From the NCBI GenBank assembly GCA_002403855.1, contig DHIO01000006.1:111356-175355 (forward strand): 64,000 nt of DNA, in the 5' to 3' direction. The notes beneath the pieces were generated by a model. That model worked only from the letters and a program-made list of their open reading frames with translations, did not search any database and was not told the DNA's origin. Origin of the DNA: Acidimicrobiia bacterium UBA4744. Lineage in GTDB: Bacteria; Actinomycetota; Acidimicrobiia; Spongiisociales; UBA4744. Numbering within the stretch: the stretch's first letter is position 1; each line of letters starts with the position of its first letter. Below are positions 1 to 64,000 of this stretch, piece by piece. The position numbers and the translations under genes are program-made.

Positions 1-153
1 ATCATGCTGTTGAAGGAAGCCAAGGTCGCAGTCAGCCCCGGGATGGGCTTTGGTCCCCATGGAGAAGGGTTCGTGCGGTTTGCGCTCGTCGAGAACGAGC
101 ACCGCATAGGTCAGGCGGTGCGGGGAATACGCAACGCGTTGGACAAACTGTGA
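1..153 (+). CDS. 3' end of a class I/II PLP-dependent aminotransferase (partial, start lies outside the window)
   Basis: Frame 1 runs open from base 1 to the stop at 151-153. The C-terminal peptide ...[42 protein letters not shown] is a typical aminotransferase C-terminus. Confidence 0.6.
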
Positions 154-199
154 GCCTCGGGGAGGTCGACTCGACCTCCCGCCCCGAGCAGACCGCGCT

Positions 200-2335
200 C
201 TAGCCCCCCAACCGCTTCCCGAGCGGCACGTATGCCTCTTCGGCGTACTGTTTGACCATACGGTTGGTACTGAAACCGACGAGCGACGAGATCATGGCCT
301 CCTTCATCATGGCCACCCAGGCGCCGGGAGTGCCGGATTCGTCTCGCTCGTAGTAGAGCGGCACCACTTCGTCCTGCAACACCTTGTACAAGGCCAGGGC
401 ATCCTCGTTGTCCTGAGCCTGGTGGTTGCCGTCACCCCACTCCAGACCGAAAGCCCAACCGTTCCTTCCGTTGAATCCTTCCGCCCACCAGCCGTCGAGG
501 ATGGACAGGTTCAAACCACCGTTCATCGCCGCCTTCATCCCTGAGGTTCCGGATGCCTCCTGCGGGGGACGCGGGTTGTTGAGCCAGACATCAACGCCCT
601 GGGTGAGGAACCTGCCCATGCGGATGTCGTAGTCCTCTAAGACGTAGATGTGGCCGGCCAGCTCGGGGCTCTTCGATAGTTCGATGATCCGCCGAATGTA
701 CTCTTGACCCATCTTGTCGGCCGGGTGTGCCTTGCCGGCGAAGATCACCTGGGCGGGTCGGTCGGGGTTGGTGAGAATGGCCTGCAGCCAGGGGATGTTG
801 TGGAACATCAGAAGGGCTCGTTTGTACGTGGCGAACCGGCGGGCGAAACCGATCGTCAGCCGGTCCGGGGGAAGCAGGGTGTCGATGGCGCGGAGCTCAT
901 CCGGTGACGCCCCATGGCGGGCGTACTGGCGACGCAAGCGGCCCCGACTGAATCGCGTCAGCAACCTCTTTCTGGCGAGGTGATCCTCCCAGATCCGGGT
1001 GTCGGGAACCTGCCGTAGCTTTTCCGCCACGCTCGGGTCCTCGATGAGCTGGGTGAGCCACTCCGATGAGATGACCTCGGTGAGGAGGCGCTTGTTGCCT
1101 CGGCTCACCCAGGTTGGTGTGTGCACGCCGTTGGTGATGCCGTGCACGGCCTCACCACCGAGGAGGTGGCCCCAATCGCCGGTAGCGACGGCGGCGTGGC
1201 GCTGGCTCACACCGTTGACAAAAGAGGAGAGCCGGATGGCGAGCGCCCCTAGGTCGAAGTGTCCATTCTGTCCCTCTCGGCTGCTCCCCATGTGGGCGAG
1301 GTAGGCGATGTCACTGTCGACCCGCCGCGGCCAGTGGTTCAGGTATTTCTCCACCAACGGCATCTCGAAGACCTCGTTTCCGGCCGGGACGGGCGTGTGC
1401 AAGGTGAAGAGGGTGTTGGCCCGCACCGCCTTCTCGGCATCCTCCAGGGATGCCCCGGAACCAACCTCGTCGGCCAGTCGCTCGAGCAGGCTCATGGCGG
1501 CGTGACCTTCGTTGACGTGCCAAGTGGCCGGTCTGATTCCGAGAGCTTTGAGGGCCCGGACCGCGCCGATGCCCAGAATGTACTCCTGGGCAAAACGCAT
1601 CTCCCGCCCCCGCACATACAGCATGTGGGTGATGGGACGGTCGGCGTCTGCGTTGTCGGGGATGTCGGTGTCGAGGAGCAAGATGGGTACCCGGCCGGCC
1701 TGCATCTTCCATACGGCCGCCAGGACGGTCCGTCCCGGAAACTCGATCTCCACTTTGAGTTGTCCTCCCCGCCCTGCCACAGGCAGGACCGGCATCCTCG
1801 ACGTGTCGACTACCGGGTACATGTGCTGCTGGTCGCCGGACGCCTCGATCTCCTGGCGGAAGTAGCCGCGCCGATACAACAGTCCGACGGCCACAAACGG
1901 CACCCCCAGATCCGACGCCGACTTGGTGTGATCGCCGGCCAGCACACCCAGGCCGCCGGAATAGATCGGCATCGAGCTGTGAACCCCGTGTTCTGCGCAC
2001 AGGTAGGCGACGGGACCGTCGATGGCATCGGCGTAATGGCGATCCCACCAGGTGTCGTCGGCCGTCATGTAGTTGTCGAACCGGCGGACGGTGTCCGCGT
2101 ACTGATCCTGGAACACCTCGCTGTGGTCGAGTACCTTCCAGGTCGCCGGGTCGACCACCGACAGCATCTCAACCGGGTTGCGATATTGGGTCCACAATTC
2201 GGGGCTGATCGATCGCCACAACTGGTTCATGGCGTCCCAGGACCACCAGAGGTTGTAGGCAAGGTCGTAAAGCCGGGAGAACGTCTCAGGCACGCGAAGC
2301 TCGGCCCCGGGGAGAGTTGGGATGTCTACGCCCAT
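200..2335 (-). CDS. glgP: alpha-glucan (glycogen/maltodextrin) phosphorylase, GT35 family
   Basis: 711-aa ORF with the conserved N-terminal region [13 protein letters not shown]. The pyridoxal-phosphate lysine region [25 protein letters not shown] is present. Confidence 0.85.
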
Positions 2336-2479
2336 GAAGAAGATGATCCTTGTCGGGTGGCGAGCGCGAGATTACCTGTTCATCAACACATCATCCACAA
2401 TCCGGAGCCCCGGGAGCGCACCGGGGGATCGGCTCCGTTGAGTACCCTGGCGGGACGCCAGGCAGGAGTGACAGCGACT

Positions 2480-3523
2480 ATGGCCTTCGCAGACGGCACA
2501 GCCGACTTCCGATCAGACACGGTTACTCGGCCCACGCCCGAGATGCGCAGAGCTATGGCGGAAGCCGCCGTCGGAGACGATGTGTACGGCGAAGACCCGA
2601 CCGTCAATGCTCTCGAAGAGGAATCGGCGGCGGCCGTTGGCAAGCCGGCTGCAGTGTTCGTTCCCACCGGCAGTATGGGCAACCAGCTGGCTATCGGAAC
2701 CCTGACCCGGCCCGGGGACGAGGCCCTGTGCGTGGAGGCCGCCCACGTACGCAACTACGAGGTGGCGGCAGCCGCCGCGGTTTCGGGGGTGCAGTTCCGC
2801 ACTCTTCCCGGACCCGGCGGGCAGATGACGGCCGAAGAGGTGAAGACGGCCATCGATCAGTCGCACTACCACATGCCGCGCATCTCTCTGCTGGTGTGGG
2901 AGAACACCCACAACGTGTCCGGAGGGACTGTGGTGCCTTACGACATGATGTCGGCTTCCAGTGGGGTGGCTCGCGCCGGAGGTCTGGCGGTGCACATCGA
3001 CGGTGCTCGTATCTTCAACGCCGTGGCGGCAACGGGGACCCCGGCCGCAGATTTTGCGGGCCTGGCCGACACCATCCAGTTTTGCTTCTCGAAGGGTCTC
3101 GGGGCTCCGGTCGGATCTGTTCTGTGTGGTTCTGAGGAGGCAATGGCCGAGGCTCGCTATGTTCGCAAGCGGTTGGGCGGGGGGATGCGGCAGGTCGGTG
3201 TTGTCGCCGCCCCGGCCCGTATCGCTCTGCGGGATCGAGATCGTATTGCCGAGGATCACCGGGTTGCCCGGCTGCTTGCGGAAGGCTTGAGCGACCGCTA
3301 CCCGGCCGCAGTGGACCTTGCGCGAGTCGAGACCAACATGGTCATCGTCGACGGATCGGCCCTTCCGTTCGACGTGGCGGAGTTGGTGGACCGGTTCCAC
3401 CGGCGGGGCATCATCATCGGAACGTTGGGGCCGGACATGATCCGGCTGGTGACACATCGTGATGTGAACGCGGACGACGTAGCGCGATTGCTGGCCGTTC
3501 TCGATGAGTTGGAAAGGCATTGA
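2480..3523 (+). CDS. ltaE: low-specificity L-threonine aldolase (PLP-dependent)
   Basis: The internal ATG at 2480 of the long ORF gives [29 protein letters not shown]...[17 protein letters not shown], a typical threonine aldolase N-terminus, in a protein of about 347 aa. The upstream part of the ORF is Arg-rich and non-genic. Confidence 0.8.
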
Positions 3524-3580
3524 CCCTGCGGCGATGATCTCCCCGTAACCACCGGGTGCCCTCCCTAGTCTCACCACCCA

Positions 3581-4522
3581 ATGCGCTTTGCGGTTCTGTT
3601 TCCGGGACAGGGAAGCCAGCAGGTCGGGATGGGAGCGGAGCTCTTCGACGCTCGGCCGGATCTGCTGGGTTCGACGGTCGACGAGGTACTCGGCTGGTCG
3701 CTGCGCGACGTCTGCCTCACCGGCCCGGAATCGGATCTGACCAGGACCGATCGGGCTCAACCGGCGCTCTTCGCCGTCGCGTACGCACTATGGGAGGAGT
3801 TTTCCCGGATGCTGGGCGGGACCAGACCTGTGGCGGGTGCCGGTCACTCGTTGGGCGAGTACACGGCCCTGACCGCGGCAGGGACCTTCGATTACTCCAC
3901 GGGATTGAAGCTCGTGACCGACCGGGGACGGGCCATGGCCGACGCGGCCGCCCGCCAGCCGTCGGGGATGGCCGCATTGCTGGGCTGTGATGTGGGCACG
4001 GCAGAGAAGATCGCTGGGGTGCGCCGCGATGAAGGAGGACGGCTGTGGGTGGCGAACATCAACGCGCCCGGTCAGATCGTCGTAGCCGGCGCCGAGGCCG
4101 ACCTCGAATGGCTCGATTCTCACGGCAGAGAACATGGGGTCCGCCGGGTAGCCCGGCTGAACGTGGCGGGTGCCTTCCATTCGCCACTAATGGCATCCGC
4201 CACCGAGAAACTCAGGGAATCCCTCCATACCGTTGAACCTGCGCTACCGTCGTTTCCTGTGTGGGCGAACGTGACGGCTCGGGCCGGCACACCTTCTGAG
4301 GTATGCGACCTCCTGGCCCGCCAGGTGGAATCGCCGGTCCGGTTTGCCGAGAGCCTCGTCGATATGGCGGGGGCCGTCGACGCCTTCGTCCATGTTGGTC
4401 CGGGCGACGTGACAGCCGGAATGGCCAGGCGTTCGGCGTCGGGCCGCGAGGTGCTGGTCGTCAACGACCTGAGCTCGGCGGCTGCGGTTGCCGACCGGCT
4501 GGTCGATCGTGTGAGGGAGTGA
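3581..4522 (+). CDS. fabD: malonyl CoA-ACP transacylase
   Basis: N-terminal FPGQGSQ motif and active-site GHSLGEY motif. The stop overlaps the fabH start (TGATG). Confidence 0.9.
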   Translation: MRFAVLFPGQGSQQVGMGAELFDARPDLLGSTVDEVLGWSLRDVCLTGPESDLTRTDRAQPALFAVAYALWEEFSRMLGGTRPVAGAGHSLGEYTALTAAGTFDYSTGLKLVTDRGRAMADAAARQPSGMAALLGCDVGTAEKIAGVRRDEGGRLWVANINAPGQIVVAGAEADLEWLDSHGREHGVRRVARLNVAGAFHSPLMASATEKLRESLHTVEPALPSFPVWANVTARAGTPSEVCDLLARQVESPVRFAESLVDMAGAVDAFVHVGPGDVTAGMARRSASGREVLVVNDLSSAAAVADRLVDRVRE

Positions 4523-5610
4523 TGGTGCGGTACGCGGAAATCACCGGATGGGGCAAATGTGTCCCTCCCTCAGTTCTGTCCAACAGCGATCTCGAGGTTC
4601 TCACCGACACCAGTGACGACTGGATCACCACCCGCACCGGTATCAAGGAGCGTCGCATCTCCCATGTCAACGTGTCGGACATGGCGGTGGTGGCTTCGCT
4701 TCATGCCCTGGCGGCGGCCAATCTCGAACCCACCGACATCGATCTCATTCTGCTGGCTACCTGCACAGCCGACCTCGTTATTCCCAGCGCTGCCTCGCTC
4801 GTTCAGGCCAAGCTGGGCGCCACCAACGCCGCGGCACTCGACCTGAACGCGGCGTGCTCGGGATGGATCTACGCTCTCAACGTCGGGACTCAGATGGTGC
4901 GGAGCGGGGGGCACAACAGGGTTCTGGTGATCGGAGCGGAGAAGCTGTCGTTCCTCCTGGACTTCACCGACCGTTCGACGGCCGTGTTGTTCGGAGACGG
5001 GGCGGGCGCCGTGGTTCTCGAGGCGACCGAGGAACCGGTCGGTTTGCGGTCGGTGGAAATCGGGACGGATGGTTCGGTCGCCGACATTCTCTGCGTACCG
5101 GGCGTGGGTACCGCCGGCAATCGATACCAGGGCGATCCGAGTGACTATGCCGTCCATATGGACGGCCCAGAGGTCTTCCGGCGAGCGGTGACGGCGATGG
5201 GCGAGGCATCGAGCCGGGTGGTCGAGCAGGCCGGTCTGTCCGTTGATGAGGTAGACCTCCTGATACCTCACCAGGCCAACGTCCGGATCATCGATGCGAC
5301 CGCTCGCAAACTGAAGCTGGCTCCAGAGCAGGTGTTCGTGAATATCGCTTCCTACGGCAACACCTCGGCGGCCACCATCCCGATGGCGCTCACCGAAGCT
5401 CTCCAAGAAGGACGGGTAGAACCCGGCGCCAACATCGTCTTCGCGGCCTTCGGAGCGGGCCTGACATGGGCGGCGGCCGTGGTCCGGTGGGGCCGGAGGG
5501 TGGAACCCCTCGGCACGAGCGATGCTCATCTACCTCCGGTCGACAAGACGGCCGCCGAGCTGCTCGAGGCGAATGTGGCGTTCTACGGAGAGGGCAGGAG
5601 GTCCGAATGA
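4522..5610 (+). CDS. fabH: 3-oxoacyl-ACP synthase III
   Basis: Starts MVRYAEITGWGKCVP and carries the active-site Cys in ...LNAACSGWIYAL plus the HQANVRII motif. The ATG at 4522 overlaps the fabD stop, and the stop overlaps the fabG start (ATGA). Confidence 0.9.
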   Translation: MVRYAEITGWGKCVPPSVLSNSDLEVLTDTSDDWITTRTGIKERRISHVNVSDMAVVASLHALAAANLEPTDIDLILLATCTADLVIPSAASLVQAKLGATNAAALDLNAACSGWIYALNVGTQMVRSGGHNRVLVIGAEKLSFLLDFTDRSTAVLFGDGAGAVVLEATEEPVGLRSVEIGTDGSVADILCVPGVGTAGNRYQGDPSDYAVHMDGPEVFRRAVTAMGEASSRVVEQAGLSVDEVDLLIPHQANVRIIDATARKLKLAPEQVFVNIASYGNTSAATIPMALTEALQEGRVEPGANIVFAAFGAGLTWAAAVVRWGRRVEPLGTSDAHLPPVDKTAAELLEANVAFYGEGRRSE

Positions 5611-6344
5611 CGAAGGTGGCCCTCGTCACCGGTGGATCGGGCGGCATCGGCCGGGCGGTGGCTCTGGAGCTGGCGGCCCGCGGCAACCGGGTGGCCGTCA
5701 ACTACTACGTCGGCTTTGCCGAGGCGGCCGCCGAGGTGCTCGAGGAGATCGGCTCTGCCGGTGGTGAAGGCGTCACCGTCCAGGCCGACGTCAGCGACCC
5801 TCAGGACGTCGCGCAGATGTTCGCGACGGTGACCGAACAGCTCGGCCCGGTCGACATTCTCGTCAACAACGCCGGCATCACTCGGGACGGGTTGCTGCTG
5901 CGAATGGAAACCGACGACTGGGACGCCGTCCTGAGCACCAACCTTCGATCGGTCTACCTCTGCAGCAAGGCAGCGCTCCGCCCCATGGTGCGTTCCCGGT
6001 GGGGGAGGATCGTCAGCATCAGCTCTGTGGCCGGGCTCTCCGGCAACGTAGGGCAAGCCAACTACGCGGCCTCGAAGGCGGGTGTGGTGGGCTTCACCAA
6101 ATCGGTGGCGAAGGAAGTGGGGTCGAGAGGAGTCACGGTCAACGCAATCGCTCCCGGCTTCATCGATACGGATATGACGAGAAAGTTGCCCGATGAAGTA
6201 CGCGACGCGGCCTCCGGATCGATTGCGCTCGGGCGGTTCGGCCTCCCGCGTGAGGTCGCCTCGGCCGTGGGCTATCTTGCCTCGGAAGACGCCGCCTACA
6301 TCACCGGACAGGTCCTCGTTGTAGACGGAGGCATGGCACTCTAG
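5607..6344 (+). CDS. fabG: 3-oxoacyl-ACP reductase (SDR family)
   Basis: MTKVALVTGGSGGIGRAV Rossmann motif and a YAASKAG catalytic motif in a 245-aa protein. Confidence 0.9.
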   Translation: MTKVALVTGGSGGIGRAVALELAARGNRVAVNYYVGFAEAAAEVLEEIGSAGGEGVTVQADVSDPQDVAQMFATVTEQLGPVDILVNNAGITRDGLLLRMETDDWDAVLSTNLRSVYLCSKAALRPMVRSRWGRIVSISSVAGLSGNVGQANYAASKAGVVGFTKSVAKEVGSRGVTVNAIAPGFIDTDMTRKLPDEVRDAASGSIALGRFGLPREVASAVGYLASEDAAYITGQVLVVDGGMAL

Positions 6345-6353
6345 GGAGGAAAG

Positions 6354-6599
6354 ATGGATCGCTCGGAAATCGAGAACCGCATCAAGAACCTGCTCGTCAG
6401 CGAGCTTGGTTTGGACGAATCGAGAGTATCCGCGGAAGCCACGTTTGAGGAAGACCTCGAAGTGGACTCGCTGGGCGTGGTGGAACTGTTGATGGCCCTC
6501 GAAGACGAGTTCGGGGTCAAGATTCCCGACGAAGAAGCGGAAGAAATCGGCACGGTCGGCGAGGCCGTCGACGTAGTCGAAGCCAAGTTGGCCGGCTGA
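6354..6599 (+). CDS. acpP: acyl carrier protein
   Basis: 81-aa acidic protein with the phosphopantetheine attachment motif LEVDSLGVVEL. Confidence 0.95.
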   Translation: MDRSEIENRIKNLLVSELGLDESRVSAEATFEEDLEVDSLGVVELLMALEDEFGVKIPDEEAEEIGTVGEAVDVVEAKLAG

Positions 6600-6607
6600 G
6601 GCAACCG

Positions 6608-7864
6608 ATGCGTACGCGCGACCGGCGCGTCGTCGTAACCGGGCTGGGTGCCGTCACTCCGGTCGGGCTCACCGTCGACGATTTCTGGAAGGCATTACTC
6701 GCCGGGAAGTCCGGAATCGAGGAGATCGCTGCGTTTGACGCGGCGGGATTTGCCGTGCGCATAGCCGGCGAGCTCAAGGACTTCGATCCCGAGACGTACC
6801 TCAGTCGCCGTGAGGTCCGCACCATGGACCGGTACGCGCAACTGTTCTACATCGCGACTGCCCAGGCACTCCTTGATGCCGGAATTGACTACTCGGAGGA
6901 TCCGGAAGCGGGCCTTCGTTCGGGAGTAGTCATCGGTGGAGGAATCGGCGGCATCATCTCCGTGCAGGAATCGATGCAGATCATGTTCACCCGAGGCGGG
7001 GACCGGATGAACCCCTACACCATCACCCAGATCATTCCCAACATGGGAGCCGGGTACGTCTCCATCGCCTTCAACCTCCTGGGTCCGGTCAGTTGCACGG
7101 TCACCGCTTGCGCTGCCTCGGCCAACGCCATCGGCGACGCCGCCGAGCTGATCCGGAGAGGCGCCGCCGACGTCATGGTGGCGGGTGGCGCGGAAGCTCC
7201 CATTCGCGAGTACGCAATAGCCGGATTCGCTCAGGCGCGCGCCCTGTCAACCAGAAACGACGATCCTTCAGGAGCCTCGCGGCCCTTCGATGCCCATCGT
7301 GACGGCTTCGTCATGGCGGAAGGGGCGGCTTCGCTGATCCTCGAAGAGCGGGATCATGCCTTGGCTCGCGGAGCGCACATCTACGCGGAATTCGTGGGGT
7401 ACGGGATGTCATCGGACGCGTACCACATCACGCTTCCCAAACCTGGCGGTACGGGAGCCGCCCGGGCCATGACCGCCGCCATCGACGATGCCGGAATCGA
7501 ACCCGGGAAGATCGACTACATCAACGCCCACGGGACCTCGACCGCCGCCAACGACTCCACCGAGACCGCGGCCATCAAATTGGCTCTGGGCGAAGAGACC
7601 GCTCGAGGGGTGGCAATCTCATCCACCAAATCCATGACCGGCCACACCCTGGGAGGAGCCGGGGCCGTCGAAGCGGTGGCCAGCGTCCTCGCCATTCGCG
7701 ACGGGATGGTTCCCCCCACCATCAACTACACCACCCCGGATCCGGAGTGCGACCTGGACTATGTCCCCAACGACGCGCGAGCGATGGAAGTGGCGACGGT
7801 GATGAGCAACTCGTTCGGCTTCGGCGGTCACAACGTCTCCTTGATCTTCGAAAAGCACGAGTAG
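6608..7864 (+). CDS. fabF: 3-oxoacyl-ACP synthase II
   Basis: 418-aa KAS I/II fold. Contains TACAASANAIGDA with the active Cys, the HGTSTAAND motif, and SFGFGGHN at the C-terminus. Confidence 0.9.
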   Translation: MRTRDRRVVVTGLGAVTPVGLTVDDFWKALLAGKSGIEEIAAFDAAGFAVRIAGELKDFDPETYLSRREVRTMDRYAQLFYIATAQALLDAGIDYSEDPEAGLRSGVVIGGGIGGIISVQESMQIMFTRGGDRMNPYTITQIIPNMGAGYVSIAFNLLGPVSCTVTACAASANAIGDAAELIRRGAADVMVAGGAEAPIREYAIAGFAQARALSTRNDDPSGASRPFDAHRDGFVMAEGAASLILEERDHALARGAHIYAEFVGYGMSSDAYHITLPKPGGTGAARAMTAAIDDAGIEPGKIDYINAHGTSTAANDSTETAAIKLALGEETARGVAISSTKSMTGHTLGGAGAVEAVASVLAIRDGMVPPTINYTTPDPECDLDYVPNDARAMEVATVMSNSFGFGGHNVSLIFEKHE

Positions 7865-7926
7865 ACCAGGCCCGTTCCTGGTCCGGCGCCGTGGTGAGCT
7901 GGATCTTTGCCACCGCTGCCAAGCTG

Positions 7927-8586
7927 ATGATGCCGATCGGGGCGGTGTTGCTCCTCGCGACCCGGCGCATTCAGAACGACGATCTCGATCTACTGGCAGT
8001 GATCGCCCTGGTGATGGTGGTGGTCGGAGCGGTTCTCCTGTACCTCGTTCTTCGGTCACCGGAGCTGGCCGAACGCGTCGGCCGTGCCTTGGGCCGGTTT
8101 GTCCGCTGGGCAGCCGGTCTGTTCCGCAAGGAGGTGACCACGGACTTCGGTCGGCTGGTCTCCACGTTCAGGGAACAGTCCGCCGACGTGATAAGGAGCG
8201 GTTGGCTGGTCGGCATCAGCGCGAGCCTGACCGGTCAGCTCCTAGCCTTCCTACTGCTGTTGCTCTCACTTCGGTTTGTGGGCATCGGCGCGGATGCCCT
8301 CCATTGGCAGGTCGCCTTCGGGGCCGCTGCGGCGGTAGCGGCGGTGTCCGTCATTCCGATCTTCAATGTGCCCGGGATCGGCGAAGCCATCCTCATTATC
8401 GTCTTCAACGGCGCCGTCGGCCCCGAATCCTCAGATCAGGTCGCAGCGGCCGTCTTCGTGTTCCGGGTACTCAGTTGGCTCGCGCCTATTCCCTTTGGGG
8501 CTGTGATCTTCAGCCGATGGCGGCAGTGGGTCCGGGAGCATGGCCAGGCGGATCTGCTCGAAGCCTTCGACGAACCAGAGGACTGA
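7927..8586 (+). CDS. integral membrane protein, flippase-like/LPG-synthase-TM (UPF0104) type. The start is uncertain: GTG 7891 and 7894 or ATG 7927 are candidates, and the protein may be N-terminally truncated.
   Basis: Several hydrophobic helices (LLLATRR..., LVMVVVGAVLLYLVL, LLAFLLLLLSLRF, AAAVAAVSVIPIF). The open frame extends back to 7747, which would overlap the fabF 3' end by 118 nt. That is implausible, so a downstream start is preferred. Confidence 0.45.
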   Translation: MMPIGAVLLLATRRIQNDDLDLLAVIALVMVVVGAVLLYLVLRSPELAERVGRALGRFVRWAAGLFRKEVTTDFGRLVSTFREQSADVIRSGWLVGISASLTGQLLAFLLLLLSLRFVGIGADALHWQVAFGAAAAVAAVSVIPIFNVPGIGEAILIIVFNGAVGPESSDQVAAAVFVFRVLSWLAPIPFGAVIFSRWRQWVREHGQADLLEAFDEPED

Positions 8587-8767
8587 AAAGACTCTCTCCC
8601 GTCGGGCAGCTTCTCATGGGCCTCCTCCGTATGACCAGACAGGCCGCCCATGCTCCGCCCGCACGGGTCTTCGGGATAGCGGCTGCTCGCCACACCAATG
8701 TCTCCGACGACACTTGTGACGAGGTTGCCTGTGTGGGAGCAATCACCGTGAGAACCACAAGCCGGCG

Positions 8768-9325
8768 GTGAGATGGCGGCGACTGCAGAGCACCCGGGTT
8801 TTGGCTATTGTCGGGCTCGGCCAATCGATGAACTGGAGGTCGACGGTGACATATGACCCGAATAGGCAGGCGGCACTCGGCCAGGAGATCATGGATTCCA
8901 TCGAGGTTGTGGCCGGGCTCATCGAGGCCAACCGCGACGCCTCGCACGGCATTCGGATGATGGCCGAAATCCTCGAGGATCTGCCCATTTCTTCGGAGTT
9001 GCGGGAAAAGGCGGAGATCAGGGATGGATTCGCTTCCAAGCTGGCCGTGATGATGTCGAAGTACGGTGTGGCCGAGGACATTCCCGAGGGTGGATCCTTC
9101 AAGGGAAAGCGTTTTGGGTGGCGGCTTCACATCGCAACTTCGTTGAAGAAGGATGACCGGACCGCCGTTCTCAAGGTTGCCGCCAAGGGCAACGAGGAGA
9201 TGCAGAAGGACTATCGCGAAGCACTGGACGTTCAGCTGCCCGATGACGTTCGCAGGATCATCGTCAATCAACTACGGGAGATCGAGGCAACGGGCGACTG
9301 GATCCAGGCGAAGCTGGACGCCTGA
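8768..9325 (+). CDS. hypothetical cytoplasmic protein (no recognised domain). The true start may be the ATG at 8829 or 8891.
   Basis: Clean 185-codon frame with protein-like, charged and helical composition. Third-position GC is visibly lower than in neighbouring genes. No convincing RBS was found. Confidence 0.45.
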   Translation: MRWRRLQSTRVLAIVGLGQSMNWRSTVTYDPNRQAALGQEIMDSIEVVAGLIEANRDASHGIRMMAEILEDLPISSELREKAEIRDGFASKLAVMMSKYGVAEDIPEGGSFKGKRFGWRLHIATSLKKDDRTAVLKVAAKGNEEMQKDYREALDVQLPDDVRRIIVNQLREIEATGDWIQAKLDA

Positions 9326-9509
9326 GCCGGCACCGGCGGAAGACGGTTCAGCGGAGATCCTCACTACCGGCACGCAGCCGGCTTTCGTCCGGAACCCGTC
9401 TACCACCCGGCGACGAACGTGCCCGTCTTGGTGGTTCGGCCGGGGAGTGGATGTCACGTGTGCGAAATCTCCTGGTGCACGCAGACGACGAACCTCGAAA
9501 TCGGGTTGT

Positions 9510-9794
9510 CTACTCCCGATCGGGTTGCGGTACCTCGCAGCCGGGACCGGGAGGTTCCTCGCCCCTCCGGGAAGCCTGCTGCCACTCGTTGAGCGACCGC
9601 ACTACCAGTACTGCCACCACCAGGATTCCGGCAGCGACGACGAAGGCGGCCCCGAGGCCCACCAGGGCAGCCAGAGGGGCGCACCCGCCGGGCCGGCAGC
9701 CCACCGTCACAACGCTCCAGCCGATGACCCCACCGATCACAAACCCGATCATCACCGGGACCATCACCCACGGGTTGGGAAGGCGCCGCTTCAT
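9510..9794 (-). CDS. small membrane protein (two predicted TM helices), hypothetical
   Basis: The 94-aa ORF MKRRLPNPWVMVPVMIGFVIGGVIGWSVV...LVGLGAAFVVAAGILVVAVLVV is hydrophobic with a positive-inside pattern. It is tightly linked (4-nt overlap) to the upstream membrane gene. Confidence 0.4.
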   Translation of the reverse strand: MKRRLPNPWVMVPVMIGFVIGGVIGWSVVTVGCRPGGCAPLAALVGLGAAFVVAAGILVVAVLVVRSLNEWQQASRRGEEPPGPGCEVPQPDRE

Positions 9795-10571
9795 GCTTCT
9801 CCCTGCTGTCGGGGTCGTCCGTGGTCATCTAGTCCGGCTGCTTCCAGGACCTCCGGTGGAGCCAGTTCGGGAGGAATCGCCACCGGGTCAACTGCTGTCC
9901 GGGTCGTGGTCAGAGTGGCCCGTTGGACTTCCGGTGACCAGGCGAGGGCCGTGAGCATGGCGACGGCCGGCCCCAACACCAGAGCTTCCAGCCAGGGGAG
10001 GGGTGCCACGGCCGTCACGCCCAGCAACGGAAGACCCCCCCGCAGTGCCCACAGGGCAGGCAACCACCCCTGTGAGTACCCCCAGGCGCCGAGGATCGCC
10101 AACCCGCTGAGTAACCAGCCGCCCATAGTGACGCCTCCGGGAGCCGTGACTGCAACCAGCGCCGGGAGGCCCAGCAGCCCAAGACTGAGGATCACCGCCG
10201 GCGGGGGAGGTCCATCGGCACGGGGCAGCCTGCGCAACCAGCCGTCCAACCAGGGTCCGGCCAAACCGCCACATGAGACTGCCGTCGCTGCCACTGCGGC
10301 AATCCACCATCCGTCCGCTTCGTAGAAGATGCCGAGAACGGCCTGACCTCCGAGAAGAACGAACCCGGCCCATCGAGTCCAACGGCCCCGCGCAAGCACG
10401 ATCCCTACCGCGATCACCGTTCCCAGCAAGAGGAGGTCGACGGCCAGGAGCACGGCGGCAGAACCGGCCAGCGGTCCAGAACCGAATGCCAGAACCAGAG
10501 CCCAGCCCAAACAGGAGAGCACCATCAGAGCCGCAACCGTGAGGGGAGGACGTTGCATGCTGAGCATTATG
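9791..10571 (-). CDS. polytopic membrane protein, hypothetical
   Basis: The internal start MLSMQRPPLTVAALMVLSCLGWALVLAF... is followed by at least 6 hydrophobic segments and a Pro-rich tail. The upstream part of the ORF overlaps the NUDIX gene on the opposite strand. Confidence 0.45.
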
Positions 10572-10625
10572 CCCTTACCCGAGCAGCACCGGACATGCCG
10601 ATGAAGGCCGGGTACCCTGACCCGC

Positions 10626-11162
10626 ATGCATCAACACTGGCCGGGAGAATTCGTCTACTGCCCGCTGTGCGCCACACGGCTAGAGCAGCGGCGGGTTGGG
10701 GGGAAGCTGCGGCCGGTATGCCCATCGTGCGGCTACATCCATTTCAGGAATCCCGGCGTCGGTGTGGCGGCGCTGGTACAGAACGACGAGGGCCGCGTCC
10801 TCATGATCCGGCGCGGTCCTCAGGCCACGCAATCGGGACTGTGGGCGATACCCGCCGGATACGTCGACTACGGGGAGGATGTCCGGGAGGCGGCCGCCCG
10901 GGAGATGCTCGAGGAGACGGGACTCGAGGTCGCCATCGGCGAACCGATCTACGTCGCTTCCAATTTCCACGACCCTGCGAAGCTGACCGTCGGTATCTGG
11001 TTTCACGGGACCGTTACGGGTGGTCGCCTCGAGGCCGGCGATGATGCGGACGACGTGGGTTATTTCCCGCTGGAAGATCTCCCCCCGCTGGCGTTCGAAA
11101 CCGACGAGGCCCTCTTCGCCCGGCTTCGTTCTGAGCGGCGCGCCGGGGAGGCGATCGGCTAG
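10626..11162 (+). CDS. NUDIX hydrolase with N-terminal Cys4 zinc ribbon
   Basis: Contains a CPLC...CPSC zinc ribbon followed by the Nudix box GYVDYGEDVREAAAREMLEETGL. Confidence 0.8.
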   Translation: MHQHWPGEFVYCPLCATRLEQRRVGGKLRPVCPSCGYIHFRNPGVGVAALVQNDEGRVLMIRRGPQATQSGLWAIPAGYVDYGEDVREAAAREMLEETGLEVAIGEPIYVASNFHDPAKLTVGIWFHGTVTGGRLEAGDDADDVGYFPLEDLPPLAFETDEALFARLRSERRAGEAIG

Positions 11163-11803
11163 AGGTTCGACCTGCCTTCTCGCCGTGGCGGGAACGGCCC
11201 GCTTGTGAAAGGTGGTTCCCACCGGGCGATCTCCCGCCAGACCGCATTGGGTTCCATGGTGATCACCTCCGCGTGCTCCGGTTTGTCGTCTCCGAACGAA
11301 TAGATCGATCGGCCGGCCAGCGCCAGGCGGGCGGCCTGGACGGGATCCTGGTGCGATACCACGACCAGTTCTCCCTCAGGATGGACGGCATGCCAGCGGC
11401 GGATGGCGGTCACCATCCGGTCCGTCATCTCACCGAGGGACTCAGGGGAGAACGGTAGGTTCCAGGGGTGGGCCAGATAGGCGTCGATCTCTCCTGGGAA
11501 ACGGTCGTCCAGTTCCTCCCATCGAAACCCTCGCCAACGTCGCGAAAGGCCGTATTCCGTCAACTCCTCGACGAGGGTGACCTCGATTTCGTGGGGAGCG
11601 GCAATCACCTCCGCAGTCTGTAACGCCCGGGTGAGAGGGGACGAGTACACCGCCCCGATGGGACGACCGGACAGGAACATTCCGACGGCTCGGGCCTGGG
11701 CTCGTCCGGTTGCACTCAGGACGTACTCCTGGAGGTCCGCATAGACGACGTGGTTGGGGTTCTCAACCTCCCCATGCCGGACCAGGTGCACGTTCGATGC
11801 CAT
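11159..11803 (-). CDS. histidine phosphatase family protein (phosphoglycerate mutase-like)
   Basis: The internal start MASNVHLVRHGEV carries the RHG catalytic motif, and SSPLTRALQTAE follows. The upstream extension of the ORF is probably untranslated. Confidence 0.7.
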   Translation of the reverse strand: MASNVHLVRHGEVENPNHVVYADLQEYVLSATGRAQARAVGMFLSGRPIGAVYSSPLTRALQTAEVIAAPHEIEVTLVEELTEYGLSRRWRGFRWEELDDRFPGEIDAYLAHPWNLPFSPESLGEMTDRMVTAIRRWHAVHPEGELVVVSHQDPVQAARLALAGRSIYSFGDDKPEHAEVITMEPNAVWREIARWEPPFTSGPFPPRREGRSNL

Positions 11804-11851
11804 GGACCGGGAGTGTAGGAACGGGGCCGGTCTCTGAGCTACCTTGGGAAG

Positions 11852-13036
11852 ATGGAAGCCTTCACCGAATCCGTCCTGCACGTCGACATGGACGCGTTCT
11901 TCGTTGAGGTCGAACGCCGGGAGAGGGTGGATTTGCGAGGCCGTCCGGTCGTCGTCGGAGGAACCGGCCGCCGAGGTGTCGTTGCCGCGGCATCGTACGA
12001 AGCTCGCGCATACGGTATCTATTCAGCGATGCCAATGGTCCACGCCCGGCGGTTGTGCCCATCGGTCGTCGTCCTTCCTCCCGATCACCACAAGTACCGG
12101 GCCGCTTCCGAGCAGGTCTTCCGAATCCTCCGTTCGTTCACTCCCGTCGTCGAAAGCCTCTCGGTGGATGAGGCCTTTCTTGATGTAAGGGGCCTCCGTC
12201 GCCATTACTCGGATCCGGTGGGTGTCGGTATGGGAATCCGAGACCGGCTCCGCCAGGACCTCGAGCTTCCCGCTTCGGTCGGCATCGCCGTCAACAAGTT
12301 CCTCGCCAAGCTTGCCTCCGAGGCGGCCAAGCCGGACGGTCTTCGGCACGTACCTGCCAACGAATCACTCGCGTTTCTACATCCGCTTCCGGTGCGATTG
12401 CTGTGGGGCGTCGGCGAGGCGACGCACGCATCACTGGAACGGCTGGGCGTAGCCACCGTGGGAGACCTTGCCGAGGTCCCGGAAGCGACGCTCAAGAAGC
12501 ACCTCGGCGAAGCAGCGGGAGCCCATCTTCATGAGCTCTCGTGGGGCCGCGATTCCCGCTCCGTGGTCCCTGAATCGGTGGCGAAGTCGATCTCCGTCGA
12601 GGAAACGTACGAACATGATCTCCGTGGAAAGGAATCCGTTGAAGGGGAGTTGCTCCGGCATGCCAACCGGCTCTCGAGTCGATTGCGGACTGCCGGAGTC
12701 ACCGGGAGGGCGCTGACCTTGAAGATCCGCTACGCGGACTTCACCACGTTGACGCGTTCGGTCACGTTGGAGACTCCAACGGACGTGGCCCGCGATCTCT
12801 ACCGGGCAGCTCGGGACAACCTCCTCGGAAAATTCGCGCTCGACGCCAAGCCGATCCGGTTGATCGGAGTGAGCATGGCCCGGTTGACCTCGGCGAACGC
12901 TCCGCGCCAATTGGCCGTTGATCGGCCTGCCAAATGGGACGATCTTGCCGACGCCGTCGAACATGTTCGGCAGCGATACGGTTCGGGGTCGATCGGGCCG
13001 GCGAGGTTGGTCGGAGACCCCGAACGGGAAGAATGA
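11852..13036 (+). CDS. dinB: DNA polymerase IV (Y-family translesion polymerase)
   Basis: VLHVDMDAFFVEVERRE...SYEARAYGIYSAMPM is the canonical DinB N-terminus, in a protein of 394 aa. Confidence 0.9.
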   Translation: MEAFTESVLHVDMDAFFVEVERRERVDLRGRPVVVGGTGRRGVVAAASYEARAYGIYSAMPMVHARRLCPSVVVLPPDHHKYRAASEQVFRILRSFTPVVESLSVDEAFLDVRGLRRHYSDPVGVGMGIRDRLRQDLELPASVGIAVNKFLAKLASEAAKPDGLRHVPANESLAFLHPLPVRLLWGVGEATHASLERLGVATVGDLAEVPEATLKKHLGEAAGAHLHELSWGRDSRSVVPESVAKSISVEETYEHDLRGKESVEGELLRHANRLSSRLRTAGVTGRALTLKIRYADFTTLTRSVTLETPTDVARDLYRAARDNLLGKFALDAKPIRLIGVSMARLTSANAPRQLAVDRPAKWDDLADAVEHVRQRYGSGSIGPARLVGDPEREE

Positions 13037-13125
13037 CAGGATTCCCGTTTCCCCCCTTCCACAAACCTGTCGCATCGTATAATGTCGTCACGGTCGCGAT
13101 GGGAGCGACTCAACGGGAGATCCCG

Positions 13126-13479
13126 ATGCCATTGGACGAGCGAGAACAGCGCATACTCCAGGAGATCGAGCGGAGGTTCTACGAGGAGGACCCCGACCTG
13201 GCCCATACCGTGCGCAGCATCCAGAAGTCCGCCAGCTCGCGGCGCAGCCTTTACCTGGCCGTGGCCGGGCTCATAGTCGGTATCGGGCTCACCCTCGCTA
13301 CATTTGCCTTCAACCAGTGGCTGGCGCTGGCCGGCTTCGTCGTGATGGTTGTTTCCGGCACCGCCCTGGTTCAAGTGCTCAGGAGGCGCGCCGGAAAGGC
13401 TCCGATCGGCCTTTCCGCAGCCGGCTCGATGGGGGATTGGCTGAACAGAATCAAGGGGAAGGGACCATTTCGGCGCTGA
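13126..13479 (+). CDS. DUF3040 family small membrane protein
   Basis: The internal ATG gives MPLDEREQRILQEIERRFYEEDPDLAHTV, followed by two TM helices, which is the DUF3040 signature. The upstream part of the ORF is Arg-rich and non-genic. Confidence 0.65.
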   Translation: MPLDEREQRILQEIERRFYEEDPDLAHTVRSIQKSASSRRSLYLAVAGLIVGIGLTLATFAFNQWLALAGFVVMVVSGTALVQVLRRRAGKAPIGLSAAGSMGDWLNRIKGKGPFRR

Positions 13480-13629
13480 GCAATTCAGCGAGCTAGAGTG
13501 GCGCATTCAACGGTCTTGATCACCGACTCCGGGGGGCCCAGCGGGGGGTCGGGGACCGACCAGAAGGGCAGGACAGGCGGCTGACGATCACTCCCTGATG
13601 CCGCCGGGAAATACTGTGGGGAGTAAGGA

Positions 13630-14133
13630 TTGGACGACGGGTTCACCGCGCAGCAGGCATCACAATTGACCGGCTGCACTCAGCATCAACTCCGGTACTG
13701 GGACCGGGTCGATTTAGTCAGACCTTCAATTCAGGGAACGGGCGGCCGGCCCGGGGTGCGACGCCTGTACTCGTTTCGGGATCTTGTCGCACTGCGGGTC
13801 GTCCGGAGTCTCCTGGACAACGGGATGTCGGTTCAGCGCGTGCGCAGGGCGTGGGACTATCTACGGCGGAACGCCGATATGGATTCACACCTTTCCGAGG
13901 TGAAGCTGGTGACCGACGGCAAGACGATCTTTCGGGTTGCGTCAGATGACGATGAGCTGCTCGACGCTCTGCGGGAGGGACAACTTGCTTTCTTCATCGC
14001 CATCGACAGCATCACCAGGGCGGTCGAAGAGGACGTCACTCGCTTCGAGTTGGATCGGGACTCGTTTCTCGAGATTCTCCGACGGGTGGAAGACGACGTC
14101 GTCACCGAAGCAGCCGAAGCGGCGGGTGGCTAG
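13630..14133 (+). CDS. MerR-family transcriptional regulator
   Basis: N-terminal MerR HTH (FTAQQASQLTGCTQHQLRYWDRVDLVRP...YSFRDLVALRVVRSLLDNGMSVQRV). The C-terminus converges on the transglutaminase gene. Confidence 0.75.
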   Translation: MDDGFTAQQASQLTGCTQHQLRYWDRVDLVRPSIQGTGGRPGVRRLYSFRDLVALRVVRSLLDNGMSVQRVRRAWDYLRRNADMDSHLSEVKLVTDGKTIFRVASDDDELLDALREGQLAFFIAIDSITRAVEEDVTRFELDRDSFLEILRRVEDDVVTEAAEAAGG

Positions 14134-16508
14134 TCCCACCACTTGAGGGAATGCAACCGCAGCCACGACCTTGCTCGGTCGAAAGGCCGGTAGAGATCGC
14201 GGAGGTAATCCTCAGTCTGTTCGAATGATTCAATCGCCTGCCCGAGCTTGGCTGTTGGTAGCGACCCTTCCGGCCCAAAGACGGCCTCCGCCACGTTCCT
14301 GGACAGCGGGACCAGCGAACGATGAACGGACGAAGCCACTTCTGCGTGTGTTTGGTCCGGGGTGGGGGCACGCCCCAGGTCGGTGAGCCGGTCGACGATC
14401 TCGTCCCAGGCGGCCGTGATGTCTCCGTGCTTCAGCCTCCTCAATCTCCGGCGTCTTCTGATCCATTTGGCGAGCGGAATGGCTCCGACGATCAGTGCCA
14501 CCGCCAGGAGCATGGCCTGGAAGGGCGTGATACGGATCCGGTTGGAGGTTTCGAGCGGCAGTCCGTCGGGGCCCAGAGGGACGAGTTGATCCTCGAAATC
14601 CGGCACGTTCGGGTTGACCGGCTGTCCATCGCCCGCCGGCCCTTCGGTCGGGTCGATTGGTTCCTCCGGCTCGGGTACGAAGCTGCGAGCGTCGAAGCCG
14701 ACGCCGACGGCGTTGATATTGGTCGATGGGTTGGCCTGGTCGCCGCGCGGCGTCGGATCGAACCGGGTCCATCCTTGGCCGTTCATCCACAACTCCACCC
14801 AGGCATGGGCGTTCTTACCCCGGACGAGGATGCGGCCGTCCTCCAGTCTTTCACCGGGGGTGAATCCCAGGACTACCCGGCTGGGTATGGATAGCGAGCG
14901 AGCCATCGCCGCCATGGCGGTCGCGAACTGCTCGCAATAGCCGGTGCGATAGTTGGGACTGTCCTGGTCGAGGATCCAGTCGGCGAGGTTACGGGCCGAA
15001 TGGCCCGCGTCGATATCAATCGAATAGGTGAACTCCTCCGGATCGCGGAACCAGGCTTCCAGCAAGAGGGCTTTTTCGAATGCGGTCGCTCCGTCCTCGG
15101 TCAACTCAGTGGCCTTGGTTGCCAGCGCCGGGTCGAACTCGCCGGGAAGATCGAGGTATTGGTCGATGTCTTCGGGACGAACCAGGCTCTGACCGGTCGG
15201 AGCTCTGGGCTGCACTACGAAGACACCGCGGTCCGCCGCCTCCTGAAAAATCGGCGAGAGCCGATCACGTTGACCCGGCTGACTGGCAAGCACGCCGAGG
15301 TCCGGAACCGGCACATTGGACACCACCCGGTAGGTGAGCCCTTCCCACGTTCTGACATCGAGCGGAATCGACCCGTCGGCGCGGACCCGGAAACTCTGGT
15401 TGAGCAACACCTGGTCGGAGTTGATCCAGATTGCAGAATGCAGCGTCGGCAAGGCGTTTTGGGCAAGAGCGCCAATCGTGATGGTCTGAGTCACGGGCAC
15501 TGTGTCGCCCTTGAACGCGTGCTCAGGGTCCTCCCAGGGGTCGCCCTCCCGCGGCGTGCGAGCCGCCAGTCTGCCCGGGAACCAGTTCTCGCCGTCGAAC
15601 TCCTCCAGGGTGAAGAGCTTCCAATAGAGGTTGCCGGGGACTTGATCACCCTCGACTTCCGCAATGAACACGGGGTCTTCACTCCGTGAGACGAGGTCGG
15701 TCTGGGTGATGTTGGCGAACAAGTTGAAAGAAACACCGCCGAAGATTCCCCCGCCGAGTCCGGTCTGGGCTCGCCAGTCGAGGAAGCCGCTGATCGGCAC
15801 CAGACCGGCTGCGGCGCTCGATCCGACCACCGAGATGATCACCGCGATGGCCACGAACACGGTTGGGAAGAGGGGAGCGCTCATGGGGAGTCGACCGCTG
15901 GTGAAGCGGCGACGCAATCGCCCTGCGGTGGCGGCCCGTTCGTCGAGGGCGACCGCCGTCAGGGCAAGAGAAGCAATGGCCAGGAAAGCCGTCGTCCAAC
16001 CGACACTCGGCGGCACCCGGTCGATCGTGGCGATCTGCAAGTAGAACAAAAGGGGAGGAAGGAGGGCCACGGTGGGGTGGTTTGTCAGCAATCCCCAGGC
16101 CAGCAGCGTACCCAGAACCCAGAAGACCATTGTGAGAATGAGGATCAATCCGGCGGACGGGAAAACCGGTGCGGCCCCGAACCTGATGAGCTCGATGGCG
16201 AAACCCAGCTCGGTGTCGAGGGTCGAAAACGTATCGAGGGTTGGTACGAAACCGAACAGCAACGTATCGGAGGCACCCAGTCGGAATGCCGCCAGCAGCA
16301 GGCCGCCCAGGTTGAGCAGGACGGTCCCGGTGCGGCCCACCCGGTACGAAAGGGCGGTCCAAGTGATGACCGCTCCCAGCAACGCCCCGGCGAACAGGGC
16401 GAGTTGCCAGGGTGGGCCGCCTTCGATAGGCCGGAGCAGTCGCACCAGGCGCACGAGGGCGAGAACAATGGCCGCTCCGCCCGCTAGCCAGCTGAAGCGG
16501 TACGCCAT
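14130..16508 (-). CDS. transglutaminase-domain membrane protein (TgpA-like)
   Basis: 792 aa with N-terminal multi-TM region and a transglutaminase core with catalytic Cys (GYCEQFATAMAAMARSLSIPSRVVLGF...GKNAHAWVELWMNGQGWTRFDPTP). It is the last gene of the moxR-DUF58 triad. Confidence 0.85.
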   Translation of the reverse strand: MAYRFSWLAGGAAIVLALVRLVRLLRPIEGGPPWQLALFAGALLGAVITWTALSYRVGRTGTVLLNLGGLLLAAFRLGASDTLLFGFVPTLDTFSTLDTELGFAIELIRFGAAPVFPSAGLILILTMVFWVLGTLLAWGLLTNHPTVALLPPLLFYLQIATIDRVPPSVGWTTAFLAIASLALTAVALDERAATAGRLRRRFTSGRLPMSAPLFPTVFVAIAVIISVVGSSAAAGLVPISGFLDWRAQTGLGGGIFGGVSFNLFANITQTDLVSRSEDPVFIAEVEGDQVPGNLYWKLFTLEEFDGENWFPGRLAARTPREGDPWEDPEHAFKGDTVPVTQTITIGALAQNALPTLHSAIWINSDQVLLNQSFRVRADGSIPLDVRTWEGLTYRVVSNVPVPDLGVLASQPGQRDRLSPIFQEAADRGVFVVQPRAPTGQSLVRPEDIDQYLDLPGEFDPALATKATELTEDGATAFEKALLLEAWFRDPEEFTYSIDIDAGHSARNLADWILDQDSPNYRTGYCEQFATAMAAMARSLSIPSRVVLGFTPGERLEDGRILVRGKNAHAWVELWMNGQGWTRFDPTPRGDQANPSTNINAVGVGFDARSFVPEPEEPIDPTEGPAGDGQPVNPNVPDFEDQLVPLGPDGLPLETSNRIRITPFQAMLLAVALIVGAIPLAKWIRRRRRLRRLKHGDITAAWDEIVDRLTDLGRAPTPDQTHAEVASSVHRSLVPLSRNVAEAVFGPEGSLPTAKLGQAIESFEQTEDYLRDLYRPFDRARSWLRLHSLKWWD

Positions 16509-17668
16509 TGTGAACTCGTCGCATCGAGCCAGGCTGTGGCCCAGCTGCCTTCGGGCCGGATCGCCATTGTGAGAGTACCCGCCCGGCGGAAACTGGAAAG
16601 GGTGACCGACGTTTGTGGTGCCACAGACATGAGAACGGTCGAGGAGAAGTTGCGGGTGAGGAGGTGGTCGACGGCGAGCAGCTCGCCATCCGGAGTGCCG
16701 GTCACCAATACGAGGGCACCACCCCGACCGCCCCGCTGCAAACGGAGGGCGGCGGCGCGGAGGTCGAGTCCTTCCGCGGGTTGTACACCGGCCAGGGCCT
16801 CCATCGACCTGGCGTACGAGTCGGGCTCGTCACTGCTGATGGGTGCGCCACCCGTCCAGAGATCGGCGTCGAATCCGGATGTGAGTAGGTGACGGATGAC
16901 CGAGGCGGCACCGCTGACCGCCTTTTCGAAGGCCTCCATGCCGTCGTAGCTGTGACGGCGGCCGTCGAAGAAGACCAATGCCCGGGACTGCCACGGCGTC
17001 TCCAATTGGCGGATCATCAGTTCGTCGAGCTTCGCGGTGGACGGCCAGTGCACGCGTCTGAGATCATCGCCCGTCTGATATTCACGGAGGGTGTAGAAGT
17101 CCTCTCCGCCGTGATGGCTGAACTCGGGTTGGGACGCATACATCGAGGGGTCCAGGCCTCGCAAGACCGGCAGACCCGACAGTTGTTCTACCGACGGATA
17201 CACGATCAAGCGGTCTGATTCGCCGAGGAGTTGGCTGCGGTCGGCCAGGCGGAGAGGGTCGGTCACCGAAAGCCGAAGGGGTCCGACGTCGTAGATACCG
17301 CGCGGTTTGCACAGAATCTGGTATGTGGCGGTGACCGTCTCGTCCGGCGCAAGTCGCGCTGCCGCGAAACGAGCCGAACCCAGGCCGGCAACCTCATCCT
17401 CAGCGACCAGGTTCCAAACCCGCTGCGGTCCTACGTTGGTCAGGGATGCTTCGACGACGGTCTGCTCTCCCTCGTGAACGAGATTGGGGGAAAGGCGCCG
17501 GGTGACGGCCACCGTCGGGTTGGAGCGTCGGACGAACATGAAAGCCACCGTCGTGGCGACGGCCAACAGCAAACCGATACTCAAGAGCTCGGGTTCGCCC
17601 AGTGCTATCCAGAGAACGAACAGGGCCAGGCTGGCTCCGAGCGCCGCCCAACCCCTGTCCGTGAGCAT
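16484..17668 (-). CDS. DUF58 domain protein
   Basis: Two N-terminal TM helices followed by a DUF58 region (VHWPSTAKLDELMIRQ). Overlaps both neighbours in the operon. Confidence 0.8.
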   Translation of the reverse strand: MLTDRGWAALGASLALFVLWIALGEPELLSIGLLLAVATTVAFMFVRRSNPTVAVTRRLSPNLVHEGEQTVVEASLTNVGPQRVWNLVAEDEVAGLGSARFAAARLAPDETVTATYQILCKPRGIYDVGPLRLSVTDPLRLADRSQLLGESDRLIVYPSVEQLSGLPVLRGLDPSMYASQPEFSHHGGEDFYTLREYQTGDDLRRVHWPSTAKLDELMIRQLETPWQSRALVFFDGRRHSYDGMEAFEKAVSGAASVIRHLLTSGFDADLWTGGAPISSDEPDSYARSMEALAGVQPAEGLDLRAAALRLQRGGRGGALVLVTGTPDGELLAVDHLLTRNFSSTVLMSVAPQTSVTLSSFRRAGTLTMAIRPEGSWATAWLDATSSQWRTASAG

Positions 17669-18648
17669 CAGCCGGTCGCCCGAGTGCCCGGCACGCGCAA
17701 GTGGTGGAGCACCGAGTCGAGAACGTCGCTGATAGTTGTTCCGCGCATCTGGGCTTCCGGTCGCATCGCCATCCGATGCTCGAGCACCGTGCCCGCCACC
17801 GACTTGATGTCATCGGGCGTCACGTACTCGCGGCCGTCGACGGCCGCCCGAACCCGAGCCACTCGCTGAAGGTGCAACGCCGCACGTGGTGAAGCACCGA
17901 GCATGAGCTCACCATGGCGCCTACTCGCCTCGACGAGATCGACGATGTATCCCTGAATGGAGGGTGCCACATGCACATGGTTGGCAACCTCGGCCATTTC
18001 GAGGACCTGGTCACCGGTCACAACCGGCTTGAGGTCGTCGAACGTGGAGCGGATCCCGTGCGTCCGAAGGATCTCTAGCTCCTTGCTCCGGACCGGATAT
18101 CCGACCACCAGCTTCATCATGAACCGATCGAGTTGGGACTCCGGAAGGGGATACGTGCCCTCGTGCTCGAGCGGGTTCTGAGTTGCGCCGACCATGAACG
18201 GGCCACTAAGAGGGCGGGTTGAGCCGTCGACCGTCACCTGCCGTTCTTCCATTGCCTCGAGGAGCGCAGCCTGGGTCTTGGGGCTTGCCCGGTTGATCTC
18301 ATCGCCCAGGACGATGTTGGCGAAAATAGCGCCCGGTTTGAAGACAAATTCGCTCTTCTGCCGGTCCCAGATCGAAACGCCGGTTATGTCCGAGGGAAGG
18401 AGATCCGGGGTGAATTGAACCCGGTTGAAGCTGCAATCGATCGACCTTGCGAGCGACTTTGCCAGCAGCGTCTTGCCCACTCCCGGTACGTCCTCGATCA
18501 ATACGTGCCCCTGGGCTACCAGGCACATCGTCATCAGCTCGATCACTTCACGCTTTCCTTGAATGACCTCTTCAATGTTCGAAACGATCGCTTCGAAACG
18601 CTCCGCAAACCACTGGACACGGTCGGCCGTAGGGGTGACGTCACTCAA
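17668..18648 (-). CDS. moxR: MoxR-family AAA+ ATPase
   Basis: Walker A GVPGVGKT and Walker B VLGDEINRASPKTQAALLEAMEE. 326 aa. Confidence 0.9.
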   Translation of the reverse strand: MSDVTPTADRVQWFAERFEAIVSNIEEVIQGKREVIELMTMCLVAQGHVLIEDVPGVGKTLLAKSLARSIDCSFNRVQFTPDLLPSDITGVSIWDRQKSEFVFKPGAIFANIVLGDEINRASPKTQAALLEAMEERQVTVDGSTRPLSGPFMVGATQNPLEHEGTYPLPESQLDRFMMKLVVGYPVRSKELEILRTHGIRSTFDDLKPVVTGDQVLEMAEVANHVHVAPSIQGYIVDLVEASRRHGELMLGASPRAALHLQRVARVRAAVDGREYVTPDDIKSVAGTVLEHRMAMRPEAQMRGTTISDVLDSVLHHLRVPGTRATG

Positions 18649-18757
18649 GGGGTTCTGGTCTCCTCAACAGATTCGCCGGAAGCCTATCAGAGGTTCGCCT
18701 TTGCGCTCCGCCCTCGTCCCATATAATCAAGACAGCGTTTGGGGCGAGAGGAGGCAT

Positions 18758-18997
18758 GTGCGCTGGGCACTTGGGGCGGTCGCGCGGCATCCCAGGCTGT
18801 GGCCTGAGGCTGTTCGCACACTCGTGGCGCTGTCACCCGATGGGTGGTGGCGGAGTTTCCCGTTTGTTCCGCGCCTGGACCCCGGCCACGCCGCGTGGCG
18901 AATCGCGACTGCGTATGGAACGGAGACGGCAGCGTTGCCGGAGGATGACCTCATCCACTATCTCGCATGGCGGAGAAAACAGCGGAGCGTCGAGTGA
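18758..18997 (+). CDS. hypothetical protein (80 aa)
   Basis: The GTG at 18758 lies 3 nt after a GAGAGGAGG Shine-Dalgarno sequence. The frame reads VRWALGAVARHPRLWPEAVRTLVALSPDGWWRSF... and has a balanced composition. The alternative frame (MCAGHLG...) is Arg-rich junk. Confidence 0.4.
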   Translation: MRWALGAVARHPRLWPEAVRTLVALSPDGWWRSFPFVPRLDPGHAAWRIATAYGTETAALPEDDLIHYLAWRRKQRSVE

Positions 18998-19647
18998 ACG
19001 AGGATCTGCGCGAGGCGCTGTCGGCGATCGAAGGAGTCGAAAGGTCCGAAGTCGAATCGACCGACAACGGCCCTCTCGCCATCCGAGTCCGGCTCGAGCG
19101 TGGCGCCGACCGGATCGCGGTGGCGGAGGACGTGCAACGCCTGCTCGAGGCTCACGGTCTGCGGTCCAGGGTGGCTCCCGATCGACGGGAGCCCGGTCCC
19201 GACGTGCCCCCGCCCCCACCGGCGGAACCGCAACGACCGCCGTCACCGTCCCGGGCCCCCGCCCCGGGCCGGACCCGTGCCGCCCCCGAAGCGCCCAGCA
19301 CATCGAACCGATCGCCAACTTCACAGGGGGTGGAATCGGTAACGGTATCCGAGACGCTGGAAGCCTTTGTTGTAACGGTGGTTGCCGACCGAGGGCGATC
19401 CGCCACGCGTCGGGCGCGGCGCACCGAGCAAGCTCTCAGTGAAGCCATCGTTGCCGCTGTTGGAGAACTGGTCGACCCGGAGGCCCTCCCTTCCGGTCTG
19501 CGTGCCATCGAACATTCGGAAGGATTTCCGGCTATGACCGTCTATCTGGAAGGGCCGGATGGCGGGATCCAGGTAGGGGCCACTCTCATCGCCGCCGGCC
19601 GCCATTTCGCGCTTGCACAGGCAGTCTGGGCAGCCTTGCAGGCCTAG
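18994..19647 (+). CDS. hypothetical two-domain protein with a Pro-rich linker
   Basis: GTGA overlap with the preceding ORF suggests coupling (an alternative ATG lies at 18967). An N-domain of about 70 aa and a C-domain of about 90 aa are joined by PDRREPGPDVPPPPPAEPQRPPSPSRAPAPG. No recognised motif. Confidence 0.4.
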   Translation: MNEDLREALSAIEGVERSEVESTDNGPLAIRVRLERGADRIAVAEDVQRLLEAHGLRSRVAPDRREPGPDVPPPPPAEPQRPPSPSRAPAPGRTRAAPEAPSTSNRSPTSQGVESVTVSETLEAFVVTVVADRGRSATRRARRTEQALSEAIVAAVGELVDPEALPSGLRAIEHSEGFPAMTVYLEGPDGGIQVGATLIAAGRHFALAQAVWAALQA

Positions 19648-19668
19648 GGTTGGGCTCGCTTCGTCGGC

Positions 19669-20181
19669 TCAGGATGCTCGGGCCGAGGTCACTTCCTCCG
19701 CAAACGGAATCAGTTCGATCAGAACGTCGCGGTCGGAGACGTCCTCAGAGGTGGGCACGGCAACCTCTGAGAACTGGGTGCGATAGACATCTTGTTTCGT
19801 CAACACATCTCTGATCAACATCCGGCTCGGATCGGTTGCGGGCTCAGAGAGGGCGGGCAGGTCTCCTTCGTCGGTGCTGATCACGTTGACGCCGCGTACG
19901 CGAAGGTCGTGCAGCAGGACCTCCTGCACCATCAGGTCGGCGGACAAGACTGCCAAGTCGGGGATAAGGACCGTGTCGACGTGTCCCGCCGAGACTATCC
20001 CCAGTAGGGCGCGATATCCGTCGCGGCGGTCGATGGTGTCCCCGCTCAGCGTGTCCTGACACACCGCCACCAACTGACAACGATTGTGAGCTACCCAGCG
20101 CCGGATTCGCTCTGATTGGACGAACACGGGGTCGCCGCTGTCGGGCCCCGGGGCGTCGCGTACATACCCAATCACCCGCAT
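19669..20181 (-). CDS. resolvase-like (serine-recombinase catalytic-fold) domain protein lacking an HTH, probably catalytically inactive
   Basis: MRVIGYVR...QSERIRRWVAHNRCQLVAVCQDTLSGDTIDRRDGYRALLGIVSAGHVDTVLIPDLAVLSAD...VNVISTDEG follows the resolvase N-domain pattern. The VSTxxQ serine motif is replaced by DAPGPDSGD, and the DRLSR arginines are absent. An alternative GTG start lies at 20220. Confidence 0.55.
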   Translation of the reverse strand: MRVIGYVRDAPGPDSGDPVFVQSERIRRWVAHNRCQLVAVCQDTLSGDTIDRRDGYRALLGIVSAGHVDTVLIPDLAVLSADLMVQEVLLHDLRVRGVNVISTDEGDLPALSEPATDPSRMLIRDVLTKQDVYRTQFSEVAVPTSEDVSDRDVLIELIPFAEEVTSARAS

Positions 20182-20294
20182 GGGTTGAGTTTCGTTATGG
20201 CCACCGCCTGTGTCAAGCACCTCTACGCTGCGTGGCGACGGGAAGTGGATCTGCCACCGTTGAAACGGGTCCCCTAGTAGTGTGCGCTATCCGA

Positions 20295-20810
20295 ATGGGA
20301 GTTGAGCTGACGAGGGCGCTGGTGTTGAACACCACCTACGAGCCGCTTTCGATCGTGACGTCCCGAAGGGCGGTAGTGCTCGTCATCAGCGACAAAGCGG
20401 ATGTCGTTGAGGCCCAGGACGCGCTGTGGCACGCCGAGCGGCTCTCTATTCAGGTTCCATCGGTGGTCAGACTCCGTCGGTTTGTCCGTGTCCCCTACCT
20501 GCGGCGGGTGCCGTTGACGAGGACGGCCGTGTTTGCCAGAGATGGCAACCGTTGCCAGTACTGCGGCCTTGCTGCTGATTGCCTGGATCATGTGATTCCC
20601 CGTTCGAAAGGCGGGACCCATACTTGGGAGAACGTCGTGGCTTGCTGTCGGTCGTGCAACGTCCGCAAAGCCGATCACTTCCTTCGGGAAACGTCGATGC
20701 AGCTGACCAGAAAGCCCGAGGTGCCCCGTCGCCACGATTGGGTCTACGCCAGCATCGGCTTCCCGGTCGACCCGGCCTGGCATCCCTACCTGCTGGCCCA
20801 CTCTGCGTGA
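20295..20810 (+). CDS. HNH endonuclease (McrA-like, actinobacterial conserved family)
   Basis: HNH motif CQYCG...HVIPRSKGGTHTWENVVACCRSCNVRKA. The start is taken at MGVELTRALVLNTTYEPL, with an alternative GTG at 20232. Confidence 0.8.
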   Translation: MGVELTRALVLNTTYEPLSIVTSRRAVVLVISDKADVVEAQDALWHAERLSIQVPSVVRLRRFVRVPYLRRVPLTRTAVFARDGNRCQYCGLAADCLDHVIPRSKGGTHTWENVVACCRSCNVRKADHFLRETSMQLTRKPEVPRRHDWVYASIGFPVDPAWHPYLLAHSA

Positions 20811-20986
20811 GATCGAAGCCTCGAGCACTGGGTGTCGGGTTTCAAGTAGGCAGGTGCCAGGTTCTCAAGGCTGAGGTTCCAGACTCCAAGCCCGGGCTCG
20901 GAGCCGATCGGCACAAGAGAGCGCGTGTCAGAGCGCTTCTGAACCCGAAGCGTGCAACCTGCAACTGGAAGCCTGCAACTCGAGAC

Positions 20987-21499
20987 CTATCGAACCAGAA
21001 CCACCGAGCAGGGGGCAAGCCGTGCCAGCTTGGTGCCGGTCGAACCGAGCAAACCCTCGAAACGGCCCCGTCCGTGCGTGCCGATGAGGAGGAGGTCGGC
21101 ATTGGTCTCCTCGATCAGCCGCAGGACTGCGGTAGAGGGAGCGTCGCTTTCACGGGCTACGACGGTCGGTGTGATCCCCTTCGACTCCAGGGCCTGCTTC
21201 ACACGATCCGTTCGTTTGGTCGCCTGATCATCGACGTAGCGGGCGATCATCGCGTCATCGCCGGGCCACTGCGACGTCAAGGTTCCGGCAGTGGGCTGTC
21301 CCACATACTCACTGTCTTCGTCGATCCTCGCCTTCGGGGGAGGAGTTCGATAGAACGAACGCAGCTCTATCAACAGGGTGCGGGGTACCTCAATCGCAGT
21401 CATCAGAGTCACCGAGTCCCCCTCCGCCAGGAGGCGGGCGGTCAGGTCTGCTGCGGTCTCAGGGTCGAGGTCGCCGTCGGTGGCGATGATCATATGCAT
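20987..21499 (-). CDS. universal stress protein (UspA family)
   Basis: 170 aa. Contains MHMIIATDG...LLLIGTHGRGRFEGLLGSTGTKLARLAPCSVVLVR, including the characteristic GSV C-terminal ATP-binding motif. Confidence 0.8.
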   Translation of the reverse strand: MHMIIATDGDLDPETAADLTARLLAEGDSVTLMTAIEVPRTLLIELRSFYRTPPPKARIDEDSEYVGQPTAGTLTSQWPGDDAMIARYVDDQATKRTDRVKQALESKGITPTVVARESDAPSTAVLRLIEETNADLLLIGTHGRGRFEGLLGSTGTKLARLAPCSVVLVR

Positions 21500-21654
21500 C
21501 TTGGCTGCTCCTTCGCGTGGGGACGAGGTTAGTGGAGTGCCCGATTCATTTGCCCGGGTTGAAGCGGATGGGTCTCCCGTGACGTGGTTCTTCCGTCCTT
21601 CAGATGAATGGCCGGCAGAGGTGGTGGATCCCGTCGGGAGTCGCCGGTGATCTG

Positions 21655-22398
21655 CTAGCCGTGGAACAATCGCACGGCAGTGTCGGTGGTGGCGGCCGCC
21701 ACCTCGTCGCAGGTCATCTGCCAGACGAGGGCGAGCGCGGCTCCGACCAGTCCGATGTTGGCCGGATCATTGGGCTTCTCCCGGTGGTGAGATGGGCAGA
21801 GGTGCGGTGCGTCTGTTTCCACCATCGCCCGATCAGGTGGCACCAAGGCCGCTCCTCGACGGATCATGTCGTCGGTTCCGAAGAGTACGGGACCGGCGAA
21901 CGAGAAGGTCACCCCCAGATCGAGGAAGCGACGGGCCCAATGCGGACCACCCGACCAACAGTGCATGATCACCCGTTCGCCGGTTCCGGTGTGCTGGATG
22001 ATCTCGTGGACCTCCCGGAAAGCGTCCCGGCAGTGCACGATGACGGGCTTGTCGAACTCGATGGCCAGATCGAGCAAGTCCCGGAAGGCAGTCAACTGGA
22101 CGTGCCGAGGGGCAAGGTTTCGGTAGAAGTCCAGGCCGGTTTCACCCACGGCGATTGCCTGGGGAACCAGCTCAGCGATCCTGTTTCGTTCTTCCGGCCA
22201 CCGTTCAGCCTGGTCCGGGTGCAAACCGGCCGCTGCGAATACTCGACCGGCGAACCGCCTAGCCAGGGCCAAAGCGGCTTGTGACGACGTGGCGTCCACT
22301 CCCGGCACCACCAGCCAGGAAACCTGAGGCGCCCTTTCCAGCATCGTGTCCGGCGCTTCGTCGACCAACTGCAAGTGGCAGTGAGAGTCGACCCACAC
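21655..22398 (-). CDS. tatD: TatD-family metal-dependent hydrolase/DNase
   Basis: A GTG start gives VWVDSHCHLQ, followed by the ETGLDFY and VIVHCRDA motifs and DAP near the C-terminus. The upstream part of the long ORF is non-genic. Confidence 0.8.
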   Translation of the reverse strand: MWVDSHCHLQLVDEAPDTMLERAPQVSWLVVPGVDATSSQAALALARRFAGRVFAAAGLHPDQAERWPEERNRIAELVPQAIAVGETGLDFYRNLAPRHVQLTAFRDLLDLAIEFDKPVIVHCRDAFREVHEIIQHTGTGERVIMHCWSGGPHWARRFLDLGVTFSFAGPVLFGTDDMIRRGAALVPPDRAMVETDAPHLCPSHHREKPNDPANIGLVGAALALVWQMTCDEVAAATTDTAVRLFHG

Positions 22399-22460
22399 GC
22401 GTGCGAAACGATTGCCCGCCGGTTCTCCGGCGTTCTGCTCCGGCCAATCCGATTGCAGGT

Positions 22461-22763
22461 TCACACTCCGCGCAGTGTGGTCCTCACCAACAGCGCCGCT
22501 CCGTGAGCGGCTCGATGCACCGTCAGGATGATCAGTCCGAGCGCGGCGGCCAGCAGAACCACGACCCGGGAGAGGAAGACCAGCCCGAGCAGTCCGGCCG
22601 AGGCGCCGAGGAACACTTTCCATGCCGAGCTGCAGAATGCCCCGCCCCCGCACAGATCCGCGATAGCGATCACGCCCAGCAGTCCCAGCAGGGATACGGC
22701 GGCGACCATCGGCACTGCGAAGGTCAGTCGAAAAAACCAACCGTTGTTCGTACGTTGTCGCAT
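22461..22763 (-). CDS. small membrane protein (3 predicted TM helices), hypothetical
   Basis: 100-aa hydrophobic ORF preceded by AAAGGAG 7 nt upstream of the ATG. Lies immediately downstream of the hydrogenase operon. Confidence 0.55.
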   Translation of the reverse strand: MRQRTNNGWFFRLTFAVPMVAAVSLLGLLGVIAIADLCGGGAFCSSAWKVFLGASAGLLGLVFLSRVVVLLAAALGLIILTVHRAAHGAALLVRTTLRGV

Positions 22764-22966
22764 CAGCTACTCCTTTGCGACGCCGTACGATCGCACGATT
22801 CGTTTTCGTGCCGCCGATTGGCTTCATCACCATGATATCACCCGACCGGCTGTTGCCCTAGGGTCACCTGGCCTCTTTGGAAAGAGACAGAGGTCCAACT
22901 GGATACCTGTCGTGACATCGAGCGGACCCGGACGTTGACACGATCGACGGCGATTCCCATTTTCCG

Positions 22967-23476
22967 TCACCCTTTCGAAGGAGCCGTCCGGGTCCGCTCG
23001 AAACCGAGTTCTGAGCGGGCGATTTCCTCTGCCCAGGATTCCCATGCTTCTGCTACGGGGGGCGTGAAACTCTCTCCGAAGGTGCTGGTCTCATCCACCG
23101 CCAGACCATGGATCACCACCTCCTGCGGCATCGGGATACCCAGCCTCTCACCCATCTCGAGCACTGCGCGGAACGGGAGTGTGTGGAACGACCGGTAGCC
23201 AAATCCGTGGGGTAGGTCCTCCGGCGTAGCCCGCAGGGTGGTGCCCGGCGGGAGATCCGAGGAAACGAAAGCATCGATGATGACCACGCGGTCGTAACCG
23301 CTCATGAGTGAAAGCAGATCAACGGTCGCCACGCAGGCTTCGGCGAACTCGGCCCGATCGCCCGCCAACGCTTCAACACGACGTACCGTTCGCAGGCCCA
23401 CCCCATCGTCGGACAGGATGTCATTGCCGAGCCCAAGCACCAAGGTGCGGGGCAGGGCACCTTGGTGGTCACTCAT
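22967..23476 (-). CDS. [NiFe] hydrogenase maturation endopeptidase
   Basis: LVLGLGNDILSDDGVGLRTV is the HybD/HoxW family motif. 169 aa, immediately downstream of the large subunit. Confidence 0.85.
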   Translation of the reverse strand: MSDHQGALPRTLVLGLGNDILSDDGVGLRTVRRVEALAGDRAEFAEACVATVDLLSLMSGYDRVVIIDAFVSSDLPPGTTLRATPEDLPHGFGYRSFHTLPFRAVLEMGERLGIPMPQEVVIHGLAVDETSTFGESFTPPVAEAWESWAEEIARSELGFERTRTAPSKG

Positions 23477-23484
23477 CCGACGTC

Positions 23485-24948
23485 CTAGTCGCGTACCCGG
23501 TGGGCGATGATCTCACCTCGCGGGTCGCGAACGGTCACCTCCATCGGCATCTGACCGGGCAGGGAATGAGTAGCGCACGCCATGCAGGGGTCGTACGCCC
23601 GGAACGCCATCTCGATCATGTTGAGAACCCCGTCGGAGATCTCTGCCGTCTTCTCGAGAAGACCCTTGGCCGCTTTCTTGATCGAGAGGTTGATGGCAGC
23701 GTTGTTGTTGGTGGTCCCGACGATCAAGTTGACGGCGGTGAGGATCCCATCCTCATCGGTCTTGTAGTGATGGATGAGGGTCCCTCTGGGAGCCTCCACC
23801 ACCCCTACCCCTTCGTCGGGGGTCTCCGTTGGAAGGGTCCGAATGTCGGGGTTGGTGATCTCCGGATCGCGCGCCAGGGCGTAAGCGGTTTCGGCCGCGT
23901 TCACCAGCTCGATGACGCGAGCCCAGTGGTAGGCCAGTGTGAAATGGACGGGCCGTCCACCCAGGGTGTCCATCATCCGCTCGTACTGTTCCTGGGCAAG
24001 CGGCGTCGACATTCCGTCGGCGACGTTCAATCTCGCCAGGGGAGCAGCCCGATAGACCCCGCTATCTTGGCCGTCGGTCATTCCGCTCCAGCCGCGTGCC
24101 TTGAGGTATGGAACCTTGAGGTACGTCCAAGGCTCAACTCGCTCTTCGACGTGATCGAGGTATTCATTGGGTCGAAACCGGGCTATCTCGGCGCCTTCCG
24201 TATCCACGATTCGGATGTGACCGTCGTAGTAGTCGGGCTGGTTGTCCTCATTTACGAGGCCCATGTAGTGGGTTTCGTGCCGGAAGGTGTCGCCGGTGAT
24301 CAAGTCGACATACGCAGGATTCGCCAGGACGACGTCCTCCAGGATCTTCACCGTGAACTTGCCGAATTCCACCAACTCGGCGGTGATTTCCTCAGCCGTC
24401 TGCCGTTCGTCTTCGGATAAGCCGCGGGTGACGCCGCCGGGCAGGGAGGTCACCTGGTGAATGGAACGCCCCCCGAGCAGCTTGATGAGCTCCTGAGCGC
24501 GAGCGCGACTCTTGATAACCGTCTTACCGGTTTCGATGCCAACCTTCTGGATCAACCCGAAGATATTGCGTTCCGCCACTGGTGCGGTGGGACCCACCAC
24601 GAAGTCGGGACCACCGAGGATGTAGAAATGGACCGAGTGGTCGGCGACGAAGAACGTGTTGTAGAGCAGACGGCGGAGTTTCTTGGCGGTCTCCGGCGGA
24701 TCGACGTGGTAGACCGCGTCGGCTGCCTTGGCGCTGGCCATGTGGTGGGCCTCAGGGCATACCCCGCAGATGCGGGTCGTGATGCGCGGCAGCTCCTCCA
24801 CCGGCCGGCCGACGCAGAACTCCTCGAAGCCTCGCAGCTCGGGGATGCGCAGGTAGGCATTGTCCACGTGCCCGTCGTCGTCCATGAAGATATCGATCCG
24901 GCCGTGGCCCTCCAGGCGGGTGATCGGGTCGATGGAGATCGTCTTCAT
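23485..24948 (-). CDS. mvhA: [NiFe] hydrogenase large subunit, group 3 (MvhA-like)
   Basis: Start MKTISIDPITRLEGHG. The N-terminal Ni-binding motif is RICGVCPEAH and the C-terminal motif is DPCMACATH. About 487 aa, preceded by a GGGAGGG RBS. The long ORF extension above 24948 overlaps the small-subunit gene and is not coding. Confidence 0.9.
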   Translation of the reverse strand: MKTISIDPITRLEGHGRIDIFMDDDGHVDNAYLRIPELRGFEEFCVGRPVEELPRITTRICGVCPEAHHMASAKAADAVYHVDPPETAKKLRRLLYNTFFVADHSVHFYILGGPDFVVGPTAPVAERNIFGLIQKVGIETGKTVIKSRARAQELIKLLGGRSIHQVTSLPGGVTRGLSEDERQTAEEITAELVEFGKFTVKILEDVVLANPAYVDLITGDTFRHETHYMGLVNEDNQPDYYDGHIRIVDTEGAEIARFRPNEYLDHVEERVEPWTYLKVPYLKARGWSGMTDGQDSGVYRAAPLARLNVADGMSTPLAQEQYERMMDTLGGRPVHFTLAYHWARVIELVNAAETAYALARDPEITNPDIRTLPTETPDEGVGVVEAPRGTLIHHYKTDEDGILTAVNLIVGTTNNNAAINLSIKKAAKGLLEKTAEISDGVLNMIEMAFRAYDPCMACATHSLPGQMPMEVTVRDPRGEIIAHRVRD

Positions 24949-25934
24949 GGTTGAACCCTCCCGAAGGTGGAGTGCGGCAGGCTGAATCTGTGGAACGTTC
25001 CCACGGGATCGGCGATCTGGTCGAGAATCGCTTGGATTTCGGTCGCTTCGGTGGCGTCGACAACCGAGGCGAGAGCCGACATCATGTTGAGGCCTTGATC
25101 CCGCACGTTGGGAGGCGGGCCGTAGCAACCCCGGCAGGGGCTGCCGGCACCGACACAGAGCCCTCCGCAACCGGACCGGGTGGCGGGGCCCATGCACACG
25201 ATGCCCTGATCGAGCAGGCACAGCTCGGGATCGGCGATGATCTGATGGGGCCGGACGAACTCCTTGATCCGCTTCTCTTCCCGGGTGCGCAAACACTCCT
25301 CGCAGACTGTCTGGTCCCCGGCGCCGATCACGGCTCCCGGTGGCGGCAACGGCCCCCCCGAGACGATCAACTCGATGACCTCCCAAATGCGATGCGCCTC
25401 GGGTGGGCACCCCGGAATGAAGTAATCGACGTCGACCACCTGATCGAGAGTCTTGACCGACTCGAAGAATGTGGGAAGCGACACCTGCCCTTCCGGTAAG
25501 TCCCAAATGGTCTGGGGCTCGACTCGATCTGGATTCACAGTTGAAGGCGACGCGTGATATGCGGCGTTGAAGATCGCCTCCTTGGTAGTGGCGTTGGCCA
25601 GCCCGGGAATGCAGCCTTCCATGGCGCAGGACCCGAAGGCAACCAGAGTCTTGGACTTCTCCCTGAGGACCTGGGCCAGGTGCTCGTTCTCCGAGGTTCT
25701 GATGGCGCCGTTGAACAAGCACAAATCGATGCTGTCCGGTTCCATGCCTTCCACATCGGCGTACTTGACGTCCATGGCCACCGGCCAGAAGACCAGGTCG
25801 AAGTTGGCCGGTACCTCGAGCACCTTCTCATGGAGTTCGAGGATGGCGATCTCGCAGCCGCCACAGCTGGCCGCCCAGTACAGCGCCAGCTTGGGCTTGG
25901 TGGCCGTCTGCCCGGCGACGTCCTGCATGGTCAT
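24945..25934 (-). CDS. mvhG: [NiFe] hydrogenase small subunit, group 3 (MvhG-like)
   Basis: ALYWAASCGGCEIAIL proximal-cluster motif, CMGPATRSGCGGLCVGAGSPCRGCYGP distal-cluster motif, and a ferredoxin-like C-terminus. 329 aa. There is a 4-nt overlap with the large-subunit start. Confidence 0.85.
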   Translation of the reverse strand: MTMQDVAGQTATKPKLALYWAASCGGCEIAILELHEKVLEVPANFDLVFWPVAMDVKYADVEGMEPDSIDLCLFNGAIRTSENEHLAQVLREKSKTLVAFGSCAMEGCIPGLANATTKEAIFNAAYHASPSTVNPDRVEPQTIWDLPEGQVSLPTFFESVKTLDQVVDVDYFIPGCPPEAHRIWEVIELIVSGGPLPPPGAVIGAGDQTVCEECLRTREEKRIKEFVRPHQIIADPELCLLDQGIVCMGPATRSGCGGLCVGAGSPCRGCYGPPPNVRDQGLNMMSALASVVDATEATEIQAILDQIADPVGTFHRFSLPHSTFGRVQP

Positions 25935-25962
25935 GGCTTGCCCTTTCCTCTCGATCCGGGTG

Positions 25963-26379
25963 TCATTGCTTCAGCTCCAACGGTCCTAGCTCGCGGATCC
26001 TGTTCTCCATCTCCCAGCTCACCTTGCTGTACTTGTCGCCTTCAGATGCCGAGATCCATTCCAGCCGGAGACGTTCTTCGTCGATACCGAACCCACCGAG
26101 CAGCTTCTTCATCATCAGCGTTCGGCGCAGGCATAGGTAGTTGCCCTCTGAGTAGTGGCAATCGCCGGGGTGGCAGCCGGCCAGCAAGACACCGTCGGCG
26201 CCGGATTTGAGCGCGGTGAAGACGAAACCGGGGTCGATCCTCCCCGAGCACATAACCCGGATCGGGCGGAGGGTGGGCGACGACTGTATGCGCGATACAC
26301 CGGCCAGATCGGCACCCGAGTAGGCGCACCAATTGCACAAGAATCCAACGATCTTGGGATTGAATCCGTTCTCCGGCAT
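25963..26379 (-). CDS. mvhD: MvhD-like hydrogenase iron-sulfur subunit (Hdr/Mvh electron-transfer adaptor)
   Basis: The internal start MPENGFNPKIVGFLCNWCAYSGADLAG...RVMCSGRIDPGFV is the MvhD signature. A GGAGGA RBS lies upstream, and the gene begins 11 nt after the hdrA stop. Confidence 0.8.
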   Translation of the reverse strand: MPENGFNPKIVGFLCNWCAYSGADLAGVSRIQSSPTLRPIRVMCSGRIDPGFVFTALKSGADGVLLAGCHPGDCHYSEGNYLCLRRTLMMKKLLGGFGIDEERLRLEWISASEGDKYSKVSWEMENRIRELGPLELKQ

Positions 26380-26389
26380 AGGTTTCCTC

Positions 26390-29300
26390 CTAGACGGCCA
26401 GCAGGCCGCCGATCTCCGCGTAGATCTGTTGGTCGGTGAATCCTGCACCGACGATGGCCGAGGCCGGGCAAGCGGCCACACAGATGCCGCAGCCCTTGCA
26501 CAAGGCCTCTTCGACCCGAGCCACCTTCTTGTCCTCGACCCAGGAGATGGCGTTGTACGGGCAGAGGGCGTTGCACACCCGGCATCCGCCACACAACTCC
26601 TCCTGCACTTCGGCTTTGATCGGATCGATCGTCATCTCGCCCCGGGCCATCCATCCCAGCATCTTCGACGCCGCCGCCGAAGCTTGGGCGACGGTGTCGG
26701 GGATGTCCTTCGGTCCCTGGGCGCAGCCGGCTATGTAGATCCCGTCGCTGGCCGTGCCGATGGGGTCTAGTTTCGGGTGTCGCTCCAGGAGGAACCCGTC
26801 GGCGCTCTGGCTGAGGTGCAGCAGCTGGCGAAGCTCTTCGGAACCGTCGCTCGGCACCATGGCCGGGCAAAGGATCACCAGGTCGACCGGGACCTCGCGC
26901 CGTACTCCCAGCAGGGTGTCTTCGGCTTTCACCAGCAGTTTCCCCGGACTTCCCTCGGGAGCTTCGATCACCTCGGCCACCTTGCCGCGCACCATCGTGG
27001 TGCCCTCGTCCATGATGCGGGTGTAGAACTCTTCATAGCCTTTCCCGAAGGCCCGCATGTCGATGTAGAACTGGTAGACCTCGGCCTCGGTCCTCTCCCG
27101 CACGAGATGGGCGAATTTGAGTGCATACATGCAGCACACCCGGGAGCAGTAGCGGTTGTAGTTCTCGTCCCGGGAACCGACGCAGTGGAGGATCGCCACC
27201 GAGCGGGGTGCCTCCCCGTCGATCAAGACCTTGCCGTCCGTCGGTCCGGTAGAGGAGAGCATCCGTTCGAACTCGAGACCGGTTATCACGTTCTCCAAAC
27301 GCCCGTAGCCGTACTGAGGAATGACGCTCGGGTCGAACTGCTTGTAGCCGGTGGAGACCATGATCTGACCCACGTCGAGATGGTCCACCTCGTCCTTCAT
27401 GGAGTGATCAACGGCACCGGGCTTGCAGGCATCGACACACTGGTAGCAGTCGACGCATACTCCACAGTGCAGACAGCGCTGTGCCTCGGCCACGGCCTGC
27501 TCTTCGGTGAAACCGAGTTCGACCTCGTCCCAACCGCCGATTCTTGTTTCAGCCTCCAGCTTGGGCATCTGAGTGCGGGGCACTCTCTCGATCTCTTCAT
27601 ATGGTTTTGAGTACCGGTGCGGTCGGCCCTCGACCCGGGGAATCTCGGCCGGCACCTGATGCGTTTCGAAGCCCTCGAGAGGTTGTCCGCGTAGGTACTT
27701 GTCGATTGCCTCAGCGGCTCGTTTTCCGGCTCCCATAGCGGCGACGACAGTCGCCGGTCCCGATACGGCATCGCCGCCGGCGAAAACACCGGGGAGGTTG
27801 GTGGCAAAGGTCTCCGCGTCGACGTCCAACGTTCCCCACGGGGAAAGCTGCATCTCTCCGGCGCCGGGGTCGTCTTCGAGGTAGTCGAGATCGGCGCGCT
27901 GCCCAATGGAGGCAACCACCATGTCGAAGCCCAGGTCGTGCTCCGACCCCTCGATGGGGATCGGTCGGCGCCTGCCCGTATCGTCTGGTTCCCCGAGCTC
28001 CATCTCGATGACCCGGAGGCCGGTGACTTTGCCGTCCTTGCCGAGCACTTCGACCGGTGCCCGGAGGAACAGGAAGCGAATGCCCTCGGTCTCGGCATCG
28101 ATGGCTTCGTGCTCCTCGCAAGGCATTTCCACCCGGGTACGCCGGTAGACCACCGTGACCTCTTCGGCGCCTTCCCGCAAGATCGTGCGGGCCACGTCGA
28201 TTCCGCAGTTGCCGCCCCCGATCACCGCCACCTTCCGGCCCACAGGCTGCGATTCTCCTAGTGCTTTGTTGTGGAGGAACTGCACGGCGTCCACCACTCC
28301 GTCGAGGTCCTCGCCCGGCACGTGCATGGCGATACCGCGATGCGCCCCGGTAGCGACGAAGATCGCTCCGTACCCGGTTTCCCGGAGTTGCTCGAGCGTG
28401 ACGTCACGTCCGAAGGCGACGCCGGTTTGAAACTCGACACCCATGCGACGGATGAAGTCGATGTCCTGTTGCAGCTGCTCGCGAGGCAGGCGGTAGGCCG
28501 GGATGCCGAGGGCGAGCATACCTCCCAAGACTTCTTCCCGTTCGTAGACGGTGGACTGGTAGCCGCGTTGCGCCAGATTGTGGGCACAGGCCAGACCGGC
28601 CGGGCCACTTCCCACGATCGCGACTTTCTCGCTGTGGCGGACCGGCGGTTCGGGGACCTTGACCTCGCCGTTGTGCTGAGCCTCCCAGTCCAGGGCGAAC
28701 CGTTTGAGGTGCTGGATGGCGATCGGCTCTTCCACGAAGCCGCGGTTGCACTGTTCTTCGCACGGGTGGTAGCAGACCCGCCCGCATACCACGGGCAGCG
28801 GGTTGGATTTGCGGATCAGTTGGGCCGCCTCGGCGAATCGCCCGTCACCGATGAGAGCCACATATCCGGCTGCCTCTTGGCCGATCGGGCAGGCCGACCA
28901 ACAAGGTGGGCGTTCGTCCTTTTCGATGAGATAGCTGTTGGGGATCGCTTGTGGGAAGGTCTTGTGGATAGCTGTGCGCGACGCCATGCCCATGTCGAAG
29001 ATGCTGGGCACTGTGACCGGACACACTGCGATGCAGTCCTGGCACGAGGTGCACGCGTCGGTGACGTAACGGGCCCGCTTGCGTACTCGAACTCGGAAGT
29101 TGCCGGCATAGCCGGAGACCTCCTCGATGTCGGACATGGAGAGGATCTGAACATTCTCAGTTTGGGCAACCGAGACCATCTTGGGGGTCAGGATGCAGGA
29201 CGAGCAGTCCAGGGTTGGGAAGGTCTTGTCGAAACGAGCCATGTTGCCGCCGATGGTCGAGTCCCGCTCCACGAGGTAGACCTGGTTGCCCCCCTGGGCC

Positions 29301-29794
29301 AGGTCGAGAGCGGCCTGGATGCCGGCGATCCCGGCCCCGATGACCATCGTGTCCGGGTAGATGGGAGCCTCGGAGGCGAACAGAGGCTCCTGGTGAACGA
29401 CCCGCTCGATGGCGGCATTGCAGAGGGCTATCGCCTTGCCGGTTGCCGCCGCCGGATCGGAGTGGATCCACGCGCAGTGCTCCCGCACGTTGACCATCTG
29501 GAAGAGGTACGGGTTGAGTCCGGTGCGACCTACCGCCCCGCGGAAGGTGAGCTCATGCATCATGGGTGAGCAGGCGGCCACCACCACCCGATCGAGCCCC
29601 TGCTCACGAATGTCCTGCTCGATGAGATCTTGTCCGGGTTCCGAACACATGAACTGGTAGTTGCGGGACACAGACACGCCCGGCAGGCCGGATACGTAGT
29701 CGGAGACCTCGTCCACGTTCACCGTGCCGGCGATGTTCGTACCGCAGTGGCACACGTAGAAGCCGACCTTTGGTTTTCCTTCGTCACTCATCAC
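26390..29794 (-). CDS. hdrA: HdrA-like flavoprotein (CoB-CoM heterodisulfide reductase subunit A family) carrying an inserted GltD/NfnB/SudA-like NAD(P)H-binding module
   Basis: 1134 aa. N-terminus KVGFYVCHCGTNIAG and the FAD site MVIGAGIAGIQAALDLAQ match HdrA. Residues about 330-700 carry a GltD-like Fe-S region (VCGRVCYHPCEEQCNRG) plus two Rossmann folds (KVAIVGSGPAGLACAH, KVAVIGGGNCGIDVA). The C-terminal half contains several CxxCxxCxxxCP ferredoxin motifs, as in HdrA. Confidence 0.8.
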   Translation of the reverse strand: MMSDEGKPKVGFYVCHCGTNIAGTVNVDEVSDYVSGLPGVSVSRNYQFMCSEPGQDLIEQDIREQGLDRVVVAACSPMMHELTFRGAVGRTGLNPYLFQMVNVREHCAWIHSDPAAATGKAIALCNAAIERVVHQEPLFASEAPIYPDTMVIGAGIAGIQAALDLAQGGNQVYLVERDSTIGGNMARFDKTFPTLDCSSCILTPKMVSVAQTENVQILSMSDIEEVSGYAGNFRVRVRKRARYVTDACTSCQDCIAVCPVTVPSIFDMGMASRTAIHKTFPQAIPNSYLIEKDERPPCWSACPIGQEAAGYVALIGDGRFAEAAQLIRKSNPLPVVCGRVCYHPCEEQCNRGFVEEPIAIQHLKRFALDWEAQHNGEVKVPEPPVRHSEKVAIVGSGPAGLACAHNLAQRGYQSTVYEREEVLGGMLALGIPAYRLPREQLQQDIDFIRRMGVEFQTGVAFGRDVTLEQLRETGYGAIFVATGAHRGIAMHVPGEDLDGVVDAVQFLHNKALGESQPVGRKVAVIGGGNCGIDVARTILREGAEEVTVVYRRTRVEMPCEEHEAIDAETEGIRFLFLRAPVEVLGKDGKVTGLRVIEMELGEPDDTGRRRPIPIEGSEHDLGFDMVVASIGQRADLDYLEDDPGAGEMQLSPWGTLDVDAETFATNLPGVFAGGDAVSGPATVVAAMGAGKRAAEAIDKYLRGQPLEGFETHQVPAEIPRVEGRPHRYSKPYEEIERVPRTQMPKLEAETRIGGWDEVELGFTEEQAVAEAQRCLHCGVCVDCYQCVDACKPGAVDHSMKDEVDHLDVGQIMVSTGYKQFDPSVIPQYGYGRLENVITGLEFERMLSSTGPTDGKVLIDGEAPRSVAILHCVGSRDENYNRYCSRVCCMYALKFAHLVRERTEAEVYQFYIDMRAFGKGYEEFYTRIMDEGTTMVRGKVAEVIEAPEGSPGKLLVKAEDTLLGVRREVPVDLVILCPAMVPSDGSEELRQLLHLSQSADGFLLERHPKLDPIGTASDGIYIAGCAQGPKDIPDTVAQASAAASKMLGWMARGEMTIDPIKAEVQEELCGGCRVCNALCPYNAISWVEDKKVARVEEALCKGCGICVAACPASAIVGAGFTDQQIYAEIGGLLAV

Positions 29795-29955
29795 AGGCTC
29801 CAGTCAGTGTGTCGCTCGTTGTCGAAGGGGTCGATCATTGCGGGGAAGGGCGGGGGAGTGCCGATAGGGGAAGACAGCCGCTTCCGGCTGGTTGATGACG
29901 CTCCGGCGTGGTGCCGGCGCCGCGAAGATCCAAGCATCTCGCGTAGTGACTCCCT

Positions 29956-29971
29956 TGTGAATCCATTCACA
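29956..29971. promoter_or_regulatory. perfect CRP-type palindrome TGTGAatccatTCACA upstream of hdrA
   Basis: Exact match to the TGTGA-N6-TCACA consensus. It sits in the 242-bp intergenic gap between the etfD-like gene and hdrA, about 165 bp upstream of the hdrA start. Confidence 0.45.
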
Positions 29972-30036
29972 ATGATGGTGGTCGTCTCCCCGGCTTGCCA
30001 GGGCCAAAAGGCTCTCCCTGGGGACTTCAAGACCCA

Positions 30037-32031
30037 TCACAAGGCCTCGGCCACCAGTTCGATGAGGTCTTTGACGGCCAGACGATCCGCGTAGCCGCCG
30101 CTCTTGGCGGCGTCCTCGAACATCACCAGGTCCTTGGGGCAGGAGACGATCAGCATTTCCACCCCCTCCAAACCGGCGGCTTCTTCGACTCTCATGGCGG
30201 CCGGGCGTTGTTGGGTGTCTCCCTCTTCCATCCAGATGCGACCTCCTCCCGCTCCACAGCACATCGCCCGATCACCATGGCGGGGCATCTCGACGAGTGT
30301 GCATCCGGCTGCTTCGATGACCCTGCGCGGCGCGTCGTACACGCCGTTGTAGCGACCGAGGTAGCACGGGTCGTGGTACGTGACCCGGTATCCCAGCTCC
30401 CGGCCTAGTCGCAGACGGCCGTCGGCGATCAACTGATCCAGCAGCTCCGAGTAGTGCAGTACCGGTCGCCCGCCGTTGATCTCCGCCGGGTATTCGTTCT
30501 TGAGGGCGTTGTAGGTATGGGGATCGGTGGTGACGATGCTCCGGAATTCGCAGGCGTTCAGAGCCGCAGCGTTGTCCTCGGCGAGCATCTCGAACAAGCC
30601 CTCTTCCCCGACCCGCCGCACATCGTTGCCGGCATTGCGTTCCGCCTCGTAGAGCAGTCCAAAATCGAGATCGGCACGGCGAAAGACCTCTGCGGTCGTC
30701 TTGGTGGCACTGGCCAACGTGGCGCTGTATGCGGCATAGTCGCCCGTGAACCAGAGGTAGTCCACGGGTTCCCGCCGGGCATCCTTGATCTTCTCCGGCA
30801 GGCCTTTGGTCCATTTGGCACGCGCCCGCTCCGACTGGCCGAACGAATTGCCGTAACGACCCAGATTGGCCATCGCTTCCTGGAGCATCCCGTCCATCCG
30901 CCCTTCCATCACGAGGTGGCGCCGCATGTCGACGATCGGCGTAACGTGCTCGATGAAGAGCGGACACTCCTGATCGCAGGCGGAGCAGGTGACGCAGGCC
31001 CAGAGGATTTCTTCGGTGATGACGTCGCCGACGAGCTCGCTCTCGAGCACGGCCCCGTTCTGCTGTCCATCACGGAGCGCTACTCCCCGCTGAATCAGGT
31101 TGTCGCGGAGGGACATGATGAGCAGCTTGGGAGAAAGGGGCGACCCGCTGGCGTAGGCGGGACACACGTCCTGACACCGACCGCATTCGGTACAGGTGTA
31201 GAAGTCGAGCAACTGGCGCCGGCGGAACTGTTCTACTGCGTTCACGCCCACGTCGCCATTGAATTCCGGTGCCGGCGGCAAGCGGCCGGGCGGGTCCAGG
31301 TTTCGCAAGAAGACGGCGGGGATCGAGGTGACCACATGAAAGTGTTTGCCCCCCGGAAGCTCGGTGAGGAAGGCGAGCACCACGATCAGGTGGATCCAGT
31401 AGGCGGCCTCTTCGACCACTTCCAACGTCGGGTCGCTGAGGCCCGACAGCACGGCACCCACGGCCGAGGCCACCGGTCGCCAGTCGGCCAGAGGATCCTC
31501 GCCGAGTTCGATGCGGATCCCATTGATCACCAGCAGGCTCACCACGATGGTCAAGATGAACGACAGGACCATCACCGCCTGGGCCCGGTGGCTTCCCTCG
31601 TAGCGGGGCGGATTGACGACCAGGCGAAGGTAGAGGGCGTACACGACGGCGATCCCTACGAGAGCAGCAAACAGATCTTGGAGGAGAGCCAACGGACCGA
31701 ATTCGCCGATCACCGGGATCACGAACCCGGGGTCGGCGAAGGCCACGAGTCCTTCGATGATCGCCTGCAAGATCGTCAGGATCAGGATGACGAAGCCCCA
31801 GAAGACGAAGAAGTGGGCGATACCCGGCGCCAGGAAGCGGAACAGGCGCAGTTGGCCTCCCACATACACGACCAGCCCCTTGATTCGCTCGATCCACCGG
31901 CCGTAAGGCGGTCCCGGTCGACCGCGTTGTAGGTTCACCCACAAGAGTTGATAGACCCGCAGGCCGAAGACGGCGAAGGAAACCACCAGGAGAAGGACGA
32001 CGACGATGGACTTGACCGCTTCGTACTCCAT
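30037..32031 (-). CDS. membrane-anchored Fe-S oxidoreductase: NarI-like di-heme cytochrome b domain fused to an HdrD-like 4Fe-4S/CCG domain (EtfD / DsrMK-HdrED-like)
   Basis: 664 aa. The N-terminus has five hydrophobic helices with conserved His (HFFVFWGF, YWIHLIV, HFHVV). Then come CTECGRCQDVCP and CVTCSACDQECP, and C-terminal CCG motifs (PCYLGR, MCCGAGGG). Confidence 0.8.
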   Translation of the reverse strand: MEYEAVKSIVVVLLLVVSFAVFGLRVYQLLWVNLQRGRPGPPYGRWIERIKGLVVYVGGQLRLFRFLAPGIAHFFVFWGFVILILTILQAIIEGLVAFADPGFVIPVIGEFGPLALLQDLFAALVGIAVVYALYLRLVVNPPRYEGSHRAQAVMVLSFILTIVVSLLVINGIRIELGEDPLADWRPVASAVGAVLSGLSDPTLEVVEEAAYWIHLIVVLAFLTELPGGKHFHVVTSIPAVFLRNLDPPGRLPPAPEFNGDVGVNAVEQFRRRQLLDFYTCTECGRCQDVCPAYASGSPLSPKLLIMSLRDNLIQRGVALRDGQQNGAVLESELVGDVITEEILWACVTCSACDQECPLFIEHVTPIVDMRRHLVMEGRMDGMLQEAMANLGRYGNSFGQSERARAKWTKGLPEKIKDARREPVDYLWFTGDYAAYSATLASATKTTAEVFRRADLDFGLLYEAERNAGNDVRRVGEEGLFEMLAEDNAAALNACEFRSIVTTDPHTYNALKNEYPAEINGGRPVLHYSELLDQLIADGRLRLGRELGYRVTYHDPCYLGRYNGVYDAPRRVIEAAGCTLVEMPRHGDRAMCCGAGGGRIWMEEGDTQQRPAAMRVEEAAGLEGVEMLIVSCPKDLVMFEDAAKSGGYADRLAVKDLIELVAEAL

Positions 32032-32047
32032 CTCGGCTGCCTGTTCC

Positions 32048-33022
32048 CTACCCTCCTTTGGCTGCTCGCACCCGTTCGATCAGCACCGGCAGAAGGTCGA
32101 GCAAGTCGACTTCCGATCCGTACTGGGCGACGTCGAAGATCGGCGCTTCCGGGTCGGTATTGACGGCGATCGTCAAATCACTGTCGCTCATCCCCTCGAC
32201 GTGCTCAGGGGCTCCGCTGATACCCAGGGCCAGATAGACGTCGGGTTTGACCCGCTTCCCGGACTTGCCGACCATGCGCGTGGTGGGGAGCCAGCCTTGA
32301 TCTACGACCGGGCGGGACGCACAGACTGCGCCACCAAGCGTCTCGGCTAGTTCCTCGGCTAGCTCCACGTTGTCTTCGTTGGCTATGCCACGTCCGATCG
32401 CCACCAGGATGGGAGTGGTGGAGATGTCGATGTCCTCCGCCTTGGGCTCTTGATACCCCGCAAAGGCGACCCGTCCGCTTCCCAGCGGCGAAACGGAGGT
32501 TCTGGTCACCTCCGGCGCGGTTTCCCCCCTTCCTTGTTCCGGCTTGTAGCCGCCCGGCACCATGGTGATCAGGGCGTTTGGTTCGGGAATGTCGCCTTCG
32601 ACGAGGATCTTCCCACCGCAGATCTGGCTGATGAATCGCAGCCTGCCGTTCGCCGCGTCGACACTCCGACACCGGCTCACCAGCGGCATGCTCAGGCGGG
32701 CGGACAGAACCCCGGCTACCTCGGCTCCCATCGATGTGTCGCCGAAGAGCACGCAGCGGGGCGGATCGCCTCCGATCAAATCCGCCAGGATGACGTTGTA
32801 GTGCTCCGGGTTGAAGTCGGCAAGGGCGGGGTCGTCGATGTACACAACTCGATCTGCCGCCAGATCACCGGCCAGGGTCTCGCCGTCATGACCGAGCAAC
32901 ACGGCCGCGACGCCACCACCGGTTCCGGTAGCCAGCCGGCGGGCGGCGGCCACTGCCACGTAGGTGATGTCCGCGACTTGCCCCCGCAGGTGCTCGACGA
33001 TGACGTGTATGTCTTGGCTCAT
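32048..33022 (-). CDS. etfA: electron transfer flavoprotein alpha subunit
   Basis: 324 aa. Contains the C-terminal FAD-binding region PDVYLALGISGAPEHVEGM (ALGISGA...H) typical of EtfA/FixB. Confidence 0.85.
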   Translation of the reverse strand: MSQDIHVIVEHLRGQVADITYVAVAAARRLATGTGGGVAAVLLGHDGETLAGDLAADRVVYIDDPALADFNPEHYNVILADLIGGDPPRCVLFGDTSMGAEVAGVLSARLSMPLVSRCRSVDAANGRLRFISQICGGKILVEGDIPEPNALITMVPGGYKPEQGRGETAPEVTRTSVSPLGSGRVAFAGYQEPKAEDIDISTTPILVAIGRGIANEDNVELAEELAETLGGAVCASRPVVDQGWLPTTRMVGKSGKRVKPDVYLALGISGAPEHVEGMSDSDLTIAVNTDPEAPIFDVAQYGSEVDLLDLLPVLIERVRAAKGG

Positions 33023-33031
33023 CGTTCCCCC

Positions 33032-33799
33032 TCACGCCTTCCCCAGCTCTCGGAGGAGATCGACGATCCTCCCCGCGACCTCATCCTCATCGCCGGTGAT
33101 CATGGTCGCCCGTTCGGCGGTCTCCGGCTTGAACATCGAATCGACCATCGGTCCTCCGGTGGTATCAAGATCCGGTGCCGCCTGCTCGTCGACGGCGGCC
33201 GTCTTCATCGCCTGACGGATTCGGCTGATGGCGACGTAGCGGGGTGGCGATTCCGCTGCTTGAACCCCGAGCACTGCCGGCATCTCGACGTCCATCTCGG
33301 CGATCAGACCGCCCGGGTATTCCTTGCGGACCCGGCATCGACCGTTGATAGGAGCGATCCCCGACACGTAACCCACGTAGGGCATACCGACGTATTCGGC
33401 GAGCAGCGGACCCAGTGACCCATCCAGATCGTTGTGGGCCTGTACACCTACCAGCACCAGATCTGGCTCGAGGATTCGAACGGTGGTGGCGTAGAACCGC
33501 GCCATGGCATGATTGTTGACATTGACCCCGTAGTCGACTCCGGTCAGCTTGATGAGCCGGTCGACCCCTTTGGCCGATGAGGCAAACAGGACATCATCGA
33601 CTCCCTCGCCGTCCAGGCTGATAACCGATACCGTCCCGGAGAGGCTCTCCTTGAGTAGGAGAGCCTGTTCGAGGGCGTGCTCATCGACCTCGTTGAGAAT
33701 GAATCGGAGCCAGGTCGTGTCGAGGGCCGTCCCGCCGTCATCGATCTCCAGTTCTTCAACCAGGTCGGGAACGAGCTTGACCGGTACCACGATGTTCAT
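33032..33799 (-). CDS. etfB: electron transfer flavoprotein beta subunit
   Basis: MNIVVPVKLVPD N-terminus typical of EtfB/FixA, in a 255-aa protein. Confidence 0.85.
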   Translation of the reverse strand: MNIVVPVKLVPDLVEELEIDDGGTALDTTWLRFILNEVDEHALEQALLLKESLSGTVSVISLDGEGVDDVLFASSAKGVDRLIKLTGVDYGVNVNNHAMARFYATTVRILEPDLVLVGVQAHNDLDGSLGPLLAEYVGMPYVGYVSGIAPINGRCRVRKEYPGGLIAEMDVEMPAVLGVQAAESPPRYVAISRIRQAMKTAAVDEQAAPDLDTTGGPMVDSMFKPETAERATMITGDEDEVAGRIVDLLRELGKA

Positions 33800-33803
33800 G
33801 ACT

Positions 33804-35024
33804 TCACCCCTGCTCGATCAATGAATCCACCAACAACTCGGCAATGTCCTTGACCACGAGGTGCTTGGCCCCTGTCACCGTCTTGGTGGCATCCTCGAAA
33901 CGAGGCATCTCGTAAGGACAGGTCACGGCCAGGATGTCGGCCCGGACGTCGATGGCTTCCTGCACTCGAATCTCGGACAACCGGAAGTGAGCCTTCTCCC
34001 ACCGGAAACCGTCGAGCCACATCCCACCCCCCCCTCCACCGCAGCAGATGCTGGTTTCCCGGGTGTGCAACATTTCTACCAATTCGACTCCGGGAACAGC
34101 GGTCAGCAACCGCCGGGGATCCTCGTAGATGCCGTTGGCCCGTCCCAGATAGCAGGGATCGTGGAAAGCCACCCGGGCCGGGATCTCTCGAGTGAGCAAG
34201 GGTTGGAGCCGATCGAGCCGCCCTGCCAGGAATTGGCTGTAGTGGGCCACCGGGTAGGAGATACCCAACGCCGGGTACTCGTTCTTGAGAGCGTTGAACG
34301 CGTGAGGATCGGTGGTCAGGATTTCTTCGAATTCGTACTTGCCGAATGCCCTGGCGTTCTTCTCGGCCAGCATCTCGAACAGCCCCGTCTCACCCGCCAG
34401 GCGTTGAGAATCCCCGTCGCTGTTCTCTTCAGGGCCGAGTATGCCGTAGTCGACGTCGAGGCGGTTGAGAACCCTGGCCAGCGCTTGTGAAGCTTGGCGG
34501 CCGCGCGGATGGTACGAGGCGTAGTCGCCCACGAACCAAAGGACTTCCACCGGGCGCTTGATCTTGCTGAGGATGGGGACCGCGGGTTCGATGTCCATCG
34601 CCCAATCGGCGCGCCGCCGCGGTGGCTCACCGAGGGCGTTTCCATAGCGCTGCGAGTTCTCGAGGGCTTCCTGGAGTTCGGCGGGGATGCTGCCGGTCAA
34701 CAGCATTTCCTCCTTGGCCCGGGTCATCAGGCCGTTGGTGAGGGGGATCTGCGCCGGACAAATCTGTGCACAGGCGTAGCAGGAAACACAGAGCCAGAGC
34801 GAGTCGACTCCCATCACCTTTTCGAACATCCCCGCTCGCATGGCGGAGATCATCTTGTGGGGAGGGAAATCCATCAAGTAGCCAAACGGACAGATGCCGC
34901 TACACGCGGCACACTGCAGGCAAGCGCGAATTCGCCGGCCCTCTTCCACTTCTTCCAGGCTGAGACTGAATGAATCCGTGAAGCCGGCCGCGTCGGCGGC
35001 CTCCATCGCCGGTGCTGCCATCAT
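33804..35024 (-). CDS. soluble HdrD/GlcF-like Fe-S oxidoreductase (two 4Fe-4S motifs plus two CCG domains)
   Basis: CLQCAACSGICP, CVSCYACAQICP, PCYLGR and ICCGGGGGG motifs. The start is taken at the ATGATG at 35024, 5 nt after GAAAGGTG. The ORF extends to 35048 with a TTG. Confidence 0.75.
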   Translation of the reverse strand: MMAAPAMEAADAAGFTDSFSLSLEEVEEGRRIRACLQCAACSGICPFGYLMDFPPHKMISAMRAGMFEKVMGVDSLWLCVSCYACAQICPAQIPLTNGLMTRAKEEMLLTGSIPAELQEALENSQRYGNALGEPPRRRADWAMDIEPAVPILSKIKRPVEVLWFVGDYASYHPRGRQASQALARVLNRLDVDYGILGPEENSDGDSQRLAGETGLFEMLAEKNARAFGKYEFEEILTTDPHAFNALKNEYPALGISYPVAHYSQFLAGRLDRLQPLLTREIPARVAFHDPCYLGRANGIYEDPRRLLTAVPGVELVEMLHTRETSICCGGGGGGMWLDGFRWEKAHFRLSEIRVQEAIDVRADILAVTCPYEMPRFEDATKTVTGAKHLVVKDIAELLVDSLIEQG

Positions 35025-35192
35025 TCGCACCTTTCTGTCGATAGTCAATCCGTCCTATGTCGCGCCTCGCCACCCTCGAGTTCTGTGACGGTCAGGGATG
35101 GCCTCATGGACGTAAGTGTCTTGCGTGACGGGGCGGTATCCAACCTCTCCACAACGACTCCAGGACCTTCCTTCGGAGTATGCGGTCGTTCT

Positions 35193-35216
35193 TGTGAATT
35201 CTTTCACTAGAGTGAA
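35193..35216. promoter_or_regulatory. CRP/FNR-type operator candidate in the divergent promoter region: TGTGAattcttTCAC overlapping the perfect palindrome TTCACtagaGTGAA
   Basis: Read directly from the sequence. 14 of 16 positions match TGTGA-N6-TCACA. Centred about 160 bp from both divergent start codons (35024 and 35358). Confidence 0.4.
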
Positions 35217-35357
35217 CGGGGTGGCTAGGGTCAAAAGACTCAACCTGCCGGAGGTCGAGGCCGGCAGCTACGCAAGACCTCACCACGGTGACGGCCCTGT
35301 GGGGCGCGCAGCACGGGCGTTGCGACCGGCCCACGCCGGCCTGAGGTCGGGATCGGT

Positions 35358-37082
35358 GTGAACCACGAGCCCCTCACCATCATGTGTGCTGCCGCAGTTT
35401 GTGCCGACCTGCTCCGGTTGCGCGACACCCTCGAGAAGCTCTACGGAGAGTCGGCTCGCGTGGAGGCTCACCACAGTGGGGAAGGCTTGTGCCACGCGTT
35501 AGAGGCCCATCTCGCCTGTGGAGATCTCGTTCCCGTGGTGGTCGTCGACTGCCGGCTGGCCGACGGTACGGGAGCCGACGCCCTCGTTGATCTCGCCGAT
35601 CGCGATGCCAGCGGTGCCACCCGCAAGGTCCTCATTCTCGCTGATGATGAGACCGCCGAGACGGATCGAATCCTGGCGAAAGTGGCGCTCGATGGTGTCC
35701 TCACCCGGCCATGGACCATCCACGAGTTGCGGACTACCGTCGAGCGACTCGTCGATGAATACCTCAGAGAGGTAGACCCCGAGGCGGATAGAAGATTCGC
35801 TGCGTTCACTATGGGTCCCACCGGTTCCACCGAGCGTGACGCGCAACGCACTGGGGGAGACCTCCTGCAACGTTTCGATGAGCAGGTTCGGCGCGACCGA
35901 GCCAAACAACGAAGCTTCCTCGAGGATCGCGATCTCAGAGACAACGAAGTCGAACAGGCAATGATCGATGAGATGGAGCGGGTCCTCGGGTATCCCCCGC
36001 GGAAACGACTGCCGGCCGGAAGCCTGATCCTGACTGAAGGCGAATCGATCGATGGAATCACTGTGGTTTTGGACGGCGAGGTTCGCTTGTTCCGGGAGGT
36101 GGACGGCCGGGAGATCGTGTTTCACCATCTCACCGCCGGGCGAATTATCGGGTTGATGTCGCTAGCTCAATCACGCCCGGCAGTTTTCAATGTCGAGGCC
36201 GAAACAGAAGTCACCGTGATGCCGGTCACGCTGGAGCAACTCGATTCGGCGTTGCGAGCCAGTCCCAGCCTGTCCGCACACTTCGTGTCTGTCTTGGTGA
36301 GATCATTGGCGCGACGCAATCTGCGCAGCATCGAACAACAGCTGCAAATCCGAGAGTTCGCCACGAGCCGGATCAAGGAATCGGAGCGGCTGGCGGTGGT
36401 GGGTCAACTAGCTGCCGGAGTGGCTCACGAGTTGAACAACCCTTTGCAGGGAATCGTCGCCTATTCCCACTTGCTGTTGGAGAAGCACGCCGAAGACGGA
36501 CGCCACCGATCATCTCTGGAGAAGATCGTCGCCCAGGCCGATCGATGTATCGCCATCGTGAGGGCTCTGCTCGATTTCTCGCGTCCGACCGCGCCGAAGA
36601 AGCAATCCTCTGACGTGAACTCGCTGCTGACCGACTGCATAGAGCTGGTCGAGGAACAAGCTCTCTTTCTCAACATCGCGATCGACCGGGACTTGGAACC
36701 GACCTTGCCGCTGGTCATGGTCGATCCATCGCAGATACAGCAGGTGTTCGTCAACTTGATCATCAATGCGGCCGAAGCGATGGACGGCGACGGACGCCTG
36801 GAGATAACCACTCGCCATATGGATAGCGAGGTCGAGATCGAGTTCACGGACAGTGGACCGGGGATCAACCCCGAAGACTTGGACCGGGTGTTCGACCCAT
36901 TCTTCTCGACCAAGGAGGCAGGCCATGGGACGGGTTTGGGCCTGGCGATCAGTTACGGGATAGTCCGCGAGCACGGAGGTCGCATCACTGCGGCGAGCGA
37001 GGAAGTAGCGGGAGCAACATTTGTCGTTCGGCTCCCGATTACGGTCGATCGGCCCTGGAGCAACAACATGGAGCAGGAGTAG
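35358..37082 (+). CDS. cytoplasmic sensor histidine kinase with N-terminal receiver-like domain and a cyclic-nucleotide-binding (CAP-effector) domain
   Basis: 574 aa with no TM segments. Contains a cNMP-binding-like region (LILTEGESIDGITVVLDGEVRLFREVDGREIVFHHLTAGRIIGLMSL), a HisKA H-box (AAGVAHELNNPLQGIV), and HATPase N/G boxes (NLIINAAEA, DSGPGI, GTGLGLAIS). Confidence 0.8.
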   Translation: MNHEPLTIMCAAAVCADLLRLRDTLEKLYGESARVEAHHSGEGLCHALEAHLACGDLVPVVVVDCRLADGTGADALVDLADRDASGATRKVLILADDETAETDRILAKVALDGVLTRPWTIHELRTTVERLVDEYLREVDPEADRRFAAFTMGPTGSTERDAQRTGGDLLQRFDEQVRRDRAKQRSFLEDRDLRDNEVEQAMIDEMERVLGYPPRKRLPAGSLILTEGESIDGITVVLDGEVRLFREVDGREIVFHHLTAGRIIGLMSLAQSRPAVFNVEAETEVTVMPVTLEQLDSALRASPSLSAHFVSVLVRSLARRNLRSIEQQLQIREFATSRIKESERLAVVGQLAAGVAHELNNPLQGIVAYSHLLLEKHAEDGRHRSSLEKIVAQADRCIAIVRALLDFSRPTAPKKQSSDVNSLLTDCIELVEEQALFLNIAIDRDLEPTLPLVMVDPSQIQQVFVNLIINAAEAMDGDGRLEITTRHMDSEVEIEFTDSGPGINPEDLDRVFDPFFSTKEAGHGTGLGLAISYGIVREHGGRITAASEEVAGATFVVRLPITVDRPWSNNMEQE

Positions 37083-37086
37083 CTTG

Positions 37087-38232
37087 ATGGCTATGGCACT
37101 CGAGGATGGTCGCTCGAGGATCCTCATCATCGACGATGAGCAGGTGGTGCTCGAATCCTGCATAGAGATCTTGCTCGACCAGCCCTACGACGTCGCCACC
37201 GCGTCCAGCGGCGCTCGCGGTCTGGAATTCATGGAGGAATTCCGGCCCGATCTGGTGTTCGTGGACTTGAAGATGCCCGGCCTCTCCGGCCTGGAAGTCC
37301 TCGAAGCTATCAACCGGGATGACCCGACAGTCGTGACGGTGGTCATCACCGGGTACGCCACCGTGGACTCGGCGATCGAGGCCATGAAGCTAGGAGCGTA
37401 CGATTTCATCCCCAAGCCGTTTACGCCCGACCAGTTCCGGGTGATCACCGCACGCAGTCTGGAAAAGCGCAAGCTCGTTCTCGAGACGATCGCGCTACGC
37501 CGTGAAAAGGAGATGCTTCGGGAGAACTTCGCCGCGATCGTTAGCCATGAGCTGAAATCACCGCTGAGTGCCGTTCAGCAGAATCTCTTCGTCTTGGCAC
37601 ATCAACTCTCTCCCGTCACTACCGAGGACCAGCGAGTGCAACTCGAGCGCATGAAGTCACGGATCGGTGATCTTCTGGACCTAGTGGATCGATGGTTGCG
37701 CAGCGTCTCGGTCGACCTGGACGGCATCCGAGAACGATTCGAGACCCTGCCTCTCTCTGTTCCGATCACCAAGGCAGTCGAGTCCGTGCAACCCCAAGCC
37801 GTTCGCAAAGACGTCGAGATCGTCGTACAAGAACGCGCCGGGAGTGTCTACGGCCACGAAGGGGTTCTTACCGAAGCCCTGACCAACATCATCGGCAATG
37901 CGGTGAAGTACTCGTATGAGGGCGGCACCGTCACCATCACGACGAAGCAACTCGACGACCGAGTCAGGGTCGATGTGACGGATACCGGAGTGGGTATTTC
38001 GGAAGACGACCGAGTTCACATCTTCGATGACTTCTACCGAGGGGACGTCGGCATGAGCCGCCAGAGCGGCGCCGGACTCGGGCTGGCCATCAGTCGGAGG
38101 ATCATTGAGGCCCACAACGGATCCGTGTCGGTCGAGAGCGAGTTGGGGAGAGGCACCACCTTCACCATCCTCCTTCCCACCGAGGCCCCTGAGCCTCCCG
38201 TTTCACGTTTACCTGAGAGGAGCGAGATCTAA
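37087..38232 (+). CDS. hybrid response regulator-histidine kinase (N-terminal receiver, then HisKA and HATPase)
   Basis: Receiver domain (RILIIDDEQ...LVFVDLKMPGLSG...AYDFIPKPF), H-box IVSHELKSPL, and HATPase (NIIGNAVKYS, DTGVGI, GAGLGLAISRRI). The start is 5 nt after the upstream kinase stop. Confidence 0.8.
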   Translation: MAMALEDGRSRILIIDDEQVVLESCIEILLDQPYDVATASSGARGLEFMEEFRPDLVFVDLKMPGLSGLEVLEAINRDDPTVVTVVITGYATVDSAIEAMKLGAYDFIPKPFTPDQFRVITARSLEKRKLVLETIALRREKEMLRENFAAIVSHELKSPLSAVQQNLFVLAHQLSPVTTEDQRVQLERMKSRIGDLLDLVDRWLRSVSVDLDGIRERFETLPLSVPITKAVESVQPQAVRKDVEIVVQERAGSVYGHEGVLTEALTNIIGNAVKYSYEGGTVTITTKQLDDRVRVDVTDTGVGISEDDRVHIFDDFYRGDVGMSRQSGAGLGLAISRRIIEAHNGSVSVESELGRGTTFTILLPTEAPEPPVSRLPERSEI

Positions 38233-38248
38233 TGCAGGGAGGAATCCC

Positions 38249-38674
38249 ATGAACCCGACGAAACGGCTACTCATCGTCGACGACGATCCAGACTTCGCCG
38301 GTGCGATCAGCGAGATCCTCGAATCGGCCGGCTACGAGACGGACATAACGCACAACCCCAAGGAGGGATGGGCGGCGCTCAAGACGAACAAGTACGACCT
38401 TCTCCTGCTGGACATCATGATGGGTCGGGGCGCCGAGGGTGTGATGATGGCCCGTAAGATCCGCAAGGATGAATCGTTGCGCGAGATGCCGGTGCTCATC
38501 ATCACCGGTTTGCGCGAGCAGATTGCTTTTCTCTTCCCGGGCCAAGCCATCCATCCGGGATTCGTGCCGGTCGACGAATTGGTCGAGAAGCCGGTGGAGC
38601 CTGAACTTCTTCTCGACCGGGTTGGTGCGCTGATCGAAGCCTCCGAGGCGCGATCGCCGGGGGGTGATGAGTAA
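38249..38674 (+). CDS. single-domain response regulator (CheY-like receiver)
   Basis: MNPTKRLLIVDDDPDF...YDLLLLDIMMGRG...KIRK, 141 aa, with a GCAGGGAGG RBS upstream. Confidence 0.8.
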   Translation: MNPTKRLLIVDDDPDFAGAISEILESAGYETDITHNPKEGWAALKTNKYDLLLLDIMMGRGAEGVMMARKIRKDESLREMPVLIITGLREQIAFLFPGQAIHPGFVPVDELVEKPVEPELLLDRVGALIEASEARSPGGDE

Positions 38675-39247
38675 GTGTTTCCTGCCACGACTTCACCCCA
38701 ATTCAGCATGGAAGTCATGAACCTTCTCTACGCAGGCGACGGGAAACCGCCGAACCTCTGCGTGCATTGTTCGGTCTGCTCGGCTACCTGCCCGGCTGTG
38801 GAGTTCATGGACCACTCCCCGCGCATGCTCTTGGCCATGATCAACGCCGGGATGAAGGACGAGGTGCTTGCCAGCAACACGTTCTGGACTTGTGCCTCGT
38901 GCTTTGCCTGCTCGGAGCGGTGTCCCCAAGGGATACACGTAGCCCAGATCATGTATGCACTGAAGCGTTACTCGCTGTGGCACAACCGGTACCCGGAAGG
39001 GTTGGTTGGGCCCGATTTCTCACGGCGTTTCGTGAAGACCATCCTTGCCAACGGAAAGTCGTACGAGCCCGGCTACGCCCCTGCCTTTATCTGGGAGGGG
39101 GGGCTTCCGGGGCTTCTGTACGAGATGCTGGGAGCCGTCAAGCTATTGCGGCGCGGGCGACTCCAGTTGATTCCCAAGAAGATCAAACGCGTGGACAACT
39201 TCCGCCAGATGATCGGGCGGATCATACCCCTGGAGGGTATCTCGTGA
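38675..39247 (+). CDS. hdrC: heterodisulfide reductase subunit C-like (two 4Fe-4S motifs)
   Basis: CVHCSVCSATCP and CASCFACSERCP motifs in a protein of about 190 aa. The GTG start lies directly after the response-regulator stop, preceded by GGGGTGATGAG. Confidence 0.75.
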   Translation: MFPATTSPQFSMEVMNLLYAGDGKPPNLCVHCSVCSATCPAVEFMDHSPRMLLAMINAGMKDEVLASNTFWTCASCFACSERCPQGIHVAQIMYALKRYSLWHNRYPEGLVGPDFSRRFVKTILANGKSYEPGYAPAFIWEGGLPGLLYEMLGAVKLLRRGRLQLIPKKIKRVDNFRQMIGRIIPLEGIS

Positions 39248-40149
39248 AGACGTACGCCTACTACCCCGGTTGTTCCCTCGAGTCGATGGCGGTCAGCTAC
39301 CACGTGTCCGCCGTGGAGGTTGCTCATCTTCTCGGCGTGACGCTGGTGGAGATCGAGGATTGGAACTGTTGTGGTGCCACCGCATATTCCCACGTGGACG
39401 AGCTGCTGGCACAGGTCTTGAGTGCCCGCAACCTCGCCCTGGCCGAGAAAGAGCAACGGCCGGATCTGGTCGCTCCGTGCAGCGGTTGTTTCAAGAACCT
39501 CTATTTCGCCAATGAGCACATGCTCGAAGACGCCGATCTGATGGACCACATGAACTTCGCCCTGGAGGCTGATGATCTCAGTTATTCCGGCGGTGTCACC
39601 GTCCATCACCTGATGGATTTGTTCGTGAGGGAGGTCGGCCTCGATGCGATCCGCGAAAAGGTGGAAGATCCGCTCGAAGGCCTGCGCGTTGCCCCGTACT
39701 ACGGGTGTCAGATGACCCGCCCGAGGAAGCCGGGGGAGGGTCTGGAGGATGTGGAAGGGCCGCGGTTCTTCGAGGAGTTGGTCGGGGCGCTCGGGGCGAT
39801 ACCGGTCGACTATCCCTATCGGATGCGCTGCTGTGGGGCCTCGTTGATAGCGACCAGCCGGCAGGCGGCCCTCTCCATGCTGCGGGACTTGCTGCAGAGT
39901 GCCATGGACGCCGGCGCGGACGTGATTGCCACGTCATGCCCGCTGTGCCAGATCAACCTGGAGGTCTACCAGTCCGAGGTCAACCGGGAACTCGGCACGG
40001 AGTTCTCCATGCCGATCATGTACTTCACCCAGTTGATGGGCCTCGCACTGGGGATCAAGCCGAAGCAGTTGGGGATCGGTAGCGAGGTCGTCCCGGTCGC
40101 TCCGGTCTTGGCCTGTCGCCAGAGCCAGCGGACTGCAGTGGCCGGCTGA
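39244..40149 (+). CDS. hdrB: heterodisulfide reductase subunit B-like (two CCG domains)
   Basis: VKTYAYYPGCSLE N-terminus with the CCG motifs NCCGATAY and RCCGASL. 301 aa. The GTG start overlaps the hdrC stop (GTGA). Confidence 0.8.
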   Translation: MKTYAYYPGCSLESMAVSYHVSAVEVAHLLGVTLVEIEDWNCCGATAYSHVDELLAQVLSARNLALAEKEQRPDLVAPCSGCFKNLYFANEHMLEDADLMDHMNFALEADDLSYSGGVTVHHLMDLFVREVGLDAIREKVEDPLEGLRVAPYYGCQMTRPRKPGEGLEDVEGPRFFEELVGALGAIPVDYPYRMRCCGASLIATSRQAALSMLRDLLQSAMDAGADVIATSCPLCQINLEVYQSEVNRELGTEFSMPIMYFTQLMGLALGIKPKQLGIGSEVVPVAPVLACRQSQRTAVAG

Positions 40150-40427
40150 CGGGAGACAACCGACCTCGAGGTCGCCGGCCGGGCGGGCCGCACCTGCGGC
40201 CGCCCTTGTCGCGGAGTACCTCGCCGGCATCCCCTCTCGGTGGTCGAACGCACCAACCGCGCCCGACCACTCTGCGCCTCTGAGAGCGGCCGATGCCTGG
40301 GTCGGCCACCGGCGCCCATCCCCGGATCGATGGGAGGAAAGGGGGCCAATAGGTTGACATGTGGTGCGGAATGGGGCATAGTGGCACGCAGTGGAGGACT
40401 ACGGATGCCGGACAGGGTGCAGGAATC

Positions 40428-40859
40428 ATGTTCCTCGGTGAGTACCAACACACGCTCGACCCGAAAGGGAGAGTCGTGTTGCCCGCCAAATTCCGCGAAC
40501 GATTGGCGGAGGGGTGCGTCATCACCAAGGGGCAGGAGCGATGCCTCTACGTCTTCGCGCTCGATCGGTGGGAGACGGAGGTAGAACGAGTGAACACCCT
40601 TCCCCGCACCGACGCCCGGGCTCGCAAGCTGGCCCGGTCGTTCTTCGCCGGAGCCGACCAGCAGATTCCCGACAAGCAGGGGAGAGTGCAGGTCCCCACC
40701 AATCTCCGCAACTATGCGGATCTCAGCAAAGACCTGACCGTGGTCGGCGTCGCCGACCGAGTCGAGATCTGGGACACGGCGACTTGGGATCGCATGTCCG
40801 CAGAAGCAGACGAGTACTACGCCGACATAGAGGAGGCCCTCGGCGAACACGGAATCTGA
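40428..40859 (+). CDS. mraZ: transcriptional regulator MraZ
   Basis: MFLGEYQHTLDPKGRVVLPAKFRE...QGRVQVPTNLR shows the duplicated MraZ motif, in a 143-aa protein. Confidence 0.9.
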   Translation: MFLGEYQHTLDPKGRVVLPAKFRERLAEGCVITKGQERCLYVFALDRWETEVERVNTLPRTDARARKLARSFFAGADQQIPDKQGRVQVPTNLRNYADLSKDLTVVGVADRVEIWDTATWDRMSAEADEYYADIEEALGEHGI

Positions 40860-40959
40860 CAAGGCAATCGAGGACTGGTTCATCGCCAGCCCCCCGGAAC
40901 CAACGGAAGGCCCCCTACTCCGCCCGCTTCCTTTGGTGCCAGCGCCCGGGGGGCTGGCA

Positions 40960-41916
40960 ATGGATCAGACACCCGAGAGCCGTGAGTTTCACGAAGCGGT
41001 TATGGCAGAGGAGGTGGTCGAACTGTTCCGTCCGTTGCAGAAAGGGCTGGTCCTGGACGCGACTTTCGGCGGCGGCGGCCACAGCCGACGCCTCCTGGAT
41101 GCCCTCGGCAGCAACGTGCGGGTCCTCGCTTTCGACCGGGATCCGGATGCAATCCGCGAGGCGGAAGCGTTGCGGGCTGAAACCGGCATCGGAGAGCGAC
41201 TGCAGATCGTCAACCGCAACTACAGGGGTTTGGAAGAAGTGTTGATCGAACGGAGCATCGACAGTATTGACGGCGCCCTCTTCGACCTGGGGGTCTCCGG
41301 TCACCAGGTCGAGGAGGGTACCCGAGGTTTCTCGTACCGGTCGGCCGGGCCACTCGACATGCGGATGGGTCCCGATGCTCCCCACACGGCCGCCGAACTG
41401 GTCAACGACTGGCCGGAATCCGATCTGGCCCGGGTACTCCGTTCTTACGGCGAAGAGAGATTCGCCGGCCGCATCGCCCGGGCGATCGTGGCCGCCCGTC
41501 CGGTCTCAGACACTGCCCAACTAGCCGAAGTTGTTCGTGCGGCAATTCCGGCTGCTACTCGCCGGACCGGGGGACATCCCGCCCGCAGGACCTTCCAGGC
41601 GTTGCGGATCGCCGTCAATGATGAACTCGGCGACCTCGAGGAGGGTCTCGAATCGGCGCTGCGCCGTCTACGCGCCGGCGGCCGGTGTGTCGTCATTTCC
41701 TACCACTCGCTCGAAGACCGCATCGTCAAACGCCGCTTCGCGCAGGGTGCGGGCGGTTGTACGTGTCCACCCGACTTCCCGGTTTGTGTGTGCGAGGACA
41801 CCACGGAACTCCGCCTGCTCGTCCGCAAGCCACTTCGGCCCACCGAGGAGGAGGTGGTGACCAACCCGCGGGCCCGTAGCGCCCGACTGCGGGCGATCGA
41901 GAAGGTTGCCGCGTGA
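40960..41916 (+). CDS. rsmH: 16S rRNA (cytosine1402-N4)-methyltransferase
   Basis: HEAVMAEEVVELF...DATFGGGGHS SAM-binding motif, in a 318-aa protein. Confidence 0.9.
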   Translation: MDQTPESREFHEAVMAEEVVELFRPLQKGLVLDATFGGGGHSRRLLDALGSNVRVLAFDRDPDAIREAEALRAETGIGERLQIVNRNYRGLEEVLIERSIDSIDGALFDLGVSGHQVEEGTRGFSYRSAGPLDMRMGPDAPHTAAELVNDWPESDLARVLRSYGEERFAGRIARAIVAARPVSDTAQLAEVVRAAIPAATRRTGGHPARRTFQALRIAVNDELGDLEEGLESALRRLRAGGRCVVISYHSLEDRIVKRRFAQGAGGCTCPPDFPVCVCEDTTELRLLVRKPLRPTEEEVVTNPRARSARLRAIEKVAA

Positions 41917-42317
41917 CTGCTCACCCGGCGCCGGTTCGGCAGAAACGCCCCCATATCCGGGTCCTACCCGGGCGGGGATTTCAGCCGCTGCGGATGGCTC
42001 CGTGGTTCCTCTTCACAGCCCTGGTGATCTTCGTCTTCTTCGCGCTCATCTACTCGCGGACCACTCTGAGCGACTCCGCTTTCCGGCTCAAGGAAGTCGA
42101 AGCGCAGATCGCCCAGGAAGAATCGACCTATCAGCAGCTGCGGCTGGAGGTGGCGCGTCTCCAATCACCGGAGCGAGTCGTTCCGCTGGCCGAGCAGATC
42201 GGCCTGGTTCTCCCCGAACAGGTACGGACCGTCGAGGCGTTCGGGGTCACCGGCACCGAAGGGGGCGCGGAGGAACGTTGGGCGGAAGTGAAGTCGATCT
42301 TGACCGCATCGCCATGA
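41913..42317 (+). CDS. ftsL: cell division protein FtsL-like
   Basis: Small bitopic protein with one TM helix (WFLFTALVIFVFFALIY) followed by a coiled coil. It occupies the FtsL position in the dcw cluster. Confidence 0.65.
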   Translation: MTAHPAPVRQKRPHIRVLPGRGFQPLRMAPWFLFTALVIFVFFALIYSRTTLSDSAFRLKEVEAQIAQEESTYQQLRLEVARLQSPERVVPLAEQIGLVLPEQVRTVEAFGVTGTEGGAEERWAEVKSILTASP

Positions 42318-42413
42318 GGACGACCGGACCATGCGCTGGCGACCGGAGCCCGAAGGGTCACCAAGAACCCGTACACAAAGGCTCGCCCGCCGGGGTCCCC
42401 CCGGAGGTATAGC

Positions 42414-44147
42414 GTGGGGGGGCGGCAGACAAGCCGCCGCTCGCGGGCAACCGACTACCGGCTGATTGCCGTTGCCGTCGGGCTCATCCTGGCCTGGGCG
42501 GCCGTCGGGATCCGGCTCTTCCAAGTGCAGGTCGTCAAGGCAGACGAACTGGCCGCGATGGGGCTCGATCAGCGCCTCACCGTAAAAGAACTGGCAGCCG
42601 ACCGCGGCAACATCTTCGACCGGGAAGGTCGCGAGCTCGCCATCACGGTGGATGCCACAACGATCTACGCCAACCCTCGGCAGGTGACGACACCGGAGGT
42701 CACGGCGTCGGTCCTGGCAGCCGCTCTGGGGCTCGATACCGCCGCGGTGCTCGACAAACTCACTTCCGATAGGAGTTTCGTGTTCATTGCTCGCCAGGTT
42801 GAATGGGAACAGGCGGAGCCGGTCACCGCTCTGGGGCATCCCGGAATCCACTGGTACACCGAGCCCAAACGCGTCTATCCGGCGGGACGCATGGCTGCCC
42901 AGGTCATCGGCTTCGTCAACATCGACAATCAGGGCATCGAGGGACTCGAGTTCGGTTACGACGAAGAGCTGAGCGGGTCGCCGGGCCGGCTCGAAGCCGA
43001 GCAGGACCCCGAAGGCCGCCTCATCACGTTCGGCGAATACGACGTTGTCCCGGCCGTGCCGGGAAGCGATCTCATCACGACGATCGATCGGGAGATCCAG
43101 TTCATTGCGGAAGAGGTGTGCGAGGACACCATCGTTCGCACTGGTGCACAGCGTTGCTCCGTTGTTGTTCTCGACCCAGACTCGGGAGAGGTGCTGGCCA
43201 TGGTGACGCTGCCCAGCTTTGACCCCGGTGATCGGGCCGGTATCGATTCCGACCGGTACCGGAACTGGGCGGCGCTGTCGGTTTTCGAGCCGGGCTCCAC
43301 TCAGAAGCTCGTCACGGTGGCGGCGGCGCTGGAGGAGAAAGCGGTCAGTGCGGCGACCACCTTCGAAGTGCCGGATCAGATCGAAATCGTCCCCGGCGCC
43401 TGTCCGGACAATGAGGATGTCTATGGGTGTTTCACCGACAACACTCCGCATGAGCCTCGCATCATGAGCGTCACGGACATCGTCACCCGCTCGTCGAACG
43501 TGGGCACCATTCTGATCGGGCAGGAACTGGGCGAAGAGAAGCTGGCCGACTACCTGGGCGCGTTCAACTACGGGTCTCACACCGGCATCGATTTTCCCGG
43601 GGAAGCTGCCGGGGAGATCAACCTTGCCGCCGGATGTCAGTCGTGCCCTGCGTCGGCGGCGATCGGCTACAGCGTGTCGGTCACCGAACTCCAAATGGCC
43701 GCGGTGTATGCCACCATTGCCAACGATGGCGTGTGGGTACAACCGCACTTGGTCAAGGAGATCGTCGATGGCATCGGCGTCCGCAGTCCGATGGACCCCG
43801 AACACCGGCGGGTCGTCTCGGAGGACTCTGCCCGTATCATGCGTCTCCTTCTGCAAAACGTCGTTGAAAGCGAAGACGGAACCGGCCAACAAGCCCGGGT
43901 GAGCGGATACACCGTTGGAGGCAAGACGGGGACCACCCGCCGCTTCGAGGAAGGTGAGGGATACACGGACGATTTCGTGGCGAGTTTCATCGGGATGGCT
44001 CCCGTCGATGAACCCGAGATCGTCGTCGCGGTCGTTGTCGACGCCCCGCTGTCGGACAACACCGGCGGTCGCGCCGCCGCCCCGGCGTTTGCCGAAATCG
44101 TCGAGCGGACTCTGCATCAAATGGGGGTGGCACCCGATGCCTCCTGA
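42414..44147 (+). CDS. ftsI: penicillin-binding protein (FtsI-type transpeptidase)
   Basis: 577 aa with an N-terminal TM helix, an STQK-like active-site motif (GSTQKLVT), and KTGTT. Confidence 0.85.
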   Translation: MGGRQTSRRSRATDYRLIAVAVGLILAWAAVGIRLFQVQVVKADELAAMGLDQRLTVKELAADRGNIFDREGRELAITVDATTIYANPRQVTTPEVTASVLAAALGLDTAAVLDKLTSDRSFVFIARQVEWEQAEPVTALGHPGIHWYTEPKRVYPAGRMAAQVIGFVNIDNQGIEGLEFGYDEELSGSPGRLEAEQDPEGRLITFGEYDVVPAVPGSDLITTIDREIQFIAEEVCEDTIVRTGAQRCSVVVLDPDSGEVLAMVTLPSFDPGDRAGIDSDRYRNWAALSVFEPGSTQKLVTVAAALEEKAVSAATTFEVPDQIEIVPGACPDNEDVYGCFTDNTPHEPRIMSVTDIVTRSSNVGTILIGQELGEEKLADYLGAFNYGSHTGIDFPGEAAGEINLAAGCQSCPASAAIGYSVSVTELQMAAVYATIANDGVWVQPHLVKEIVDGIGVRSPMDPEHRRVVSEDSARIMRLLLQNVVESEDGTGQQARVSGYTVGGKTGTTRRFEEGEGYTDDFVASFIGMAPVDEPEIVVAVVVDAPLSDNTGGRAAAPAFAEIVERTLHQMGVAPDAS

Positions 44148-45600
44148 GACCCTGCTGTCTGATCTGGCTGCCGTCGTCGGGGGACGGGTGATCGGCTCCG
44201 ACCAGGTACCGATTCGCGATGTGACCCACGACAGTCGGAGGGCTGCTCCGGGCGTGCTCTTCGTCGCCGTCCGCGGTTTTACTACCGACGGGCACGACTA
44301 TGTCGCCCAGGCGGTCGCCGGCGGGGCGGCTGCCGTATGCGTCGAACAGAGCCAGGACCTCGCCGTTCCCCAGCTGATCGTCACGGATGGGCGAGCCGCA
44401 CTTCCCGCTCTGGCCGCCACCGTTCATCATCATCCCTCGCGCCGTCTCCGGGTGGTAGGCGTCACCGGCACCAACGGCAAGACGACCGTCGCCTACCTCG
44501 TCGAGTCGATCGCCATTGCGGCGGGACTCACCGGTGCACTCGTCGGCACCGTTGGAGCACGTATCGCCGGTCGGCCGCTGCCGGCCGGGAGGACGACTCC
44601 GGAAGCAACCGATCTCCAGCGCCTGCTCGCCGAGATGGTCGACCAGCATGTCGATGTTGCCGCTATCGAGGTCTCCTCACATGCACTTGCGCTGCATCGC
44701 GTCGACGAGGTCGCATTCAGTGTCGCAGCCTTCACCAACCTCAGCCAGGATCACCTGGACTTCCACAAGGACATGGAGGACTACTTCGAAGCGAAAGCAA
44801 CCTTGTTCGAGGCCGGACGTGCCGCCCACGCGGTCATCTGGGTCGACGATCCTTACGGAGCTCGACTCGCCGATCGGGTGGATATCCCGGTGACCCGGGT
44901 CGGGCTCGGCTCCGACGCCGATGTGAGGGCCACCTCGATTGCTGTGACGGCGACCGGTTCGACGTTCGATCTGGTCGTCCGGGATCAGGCACGGCTGGTG
45001 CAGTTGCCTCTCGGCGGAGCCTTCAATATCGAGAATGCCCTGGTAGCCGCCGCCTGCGCTTCGGCGCTCGACGTAGGACTCGAAGACATCGACGCCGGAA
45101 TCCGGAACGTATCGCAGATCCCCGGTCGCTTTGAGAAAATCGACGCCGGCCAATCTTTCGCCGTGATCGTCGACTACGCCCACACGCCCGAGGGCATCGG
45201 GTCGGTGGTGGCCGCGGCGCGCCGAGTCTCCGCCGGGACGGTGTATGTCGTGGTCGGAGCGGGAGGGGATCGGGACCGTCTCAAGCGGCCCGCCATGGGG
45301 GCGGCCGCGGCGGAAGCCGATGTTGCCATCATCACGTCGGACAACCCACGGTCGGAAGACCCCCTGGCGATCATCACCGAAGTGGTTTCCGGGGCGGAGG
45401 AGGGACGTGCCGAACTGCACGTGGTGCCGGATCGGCGATCTGCCATTCGCACGGCAGTTCAAGGGGCTGCGGCCGGAGACGTGGTGTTGATCCTGGGCAA
45501 GGGCCACGAACCAGGGCAGGAGGTACGCGGGCGGGTCGAGCCCTTCGATGATCGGGTGGTGGCGAGCGAAGAGTTGGCCGGACTCGAGGTGCCCCGATGA
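44137..45600 (+). CDS. murE: UDP-N-acetylmuramoyl-L-alanyl-D-glutamate--2,6-diaminopimelate ligase
   Basis: GVTGTNGKTT P-loop, DNPR motif, and a typical MurE C-terminus. The start MPPETLL overlaps the ftsI stop. Confidence 0.85.
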   Translation: MPPETLLSDLAAVVGGRVIGSDQVPIRDVTHDSRRAAPGVLFVAVRGFTTDGHDYVAQAVAGGAAAVCVEQSQDLAVPQLIVTDGRAALPALAATVHHHPSRRLRVVGVTGTNGKTTVAYLVESIAIAAGLTGALVGTVGARIAGRPLPAGRTTPEATDLQRLLAEMVDQHVDVAAIEVSSHALALHRVDEVAFSVAAFTNLSQDHLDFHKDMEDYFEAKATLFEAGRAAHAVIWVDDPYGARLADRVDIPVTRVGLGSDADVRATSIAVTATGSTFDLVVRDQARLVQLPLGGAFNIENALVAAACASALDVGLEDIDAGIRNVSQIPGRFEKIDAGQSFAVIVDYAHTPEGIGSVVAAARRVSAGTVYVVVGAGGDRDRLKRPAMGAAAAEADVAIITSDNPRSEDPLAIITEVVSGAEEGRAELHVVPDRRSAIRTAVQGAAAGDVVLILGKGHEPGQEVRGRVEPFDDRVVASEELAGLEVPR

Positions 45601-46661
45601 TCGCCATGCTCGTGTCGGCAGCCGTTGCCTTTCTCCTCGCCATTCTCCTGACCCCATCCGTCATCCGCTTCCTGCGGAAACGCAATGTCGGTCAGTTCAT
45701 ACAGGAAGAGGTCGAAGGGCACTCCCACAAACACGGGACTCCCACCATGGGCGGTGTCGTGATTCTCATCGCAGTACTCGCCGGTTACTTTCTCTCGCAC
45801 ATCAGGGTCTGGAGCCCCACGGAGGGTTTCGACTTCACGTTCCGCAGTTTCTCCGGGGGCGGTCTACTCGTGGTGGGGGCCGCCGTCGGGATGGGGTTGA
45901 TCGGGCTGCTCGACGACTACCTGAAGGTGACCCGAGAGCGAAACCTGGGGTTGAACAAGCGGGCCAAGCTGGCCGGGCAGATCGCCATAGCTGCTCTGTT
46001 TGCCTGGGGAGCCGCCACCCTGGGTGTGTCGACCGAGATCGGCTTCGCTCGTTCACTCGGAATCGACCTGGGACCTTTCTATCCGCTCTGGGTGTTGCTG
46101 ATGCTCACGGCGACGGCCAATGCCGTCAACATCACCGACGGCCTCGACGGGCTGGCCGCCGGATCGAGTTCCCTCGTCTACGGCGCCTTCATGATCATGT
46201 TGTTCTGGATCTTTCGAAACCGCGACTTCTATGGAGATTTCACTTCGCAGACCCTGGGCGCCGACGAGCTGGCCGTCGTGGCTGCCGCGTTTCTTGGAGC
46301 CGCGCTCGGTTTCTTGTGGTGGAACGCCGCCCCGGCCAAGGTGTTCATGGGCGACGTAGGATCGCAAGCTCTCGGCGGCGGCATGGCCGCCCTGGCCCTC
46401 CTGTCCAAGACCGATCTGCTGTTGATCGTGCTTGGAGGTCTGTACGTTGTGGAAACCACAGCCGTCATCCTGCAGATCGTCGGCTTCCGGGTCTTCGGTA
46501 AGCGGGTATTCCGGATGGCCCCGATTCACCACCACTTCGAGCTGCTCGGCTGGCAAGAGACCACCATCGTCATTCGCTTCTTCATACTGGCCGGCATTGG
46601 TGTCGCGCTCGGCTTGGGCTTGTTCTACGGTGACTTCATCGCCGGGGGAGGTTTGCAGTGA
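45597..46661 (+). CDS. mraY: phospho-N-acetylmuramoyl-pentapeptide transferase
   Basis: 354-aa polytopic membrane protein containing TPTMGG and NAVNITDGLDGLA. Confidence 0.9.
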   Translation: MIAMLVSAAVAFLLAILLTPSVIRFLRKRNVGQFIQEEVEGHSHKHGTPTMGGVVILIAVLAGYFLSHIRVWSPTEGFDFTFRSFSGGGLLVVGAAVGMGLIGLLDDYLKVTRERNLGLNKRAKLAGQIAIAALFAWGAATLGVSTEIGFARSLGIDLGPFYPLWVLLMLTATANAVNITDGLDGLAAGSSSLVYGAFMIMLFWIFRNRDFYGDFTSQTLGADELAVVAAAFLGAALGFLWWNAAPAKVFMGDVGSQALGGGMAALALLSKTDLLLIVLGGLYVVETTAVILQIVGFRVFGKRVFRMAPIHHHFELLGWQETTIVIRFFILAGIGVALGLGLFYGDFIAGGGLQ

Positions 46662-47950
46662 AGACTCTGGTGCTCGGTGGTGCCGTCTCAGGAAGAGCTG
46701 CTGCTCTTCTTGCCAGGCGGCTCGACCATGAAGTGTCGGTCTTCGACCGGGATCCGGCGGTGTTGGCCAACCTGCGCAACGATCGGCTCTTCGTGACCAC
46801 CGGGACCTGGACGCCCTCGCTGCTCGACGGTGTCGAACTGGTCGTCGCGAGTCCGGGGTTCGCCGAGACATCCGAACCGATCCGCGACACCGAAGCGGCG
46901 GGTATTCCCTTGTGGAGTGAGTTGGAGTTCTCCTCGCGGCAGCTCACTGCCCCCATCGTCGCCGTGACCGGCACCAACGGCAAGACCACCGTTACCGGCC
47001 TGGTCGCCGACATGCTGGCGGCCAGCGGACTCGAAGCCGTCGCGGCCGGTAACATCGGCACGCCTCTGGCCACGGTCGTCGGCGAACCCCTCGACGTGGC
47101 CGTTGCCGAGACATCCAGTTTCCAGCTTCGGTTCATCGACGAGTTTCATCCCGCCACGGCCGTGATCCTGAATGTCGCTCCCGACCACCTGGATTGGCAC
47201 GGATCCTACGAGGCGTATCTGGCCGCCAAAGCGATGATCCACCGCAACCAAACGAGGAACGACGTCCTCGTGTTCGACGCCGACGACGCGGGGGCAGTTG
47301 CAGCCGTTCGAACGGCGCAATCCCGAGCCATACCGGTGAGTGGACGGCGGCGGCCCGAAGGCGGGGCCGGCGTGATCGCCGACAAGCTCGACTTGGGTGA
47401 CGTTGTAGTTCCGCTCGCCCGGGTCCCCGTGGCCGACCCTGCGTTCCTCGTGGATCTGGCTGCGGCCGGCGTGGCGGCACTTGCCCATGGTGCTCGATCC
47501 GAGGCGGTCGAGCAGGTCATCACGGCATTCCATCCGGGTCCGCATCGCCGAACCCTCATCGGTAGCTGGGACGACGTGGACTGGGTGGACGACTCGAAAG
47601 CGACCAATCCCCATGCAGCTTCGGCGTCGGCATCGGCATATGCGTCGGTGGTCCTGATAGCCGGGGGGAGAAACAAGGGTCTCGATCTCGCCGATCTCAT
47701 GGCCGTGCCCACTATCAAACATGTGGTGGCGATTGGTGAGGCGGCCGCGGAACTCGAGACCATGGCCCGTTCTCCGGTTGAGCGCGCCGCAACGATGCAG
47801 GAGGCGGTTGAGGTTGCGGATCGAATTGCCCAAGCGGGCGACACGGTGCTGCTGGCACCCGGCTGTGCCAGCTTCGACATGTTTCGCTCGTACGCCGCTC
47901 GCGGAGACAGCTTCGCGGACGAGATCTGCAGGAGGAAGGAGAGAGGATGA
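46658..47950 (+). CDS. murD: UDP-N-acetylmuramoylalanine--D-glutamate ligase
   Basis: 430 aa with the VTGTNGKTT P-loop. Confidence 0.85.
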   Translation: MKTLVLGGAVSGRAAALLARRLDHEVSVFDRDPAVLANLRNDRLFVTTGTWTPSLLDGVELVVASPGFAETSEPIRDTEAAGIPLWSELEFSSRQLTAPIVAVTGTNGKTTVTGLVADMLAASGLEAVAAGNIGTPLATVVGEPLDVAVAETSSFQLRFIDEFHPATAVILNVAPDHLDWHGSYEAYLAAKAMIHRNQTRNDVLVFDADDAGAVAAVRTAQSRAIPVSGRRRPEGGAGVIADKLDLGDVVVPLARVPVADPAFLVDLAAAGVAALAHGARSEAVEQVITAFHPGPHRRTLIGSWDDVDWVDDSKATNPHAASASASAYASVVLIAGGRNKGLDLADLMAVPTIKHVVAIGEAAAELETMARSPVERAATMQEAVEVADRIAQAGDTVLLAPGCASFDMFRSYAARGDSFADEICRRKERG

Positions 47951-49119
47951 CGGCGGGCGTAACGTCGATAACCCGGGCCCGTGCGGCGGCGCGGAGCAAG
48001 ACGGAGCAGCGGACCACCAATGCCCGTATCGCCACGCTGCTCCTGGTGCCCATTGCCATCCTCACGGTCATCGGATTGGGCGCCACGATGTCGGCTTCGG
48101 CGATCATCGGCAAAGAGACCTACGACGACAAGTTCTACTTCTTCACCAGTCAGCTCATCTGGGTTGGTCTCGGAATCGTCGTGCTGGTCTTGGCCACCAG
48201 AATCCCTTACCAGTGGTACCGGCGCCTGGCCTTTCCGCTCTTTCTCCTTTCACTCGTAGGCCTTGTCGCCGTCTTGCAGATCGGTGTGGTCCGGGGCGGC
48301 AGCCGCCGCTGGATTGAACTCGGATCGTTTGGCAGCCTTCAGCCATCGGAATTCGCCAAGTTCGGTGTCATCGCCTTCCTGGCAATGGTGATGGAGAAGA
48401 AGGAGAACCTGCTCACGGACTTCTGGCATTTCTTCGTTCCGGTGGCAGCCTCACTCGGCCTGGTGGGAGTCCTGATGCTGAAGCAACCCGACCTCGGAAC
48501 GACGTTGGTCATCTTCGGAGCCGCCGTCGTAGTGCTGATGGTCTCGGCCGCCCCCATTCGCCACGTGTTCGTGACCACCGTGGCAGGAATCGGGATTGGT
48601 GCTCTGATGGCAGTTGCCGAGCCGTATCGACGGGAGCGAGTGCTGTCCTTCCTCGACCCGTTCAACGACAAACTCGGAACCGGGTGGCAGGTCGTGCAGA
48701 GCCAGCTGGCGTTGGGCACCGGCGGTGTGTTCGGTGTCGGTTTGGGCGCCAGTCGCGCCCGGTGGTCGTTCCTCCCCAACGCCCACACGGACTTCATCTT
48801 CGCCATCATCGGCGAAGAGACCGGATTCGCCGGAGGCCTCATCGTGCTGGTTCTCTTTGCATGGCTGACGGTGGTCGGGGTTGCGATTTCCTACCGGGCT
48901 CCCGATCGATTTGGCCGGCTCCTTGCCGCCGGTTTGGTTGCATGGCTGTCCCTTCAGGCGCTGGTCAACATCGGTGCAGTGGTCGGGGCGGTCCCCGTTA
49001 CGGGGATGCCTCTCCCCTTCGTCTCCTACGGCGGCAGTGCCCTGTTGACGGTGATGGGTGCCGCCGGAATCCTCGTCAACGTCGCCCGTCAGGGCACCTC
49101 GCAGGCCCGCCGGCGATGA
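47947..49119 (+). CDS. ftsW: cell division protein FtsW (SEDS family)
   Basis: 390 aa with 10 predicted TM helices, at the FtsW position between murD and murG. Confidence 0.85.
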   Translation: MTAGVTSITRARAAARSKTEQRTTNARIATLLLVPIAILTVIGLGATMSASAIIGKETYDDKFYFFTSQLIWVGLGIVVLVLATRIPYQWYRRLAFPLFLLSLVGLVAVLQIGVVRGGSRRWIELGSFGSLQPSEFAKFGVIAFLAMVMEKKENLLTDFWHFFVPVAASLGLVGVLMLKQPDLGTTLVIFGAAVVVLMVSAAPIRHVFVTTVAGIGIGALMAVAEPYRRERVLSFLDPFNDKLGTGWQVVQSQLALGTGGVFGVGLGASRARWSFLPNAHTDFIFAIIGEETGFAGGLIVLVLFAWLTVVGVAISYRAPDRFGRLLAAGLVAWLSLQALVNIGAVVGAVPVTGMPLPFVSYGGSALLTVMGAAGILVNVARQGTSQARRR

Positions 49120-50192
49120 GCTATGTGATTGCCGCGGCCGGGACGGGCGGGCACATCTATCCGGGCCTGGCGGTCGCCGAGGCGCTCCTGGAGCGCGGCG
49201 TGGAGAAATCCGACATCGTCTTCATGGGTGGTGACCGGCTCGAGGCGACGGTCTACCCGGCGGAGGGTTTTCCCTTCGTTCAGCTCGAACTCCAGGGCCT
49301 GCAGAGGAGCATCACTCCGCGCAACCTCATGCTCCCCGGGGCGGTGGCACGAGCAGCCCGCCGGGCCCGACGGGAGATGACCGACCGGGAAATCAGGGCG
49401 GTACTGGGCATGGGCAGCTATGTGACGGTGCCGGTGGGCTGGGCGGCTCGGCAAGCCAAGATTCCCCTTCTTCTCCACGAGCAGAACGCCGAAGCGGGGT
49501 TGGCCAACCGCTTGATGTCGAGGGTGGCCACGAAGGCCTTTGTCTCATTCGCCGACACGCGTGGATTAGGCCGGCAAGTACTAGTCGGCAACCCGGTCCG
49601 CGCCGACCTGGTCGGTTTTGCCAGACCGGATCTGCGGCATGAGGCGATGGGTCGGTACGGATTGTCACCGGGGCCGGTGGTAGTCGGCGTCTTCGGTGGA
49701 AGCCTCGGAGCGGGTGCCATCAACGAAGCGGTCACCTCCTTGGCGCGAGAGTGGAGCGGACCGCCTATCCAGCTTCTGCATCTCGCGGGTCGAGTGCACG
49801 AAGACGACATGCGCGAGCTTTCTCGGCAGGCGGCTGTACCGTGGGTCGTTCTGGGATTCGAGGAAGAGATGCGATATTTCTACGCAGCCTGTGACATCGT
49901 GATTGCCCGGGCCGGGGGAGCCGTCGCCGAGATCGCCGTCACCGGAACCCCGGCCGTACTCGTGCCGGGCAGTTTCGGCGGCGGGCACCAGGCGGCCAAC
50001 GCAGCCCGGTTTGAGGAAGCCGGGGCGGCGGTGGTGGTGGAGGAAGACCGGCTGGGAGCGCTGGCGGACAGCCTGGAGCCACTGGTGGAGGACCCCCAGC
50101 TCCGGAGGCAAATGGCCGGGGGTCTCAGGGAGCTTTCGCACCCGCACGCGGCAACCGACCTGGCAATCGAGCTCGAACAAGCTCATGGTTGA
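49116..50192 (+). CDS. murG: UDP-GlcNAc:undecaprenyl-PP-MurNAc-pentapeptide GlcNAc transferase
   Basis: Start MSYVIAAAGTGGHIYPGLAVAEAL, overlapping the ftsW stop (ATGA). Confidence 0.9.
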   Translation: MSYVIAAAGTGGHIYPGLAVAEALLERGVEKSDIVFMGGDRLEATVYPAEGFPFVQLELQGLQRSITPRNLMLPGAVARAARRARREMTDREIRAVLGMGSYVTVPVGWAARQAKIPLLLHEQNAEAGLANRLMSRVATKAFVSFADTRGLGRQVLVGNPVRADLVGFARPDLRHEAMGRYGLSPGPVVVGVFGGSLGAGAINEAVTSLAREWSGPPIQLLHLAGRVHEDDMRELSRQAAVPWVVLGFEEEMRYFYAACDIVIARAGGAVAEIAVTGTPAVLVPGSFGGGHQAANAARFEEAGAAVVVEEDRLGALADSLEPLVEDPQLRRQMAGGLRELSHPHAATDLAIELEQAHG

Positions 50193-51555
50193 TCTCGGCT
50201 CGTTTCGCAGGGTTCATGTGGTCGGTGCCGGCGGTTCGGGGATGAGTGGACTTGCCAAGCTGCTCTCCCAGATGGGACACGCTGTGACCGGGTCGGATCT
50301 GAAGATGAGTACGACCCTGGCCTACCTGGCCGACCTGGGGATCGAAGTCTGGGAGGGGAGCCGTCCCCAGGCGATGGCGGGAGTGGATCTGCTGGTCGCT
50401 TCGTCGGCGATTCCGGATTCCGACCCGGAAGTGGCTGCCGCCCGGGAGATGGGAACCGAAGTATGGGAGCGTCCCCGCCTGCTGGCAGAGCTGACGGCTC
50501 GGATGTCGACGATAGGGGCTACCGGAACCCACGGGAAGACGACCAGTACCGCCATGCTCATCGCGGCGCTGCGCGCCGCCGGGTTGGATCCCTCTTTCGT
50601 AGTGGGAGGCGAACTGACCGATCTGAGAACAAATGCCTCGCTCGGCGGGGACGACTTCCTGGTGCTGGAGGTCGACGAGGCGTTCGGTACCTTCCTCGAC
50701 TTGCACATCAAGGGTCTGATGGTCACGAATGTCGAACCCGACCATCTCGACTACTACCACAGTCTTGACCGGCTCGAAGATGCCTTCGTCGACGTCGTAC
50801 GTTCGGTAGACGGGCCGGTAGTCGTCGGAATCGATGACCCGGGCGGGCGGCGTCTGGCCGAAAGGACCAGGGTATCGACGTACGGAACCGCCGAGGAAGC
50901 GGATTGGCGCATCGTCGACGTTGCCCACGGCGCGGCCGCGACGGAGTTCTGTCTGGTCGGCTCCGCACGCGCTCTTCCGGTTGTGGTCGGACGACCCGGA
51001 CTGCACATCGCCAGGGACGCGGGAGGGGTCCTCGCCCTGCTCGGCGAGCTCGGACATGACCTGGAGGCCGCCGCCGAGGGATTGAGTTCCTTTGCCGGGG
51101 TCAGGCGCCGGTTCGAGATTCGGGGCCGCGTCTCCGGAATCACGATGATCGACGACTACGCTCATCACCCCACGGAGATCGCTGCCACGCTTCAGGCGGT
51201 GCAGCAGGGTTCGTGGAACCGGGTCTGGGCCGTATTCCAGCCGCATCGGTACTCCCGGACGCTGGAGCTCCACCGGGAGTTCGGCGGTGCGTTCAACGGA
51301 GCGGATCAGGTAGTGGTCACCGATGTGTACGCAGCCGGTGAACAACCCGAACCGGGAGTAACCGGCGCCTTGGTGGCCGATGCGGTGGCGGCCCGCACGG
51401 AGGCCAGCGTGCATTACGTGCACCACCGCGCCGACCTGGCGAACTATCTGGCGGAGCGAGTAGAAGCGGGGGACCTGGTCCTGAGCCTCGGTGCGGGAGA
51501 CATCACGAGCCTGGCCGGTGAATTGGCCGCCCTGCTGGAGGGATCCGGCCCGTGA
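50185..51555 (+). CDS. murC: UDP-N-acetylmuramate--L-alanine ligase
   Basis: The internal start MVDLGSFRRVHVVGAGGSGMSGLA is followed by GATGTHGKTTST. The upstream part of the ORF overlaps murG. Confidence 0.85.
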   Translation: MVDLGSFRRVHVVGAGGSGMSGLAKLLSQMGHAVTGSDLKMSTTLAYLADLGIEVWEGSRPQAMAGVDLLVASSAIPDSDPEVAAAREMGTEVWERPRLLAELTARMSTIGATGTHGKTTSTAMLIAALRAAGLDPSFVVGGELTDLRTNASLGGDDFLVLEVDEAFGTFLDLHIKGLMVTNVEPDHLDYYHSLDRLEDAFVDVVRSVDGPVVVGIDDPGGRRLAERTRVSTYGTAEEADWRIVDVAHGAAATEFCLVGSARALPVVVGRPGLHIARDAGGVLALLGELGHDLEAAAEGLSSFAGVRRRFEIRGRVSGITMIDDYAHHPTEIAATLQAVQQGSWNRVWAVFQPHRYSRTLELHREFGGAFNGADQVVVTDVYAAGEQPEPGVTGALVADAVAARTEASVHYVHHRADLANYLAERVEAGDLVLSLGAGDITSLAGELAALLEGSGP

Positions 51556-52472
51556 CCACTCTCGACGACCTCGTGGCATCCGGCACACTGGGATCGATGG
51601 TCCCCATTGCCGGATTGACCACGTACAAGCTCGGTGGTCCGGCGCGCTATTACCTCGAGGCCGAAAACGAAGGACAGCTGGTATCGATCGGGGAGGCGCT
51701 TCGAGACGAACCGGTGCTGGTTCTGGGTCGAGGGAGCAACCTGATCATCAGCGATGCCGGATTTCCGGGCCTGGTGATTCATCTGGGCGCCGGTTTCGCC
51801 CAAATCGAGTTCGGGGAAGGCGGGACGGTCACAGCCGGGGCGGCGACCCCGATGCCGACGCTGGCTCGGGCCTGCGCCGGCGCAGTTCGAAGCGGCCTCG
51901 AGTTCTGCGTGGGAATACCGGGGTCGGTTGGTGGAGGTGTGCGGATGAACGCCGGATGCCACGGCTCCGAAATCAAGGACCGGCTCGGGTCGGTCCGGGT
52001 CGTGAACCTCCGCCTCGGTCGGTTGGACGAGCGCAAACCCGACGAGCTGGATCTGGAGTACCGTCACTCCAATTTGCAGCCGGACGAGATTGTCACCTTC
52101 GCCACCTTCGCCACCGAACCCGGGGATGAGGAAGCGATCGCAGCGACGATGCGTGACATCATCCGCTGGCGGCGTGATCATCAGCCGGGAGGGACCCTCA
52201 ACGCAGGGAGCGTGTTCAAGAACCCGCCGGGCGACTCGGCGGGACGAATCATCGACAGCTTGGATCTGAAAGGCACCCGTATCGGCGGGGCGCACGTTTC
52301 TACCAAACACGCCAACTTCTTCGTTGCCGACGAAGGCGTCAAGGCGCAAGAAGTGTACGACCTGGTGTGGGAGATCCGTCGCCGGGTCGGTGCCGAACTC
52401 GGAGTCTGGCTGCAGCCCGAGGTCGAGTTTGCCGGTCCTTTCCGCGCTTCCCCCCACAAGGAGGATCGATGA
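51552..52472 (+). CDS. murB: UDP-N-acetylenolpyruvoylglucosamine reductase
   Basis: 306 aa, FAD-binding, with LGRGSNLII. Confidence 0.85.
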   Translation: MTTLDDLVASGTLGSMVPIAGLTTYKLGGPARYYLEAENEGQLVSIGEALRDEPVLVLGRGSNLIISDAGFPGLVIHLGAGFAQIEFGEGGTVTAGAATPMPTLARACAGAVRSGLEFCVGIPGSVGGGVRMNAGCHGSEIKDRLGSVRVVNLRLGRLDERKPDELDLEYRHSNLQPDEIVTFATFATEPGDEEAIAATMRDIIRWRRDHQPGGTLNAGSVFKNPPGDSAGRIIDSLDLKGTRIGGAHVSTKHANFFVADEGVKAQEVYDLVWEIRRRVGAELGVWLQPEVEFAGPFRASPHKEDR

Positions 52473-53218
52473 CGACACGAGTTGACCCTCGCCTGGCGGA
52501 GCGGCGGCGCGCCGTGGCCGAGGGCAACGCTCGCAAGAGGTTGCGCAGGATCTTCTGGGTTCTGGTGGTCGTCACCTTCGCCGGCGCCACGGCGTGGGTC
52601 GCTCAATCGCCGTGGTTTTCGATTGCCCATGTCGCAGTGTCGGGCGTCGGTGGCAGCGATACGTATCGGATCCTCGAAGCCTCGGATGTCGTGGACGGAA
52701 CTCCGCTCATCACCGTTTCGCCTCGGCGGGTAGAGGAATCGCTGGAGGCTGATCCTTGGGTGATCGAGGCGACCGTGCGCCGGGTCATCCCCGATTCCGT
52801 CGAAGTGGTGGTCGACGAGCGAACGCCGTTTGCCTGGGTGCGCACCGGAACCCGTTGGGCGGTCATCGCCGAGGACTCCACCGTGCTTCGCTATGACCCG
52901 CAGCCGGACGGGCCGCCCATGGTGTTCGACGGTGTTACACCCGGCCGGGGCGAAGGAGTCGTTGACCCCCGGGTGGCCGGGGGAGTGGCGTTTCTTGCCC
53001 GACTGCCGGTCGCACTACGGGACCAGATTTCCCTGATTGAGCAAGACGGAGAGTTGCGGGCGATCATCGAGGGCACGGTGGTGCGTCTCGGGCTTCCCAC
53101 CGAAATGACGGAGAAGGCGGCAGCACTGCAGGCCATCCTCGAGGAAGGGCTACCGCCGGGATCGATGGTCAATCTCGTGGCACCGGCCCGCCCGGCGGTG
53201 GTCGAAGCCGGGGCATGA
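52469..53218 (+). CDS. ftsQ: cell division protein FtsQ
   Basis: Start MTTRVDPRLAERRR, with a single TM helix and a POTRA-like region. Lies immediately upstream of ftsZ. Confidence 0.75.
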   Translation: MTTRVDPRLAERRRAVAEGNARKRLRRIFWVLVVVTFAGATAWVAQSPWFSIAHVAVSGVGGSDTYRILEASDVVDGTPLITVSPRRVEESLEADPWVIEATVRRVIPDSVEVVVDERTPFAWVRTGTRWAVIAEDSTVLRYDPQPDGPPMVFDGVTPGRGEGVVDPRVAGGVAFLARLPVALRDQISLIEQDGELRAIIEGTVVRLGLPTEMTEKAAALQAILEEGLPPGSMVNLVAPARPAVVEAGA

Positions 53219-53334
53219 GGCGGCGGTAGCTCATTAACCATTCACTTGAACCTTAGACTTTTGCCCTTTCCTTGGCCGGTCATCAAGCGTAAAGTTCAAG
53301 TCAAACCTCAGTTTGTTTTGGAAAGGGCTGCACT

Positions 53335-54393
53335 ATGGCGACATCTCGAGGAGGCTCAACGACGCAGAGCTACTTGGCCGTGATCAAGGTGGTCGGTGTC
53401 GGGGGAGGAGGCGTCAACGCCATCAACCGGATGATCGACGCGGGTGTGCGCGGCGTCGAGTTCGTCGCCATCAACACGGATGCGCAGGCACTGCTGATGT
53501 CGGACGCCGACATCAAACTCGACCTGGGCCGAGACATAACCCGAGGCTTGGGGGCCGGAGCCGATCCCGAAGTGGGAAGGGCCGCCGCCGAAGGCCACAA
53601 GGAAGAGCTCGAAGAGGTCCTCAAAGGGGCCGACATGGTGTTCGTGACCGCCGGCGAAGGGGGCGGTACCGGCACCGGCGGAGCACCGATTGTCGCCGAT
53701 GTCGCCCGGGGCCTGGGAGCGTTGACTGTGGGAGTGGTGACACGACCTTTCGGCTTCGAGGGCCGGCGCCGCTCGGTCCAAGCCGAGCAAGGTATTCAGG
53801 ATTTGCGAGACTCCGTCGATACGCTCATCGTCATCCCCAACGATCGGTTGCTGGAACTCGCCGATGATCGCACCCCGATCATCGAGGCCTTCCAAATGGC
53901 GGACGAGGTCCTGATGGGCGGGGTGGCCGGCATCACGGATCTCATCACGACCCCGGGGTTGATCAACGTCGACTTCGCGGACGTGCGGACGATCCTCTCC
54001 GGCGCCGGCACGGCGGTGATGGGCATTGGTCGAGCGTCCGGAGAAGACCGGGCCGAGCAAGCCGCCCAGCGGGCGATTTCGAGTGCCTTGCTGGAGACCT
54101 CGATGGAGGGTGCCCGCGGGGTGCTGTTGACGATTGCCGGGCCCTCGGCCATGACCCTGCATGAGGTCAACGAGGCCGCCACGGTGGTCGCCGAACACTG
54201 CGACGCGGAAGCCGACATCATCTTCGGCGCAGTCGTCGACGACGATCTGGCCGAAGAGCTCATGGTGACGGTCATAGCCGCCGGATTCGACCGGGGCCGT
54301 CGGAGTGGCACTCGGGGGATTGCCTCGGGTACGGTCGGCCGGCCTTCCGGCGACGGCGACGACCTCGAGATCCCGAGCTTCGTACAGGGATGA
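53335..54393 (+). CDS. ftsZ: cell division GTPase FtsZ
   Basis: Tubulin signature GGGTGTG in ...[18 protein letters not shown]. 352 aa. Confidence 0.95.
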
Positions 54394-55013
54394 TCAAACC
54401 ACCCGGTTTTCGGGGGGTGGCGTTCACAACTGCCCGGGAGGGTGATCTGCGCCACGAATCCGCCGGCCGCCGCTTGGTGGCCTCCCGACTCGGCATCTCC
54501 GATGCCTGGGCGACGGTCGACCAGCAGCACGGTGGAGTCGTGGCGGAAGCCCGGGGGGCCGGATCGCTGGGCGCAGCCGACGGCATCTACACCGATCGGC
54601 TCGGGCTGCCCGTTGCCGTCTTCACGGCCGACTGCCTCGCGGTGGCGGTCGAGGCCGACCGTGGGGTCGGAATCGTTCACGCCGGCTGGCGCGGGGTAGC
54701 AGCCGGAGTCGTAGAGAACCTGCTCACCGGTATGGAAGGAATGGGGTGGAAACTGCAGCAGGCTGCCATTGGACCCGGCATCGGGCCTTGTTGCTTTGAA
54801 GTGGGGCCGGAGGTAGCCGCTCATTTCGCAGCCAATGCGTCGACGACGAGCTGGGGGACGGCGAGCGTTGATCTGCCTGCTGCAGCCGCCGCCCGGTTGA
54901 GCGGTCTGGACGTCTGGCAATCGGGAAGCTGCACCCGTTGCAGCGACGAGTTCCTCTCCTATCGGCGCAATGGGACGACCGACCGGATGGCCGGAATCGC
55001 GTGGATGCCGTGA
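54390..55013 (+). CDS. pgeF: YfiH/PgeF (DUF152) family purine-nucleoside phosphorylase/laccase-like protein
   Basis: [12 protein letters not shown] and HAGWRG motifs, in the conserved post-ftsZ position. Confidence 0.75.
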
Positions 55014-55669
55014 GCCTCGAGTCTGTGTTCGAGCGGATGGCCGCAGCGGCCGGCCGCAGCGGCCGCAGCGTAGACCAGATCACTCTCATAGCGGTGGGCA
55101 AGACCCAGCCCATTGAAGTGCTGATGGAGGCCTACGAAGCCGGCCATCGTGACTTCGGCGAGAACCGGGCCGCGGAGCTGGCGACGAAAGCGGCCGCCAT
55201 GCCCGCGGATGTTCGCTGGCACTTCGTCGGTCCTCTCCAGAGCAACAAGGTGAGGCTCGTGCGACCGGTGGTGAGTCTGCTTCATTCGATGGACCGGTTG
55301 AAACTGGGAGCCGCCTGGCTCAAAGGACCCGGAGCCGCGCCGCCGGCGCTGCTGGAAGTGAACCTCGGCGACGAGCCCCAGAAGGCGGGGGTCACCGTCG
55401 ACGAGGCACCCATGATGACGCAGCAACTCCTCGATTTGGGTGTTGACCTGCGCGGGGTCATGGCCATACCGCCGCAGGTCGCCGATCCCGAGGAGTCCCG
55501 CTCCGATTTCCGGCGGCTCGCTCAGCTGCGGGACGAATTGGGTTCGTCGTTTTCGCCCATGCGGGAACTGTCGATGGGCATGACCGATGACTTCGAGGTG
55601 GCCGTCGAAGAAGGAGCCACGATGATTCGCGTAGGACGGGCTATCTTTGGACCGAGAATCGAGCAATAA
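55010..55669 (+). CDS. yggS: YggS-family PLP homeostasis protein
   Basis: The GTG start overlaps the pgeF stop (GTGA). Contains AVGKTQP (Lys-PLP), and GENR and HFVG motifs. Confidence 0.8.
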   Translation: MSLESVFERMAAAAGRSGRSVDQITLIAVGKTQPIEVLMEAYEAGHRDFGENRAAELATKAAAMPADVRWHFVGPLQSNKVRLVRPVVSLLHSMDRLKLGAAWLKGPGAAPPALLEVNLGDEPQKAGVTVDEAPMMTQQLLDLGVDLRGVMAIPPQVADPEESRSDFRRLAQLRDELGSSFSPMRELSMGMTDDFEVAVEEGATMIRVGRAIFGPRIEQ

Positions 55670-55681
55670 CCAAGGGATCAC

Positions 55682-56224
55682 ATGAGTACGTTGTGGCATA
55701 AGGCGCTTCTCTATCTGGGGCTCGTCGACGAGGAAGCCATCGAGGAAGAGTCGGCCGTCCCGGTCGAGACGGCTCAGGTTCAGTCTCAGGTCCGCACCGT
55801 TGCCGATTCGTCGGAGGGAGTGGTCGGACGTCGGGTGGAACCGCCTTCCGGTCGGGCCCCGGCGGTGGGCACCGACCGGACCATCGTGTCGACGGGAGCG
55901 GCGACGGGCGGCGTGCGACAGATCAAGTCGGCAGATGCACACTGCGAAGTCGTGGAGGCTGCGGGTTTCTCCGATGCCAAGTTGCTGGCCGACCGCATCG
56001 GCGAGCGAGTGCCGGTAGTGCTGAACCTGCGGGCCACAGACCCGGACATGGTGCGCCGCCTGGTCGACTTCGCCAGTGGTTTGACCTACGCGCTCGACGG
56101 CACGATGCGCAAGATATCCGAAGGCGTTATCTTGGTCCTGCCTCCCCGCGTTTCACTGGGGCGCGAGGAGAAACAGCGACTGGCCGACCTGGGGTTGTAC
56201 TCAACGGCCGAAGACGGCGAATAG
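55682..56224 (+). CDS. sepF: cell division protein SepF
   Basis: 180 aa with MSTLWHKALLYLGLVDEE at the N-terminus and a DUF552 core. Confidence 0.8.
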   Translation: MSTLWHKALLYLGLVDEEAIEEESAVPVETAQVQSQVRTVADSSEGVVGRRVEPPSGRAPAVGTDRTIVSTGAATGGVRQIKSADAHCEVVEAAGFSDAKLLADRIGERVPVVLNLRATDPDMVRRLVDFASGLTYALDGTMRKISEGVILVLPPRVSLGREEKQRLADLGLYSTAEDGE

Positions 56225-56231
56225 GTCTTTC

Positions 56232-56483
56232 GTGAGGATCATCTGCACCCTGATCCAGCTATACATCCTCGTGGTGTTTGCCCGGATTCTGCTCGAGTGG
56301 ATCCGCGTCCCCGGCGACCATCCGGTCGGAAGAATCCGGTCGGCACTGGCGGTTATCGTCGACCCGGTCCTCAGTCCCCTGCGCCGGATCATCCCACCGG
56401 TCCGCTTGAGTGGGGCGGCCCTCGATCTCTCGCCTCTGGTGCTCCTCATCGGATTGTCTATCCTGCAGAGGGCAATCTGCTAG
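56232..56483 (+). CDS. yggT: YggT-family membrane protein
   Basis: 83 aa with two TM helices and the LLEWIRVPGDHP motif. Confidence 0.75.
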   Translation: MRIICTLIQLYILVVFARILLEWIRVPGDHPVGRIRSALAVIVDPVLSPLRRIIPPVRLSGAALDLSPLVLLIGLSILQRAIC

Positions 56484-56584
56484 CGGACCGGCGGCAGATC
56501 GAGTCGATTCATCTCCGAGAAACCTTCCACCGGCCGGTCGGGGAGAGCTATGCTCCGCACAAGCACTCTCGAGGTGGTTGAAGC

Positions 56585-57256
56585 ATGACGATGAGTCCAA
56601 TTGATATCGAGCAGAAGACTTTCCGCGTAGCGTTGCGCGGATACGCAGAGGAAGAGGTCGACCAGTTCCTCGATGAGATCGTTGTCGCGATTCGGGAATA
56701 CGAGCGGCAGCTTCGAGATGCCAACGAGCGAGTGGCCGTACTGGAAGAACAGCTCGAAGCGAATCGTGAGACCGAGGAGCGGATCAAGAAGACTCTCCTG
56801 ATCGCCCAGCGCACCGCCGACCAGGTCGTGCAGGAGGCCCGCGGGGAAGCCCAGCAGGTGTTGGCCGAGGCGCGCTCCAAGGCTTCCGAAGTAGAAGTCG
56901 AGCAGATCCAGGAACGCGAGAACCTCGTCGCCGACCTGGACCGGATGCGCGGGTCGGTGGCGAGCCTCAAAGATCGCATTATGGGGTTGGCCGACGAGAC
57001 CATGGGGAAGCTCGAGGCGATCGAAGGGGACATCGTCACCGCCCGGCCCGAACCCAAAGAGCATGGGGCGTCGACCCGTGACCTCGGCGAAACCGACGAC
57101 CGTGCCGACTTTGGTGCGCACGAAGAGGTGTGGCGCGAGGATGTCGATCTGAGCGCGGAAACGGGAGAGGAACACGACCAGCCGGAGGAGAGCGCCGGCC
57201 AGGTCGTTCTCGGTTCGGGTCTTCGCCCCTGGGACAGGGACGACTCCGACGCTTAG
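56585..57256 (+). CDS. divIVA: DivIVA-domain protein (Wag31-like)
   Basis: MTMSPIDIEQKTFRVALRGYAEEEVDQFLDEIV is the canonical DivIVA N-domain, followed by coiled coils. Confidence 0.85.
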   Translation: MTMSPIDIEQKTFRVALRGYAEEEVDQFLDEIVVAIREYERQLRDANERVAVLEEQLEANRETEERIKKTLLIAQRTADQVVQEARGEAQQVLAEARSKASEVEVEQIQERENLVADLDRMRGSVASLKDRIMGLADETMGKLEAIEGDIVTARPEPKEHGASTRDLGETDDRADFGAHEEVWREDVDLSAETGEEHDQPEESAGQVVLGSGLRPWDRDDSDA

Positions 57257-60200
57257 AGGACTTCCTGCTCGACCCGAGCGATGGCGATTGATAGAGGCGT
57301 CCCGTCCAGATCGATTTGAATCCCTGTGATCTTGGGTTCTCGGGTAATCGCCCCCGCCAGCACTTCTGCGGCGATGACCTGCTCGTGCGTCGCGAAGGCC
57401 ACAGCGATCTGCTCGGACTCGCTCGACCACTTCACCCGAATGCGATCGGTCACCTCGAATCCACCATCGCGACGAAGCTGTTGAATACGGTTGATCAGCT
57501 CACGAGCTATTCCTTCGATTTCGAGCGCCCGAGTGACTGCGGTGTCGATGGCAACCGAAAACGGTCCTTGGGTGGCCACGACTACGCCCTTCTTCGGGAC
57601 TCGCCGCACGATGACGTCCTCGGAGGTTATCTCGTGACCGGCTACTTCGGTGGCGGCGCCCGCCAGCAACGCCTGTATCGACTCCCCGTCTAGCCGCTCG
57701 AGGGCGGTGGCCACCGTTTTCACGTCCGCGCCCAGGCGTGGGCCCAACCTCTTGAAGTCGGCCTTGATCTTCAGATCGACCAATTCGGTCTCGTCCCGAC
57801 CTACCCGCACCTCCTTCACGTTCAGTTCTTCCGCGATCAACCACGCGTGTGACGAAACCGATTCGGCGAGTCCTTCGTCGCGCGTCAACACGGTCAGCGA
57901 CGGCAACGGCTGTCGAACCTTCAGCCCATGAGTGACTCGCAAGGATCGTCCGAGGGCAACGACCTGTCTCACCCAACGCATGTCCGTCTCCAACTCCGCA
58001 GAGATGAGTTCGGGGCGAGGCTCGGGATAGTCGGTGTGGTGCACGCTCAGCGGACCACCGGCACCGGCCGGGCGGTGGTCGATGACCATCCGCTGATACA
58101 GCTCCTCGGTGACGAACGGAAGCACCGGGGCGATGACTTTGGAGAACGTGACCAACACCTCGTACAGGGTGGCAAACGCTGCGATCTTGTCGGTGTCGTC
58201 GCCGCTACGGGTACGCCAGAAACGACGCCGCGAGCGCCGGATATACCAATTGGTCAGATGGTCGATGAATTCGATCATCGGCGGAACGACCGAGTAGAGG
58301 TAGTAACCCTCCATCTGCTGGTTGACGGTGGCGATCAGGCTCTGCAGGACGGAGAGGACCCACCGGTCCAGCTCGGACCGGTCGGCGGCCTTCGGAGCCT
58401 TTTCCAGGTCGTCCATGGTGATGCCGTCTGCTTCCGCGTAGGTGGTGAAGAACGAAAAGGCGTTCCACAGCGGAAGAATGACGGTCCGGGTTACCTCGCG
58501 TACTCCGGCCTCGGAGAAGCGGAGGGGCTCGGCCCGCAATAGCGGAGAGTTGATCAAGTACGCTCGAAGGGGATCTGCCCCGTACGAAGAGAGGATGTCC
58601 ATGGGGTCGGGGTAGTTCTTCAGACTCTTCGACATCTTTCGCCCGTCCTCGGAAAGGATCAGGCCGTTCACCACGCAGTTGCGGAAAGGGACGTCGTCGA
58701 AGACGGCTGCGGCTAGAACGAGCAGCGTGTAGAACCATCCGCGCGTTTGGTCGAGGCCCTCCGCAATGAAGTCGGCGGGGAACTTCCGCTCGAACGTCTC
58801 GGAACCTTCAAAGGGATAGTGATGCTGGGCGTAGGGCATAGAACCCGAATCGAACCAAACGTCCAGCACCTCCGGAACGCGAGACATGAGCCGACCGCAC
58901 TCGGGGCACGGGAAGGTGACTTCATCGACGATGTGCTTGTGCAGGTCTTCGAGCCTGACGCCCGACAGCTGTTCGAGTTCATCCACCGATCCAACGCAGA
59001 CGGCGTGTTTCGTCTCTCCGCACTCCCACACGGGAATGCAGCTGCCCCAGTACCGGTTTCGGGAGATGGCCCAATCGCGGGCATTCTCCAGCCAGTTCCC
59101 GAATCGCTTCGTCCCCACGTAGTCGGGCACCCAGTGGATGGTTTCGTTGAGCGCCACCATGCGGTCCTTGAACCGTTCGACCCGAACGAACCAGGTGGGG
59201 ATTGCCTTGTAGATGAGCGGGGTCCCGGTTCGATAGCAGAAGGGATAGGAGTGATGAATCTGCTCGCGGCGGAGGAGGAGACCGCGCCGCTTGAGAAGGT
59301 CCATGAGCAGTGGATCGGCATCCTTCACGTACATGCCGGCCACGTCGGGTACGTCGTCCGTGAAGCGCGCCTCCAAATCCACCGGGTCGAGCATGAGCCC
59401 GATGCCGTTTTCCTGAAGGGCGTAGAAGTCGGCTTCACCGTAAGCGGGTGCCATGTGTACCAGCCCGGTGCCCTCGTCGGTTGTGACGTCGGGGCTGGAT
59501 ATGACCCGGAATGCGCCCTGGTCGCGCAACTCCTCGAAGTAGTCGAAAGGCGGGTCGTAGTGGACGCCGAGCAAATCCCGACCCGCTGTTGCCGCAACCT
59601 GATCGGCTCCCGGCCAGACTTGATCGGCCAGTTCGGCGGCCACCCAGTACCGGTGGTCGTCGACCTTGACCGCGACGTACGGTATGTCTTCGCCGACTGC
59701 GACGGCCAGGTTGCCGGGCAGCGTCCAGGGTGTGGTCGTCCAGATGGTCAGGTAGTCACCTTCCCGGACGGGTCCGTGGCTCTTGAGCACGCGGAGCCGG
59801 ACCGTGATGGCCGGGTCGTCGACATCCCGATAGTCGAGGTTCGCCTCGAAGTTGGACAGGGGAGTCGACGCGCCCCATGAGTACGGAAGCACCTTGAAGT
59901 CCTTGTACACGAGGTCCCTGGCCCACAGTTGTTTGAATACCCACCACACACTCTCCATGAACTCGATGTCCATGGTCTTGTAGTCGTCCTCGAAGTCGAC
60001 CCATCGGCCGATCCGTCGGGTGATGCGCTCCCAGGTCTCGGTGTTGGTCTCGACCTGAGCCCGGCAGGCTTCGTTGAATCGATCGATTCCGTACTCAGCG
60101 ACATCCCGAGGGCCGTTCAAGCCCAGCTTCTGCTGAACTTCCATTTCGATCGGGAGACCATGGGTGTCCCATCCGAAACGGCGCACCACCCGGTGGCCGC

Positions 60201-60435
60201 GCATGGTCCAGTAGCGGGGTACGACGTCCTTGATGACCCCGGCGAGGAGATTTCCGTAGTGGGGACTGCCGGTAGGGAAGGGGGGACCGTCGTAGAAGGT
60301 GTATTCCGATTCGGCGGGTCGCAGCCCTACCGAAACGGGGAACGCGTCGATCTCATCCCACAAGTCCAACACGCGCTCCTCGAGCGCGGGGAACGACACG
60401 TTCGGAGGAATCCGCTTGAACGCCCTTCCGGTCAT
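57253..60435 (-). CDS. ileS: isoleucine--tRNA ligase, type 2
   Basis: 1060 aa with a HIGH-region motif (PFPTGSPHYGNLLAG), KMSKS, and the type-2 C-terminal extension. Confidence 0.95.
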   Translation of the reverse strand: MTGRAFKRIPPNVSFPALEERVLDLWDEIDAFPVSVGLRPAESEYTFYDGPPFPTGSPHYGNLLAGVIKDVVPRYWTMRGHRVVRRFGWDTHGLPIEMEVQQKLGLNGPRDVAEYGIDRFNEACRAQVETNTETWERITRRIGRWVDFEDDYKTMDIEFMESVWWVFKQLWARDLVYKDFKVLPYSWGASTPLSNFEANLDYRDVDDPAITVRLRVLKSHGPVREGDYLTIWTTTPWTLPGNLAVAVGEDIPYVAVKVDDHRYWVAAELADQVWPGADQVAATAGRDLLGVHYDPPFDYFEELRDQGAFRVISSPDVTTDEGTGLVHMAPAYGEADFYALQENGIGLMLDPVDLEARFTDDVPDVAGMYVKDADPLLMDLLKRRGLLLRREQIHHSYPFCYRTGTPLIYKAIPTWFVRVERFKDRMVALNETIHWVPDYVGTKRFGNWLENARDWAISRNRYWGSCIPVWECGETKHAVCVGSVDELEQLSGVRLEDLHKHIVDEVTFPCPECGRLMSRVPEVLDVWFDSGSMPYAQHHYPFEGSETFERKFPADFIAEGLDQTRGWFYTLLVLAAAVFDDVPFRNCVVNGLILSEDGRKMSKSLKNYPDPMDILSSYGADPLRAYLINSPLLRAEPLRFSEAGVREVTRTVILPLWNAFSFFTTYAEADGITMDDLEKAPKAADRSELDRWVLSVLQSLIATVNQQMEGYYLYSVVPPMIEFIDHLTNWYIRRSRRRFWRTRSGDDTDKIAAFATLYEVLVTFSKVIAPVLPFVTEELYQRMVIDHRPAGAGGPLSVHHTDYPEPRPELISAELETDMRWVRQVVALGRSLRVTHGLKVRQPLPSLTVLTRDEGLAESVSSHAWLIAEELNVKEVRVGRDETELVDLKIKADFKRLGPRLGADVKTVATALERLDGESIQALLAGAATEVAGHEITSEDVIVRRVPKKGVVVATQGPFSVAIDTAVTRALEIEGIARELINRIQQLRRDGGFEVTDRIRVKWSSESEQIAVAFATHEQVIAAEVLAGAITREPKITGIQIDLDGTPLSIAIARVEQEVL

Positions 60436-60760
60436 CAGTCCGCTCCTCGCCGGCGTTCTCCGGCACCTTGCCGGAGAGGTTCCGGGACGGGCGTGCTATC
60501 GCCCGCGGTACCACCCGGCTTGCCAAAGAGCCCGGAGGCGCTTCGACCGCTCGATTGCCCATTTCGAAGGGGAGATCGGCAGGTTCTACCTCCGGCGTCC
60601 TGCACCGGCTTCTTCCTGCAGCTCCAGGGTGATGTCGATCGGGCGTCGGAACACCGGCCTCTCACCATCTGCCGGCTCGCTGGGTTCGACCTATCCGACC
60701 GCGCGTCCCTATCAGCGCCAATACCCGGGCATCGTAATCGGGCCGGGTCCCCAGGCCAAC
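60436..60760 (-). ncRNA. T-box riboswitch leader of ileS (likely a translational, SD-sequestering type)
   Basis: The minus strand carries the T-box consensus GGGTGGTACCGCGGG (plus-strand 60504-60516 reads CGCGGTACCACCC), followed by the CGGGCGatagcaCGCCCG hairpin and a GAGGAG SD immediately before the ileS ATG. The boundaries are approximate. Confidence 0.6.
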
Positions 60761-60779
60761 CATGTACGCTGGGATTCCG

Positions 60780-61100
60780 ATGGAGACCCGTGAGCCGGAA
60801 GGACCGGATTTCGCGTGCGCGGTCTCGAGCCGCGACGGTGGGACCGTTGTCGAAGTCTGGGCCGTCCCCGGCGCCTCGAAGACCGAGATCTCGGGTGTCC
60901 ACGGCGGTGCGGTGCGAATCAGGGTATCCGCTCCCCCCGAGGGCGGCCGCGCCAACCGGGCGCTGGTGGATCTCCTGGAGACCATCACCGGAGGCGAGGT
61001 GCAGATGATCGGGGGGCGAAGCTCCCGCCGAAAACGGTTCTTCGTTCGGGAGATGAGTTCAACCGAATTGATGCGTCGGTTTGCAGAGCAAACCGGATGA
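60780..61100 (+). CDS. DUF167 (YggU) family protein
   Basis: METREPEGPDFACAVSSRDGGTVVEVWAVPGASKTEISGVHGGAVRIRVSAPPEGGRANRALVDLL matches the YggU pattern. Confidence 0.65.
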   Translation: METREPEGPDFACAVSSRDGGTVVEVWAVPGASKTEISGVHGGAVRIRVSAPPEGGRANRALVDLLETITGGEVQMIGGRSSRRKRFFVREMSSTELMRRFAEQTG

Positions 61101-61138
61101 CTCTGCTAGGTTCCTGCGCTCAGAGAAGAAGAGGTGAA

Positions 61139-61510
61139 ATGTCGAGGCAACTGGCTCAATCGACCCTTGACAAGTTCCGGACGGTCCTCGAGGAAGAGCG
61201 GGCCCGCTTACGTGCGCTTCTCGAAGAGCACGAAATCGAGAGGGAGAACGCCAGATTGGCCGAAACCGCCGCCGAGCGTAGCCCCGACCCGACGAGCGCC
61301 GAGGGTGGCTCCATGGTTTTCGAGTACGAGAAGGACTTGTCGGTCGACGCCAACACCGAAGACCTCCTTCGTAAAGCCGAGAATGCGCTGGAGCGATTGG
61401 ACAAGGGTGAGTACGGCATCTGCGAGTCATGTGGGACCGCTATTCCGGTTGCTCGCCTTTCGGTGCTGCCCTACACGACCTTGTGCGTAGAGTGCGCACA
61501 ACGTCACTGA
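61139..61510 (+). CDS. DksA/TraR-family C4 zinc-finger protein
   Basis: Coiled-coil N-terminus followed by CESCGTAI...CVECAQ. An AGAGGTG RBS lies upstream. Confidence 0.75.
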   Translation: MSRQLAQSTLDKFRTVLEEERARLRALLEEHEIERENARLAETAAERSPDPTSAEGGSMVFEYEKDLSVDANTEDLLRKAENALERLDKGEYGICESCGTAIPVARLSVLPYTTLCVECAQRH

Positions 61511-61962
61511 AGACTTCCCGGCTCACCGCCGCCGGCATTGCTGCCGCCGTCGTCCTCGTCGATCAACTCACCAAGGCGTGGGCGCGGTCCGCTCTCGAAG
61601 GCTCGGTAATCGACATCATCCCGGGTTTCTTGCGTCTGGCGCTGGCCGAGAATCCGGGGGCGGCGTTCGGGCTCTTCCAGGGCGGCGGACAAATCATCGC
61701 CGTTCTCGCGGTGGTGGTAGTTGGAGTGATCTTCATTGCCTTCAGGTCGGTCGACCGATGGTGGGACTTGATCGGACTCGGGTTGGTGCTGGGGGGCGCC
61801 GTCGGCAACCTGATCGACCGGGTGACTCGGGGCGATGGACTGTTGGACGGAAAGGTCACCGACTGGATCGATCTTTGGTTCATCCCCAACTTCAACGTTG
61901 CCGACGCCGCGATCTCGATCGGCGTCGCCCTACTGCTGCTGGGGGCGCTGCGGAAACCATGA
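61492..61962 (+). CDS. lspA: lipoprotein signal peptidase II
   Basis: Four TM helices, with the conserved NxGAAFG (NPGAAFGL) and FNVAD motifs. GTG start. Confidence 0.8.
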   Translation: MRTTSLKTSRLTAAGIAAAVVLVDQLTKAWARSALEGSVIDIIPGFLRLALAENPGAAFGLFQGGGQIIAVLAVVVVGVIFIAFRSVDRWWDLIGLGLVLGGAVGNLIDRVTRGDGLLDGKVTDWIDLWFIPNFNVADAAISIGVALLLLGALRKP

Positions 61963-62867
61963 AGGTCCTCGTACCTGGTGAGCTGGCCGGAGAACGGGCG
62001 GACAGAATCGTCGCCGTCGCCGCCGGTCTCAGCCGTTCAACCGCCCGCAACCTGATCGATGAGGGACTGGTGCTGTTCCAGGGCCGGCCATTGGACCCCA
62101 GGCAAAGGCTGGCCGAGGGGGTTGAACTGTCGATAGAAATGCCGCCCGAACCTCGGCTGGAGCCCGAGGACATCCCGTTGGTCGTCCGCTATGAGGACGA
62201 CGATGTGGCTGTGGTCGACAAACCGACCGGAATGGTGGTCCATCCGGGCGCCGGACGAGCGACGGGTACGCTCGCCGCAGGCCTGCTGGCCCGGTGGCCG
62301 GGATTGGAAGGGGTCGGCGAGAAAGACCGGTGGGGCATCGTCCATCGCCTGGACCGGGATGTGTCGGGGTTGCTGGTCGTCGCCTTGACCTCCCGCGCCC
62401 ACGAGGTGCTGGTCGAGGCGCTCGCCTCACGTCTGGTCACCCGCGACTACCTTGCCCTGGTCTGGGGAGTCTTCGATGCGGCCACGGGCACCATCGACGC
62501 TCCGATCGGGCGGGATCCGCGGGCGCCGACCCGCATGACGATTCAGGCGGAGGGGCGTGCCTCCCGGACCCACTATCGCCGGACGGCTTCCTGGTCCTTA
62601 CCGGACCTCTCGAGACTGGAAGTGAGCCTGGAAACCGGTCGGACCCATCAGATCCGCGTCCATCTCGCCTCGATAGGCCATCCCGTGGTGGGTGATCGGG
62701 CTTACGGCCGACCCGGTCCTCCCGGAATCGACCCGCGACGAGTGTGGCTCCATGCGGTCCACGTGGAGTTCGATCATCCGGCCGGTCGAAAAAGGAGGAT
62801 CTCCGTGACCTCTCCGCTGCCCGCAGATCTCCAAACGTCGCTGGACCGGCTCGGACCTCCTGACTAG
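61958..62867 (+). CDS. rluD: RluA-family 23S rRNA pseudouridine synthase (RluD-like) with S4 domain
   Basis: S4-like N-terminus, the HRLDRDVSGLLVVA catalytic motif, and TGRTHQIRVH. The ATG overlaps the lspA stop. Confidence 0.85.
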
Positions 62868-62915
62868 GCCGTCGACGATCAGTCGGCGGGCCCGGGCGGT
62901 AGCTGCTACGGGTGG

Positions 62916-63956
62916 TTACCCGAAGAAGGTCTGGGCCACGTCGTAGGTGGCTTCGTCGACGCCCCTGATGTCGGCACACGCTTCCTCGAGTGGTACGGGA
63001 ACGATATCCGAACCCCGCACGGCGACCATGACACCCGCGGCTCCTGAAACCGCCAGATCGGCGGCTCCCACACCGAGCCTGGTGCCCAGAACCCGGTCGA
63101 AGGCGGTAGGAGTCCCGCCTCTTTGCAGGTGGCCCAATACCGTCACCCGGGTCTCAAACCCGGTGCGCTCCTCGAGCACCGGGGCGATTTGATATGCCAC
63201 TCCTCCCAGTCGCTCGAACCCGAACGCGTCCACCTCCGTTTGCGGTCGCGCGACGTCCGGCGGCGGCTCGATCCCTTCGGCTACCACCACCACCGAGTAA
63301 GAGTGTCCGCGGCGGTGACGGGATCGGATGACGTCGGCGACTTCGGTCAAGTCGTAGGGGATCTCCGGAATCAGCACCGCGTCGGCGCCGCCGGCGATAC
63401 CGGCGTAGGTGGCAATCCAACCCTTGGTTCTCCCCATCACCTCGACCAGCATGATCCGGTTGTGGGACTCGGCCGTCGTGGTGATTCGATCGATCGCTTC
63501 CGTGGCGATTTCCAGTGCAGTGTCGAACCCGAACGTCCAGTCGGTCGCCGCGATGTCGTTGTCGATGGTCTTGGGTACTCCCACGACTTTCAGGCCTTCT
63601 TGGGAGAGCTTCAGCGCCGACAGAAGGGTTCCGTCGCCTCCAACCACCACCAGAGAATCGATGCCGTTGCGCTCGAGGGTCTTCCTGACGCTTTCGTATC
63701 CATCTCCGTGGACGTAGGGGTCCATGCGCGAAGTGCCCAGGATGGTCCCTCCTCGGGCGAGAATGCCGCGAACGGCATCCCGGTCGAGCGACCTGGTCCG
63801 CCCGTGCATCAGCCCTTCCCATCCGTTGAGAATGCCTACGACTTCGGCTCCGTGACGTTCCGTAGCCCTGGTCACCACGGCGCGGATCACTGCGTTGAGT
63901 CCGGGACAGTCGCCGCCGGCGGTGAGGACACCGATTACTTTGCTCATTGGGGACAC
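62916..63956 (-). CDS. pfkA: 6-phosphofructokinase
   Basis: GVLTAGGDCPGLNAVIR, VVGGDGT and GVPKTIDNDI motifs. Confidence 0.9.
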   Translation of the reverse strand: MSPMSKVIGVLTAGGDCPGLNAVIRAVVTRATERHGAEVVGILNGWEGLMHGRTRSLDRDAVRGILARGGTILGTSRMDPYVHGDGYESVRKTLERNGIDSLVVVGGDGTLLSALKLSQEGLKVVGVPKTIDNDIAATDWTFGFDTALEIATEAIDRITTTAESHNRIMLVEVMGRTKGWIATYAGIAGGADAVLIPEIPYDLTEVADVIRSRHRRGHSYSVVVVAEGIEPPPDVARPQTEVDAFGFERLGGVAYQIAPVLEERTGFETRVTVLGHLQRGGTPTAFDRVLGTRLGVGAADLAVSGAAGVMVAVRGSDIVPVPLEEACADIRGVDEATYDVAQTFFG

Positions 63957-64000
63957 CTTCGCGGTGTTCGGGTTCCTAGTACAGGAACATTGGTTTGCCG

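Follow-up and report, generated by a model that had tools for sequence, protein, structure and literature searches.

The type II sHdr gene cluster of sulfur oxidisers has the composition shdrC1B1AHB3-etfAB-emo (Justice 2014; Cao 2018; Kümpel 2024, summarised in Tanabe et al. 2024, PMC11094781) and is common in Chloroflexota and Actinobacteriota (PMC11094781). Its sHdrB3 protein is defined as a fusion of sHdrC2 and sHdrB2 in which only one noncubane cluster is possible and which is followed by etfAB-emo; the authors read this part of the cluster as a path from Hdr to quinone, in series and not as a fork (PMC11094781). The HdrB3–EtfB–EtfA–EMO cassette is thus known, with a proposed role in carrying electrons from a cytoplasmic Hdr complex to the membrane menaquinone. 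For comparison with its membrane component, the EtfD of M. smegmatis (MsEMO; 9OJN; Courbon et al. 2026, PMC13083937) and the tri-heme SaEMO of S. aciditrophicus (Kosian et al. 2026, bioRxiv 10.64898/2026.08.18.745454) are available. In the solved SaEMO:EtfAB complex the ETF is non-bifurcating and carries AMP, and its FAD lies 12-13 Å from the non-cubane clusters (10.64898/2026.08.18.745454).

In the window, the whole 64-kb stretch of DNA analysed here, a preliminary description had reported genes for a soluble FeS/CCG protein (B3 in the following), EtfB, EtfA and a membrane protein. The ORF listing and independent gene calls on the contig agree with this gene set and its positions and place all four genes on the minus strand (Table 1). 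The four genes, separated by gaps of 4, 9 and 16 nt, constitute the known cassette, in the order B3, etfB, etfA, emo found in type II sHdr clusters. All genes of the locus are intact, with ATG 35024 or TTG 35048 as alternative starts of the B3 gene. Since the latter is intact and tightly linked to the other three, its co-transcription with them is likely; terminator-like and promoter-like sites in the cassette region were not above shuffle expectation. A divergent region of 336 nt separates the B3 operon from a sensor-kinase operon. The CRP/FNR-like palindrome TGTGAATCCATTCACA precedes the B3 operon as well as hdrL-mvh; its pattern GTGAA-N4-TTCAC occurs only at these two sites in 64 kb (0.05 occurrences expected) and is kept at the same place in two further loci, L002 and L083.

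Table 1. Features of the locus, with positions in the window and the evidence for each assignment.
Feature	Position	Strand	Evidence or location
Hydrogenase maturation protease, HycI family	22967..23476	-	Pfam HycI
[NiFe]-hydrogenase large subunit, MvhA-like, 487 aa	23485..24948	-	Pfam NiFeSe_Hases/HoxH on gene call
[NiFe]-hydrogenase small subunit, MvhG-like, 329 aa	24945..25934	-	Pfam Oxidored_q6 on gene call
MvhD, 138 aa	25963..26379	-	Pfam FlpD E=1e-49, gene call
HdrA with NfnB/GltD-like NAD(P)H-flavin module, 'HdrL'-like, 1133-1134 aa	26390..29794	-	NCBIfam HdrA2/HdrA and PRK12771
CRP/FNR-like palindrome TGTGAATCCATTCACA	29957..29970	.	245-nt gap from emo to hdrL
EMO/EtfD-type ETF:menaquinone oxidoreductase, 664 aa	30037..32031	-	9OJN_A match, mapped published ligands, five hydrophobic segments
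EtfA, FAD-binding subunit, 324 aa	32048..33022	-	Pfam ETF and ETF_alpha
EtfB, 255 aa	33032..33799	-	Pfam ETF; match to W3A1 ETF beta 1O94_C
sHdrB3-like soluble FeS protein, 405 aa	33804..35021	-	Pfam, ligand table, clade membership, invariant columns
Second copy of palindrome TGTGAATCCATTCACA	35194..35207	.	336-nt divergent region, B3 operon / sensor-kinase operon
Sensor histidine kinase with cNMP-binding domain	35358..37082	+	Pfam cNMP_binding, HisKA, HATPase_c
Hybrid response-regulator/histidine kinase	37087..38232	+	Pfam Response_reg, HisKA, HATPase_c
Single-domain response regulator	38249..38674	+	gene call with Response_reg
HdrC, 176 aa	38717..39247	+	Pfam and NCBIfam CoB_CoM_SS_C
HdrB, 301 aa	39244..40149	+	TIGR03288, 217 bits

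The membrane protein is, by its sequence, a member of the EMO/EtfD family and joins a NarI-like cytochrome b to an HdrCB-like domain, in line with what had been proposed at the outset: residues 10-644 match the M. smegmatis EtfD structure (9OJN_A, E=2.7e-101), Pfam detects a 4Fe-4S dicluster domain and CCG, and residues 1-223 contain five TM-like segments by hydropathy. It shares with MsEMO (PMC13083937) the five-TM cytochrome b and the HdrC-like and HdrB-like domains (about 43% identity over the soluble part), the heme His pair, the Arg/Phe contacts, the eight cubane Cys and the His-capped non-cubane cluster. Ligand mapping assigns H73/H232 to the proximal heme and H214 to the distal site. 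The heme-ligating histidines, whose loss would have refuted the preliminary description, are thus conserved. The two cubane clusters correspond to C280/C283/C286/C356 and C290/C346/C349/C352, the non-cubane one to C556, C591, C592, C631 and H505, with D634 in place of the fifth Cys of MsEMO cluster D2. The window protein and 78-80 of 80 homologues keep the ligands of the heme and of the cubane and non-cubane clusters as well as the Arg/Phe contacts, except at the Arg150 equivalent, where the alignment is ambiguous. In contrast to MsEMO, other residues (D431, N466, D503 and T506) stand in place of the four Cys of the linear [3Fe-4S] cluster D1, and this distal cluster is lost. The cysteines of D1 are also missing from B. 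subtilis FadF and P. aeruginosa DgcB (Courbon et al., PMC13083937), so that the EtfD family is already known to include proteins with only one non-cubane cluster. By published description, these two proteins differ from the present one in serving beta-oxidation or dimethylglycine catabolism and not Hdr systems, and no soluble B3 partner is described for them. Further differences from MsEMO are the absence of the ~30-kDa disordered C-terminal tail (664 vs 1042 aa) and the position of emo next to etfBA, whereas mycobacterial etfD (rv0338c) and etfAB (rv3028c/rv3029c) have distant locus numbers.

SaEMO belongs to this family too and shares its domain order. The window protein has the three histidines that are reportedly conserved in the TM domains of EMO proteins and, as for SaEMO and the emo-etfBA clusters of Desulfobacterota, a non-bifurcating ETF partner is encoded adjacently. 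However, SaEMO retains a distal [4Fe-5S] cluster that the window EMO lacks, and the Desulfobacterota loci examined have the order emo-etfB-etfA and no B3. H214 is no proof of a distal twin heme, because MsEMO keeps this His without having the heme. An identity as NarI-type di-heme protein was rejected, the hemes of EtfD numbering one in M. smegmatis and three in Syntrophus.

The soluble protein carries Fer4_8/Fer4_17 and CCG domains and no TM helix according to hydropathy. Its HdrB-like domain has one non-cubane site (C290, C326, C327, C368 and H240, with E371 for the fifth Cys) and, as in type II sHdr, it combines two cubane sites with this single non-cubane one; the pattern exactly matches the published definition of sHdrB3. 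It shares 37% identity with the soluble part of the adjacent EMO. The best fold match is 9OJN, followed by LutA and HdrB, the N-terminal HdrC-like half (residues 1-133) being modelled with low confidence (pLDDT <50). Every residue invariant in 35 homologues is kept, so the gene is not the pseudogene that the preliminary description had considered. The 48 soluble paralogues compared include 12 from verified type II sHdr loci (L059 with a full Pfam check) and all fall into a single clade separate from EMO, in which B3 is monophyletic with its counterparts from true type II sHdr loci. Mvh-linked and sHdr-linked B3 share ~48-50% identity and fall into separate identity bands. We therefore rejected the generic HdrD/GlcF identity first given to this protein and place it in the sHdrB3 lineage, as a predicted HdrC+HdrB fusion with a single non-cubane cluster.

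EtfB is apparently of the non-bifurcating (AMP-site) type. Its best solved relative is W3A1 ETF beta (1O94_C, E=1.3e-28), it shows GVQAHNDLDGSLG at the place of GRQAIDGDTAQVG in bifurcating EtfB, and it lacks GADTWAT. More generally, the GADTxAT and DGDTAQVG segments of bifurcating 5OL2_B, which we take to mark the bifurcating-FAD site, are absent from all cassette EtfBs. EtfA matches 5OL2_A, 4KPU_A and 1O94_D in the PDB, is without N-terminal ferredoxin domain, and has Ser or Gln at the position aligned with Arg146 of A. fermentans EtfA. The cassette as a whole is nearer to that of type II sHdr than to Desulfobacterota emo-etfBA clusters, with identities of 40-44% vs 36-39% for EMO, 40-46% vs 31-35% for EtfB and 42-49% vs 36-40% for EtfA.

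The surroundings of the cassette differ from those in type II sHdr clusters. The window is without sHdrC1, B1, short sHdrA, sHdrH, LbpA, lipoate ligase and DsrE/TusA, and tblastn with sHdrC1, B1, A, H, LbpA, sLpl and DsrE of L059 found none of these genes in its 64 kb. Instead, the neighbours are a long classical HdrA, MvhD and an MvhGA hydrogenase, to which a classical 300-aa HdrB, HdrC and a two-component system are added. HdrC and HdrB (38717-40149, plus strand) lie past the three two-component-system genes on the far side of the divergent region. As to the methanogen MvhADG-HdrABC complex (5ODC, 8RVU, 7BKB), HdrA and HdrB match solved subunits directly (HdrA 8RVU_a with E=2.6e-208 in two stretches; HdrB 7BKB_B with E=7.8e-54), while HdrC, MvhD and the NiFe subunits were assigned by family models and gene calls. 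Unlike in methanogens, the window HdrA carries a ~500-aa NfnB/GltD-like insertion (approximately residues 290-785; residues 295-703 match NfnB 4YLF_B with E=3e-98), the complex is encoded together with an ETF/EMO quinone module, and some relatives have hdrA-mvhDGA and B3 with no hdrBC nearby. The bacteria of the window and its relatives are, to our knowledge, not known to make the CoM-S-S-CoB substrate. All CCG cysteines of HdrB align with 7BKB_B and form two complete five-Cys CCG motifs, and HdrB alone in the locus is a CCG protein of the catalytic type. The proposal of three catalytic CCG modules was abandoned, B3 and EMO each having one His-capped non-cubane cluster as at the non-catalytic EtfD/EMO site.

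The linkage to Hdr/Mvh was followed in 46 loci with high EMO identity, mostly from Anaerolineae-type Chloroflexota, plus one Acidimicrobiia lineage; being related and chosen by EMO similarity, they are not independent samples. B3-etfBA is upstream of emo in 36 of 36 homologues with at least 60% EMO identity. Among the 19 relatives with at least 9 kb on both sides, MvhD or NiFe genes are found within 10 kb in 18, the exception being L011, and tblastn with the L059 queries detected sHdr core, LbpA or DsrE within 10 kb in none. Of the 14 B3 loci in the lower-identity group, 12 belong to type II sHdr, and all 14 lack Mvh. Three gene orders preserve the linkage, namely B3-etfBA-emo-TCS-hdrCBA-mvhDGA, the compact B3-etfBA-emo-hdrA-mvhDGA without hdrBC within 10 kb (L026, where hdrA overlaps emo, L036 and L076), and the divergent arrangement of the window. 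This agrees with the functional link to the neighbouring Hdr complex suggested earlier; such conservation indicates functional association, not physical wiring.

We consider a series connection Hdr/Mvh ↔ B3 ↔ ETF ↔ EMO ↔ menaquinone the best reading, with a probability of about one half. Besides the cofactor pattern, the cassette identities and the linkage, it draws on the rare palindrome shared by the B3 operon and hdrL-mvh and on the non-bifurcating type of the ETF, found also in the solved SaEMO:EtfAB complex. The four genes would form one portable electron-export cassette, as at the end of type II sHdr clusters. B3 would be an HdrC+HdrB fusion reduced to an electron wire with two cubane clusters and one His-capped non-cubane cluster, docking on an HdrA-type flavoprotein complex in place of an HdrBC pair. 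The FAD domain of the non-bifurcating ETF would swing between the non-cubane clusters of B3 and EMO, and in EMO electrons would pass through two cubane clusters and heme b to menaquinone. What the genes encode, the cofactor ligands, the homology of the cassette and its conserved linkage are observed here; we infer the physical contact of B3 with HdrA and the shuttle role of ETF, as well as the physiological substrate and the direction of flow (H2 uptake with the quinone as high-potential acceptor, or the reverse). In loci with HdrBC the canonical partner of HdrA is already there, and B3 may thus not bind HdrA at all.

The preliminary description had instead seen ETF as a fork, and this arrangement is possible but unlikely. 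Acyl-CoA dehydrogenases would reduce ETF, from which electrons would leave via EMO to menaquinone or via B3 to Hdr/Mvh, for example as H2 by confurcation with ferredoxin in syntrophic fatty-acid oxidation. EMO/EtfD is experimentally known as an ETF:menaquinone oxidoreductase needed for beta-oxidation, the ETF is of the non-bifurcating housekeeping type, the Hdr/Mvh hydrogenase adjoins the cassette, and the non-cubane cluster that faces ETF is retained in B3 as well as in EMO, so that either could in principle take electrons from it. However, Pfam found no acyl-CoA dehydrogenase or other beta-oxidation gene in 40 window ORFs (~3/4 of those called), and none is among the neighbours scanned in L026 and L036 or listed for L082, although genes for such dehydrogenases could lie beyond these 64 kb. 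Moreover, in the loci examined B3-etfBA-emo is found only beside Hdr-type systems (type II sHdr or Hdr/Mvh), the beta-oxidation-type clusters of Desulfobacterota are without B3, and the same cassette is read as Hdr to quinone in type II sHdr (PMC11094781). A beta-oxidation branch point thus fits less well than the series connection, and the earlier interpretation as a whole is partly supported.

It is very improbable that the cassette serves a type II sHdr system with shdrC1B1AH, lbpA and dsrE/tusA elsewhere, its nearness to Hdr/Mvh being incidental or regulatory. In the literature B3-etfAB-emo is defined only within type II sHdr (PMC11094781), but in true type II loci the core genes directly abut B3. 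The window (64 kb) and 19 relatives (within 10 kb) combine the lack of sHdr genes with Mvh in 18 of the 19, and Mvh-linked B3 proteins are ~50% different from the sHdr-linked ones. Very improbable, finally, is a FixABCX/EtfABCX-like bifurcation. EtfB would then hold a bifurcating FAD reduced by NADH, from which the high-potential electron would go via EMO to menaquinone and the low-potential one to ferredoxin via the B3 clusters, with B3 acting as FixX. The four-gene cassette does formally parallel fixABCX, in that etfBA is flanked by a small FeS protein and a quinone reductase, and EtfA scores slightly better against bifurcating 5OL2_A and 4KPU_A than against non-bifurcating structures, but the W3A1-like EtfB, the missing bifurcation segments, the Arg146 replacement and the AMP in the SaEMO-associated ETF all speak against it.

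Returning to the series connection, what sets the locus apart is the setting of the cassette beside a hydrogenase/heterodisulfide-reductase complex, common to the window and about 45 related genomes, instead of the sulfur-oxidising system of the original description. Here, in what is probably an Acidimicrobiia MAG, and in many Chloroflexota the cytoplasmic partner would be a classical bifurcation-type HdrA (with the NfnB-like NAD(P)H module in the window) together with the MvhADG [NiFe]-hydrogenase, usually with HdrBC, and not sHdr/LbpA. With this partner, the locus would couple H2 (with ferredoxin or NAD(P)H, possibly also a disulfide at HdrB) to the menaquinone pool through Mvh/HdrA, B3, ETF and EMO.

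Four co-directional ORFs on the minus strand, separated by gaps of 4, 9 and 16 nt, occupy the region 30037-35048. They encode a soluble FeS protein (B3), the two subunits of an electron transfer flavoprotein (EtfB and EtfA) and a membrane protein (EMO, ETF:(methyl)menaquinone oxidoreductase, also named EtfD). The ORF listing and independent gene calls agree on all four, which confirms the gene arrangement and the coordinates of the preliminary description. The middle genes have Pfam ETF and ETF_alpha matches, while each flanking gene carries a 4Fe-4S dicluster and one CCG domain. Within the four-gene block, promoter-like and terminator-like matches were not more numerous than expected from shuffled sequence. 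Downstream of emo on the same strand, past a 245-nt gap, are genes for HdrA (1133 aa; hdrL), MvhD, the small and large subunits of a [NiFe]-hydrogenase and a HycI-type maturation protease. Beyond a divergent region of 336 nt, genes for a cNMP-domain histidine kinase, a hybrid response-regulator/kinase, a response regulator, HdrC and HdrB are found, followed by mraZ, rsmH and the cell-division cluster.

Features of the window and cofactor sites of EMO and B3 (Ms, M. smegmatis; Sa, Syntrophus aciditrophicus; EMO counts refer to the window protein and 79 homologues)
Feature	Position	Strand	Remarks
B3, FeS/CCG protein, 405 aa	33804-35021	-	ORF listing and independent gene calls, public contig
EtfB	33032-33799	-	ORF listing and independent gene calls
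EtfA	32048-33022	-	ORF listing and independent gene calls
EMO, 664 aa	30037-32031	-	ORF listing and independent gene calls
HdrA (hdrL)	26390-29794	-	NfnB/GltD-like insertion at about residues 290-785
HdrB	39244-40149
Small ORF, about 80 aa	29804-30049	-	fills the emo-hdrL gap
Resolvase gene	19669-20220	-	about 2.7 kb past the hydrogenase maturation protease
ORF neighbouring the resolvase gene	20232-20810	+
Palindrome copy	29957-29970		upstream of hdrL
Palindrome copy	35194-35207		upstream of B3
EMO proximal heme b His (Ms H78/H241, Sa H87/H251)	H73/H232		kept in 78/80 and 80/80
EMO third His (Ms H223, Sa H233)	H214		kept in 80/80
EMO Arg (Ms Arg137, Arg306)	R136, R285		kept in 80/80 and 79/80
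EMO Phe (Ms Phe85, Phe230)	F80, F221		kept in 78/80 and 79/80
EMO eight cubane Cys	C280, C283, C286, C290, C346, C349, C352, C356		kept in 80/80
EMO non-cubane cluster D2/FeS3 (Ms C637, C672, C673, C709, C712, H583)	C556, C591, C592, C631, capping H505		79-80/80; residues only, cluster type unreadable from sequence
EMO fifth Cys of D2	D634		Asp in 62/80
EMO distal cluster D1/FeS4, four Cys	D431, N466, D503, T506		Cys in only 4/80
B3 cubane sites	C34/C37/C40/C88 and C44/C78/C81/C84		two CxxCxxCxxxCP motifs
B3 non-cubane site	C290, C326, C327, C368, H240		E371 instead of fifth Cys; Glu in 48/48 orthologues

The membrane protein aligns over residues 10-644 with the cryo-EM structure of M. smegmatis EtfD (9OJN_A, E=2.7e-101; MsEMO), its residues 10-316 corresponding to residues 11-337 of 9OJN. 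Five hydrophobic segments are present in residues 1-223, which is the number of transmembrane helices expected for an N-terminal NarI/HdrE-like domain. The EtfD sequence was transcribed from the 9OJN alignment, and its numbering is valid because all published ligands sat at their stated positions; these ligands were then mapped onto the window protein and its homologues. The membrane fusion of NarI-like and HdrD-type parts with heme-ligating histidines, put forward in the preliminary description, stands, since H73, H232 and H214 are all in place. At the distal (variable) cluster FeS4/D1, the window EMO has none of the four cysteines. FadF and DgcB are likewise without this cluster (Courbon et al. 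2026, PMC13083937), and therefore it does not define the family. As judged from the alignment, the protein is a member of the EMO/EtfD family, of the type with a single predicted non-cubane cluster. A NarI-type di-heme reading was rejected, as one heme is seen in the solved MsEMO and three in the solved EMO of S. aciditrophicus (SaEMO). Since MsEMO keeps the third histidine without a heme there, the heme number of the window protein cannot be read from its sequence. ETF-dependent quinone reduction is predicted from the adjacency of emo to etfBA (16-nt gap).

B3 has no hydrophobic segments along its 405 aa; its identity with the soluble part of the EMO encoded beside it is 37%, and with MsEtfD 32%. 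The first CCG half of B3 is free of Cys, and so are the positions of the distal cluster (D166, S201/D202, D238, A241). All these residues and those of the cofactor sites are shared without exception by 35 homologues (~401 aa) from the databases. The lost distal-cluster Cys are replaced by Asp, and not by arbitrary residues, at D166, D202 and D238 of B3 (35/35; 46-48/48) and at D431 and D503 of EMO (63/80 and 76/80). In the cluster that remains, B3 always has Glu where the fifth Cys would be, and EMO mostly has Asp. The AlphaFold model of B3 is confident for residues ~140-405 only, and the HdrC-like half was left uninterpreted; among solved folds, the model matches 9OJN best (E=1.3e-17), with LutA and HdrB next. 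GlcF, GlpC and TfrB were rejected as identities of B3, because the NCBIfam matches are far under the cut-offs (TfrB 115 bits versus 385) and EtfD matches best in both sequence and fold.

The protein sHdrB3 was defined as a fusion of HdrC2-like and HdrB2-like parts which can bind only one non-cubane cluster (as summarised in Tanabe et al. 2024, PMC11094781). The window B3 is such a single-polypeptide fusion with one non-cubane site, and it is encoded directly upstream of etfAB and emo, as in 36/36 relatives. In a neighbour-joining tree (a distance tree without bootstrap), 48 soluble paralogues are monophyletic and apart from 80 EMOs. This clade includes the proteins of verified type II sHdr loci, i.e. 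of the sulfur-oxidation cluster type (L045, L052-L054, L056-L060, L066, L068 and L069; 48-50% identity). From this one-clade distance tree we assign the soluble protein to the sHdrB3 lineage, and the four genes to a B3-EtfBA-EMO cassette. The frame of B3 varies in some Chloroflexota loci. In L004, L007 (5968-8235), L029 and L031 it stays open upstream through an HTH-WYL-WCX regulator domain; the resulting ORFs of 741-755 aa may be true regulator-B3 fusions or two genes with the second starting internally. In L082, B3 is called as two genes, an HdrC-like one (7039-7440, 133 aa) and a CCG one (7463-8245, 260 aa), which may reflect a split form of B3, a frameshift or an error of assembly.

The preliminary description had counted three catalytic CCG modules in the locus. 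Catalytic HdrB/HdrD proteins have two CCG motifs (CXnCCGXmCXXC) with ten Cys and two non-cubane clusters at an open substrate site. The window HdrB has these features and aligns with methanogen HdrB (E=7.8e-54) at all ten CCG cysteines, whereas B3 and EMO have one His-capped site each. This leaves one catalytic module and two electron-wire modules.

The window HdrA matches methanogen HdrA (E=2.6e-208) in two stretches, which are split by the NfnB/GltD-like insertion. HdrA, HdrB, HdrC, MvhD and both NiFe subunits are encoded together, and a complex of the MvhADG-HdrABC type is predicted, from which the window locus differs by the additional insertion in HdrA. This insertion corresponds to an NAD(P)H-FAD-2x[4Fe-4S] module and is confined to Acidimicrobiia-type loci (the window, L002 and L083), while HdrA of the Chloroflexota relatives is ordinary (670-686 aa). 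An HdrA with a GltD-like insertion is known as HdrL of Desulfobacterium.

For comparison, 80 loci with EMO homologues, which are phylogenetically clustered, were chosen by EMO similarity from species-representative genomes, and three more were added by exact-protein look-up. Two sequence groups have the soluble paralogue ahead of etfB-etfA-emo. In 46 loci EMO is at least 60% identical to the window protein, and B3-etfB-etfA is present in all 36 of these with enough upstream sequence. Of the 19 with at least 9 kb on both sides, 18 contain MvhD or NiFe genes and 13 HdrB or HdrC; sHdr, LbpA or DsrE genes were found in none of the 19. In the group with lower identity, 12 of the 14 B3 loci are of the type II sHdr kind, and Mvh was found in none. 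Three gene orders occur among the Hdr/Mvh-linked loci: B3-etfBA-emo-HK-RRHK-RR-hdrC-hdrB-hdrA-mvhDGA on one strand in many Chloroflexota, e.g. L082; the compact B3-etfB-etfA-emo-hdrA-mvhD-mvhG-mvhA in L026, L036 and L076, with no hdrBC within 10 kb; and the divergent order of the window, L083 and L042. The called hdrA ORF of L026 overlaps the end of emo. That the Hdr/Mvh linkage survives these three orders is good evidence for a functional association.

The MAGs of the nearest relatives are labelled as Acidimicrobiia. The window EMO shares 60-72% identity with Chloroflexota EMOs versus only ~40% with other Acidimicrobiia EMOs. A resolvase gene lies near the hydrogenase end of the window locus (table), and HNH and resolvase genes are found at the corresponding side of L083 (21046-21995). 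The EMO identities and the resolvase neighbours suggest that the whole island may have moved between phyla.

A palindrome GTGAA-N4-TTCAC (TGTGA-N6-TCACA, CRP/FNR type) occurs exactly twice in the window versus 0.05 expected, and both copies are kept in L002 (6816-6829, 12159-12172) and L083 (6820-6833, 12062-12075). Each of the two promoter regions of the locus holds one copy. A sensor kinase with a cNMP-binding domain is encoded nearby in the window, and in L026 two cNMP-binding proteins are encoded after mvhA. The small ORF between emo and hdrL, which in L083 (11995-12243) is called as an 82-aa gene, was rejected as a gene, since it has no Pfam match and holds the conserved palindrome; it is probably a regulatory region instead. 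The regulators adjacent to the cassette vary by lineage (two-component system, WYL, BTAD). Upstream of the compact cluster of L026 are genes for a class II fumarase (2024-3661) and a 1038-aa BTAD-AAA-TPR (MalT/AfsR-like) regulator (3734-6850).

For the window EtfB, the closest match is the W3A1 ETF (1O94_C, E=1.3e-28), which binds AMP and is non-bifurcating. The GADTxAT and DGDTAQVG segments in EtfB and an Arg146-type residue in EtfA mark the second FAD site of bifurcating ETFs. At these positions the window EtfB has GVNVNNHAMA and GVQAHNDLDGSLG, while the bifurcating EtfB of C. difficile has FAGADTWATS and GRQAIDGDTAQVG; sequences such as the former are carried by the EtfBs of all cassettes, Mvh- or sHdr-linked alike. 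At the position corresponding to Arg146 of the A. fermentans protein, EtfA has Ser or Gln. Thus, the window ETF lacks the features of bifurcating (group 2) ETFs. The ETF docked on SaEMO also carries AMP, and its FAD swings to 12-13 Å from the non-cubane clusters (Kosian et al. 2026, bioRxiv 10.64898/2026.08.18.745454).

The gene identities, cofactor sites, cassette homology and conserved Hdr/Mvh linkage observed here can be joined in a wiring in series, to which we assign a probability of about 0.5. B3 would sit on the HdrA complex in the manner of HdrBC, a placement already suggested for type II sHdr, and the non-bifurcating ETF would shuttle single electrons between the non-cubane clusters of B3 and EMO. 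Within EMO, the electrons would pass two cubane clusters and then heme b on their way to menaquinone. Thereby, the quinone pool would be connected with H2 (Mvh), with the HdrA flavin, with ferredoxin or, through the NfnB-like insertion, NAD(P)H, and possibly with a disulfide at HdrB. As to the direction of flow, menaquinone (about -74 mV) suits as a high-potential acceptor, which makes H2-driven bifurcation to ferredoxin with quinone reduction an attractive possibility. It is possible that in MvhADG-HdrA bifurcation menaquinone replaces the heterodisulfide via B3, ETF and EMO, so that H2 drives the reduction of ferredoxin or, at the NfnB-like insertion, NAD(P)+, or that in reverse quinol/ETF and ferredoxin confurcate to H2. 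In L026, L036 and L076, B3 would be the sole HdrBC-type partner of HdrA, since no HdrBC is encoded nearby.

The preliminary description had instead proposed a fork, in which ETF of beta-oxidation chooses between EMO and B3/Hdr. This would match the characterised role of EMO, but acyl-CoA dehydrogenase or other beta-oxidation genes were not found among the 40 Pfam-scanned ORFs of the window (about three quarters of the ORFs called), and B3 is exclusively associated with Hdr systems, so that we regard a fork as possible but less likely than the wiring in series.

The loci of the distant group, from Acidimicrobiia, other Actinomycetota and Planctomycetota, are by gene content the published type II sHdr cluster shdrC1B1AHB3-etfAB-emo. 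Compared with the window, their EMO is ~40% and their soluble protein 48-50% identical. Immediately next to the cassette they encode two DsrE proteins, a 244-aa dicluster protein and a CCG protein of 420 aa, further a 354-aa HdrA-like flavoprotein and a 259-aa protein without Pfam match. On the downstream side, genes for a lipoate-binding protein of the GcvH kind and for a lipoate-protein ligase are present. The hdr-etf-tusA-lbpA cluster of T. roseum, up 45-fold in persistence, has the same gene composition, and was not classified by type in the respective paper. A type II system comprises the syntenic shdrC1B1AH core with B3 and etfAB, LbpA and sulfur transferases; the window locus lacks this whole cluster. 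In tblastn, sHdrC1, B1, A, H, LbpA, sLpl and DsrE of the reference locus L059 had no match in the 64-kb window or in the 19 full-flank relatives. We do not class the window locus with the type II sHdr systems. That it belongs to such a system with core genes dispersed elsewhere is improbable, because these genes abut B3 wherever present. Also improbable is a FixABCX-like bifurcating ETF, an analogy that we rejected because the EtfB and EtfA motifs contradict it.

EMO/EtfD and the B3-etfAB-emo module are already known. For the Mvh/HdrA-linked B3-etf-emo clusters, including those without HdrBC, no description was found in the searchable literature, and an earlier mention may exist in the review defining sHdrB3 (Kümpel et al. 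2024). If true, the use of menaquinone as acceptor in MvhADG-HdrA bifurcation would be a new link from HdrA-based bifurcation to the quinone pool, with a wide distribution among Anaerolineae-type Chloroflexota and in some Acidimicrobiia. In HdrA-based bifurcation of methanogens, the high-potential acceptor is CoM-S-S-CoB. Many bacteria carry Hdr/Mvh genes too, and the wiring of the cassette to menaquinone would offer a concrete and testable candidate for their acceptor in the Chloroflexota and Acidimicrobiia that abound in sediments, groundwater and digesters. Further, thousands of database entries named "(Fe-S)-binding protein" or "Fe-S oxidoreductase" could get a sharper annotation. Last but not least, the B3-ETF-EMO module of sulfur oxidisers would, if the wiring in series is true, be a general plug-in connecting cytoplasmic Hdr-type complexes to the respiratory chain.

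Follow-up and report, generated by a model that had tools for sequence, protein, structure and literature searches.

Hdr complexes that carry out flavin-based electron bifurcation have a central place in anaerobic energy metabolism, and in the literature that we searched their regulation is discussed at the level of transcription only. Signalling proteins of comparable kinds are known from other contexts. In the hydrogen-sensing HupUV-HupT-HupR system, the signal ends on HupR, a DNA-binding transcription activator. Receiver-only regulators act through protein contact in the pairs CheY-FliM, DivK-DivL/PleC and CpdR-ClpXP, and receiver-only proteins serving as phosphate sinks are also well known. 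Histidine kinases of the NtrB/AtoS/ZraS type usually partner sigma-54 activators, and CooA and NtcA are CRP/FNR-type proteins with CAP domains whose ligands are other than cyclic nucleotides. A class of receiver-controlled histidine kinases was newly defined with Leptospira LvrB as its prototype (PMC13269768; PDB 8vc9).

Here, we analysed a window of 64,000 nucleotides from Acidimicrobiia bacterium UBA4744, in which five genes on the + strand (35358-40149) encode, in this order, a sensor histidine kinase (P1), a receiver-controlled histidine kinase (P2), a 141-aa receiver-only response regulator (P3), HdrC and HdrB. Going by the sequence evidence, we lean towards the view that these genes form a conserved unit, in which a three-step phosphorelay is dedicated to the HdrCB of a cytoplasmic Mvh-hydrogenase/HdrA/Etf redox complex.

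The open reading frames and their coordinates are as the first-pass annotation of this DNA gave them. A spacer of 4 nt separates P1 from P2 (TAG/ATG) and one of 16 nt separates P2 from P3 (TAA/ATG); the TAA of the P3 gene is directly followed by the GTG of hdrC (0 nt), and hdrC and hdrB overlap in a GTGA (-4 nt). Every start is preceded 5' by a GGAG/GGGAGG-like Shine-Dalgarno sequence. Our scan found no + strand promoter-like site within the block, the junction between the P3 gene and hdrC included, and terminator-like matches fall in coding sequence only and are no commoner than in shuffles (8 observed versus 4.5 ± 2.4 expected). The earlier claim of a single transcript thus stands as far as the unit is concerned, as spacing and synteny show the five genes to belong together, and the one mRNA that we infer from them is very probable. 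The 309 nt that separate the hdrD-like gene (- strand) from the P1 gene (+ strand), located at 35049..35357 by the coordinates of the reading frames, presumably hold the promoters of both divergent operons; they have no Rfam match, and no convincing sigma-70-like site was found there on the + strand. At the other end, the stop codon of hdrB is followed after 32 nt by a G+C-rich hairpin with UUGU behind it (40181..40209, + strand), which might possibly be the terminator closing the unit, the RNA fold of 40145-40270, which covers it, reaching only z = -1.97. The next gene is mraZ, with a promoter-like site at 40354-40382.

By Pfam, NCBIfam and its sequence, the protein encoded by the hdrC-like gene (38675..39247, + strand; 190 aa) is a subunit C: its translation contains two CX2CX2CX3CP [4Fe-4S] motifs, CVHCSVCSATCP and CASCFACSERCP, and Pfam assigns a 4Fe-4S dicluster (Fer4_8, Fer4_17). 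The product of the hdrB-like gene (39244..40149, + strand; 301 aa) has two CCG domains in Pfam, with the two CCG motifs (CXnCCXnCXXC) of a subunit B, as for two non-cubane [4Fe-4S] clusters. Its ten cysteines (C10, 42, 43, 79, 82, 155, 196, 197, 232, 235) are all invariant in alignment A2, and methanogen HdrB is matched over the full length (7bkb_B at E 8e-54, also 5odc_B; range 8e-54 to 5e-46). Both proteins stay below the NCBIfam cut-offs of the CoB-CoM equivalogs TIGR03288 and TIGR03290 (HdrB 216.9 versus 345, HdrC 65.4 versus 160), and the substrate is therefore probably not CoM-S-S-CoB.

The genes that usually accompany such subunits lie on the opposite strand, in a divergent operon (22967..35048, - strand; Pfam) that runs from an hdrD-like gene (33804-35048) through etfB (33032-33799), etfA (32048-33022), a gene for a 664-aa Fer4+CCG protein (30037-32031), the gene for an HdrA of 1134 aa with an inserted GltD/NfnB-like module (26390-29794), mvhD (about 25963-26380) and the genes for the small (24945-25934) and large (about 23485-24950) [NiFe] subunits to hycI (22967-23476). 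It lacks hdrBC, which is supplied by the five-gene block. With hdrA, mvhD and both [NiFe] subunit genes (22967-29794, - strand) encoded alongside a full-length HdrB and an HdrC with its motifs, the window resembles, at the level of genes, the methanogen MvhADG-HdrABC complex (PDB 5odc, 7bkb, 8rvu). It differs in its bacterial host, in the addition of EtfAB and two extra Fer4+CCG proteins, in the insert of its HdrA, and in the three signalling genes before hdrCB, which are absent from 26 classical hdrCBA loci sampled. The sulfur-oxidising sHdr arrangement (hdrC1B1A-hyp-hdrC2B2 with lbpA) was considered and discarded, as the window has one hdrCB pair only. No GCV_H-like gene is present among the open reading frames searched (14130-35048 and 35358-46661).

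Comparison with other genomes shows how stable the block is. The order kinase, REC-kinase, REC, hdrC, hdrB is kept in 52 of the 53 loci listed of one HdrB clade, the exception being a clade member without the block, and it occurs in none of the 26 classical loci (Fisher p = 5e-20, with loci that are not phylogenetically independent). All comparison loci are metagenome-assembled, and locus counts are those among the matches listed. Carriers come from at least nine phyla, namely Chloroflexota, Verrucomicrobiota, Gemmatimonadota, Bacteroidota/Ignavibacteria, Planctomycetota, Zixibacteria, Armatimonadota, Eisenbacteria and Actinomycetota. Median spacers in 45-51 other loci are -8, 15, 9 and -4 nt, and of the 45 junctions between P3 and hdrC that were measured, 35 fall within 0-18 nt. 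The block remains intact while Etf, HdrA and Mvh modules sit upstream, downstream or divergent, and it lies nearly always inside a supercluster of HdrA, MvhD, [NiFe]-hydrogenase, EtfAB and HdrD-like genes: among the 33 loci for which 15 kb of sequence or more is available, HdrA is a neighbour in 32, HdrD-like in 30, EtfA in 29 and MvhD in 26. In one locus, L007, the block is present and Hdr, Etf and Mvh neighbours are absent within 10 kb on either side. Judged from the genomes compared, this arrangement is far beyond chance. That a two-component system came to lie upstream of hdrCB by accident would have in its favour only that two-component genes are frequent in bacterial genomes generally, and is so plainly contradicted by the order and spacing shared by 52 loci of one HdrB clade across at least nine phyla that we regard it as highly improbable. 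As the block is conserved across these phyla while its neighbours rearrange, the signalling genes do form a dedicated module, as had been proposed. Full-text literature searches returned no published description of this signalling-hdrCB module, which we take to be a real and widespread variant of two-component signalling, apparently undescribed so far.

But could HdrCB of this clade inform the relay instead of being its target? As an accessory redox or thiol-disulfide sensor it would feed the electron-transfer state into the relay, e.g. by binding P3 or P2. Rearranged clusters keep HdrCB with the signalling genes and not with HdrA, and the isolated block of L007 fits such a role as well. Against it stand the invariant CCG cysteines, both ferredoxin motifs, likewise invariant, and the full-length alignment with an HdrB that is catalytic in methanogens; moreover, the window and most other loci have no hdrBC pair but this one beside hdrA/mvhD, and the kinases already have inputs of their own, a sensor domain in P1 and the controlling receiver in P2. 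We thus consider a sensory HdrCB rather unlikely and retain HdrCB as the presumed target.

P1 (35358..37082, + strand; 574 aa) is a cytoplasmic sensor histidine kinase, composed of a degenerate receiver, a CAP-like domain, HisKA and HATPase_c according to Pfam, family alignment A1 and an AF2 model. The HisKA and HATPase_c domains of both P1 and P2 score over the Pfam cut-offs, the H-boxes HELNNPL and SHELKSPL are present, and H357, N466/N470, G500/G502, F512-F516 and G524-G528 are invariant in alignment A1. The kinase core of P1 is of the NtrB/AtoS/ZraS type and 54-66% identical to Cache/HAMP kinases at the equivalent position in other phyla. Its sensory part had been described as a receiver-like domain combined with a cNMP-binding domain. 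For the former (residues 1-140; 35358..35777, + strand), the receiver fold is upheld by AF2, which predicts (beta-alpha)5 with a pLDDT of about 90, while Response_reg stays sub-threshold in Pfam (17 bits versus a cut-off of 30). It does not qualify as a CheY-like receiver: the acidic pair is replaced by Ala-Ala, Thr by Ala and Lys by Arg, some orthologues have Ser or Ala in place of the Asp, and the entire domain is missing from 407-aa short orthologues of the clade. The second domain (residues 216-300; 36003..36257, + strand) is indeed a CAP/CRP-type beta-barrel, as supported by Pfam cNMP_binding (E 3e-15; 56.4 bits, above the gathering score of 27.5), by PDB matches to CRP, CooA (1ft9) and NtcA (8h3v/3la2) and by AF2 strands across 216-291. 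Its phosphate-binding cassette is degenerate, however. GELSI...PRTS of M. tuberculosis CRP aligns with GLMSL...PAVF, so that Glu has become Leu, Arg Ala and Ser/Thr Val; Pro-Ala at the Arg position (P274-A275) is invariant among 19 P1 family members, and the segment has a pLDDT below 50 in the AF2 model. Since Glu, Arg and Ser/Thr of the cassette are missing, sensing of cAMP or cGMP by P1 is doubtful. F255, H256, T259, G261 and R262 are family-specific invariant residues of this domain. In lacking the canonical cAMP contacts, P1 is comparable to CooA and NtcA, from which it differs in that the CAP-like domain is fused to a histidine kinase and not to a helix-turn-helix. Among 42 relatives, the first kinase carries a Cache+HAMP sensor in 37 and a cNMP-type sensor in five, and we regard the cNMP type as a clade-specific replacement of Cache+HAMP, not as a defining feature of the module.

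P2 (37087..38232, + strand; 381 aa) consists of Response_reg (REC, 12-118), HisKA (145-205) and HATPase_c (260-366) in Pfam, and orthologues of 52-79% identity occupy the equivalent position in 47 loci. In its REC, Asp-Asp, Asp, Thr and Lys can be read from the sequence. With an N-terminal REC leading straight into DHp-CA and neither another sensor nor a transmembrane segment, P2 has the architecture of the receiver-controlled kinases; the P1 model has LvrB itself, via the common kinase core, among its structural matches. The parallel extends to the Leptospira cascade LvrA -> LvrB -> LvrC, as P2 too stands between a kinase upstream and a receiver protein downstream, and no DNA-binding domain occurs in the kinase tier. 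Orthology can be dismissed, with 115.7 bits versus 500 for NCBIfam NF047466 (LvrB) and 112.8 versus 1200 for NF047465 (LvrA). The systems also differ in their downstream partner, which is a REC-anti-sigma factor in Lvr and here a receiver-only protein encoded beside hdrC, and in their surroundings, a virulence regulon there and redox-enzyme genes here. The block brings a large natural family to this newly defined class of kinases.

P3 (38249..38674, + strand) is a single-domain response regulator of 141 aa by Pfam, an alignment of 53 orthologues and AF2. Response_reg is its only Pfam domain (E 5.6e-18); at least 90% of the 53 orthologues retain D11-D13, D55, T86 and K114, which are conserved in alignment A4 as well. 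As the annotation had stated, none of the three regulators has a DNA-binding output domain in Pfam. Like CheY, DivK and CpdR, P3 is hence a lone receiver in which Asp-Asp, Asp, Thr and Lys are all intact; unlike them, it has an invariant MGRGAEG motif of its own after the phospho-acceptor Asp (53 orthologues) and, between alpha4 and beta5, an insertion that is conserved as well. It would also act on a new type of target, as the partner that we presume for it is an Fe-S redox enzyme. The AF2 model has a pLDDT of 85.6 with a low-confidence loop at 96-109. Structural matches include the DivK and FrzS receivers, identity to the solved receivers listed is at most 30%, and no solved structure matches P3 by sequence at E <= 1e-12. 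Among 1.84 billion representatives the family amounts to essentially one 50%-identity cluster, and with a mean pairwise identity of 68.8% P3 is the most conserved of the five proteins (HdrB 63.4%).

Alternatively, the relay might end on an unlinked transcription regulator, either a DNA-binding response regulator or an anti-sigma factor, with P3 as phosphate sink or modulator and hdrCB merely co-expressed. The type of the P1 kinase core is compatible with this possibility, phosphate-sink receivers exist, and LvrB, the analogue of P2 that has been studied most, phosphorylates LvrC, which is unlinked (PMC13269768). A further argument comes from locus L095, a related cluster that combines sensor-hydrogenase-like subunits with a PAS kinase whose core is 49% identical to that of P1; beside this kinase lies a REC-AAA-HTH_8 sigma-54 regulator, and a double REC and a REC-kinase come next. 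L095 looks like HupUV-HupT-HupR, a two-component system whose genes accompany those for a [NiFe]-hydrogenase; the five-gene module differs from HupUV-HupT-HupR by having no DNA-binding activator in cis and by its attachment to hdrCB. However, neither the window nor any of the 52 block-carrying loci contains a sigma-54 activator gene or another DNA-binding regulator; five other hdrCBA loci do have a sigma-54 activator gene in their vicinity. In a mere sink one would expect neither the highest conservation within the unit nor so close a junction with hdrC. The fusion described next points to a position on the complex as well, and we judge an unlinked regulator possible but doubtful.

Receivers and kinases are linked to Hdr or Mvh proteins independently of the block. 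In L091, a P3-like REC precedes a REC-HisKA-HATPase-MvhD fusion, after which comes an HdrC-like start; such a fusion of a P2-like kinase to MvhD is rare and confined to one lineage. hdrA-mvhD precedes a P3-like REC in L107 and L110, L082 has REC-REC-hdrCBA, and in the unrelated locus L079 a REC-GCV_H-REC fusion protein precedes hdrCBA. A dedicated search found no natural REC-HdrC fusion apart from a single case that also has a frameshift in hdrB. Because a natural P2-like kinase-MvhD fusion exists, we favour action at the protein level; the protein-protein output suggested earlier thus becomes likelier, with a mechanism that we infer.

How might such a relay operate? P1 would autophosphorylate upon binding a ligand, a cytoplasmic molecule at the CAP-like domain here and an extracytoplasmic one via Cache in most lineages, and would phosphorylate the receiver of P2. 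The P2 kinase would thereby be switched on, by analogy to receiver-controlled kinases of the LvrB type, and would in turn phosphorylate P3. Co-translated with HdrC, P3 could then contact HdrC/HdrB or the assembled Hdr-Mvh complex, and this contact would gate assembly or electron flow, not transcription. More tentatively, we propose that P3-family proteins may serve electron-bifurcating Hdr-Mvh-Etf supercomplexes of bacteria as regulatory subunits switched by phosphorylation, with environmental sensing by Cache or CAP-like kinases gating flavin-based bifurcation directly and the P2-type kinase docked on the complex. If so, the kinase-MvhD fusion would show this docking in a frozen state, and Chloroflexota, Verrucomicrobiota, Gemmatimonadota, Planctomycetota and other phyla would have a post-translational control layer in common.

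The recurrence of the module inside hydrogenase/Hdr/Etf clusters of at least nine phyla suggests that a phosphorelay may act on the proteins of an electron-bifurcating redox complex and control it in this way; if true, this would be the first indication of two-component control of electron-bifurcating Hdr complexes at the level of the protein. The Cache/CAP sensor, the defined receiver protein and a cultured relative provide a testable handle on what bacterial, non-methanogen HdrABC/Mvh/Etf clusters do, the relative being represented by a genome bin that carries the module and is assigned to Anaerolinea thermophila.

On the + strand of the window, we found five ORFs at 35358-40149, the same five that the first-pass annotation had placed there. 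P1 (35358-37082), a sensor histidine kinase of 574 aa, has Pfam matches to cNMP_binding (E 3e-15), HisKA and HATPase_c and a sub-threshold receiver match at residues 32-128. It is followed by P2 (37087-38232; 381 aa; Response_reg, HisKA and HATPase_c), by P3 (38249-38674; 141 aa; Response_reg alone), by the HdrC-like P4 (38675-39247; 190 aa; ferredoxin-type dicluster domains) and by the HdrB-like P5 (39244-40149; 301 aa; two CCG domains). These Pfam calls bear out the earlier reading of the genes as kinase, REC-kinase, REC, hdrC and hdrB, and also agree with the claim that the regulators carry no DNA-binding output domain, as Pfam finds none in P1, P2 or P3. The tight packing claimed for the genes is real: from P1 to hdrB, the junctions consist of spacers of 4, 16 and 0 nt and then a 4-nt GTGA overlap, and a Shine-Dalgarno-like GGAG or GGGAGG lies 5' of every start codon. 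A terminator or promoter between the response regulator gene (P3) and hdrC, which the first-pass annotation had named as evidence against its proposed single transcript, was looked for and not found, and a consensus scan revealed no + strand promoter-like site within the block. Terminator-like matches in the block, no commoner than in shuffled sequence (8 versus 4.5 +/- 2.4 expected), are all located within coding sequence, and one of them, inside P3 at 38506-38525, has a T-run that stems from the codons of an invariant motif, AFLF. At 32 nt 3' of the hdrB stop codon, UUGU follows a G+C-rich hairpin, and mraZ with a cell-division cluster, which has its own promoter-like site, lies 3' of the block. 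Rfam gave no match in 33500-41000 at E <= 0.1 and none anywhere in the window at gathering score, and likewise no tRNA.

From P1, a 12-kb operon diverges on the - strand. Its gene order is HdrD-like Fer4+CCG protein, EtfB, EtfA, a 664-aa Fer4+CCG protein, HdrA, MvhD, [NiFe] hydrogenase small and large subunits and HycI protease. Of the parts that make up an Mvh-Hdr type complex, it thus lacks only HdrB and HdrC, and precisely these two are encoded right behind the three signalling genes. HdrA (26390-29794, - strand; 1134 aa) is ordinary apart from an inserted GltD/NfnB-like module (Fer4_20 + Pyr_redox_2) at about residues 294-782, and relatives from Anaerolineae align to it only at residues 3-293 and 783-1132. 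A comparable HdrA, extended by an insert that binds NADH, has been noted in Ca. Symbiobacter mobilis (PMC4053972). In three comparison loci (L001, L002 and L006), a conserved ORF of 76-82 aa without Pfam match is situated between hdrA and the gene of the 664-aa protein; the equivalent gap in the window is at 29794-30037 (- strand).

An HdrB alignment scan with one genome per GTDB species yielded at least 80 loci, in which the proteins of the window were then placed by tblastn. The comparison loci are metagenome bins throughout, with genes called by us from ORFs, and the closest relatives of the window are not among the loci listed from the scan. Relatives of P1 (62-74% identical) occupy the same five-gene block, which one of their contigs keeps although its downstream genes differ entirely, while HdrB relatives place the block far outside the lineage of the window. 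The annotation of the carriers names Chloroflexota (for the most part Anaerolineae, with bins assigned to Anaerolinea thermophila and Chloroflexus among them), Verrucomicrobiota, Gemmatimonadota, Bacteroidota/Ignavibacteriales, Zixibacteria, Armatimonadota, Eisenbacteria, Planctomycetota and Actinomycetota. Among the loci listed, the block is present in all but one (L053) of those with enough upstream DNA and an HdrB at least 55% identical to that of the window. It is present in none of the listed loci with HdrB at 51% identity or less, which mostly show the classical order hdrC-hdrB-hdrA; 26 of them had sufficient upstream DNA. A neighbour-joining tree of the listed loci unites the 52 block-carrying HdrB proteins in one clade and leaves the 26 classical ones outside; the association of block and clade has a Fisher's exact p = 5e-20, calculated over listed loci that are not phylogenetically independent. 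L053 (9438-13166) is the sole in-clade HdrB among the loci listed without the three signalling genes and Etf genes in the 9.4 kb upstream of it; the signalling genes were lost secondarily, or this is a second copy.

Spacing is conserved as well, with medians of -8, 15, 9 and -4 nt in 45-51 of the listed loci. For the neighbourhood we counted the 33 listed loci that carry the block and span 15 kb or more: HdrA is present in 32, the HdrD-like protein and the 664-aa protein in 30 each, EtfA in 29, MvhD in 26 and hydrogenase subunits in 24-25. These Hdr/Etf/Mvh modules lie variably upstream, downstream or divergent, and the invariant core is therefore the five-gene block itself. A bin of Planctomycetota carries it inside one co-directional cluster (etfBA, Fer4/CCG gene, hdrA, mvhD, kinase, REC-kinase, REC, hdrC, hdrB, [NiFe] hydrogenase genes, hyp genes), and in another genome (L007) it is solitary. 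Chance adjacency of signalling genes and hdrCB is excluded, and we regard it as nearly certain that the function of the module is dedicated to the Hdr system here.

The sensor domain of the first kinase differs between lineages. The first-pass annotation had described P1 as a kinase with a cNMP domain. The CAP-like domain is a true member of its family, with Pfam and PDB matches (CRP, CooA, NtcA) that establish, as the first-pass annotation had supposed, the CAP fold of the sensor, but among the loci listed it occurs in only 5 of 42 first kinases, all in the clade of the window, whereas 37 of 42 have Cache_3-Cache_2/sCache_3 and HAMP. The unusual combination of receiver-like and CAP-type domains likewise holds for both folds, but not for their canonical residues. 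The N-terminal domain adopts a (beta-alpha)5 receiver fold (pLDDT about 90) without acidic pair, Thr and Lys, its Asp varies in the family, and 407-aa forms in the clade of the window are devoid of it, the upstream intergenic space being too small to encode one. The phosphate-binding cassette, modelled with pLDDT below 50, has Leu in place of the Glu and Ala-Val in place of the Arg-Thr of M. tuberculosis CRP, and a Pro-Ala pair at the Arg position of the cassette is invariant in 19 of 19 family members. Judged from sequence, canonical binding of a cyclic nucleotide by this domain is unlikely. Adjoining the degenerate cassette, we found an invariant F-H...T.GR motif (F255, H256, T259, G261 and R262; window 36120-36140, P1 255-262), whose residues may possibly contact a ligand. 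A fold search with the whole P1 model was dominated by matches to the kinase core and added nothing on the sensor domains.

Both kinases keep their H, N, G1, F and G2 boxes. P2 shares its architecture with LvrB, the prototype receiver-controlled histidine kinase, in which phosphorylation of the N-terminal receiver frees the catalytic domains (PMC13269768). P3 retains acidic pair, phospho-acceptor Asp55, Thr and Lys, has an invariant MGRGAEG motif immediately after the Asp and contains a conserved alpha4-beta5 insertion, which is a low-confidence loop in the AF2 model. Its mean pairwise identity (68.8%) is the highest of the five proteins (HdrB 63.4%, HdrC and the kinases 57-58%), and its family forms essentially one cluster among 1.84 billion 50%-identity representatives. 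No solved structure resembles P3 by sequence at E <= 1e-12, and none of its listed structural matches exceeds 30% identity. HdrB has all ten CCG cysteines, and its entire length can be aligned with HdrB structures of methanogens (E as low as 8e-54). HdrB and HdrC both score below the NCBI CoB-CoM equivalog cut-offs; hence, their substrate is probably another disulfide. We consider it quite improbable that HdrCB acts as a redox sensor feeding the relay, given that its catalytic motifs are intact and that no other hdrBC genes adjoin hdrA/mvhD.

Receiver and kinase types of the block are tied to Hdr/Mvh proteins in several independent gene arrangements. At 558-2120 of comparison locus L091, a 520-aa fusion protein joins a receiver-controlled histidine kinase (first 374 residues, 38% identical to P2 across its entire length) to a complete MvhD (FlpD) domain (last 130 residues, 55% identical to MvhD of the window). 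A gene for a P3-like receiver (48% identical) precedes it and an HdrC-like ORF starts just 3' of it. Such a fusion implies, as far as gene architecture can tell, that the kinase would be physically near the Hdr-Mvh complex. It is not a common architecture: a metagenome scan returned only L091 and a truncated, probable relative (L094). In L107 and L110, hdrA-mvhD is followed by a P3-like receiver (50% identical). In an Eubacteriales bin (L082, 8534-9942), a [NiFe] large-subunit gene and classical hdrCBA are separated by two genes that each encode a receiver alone (121 and 135 aa). The second of these shares 4 nt with hdrC, and its product contains an alpha4-beta5 insertion of the P3 type; about 5 kb upstream there is a gene for a sigma-54 activator. 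In a Thermoguttaceae bin (L079, 7627-9213), a 528-aa REC-GcvH-REC protein is encoded directly 5' of hdrC-hdrB-hdrA, with a Cache/HAMP kinase farther upstream; its glycine-cleavage-H-like (lipoyl-carrier type) domain may hint at a lipoyl-type carrier as HdrB substrate in that locus. A dedicated search with a concatenated P3+HdrC query revealed separate HdrC proteins only and no REC-HdrC fusion. The single apparent fusion (L005), created by a 48-nt in-frame deletion, was discarded because the same contig carries an hdrB with a 7-nt frameshift.

We suggest that, most likely, P1 would phosphorylate the receiver of P2, the P2 kinase would pass the signal to P3, and phospho-P3 would contact HdrC/HdrB or the assembled complex by protein-protein interaction. 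For an output at the protein level as such, we infer a slight preponderance. With a P3-family HMM, a method that is not very sensitive, receivers in the 64-kb window were found in P2 and P3 only. No sigma-54 activator gene occurs in the window or in any listed block-carrying locus, and one is nearby in five other listed hdrCBA loci. The main competing idea, in which the kinases signal, additionally or instead, to an unlinked transcription regulator and P3 serves as modulator, appears rather less probable to us; in its favour, the kinase core is NtrB-like, LvrB has an unlinked partner, and in L095 the neighbours of a similar kinase are a sigma-54 regulator, a cytoplasmic hydrogenase, a double receiver and a receiver-kinase. 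This locus (2581-12678) comprises [NiFe] hydrogenase subunits of the sensor type, a PAS kinase, a sigma-54 REC-AAA-HTH regulator, the double receiver and the receiver-controlled kinase, followed by group-3-like hydrogenase subunits (Fer4_22, FAD/NAD-binding protein and Oxidored_q6), and thereby unites a transcriptional branch with a receiver/kinase branch.

The module is not described in the literature found by full-text search, with most subscription journals outside that search; closest to it comes a figure legend, which names regulator genes in hdr clusters of Desulfobacterium autotrophicum. Every part of the module belongs to a known family, and the novelty resides in their fixed combination and its implications.

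Beyond the hydrogenase operon, the region 14130-22833 (- strand) harbours a TatD-like gene, a universal stress protein gene, a resolvase-domain ORF (19669-20220) and a MoxR AAA+/DUF58/transglutaminase (TgpA-like) trio. On the other side, many bacteria have both murE and murF in the interval between ftsI and mraY of the cell-division cluster. The window has a single Mur-ligase gene between an ftsI-like gene and mraY (43915-46661), a layout also seen in the relatives L001, L003 and L006.
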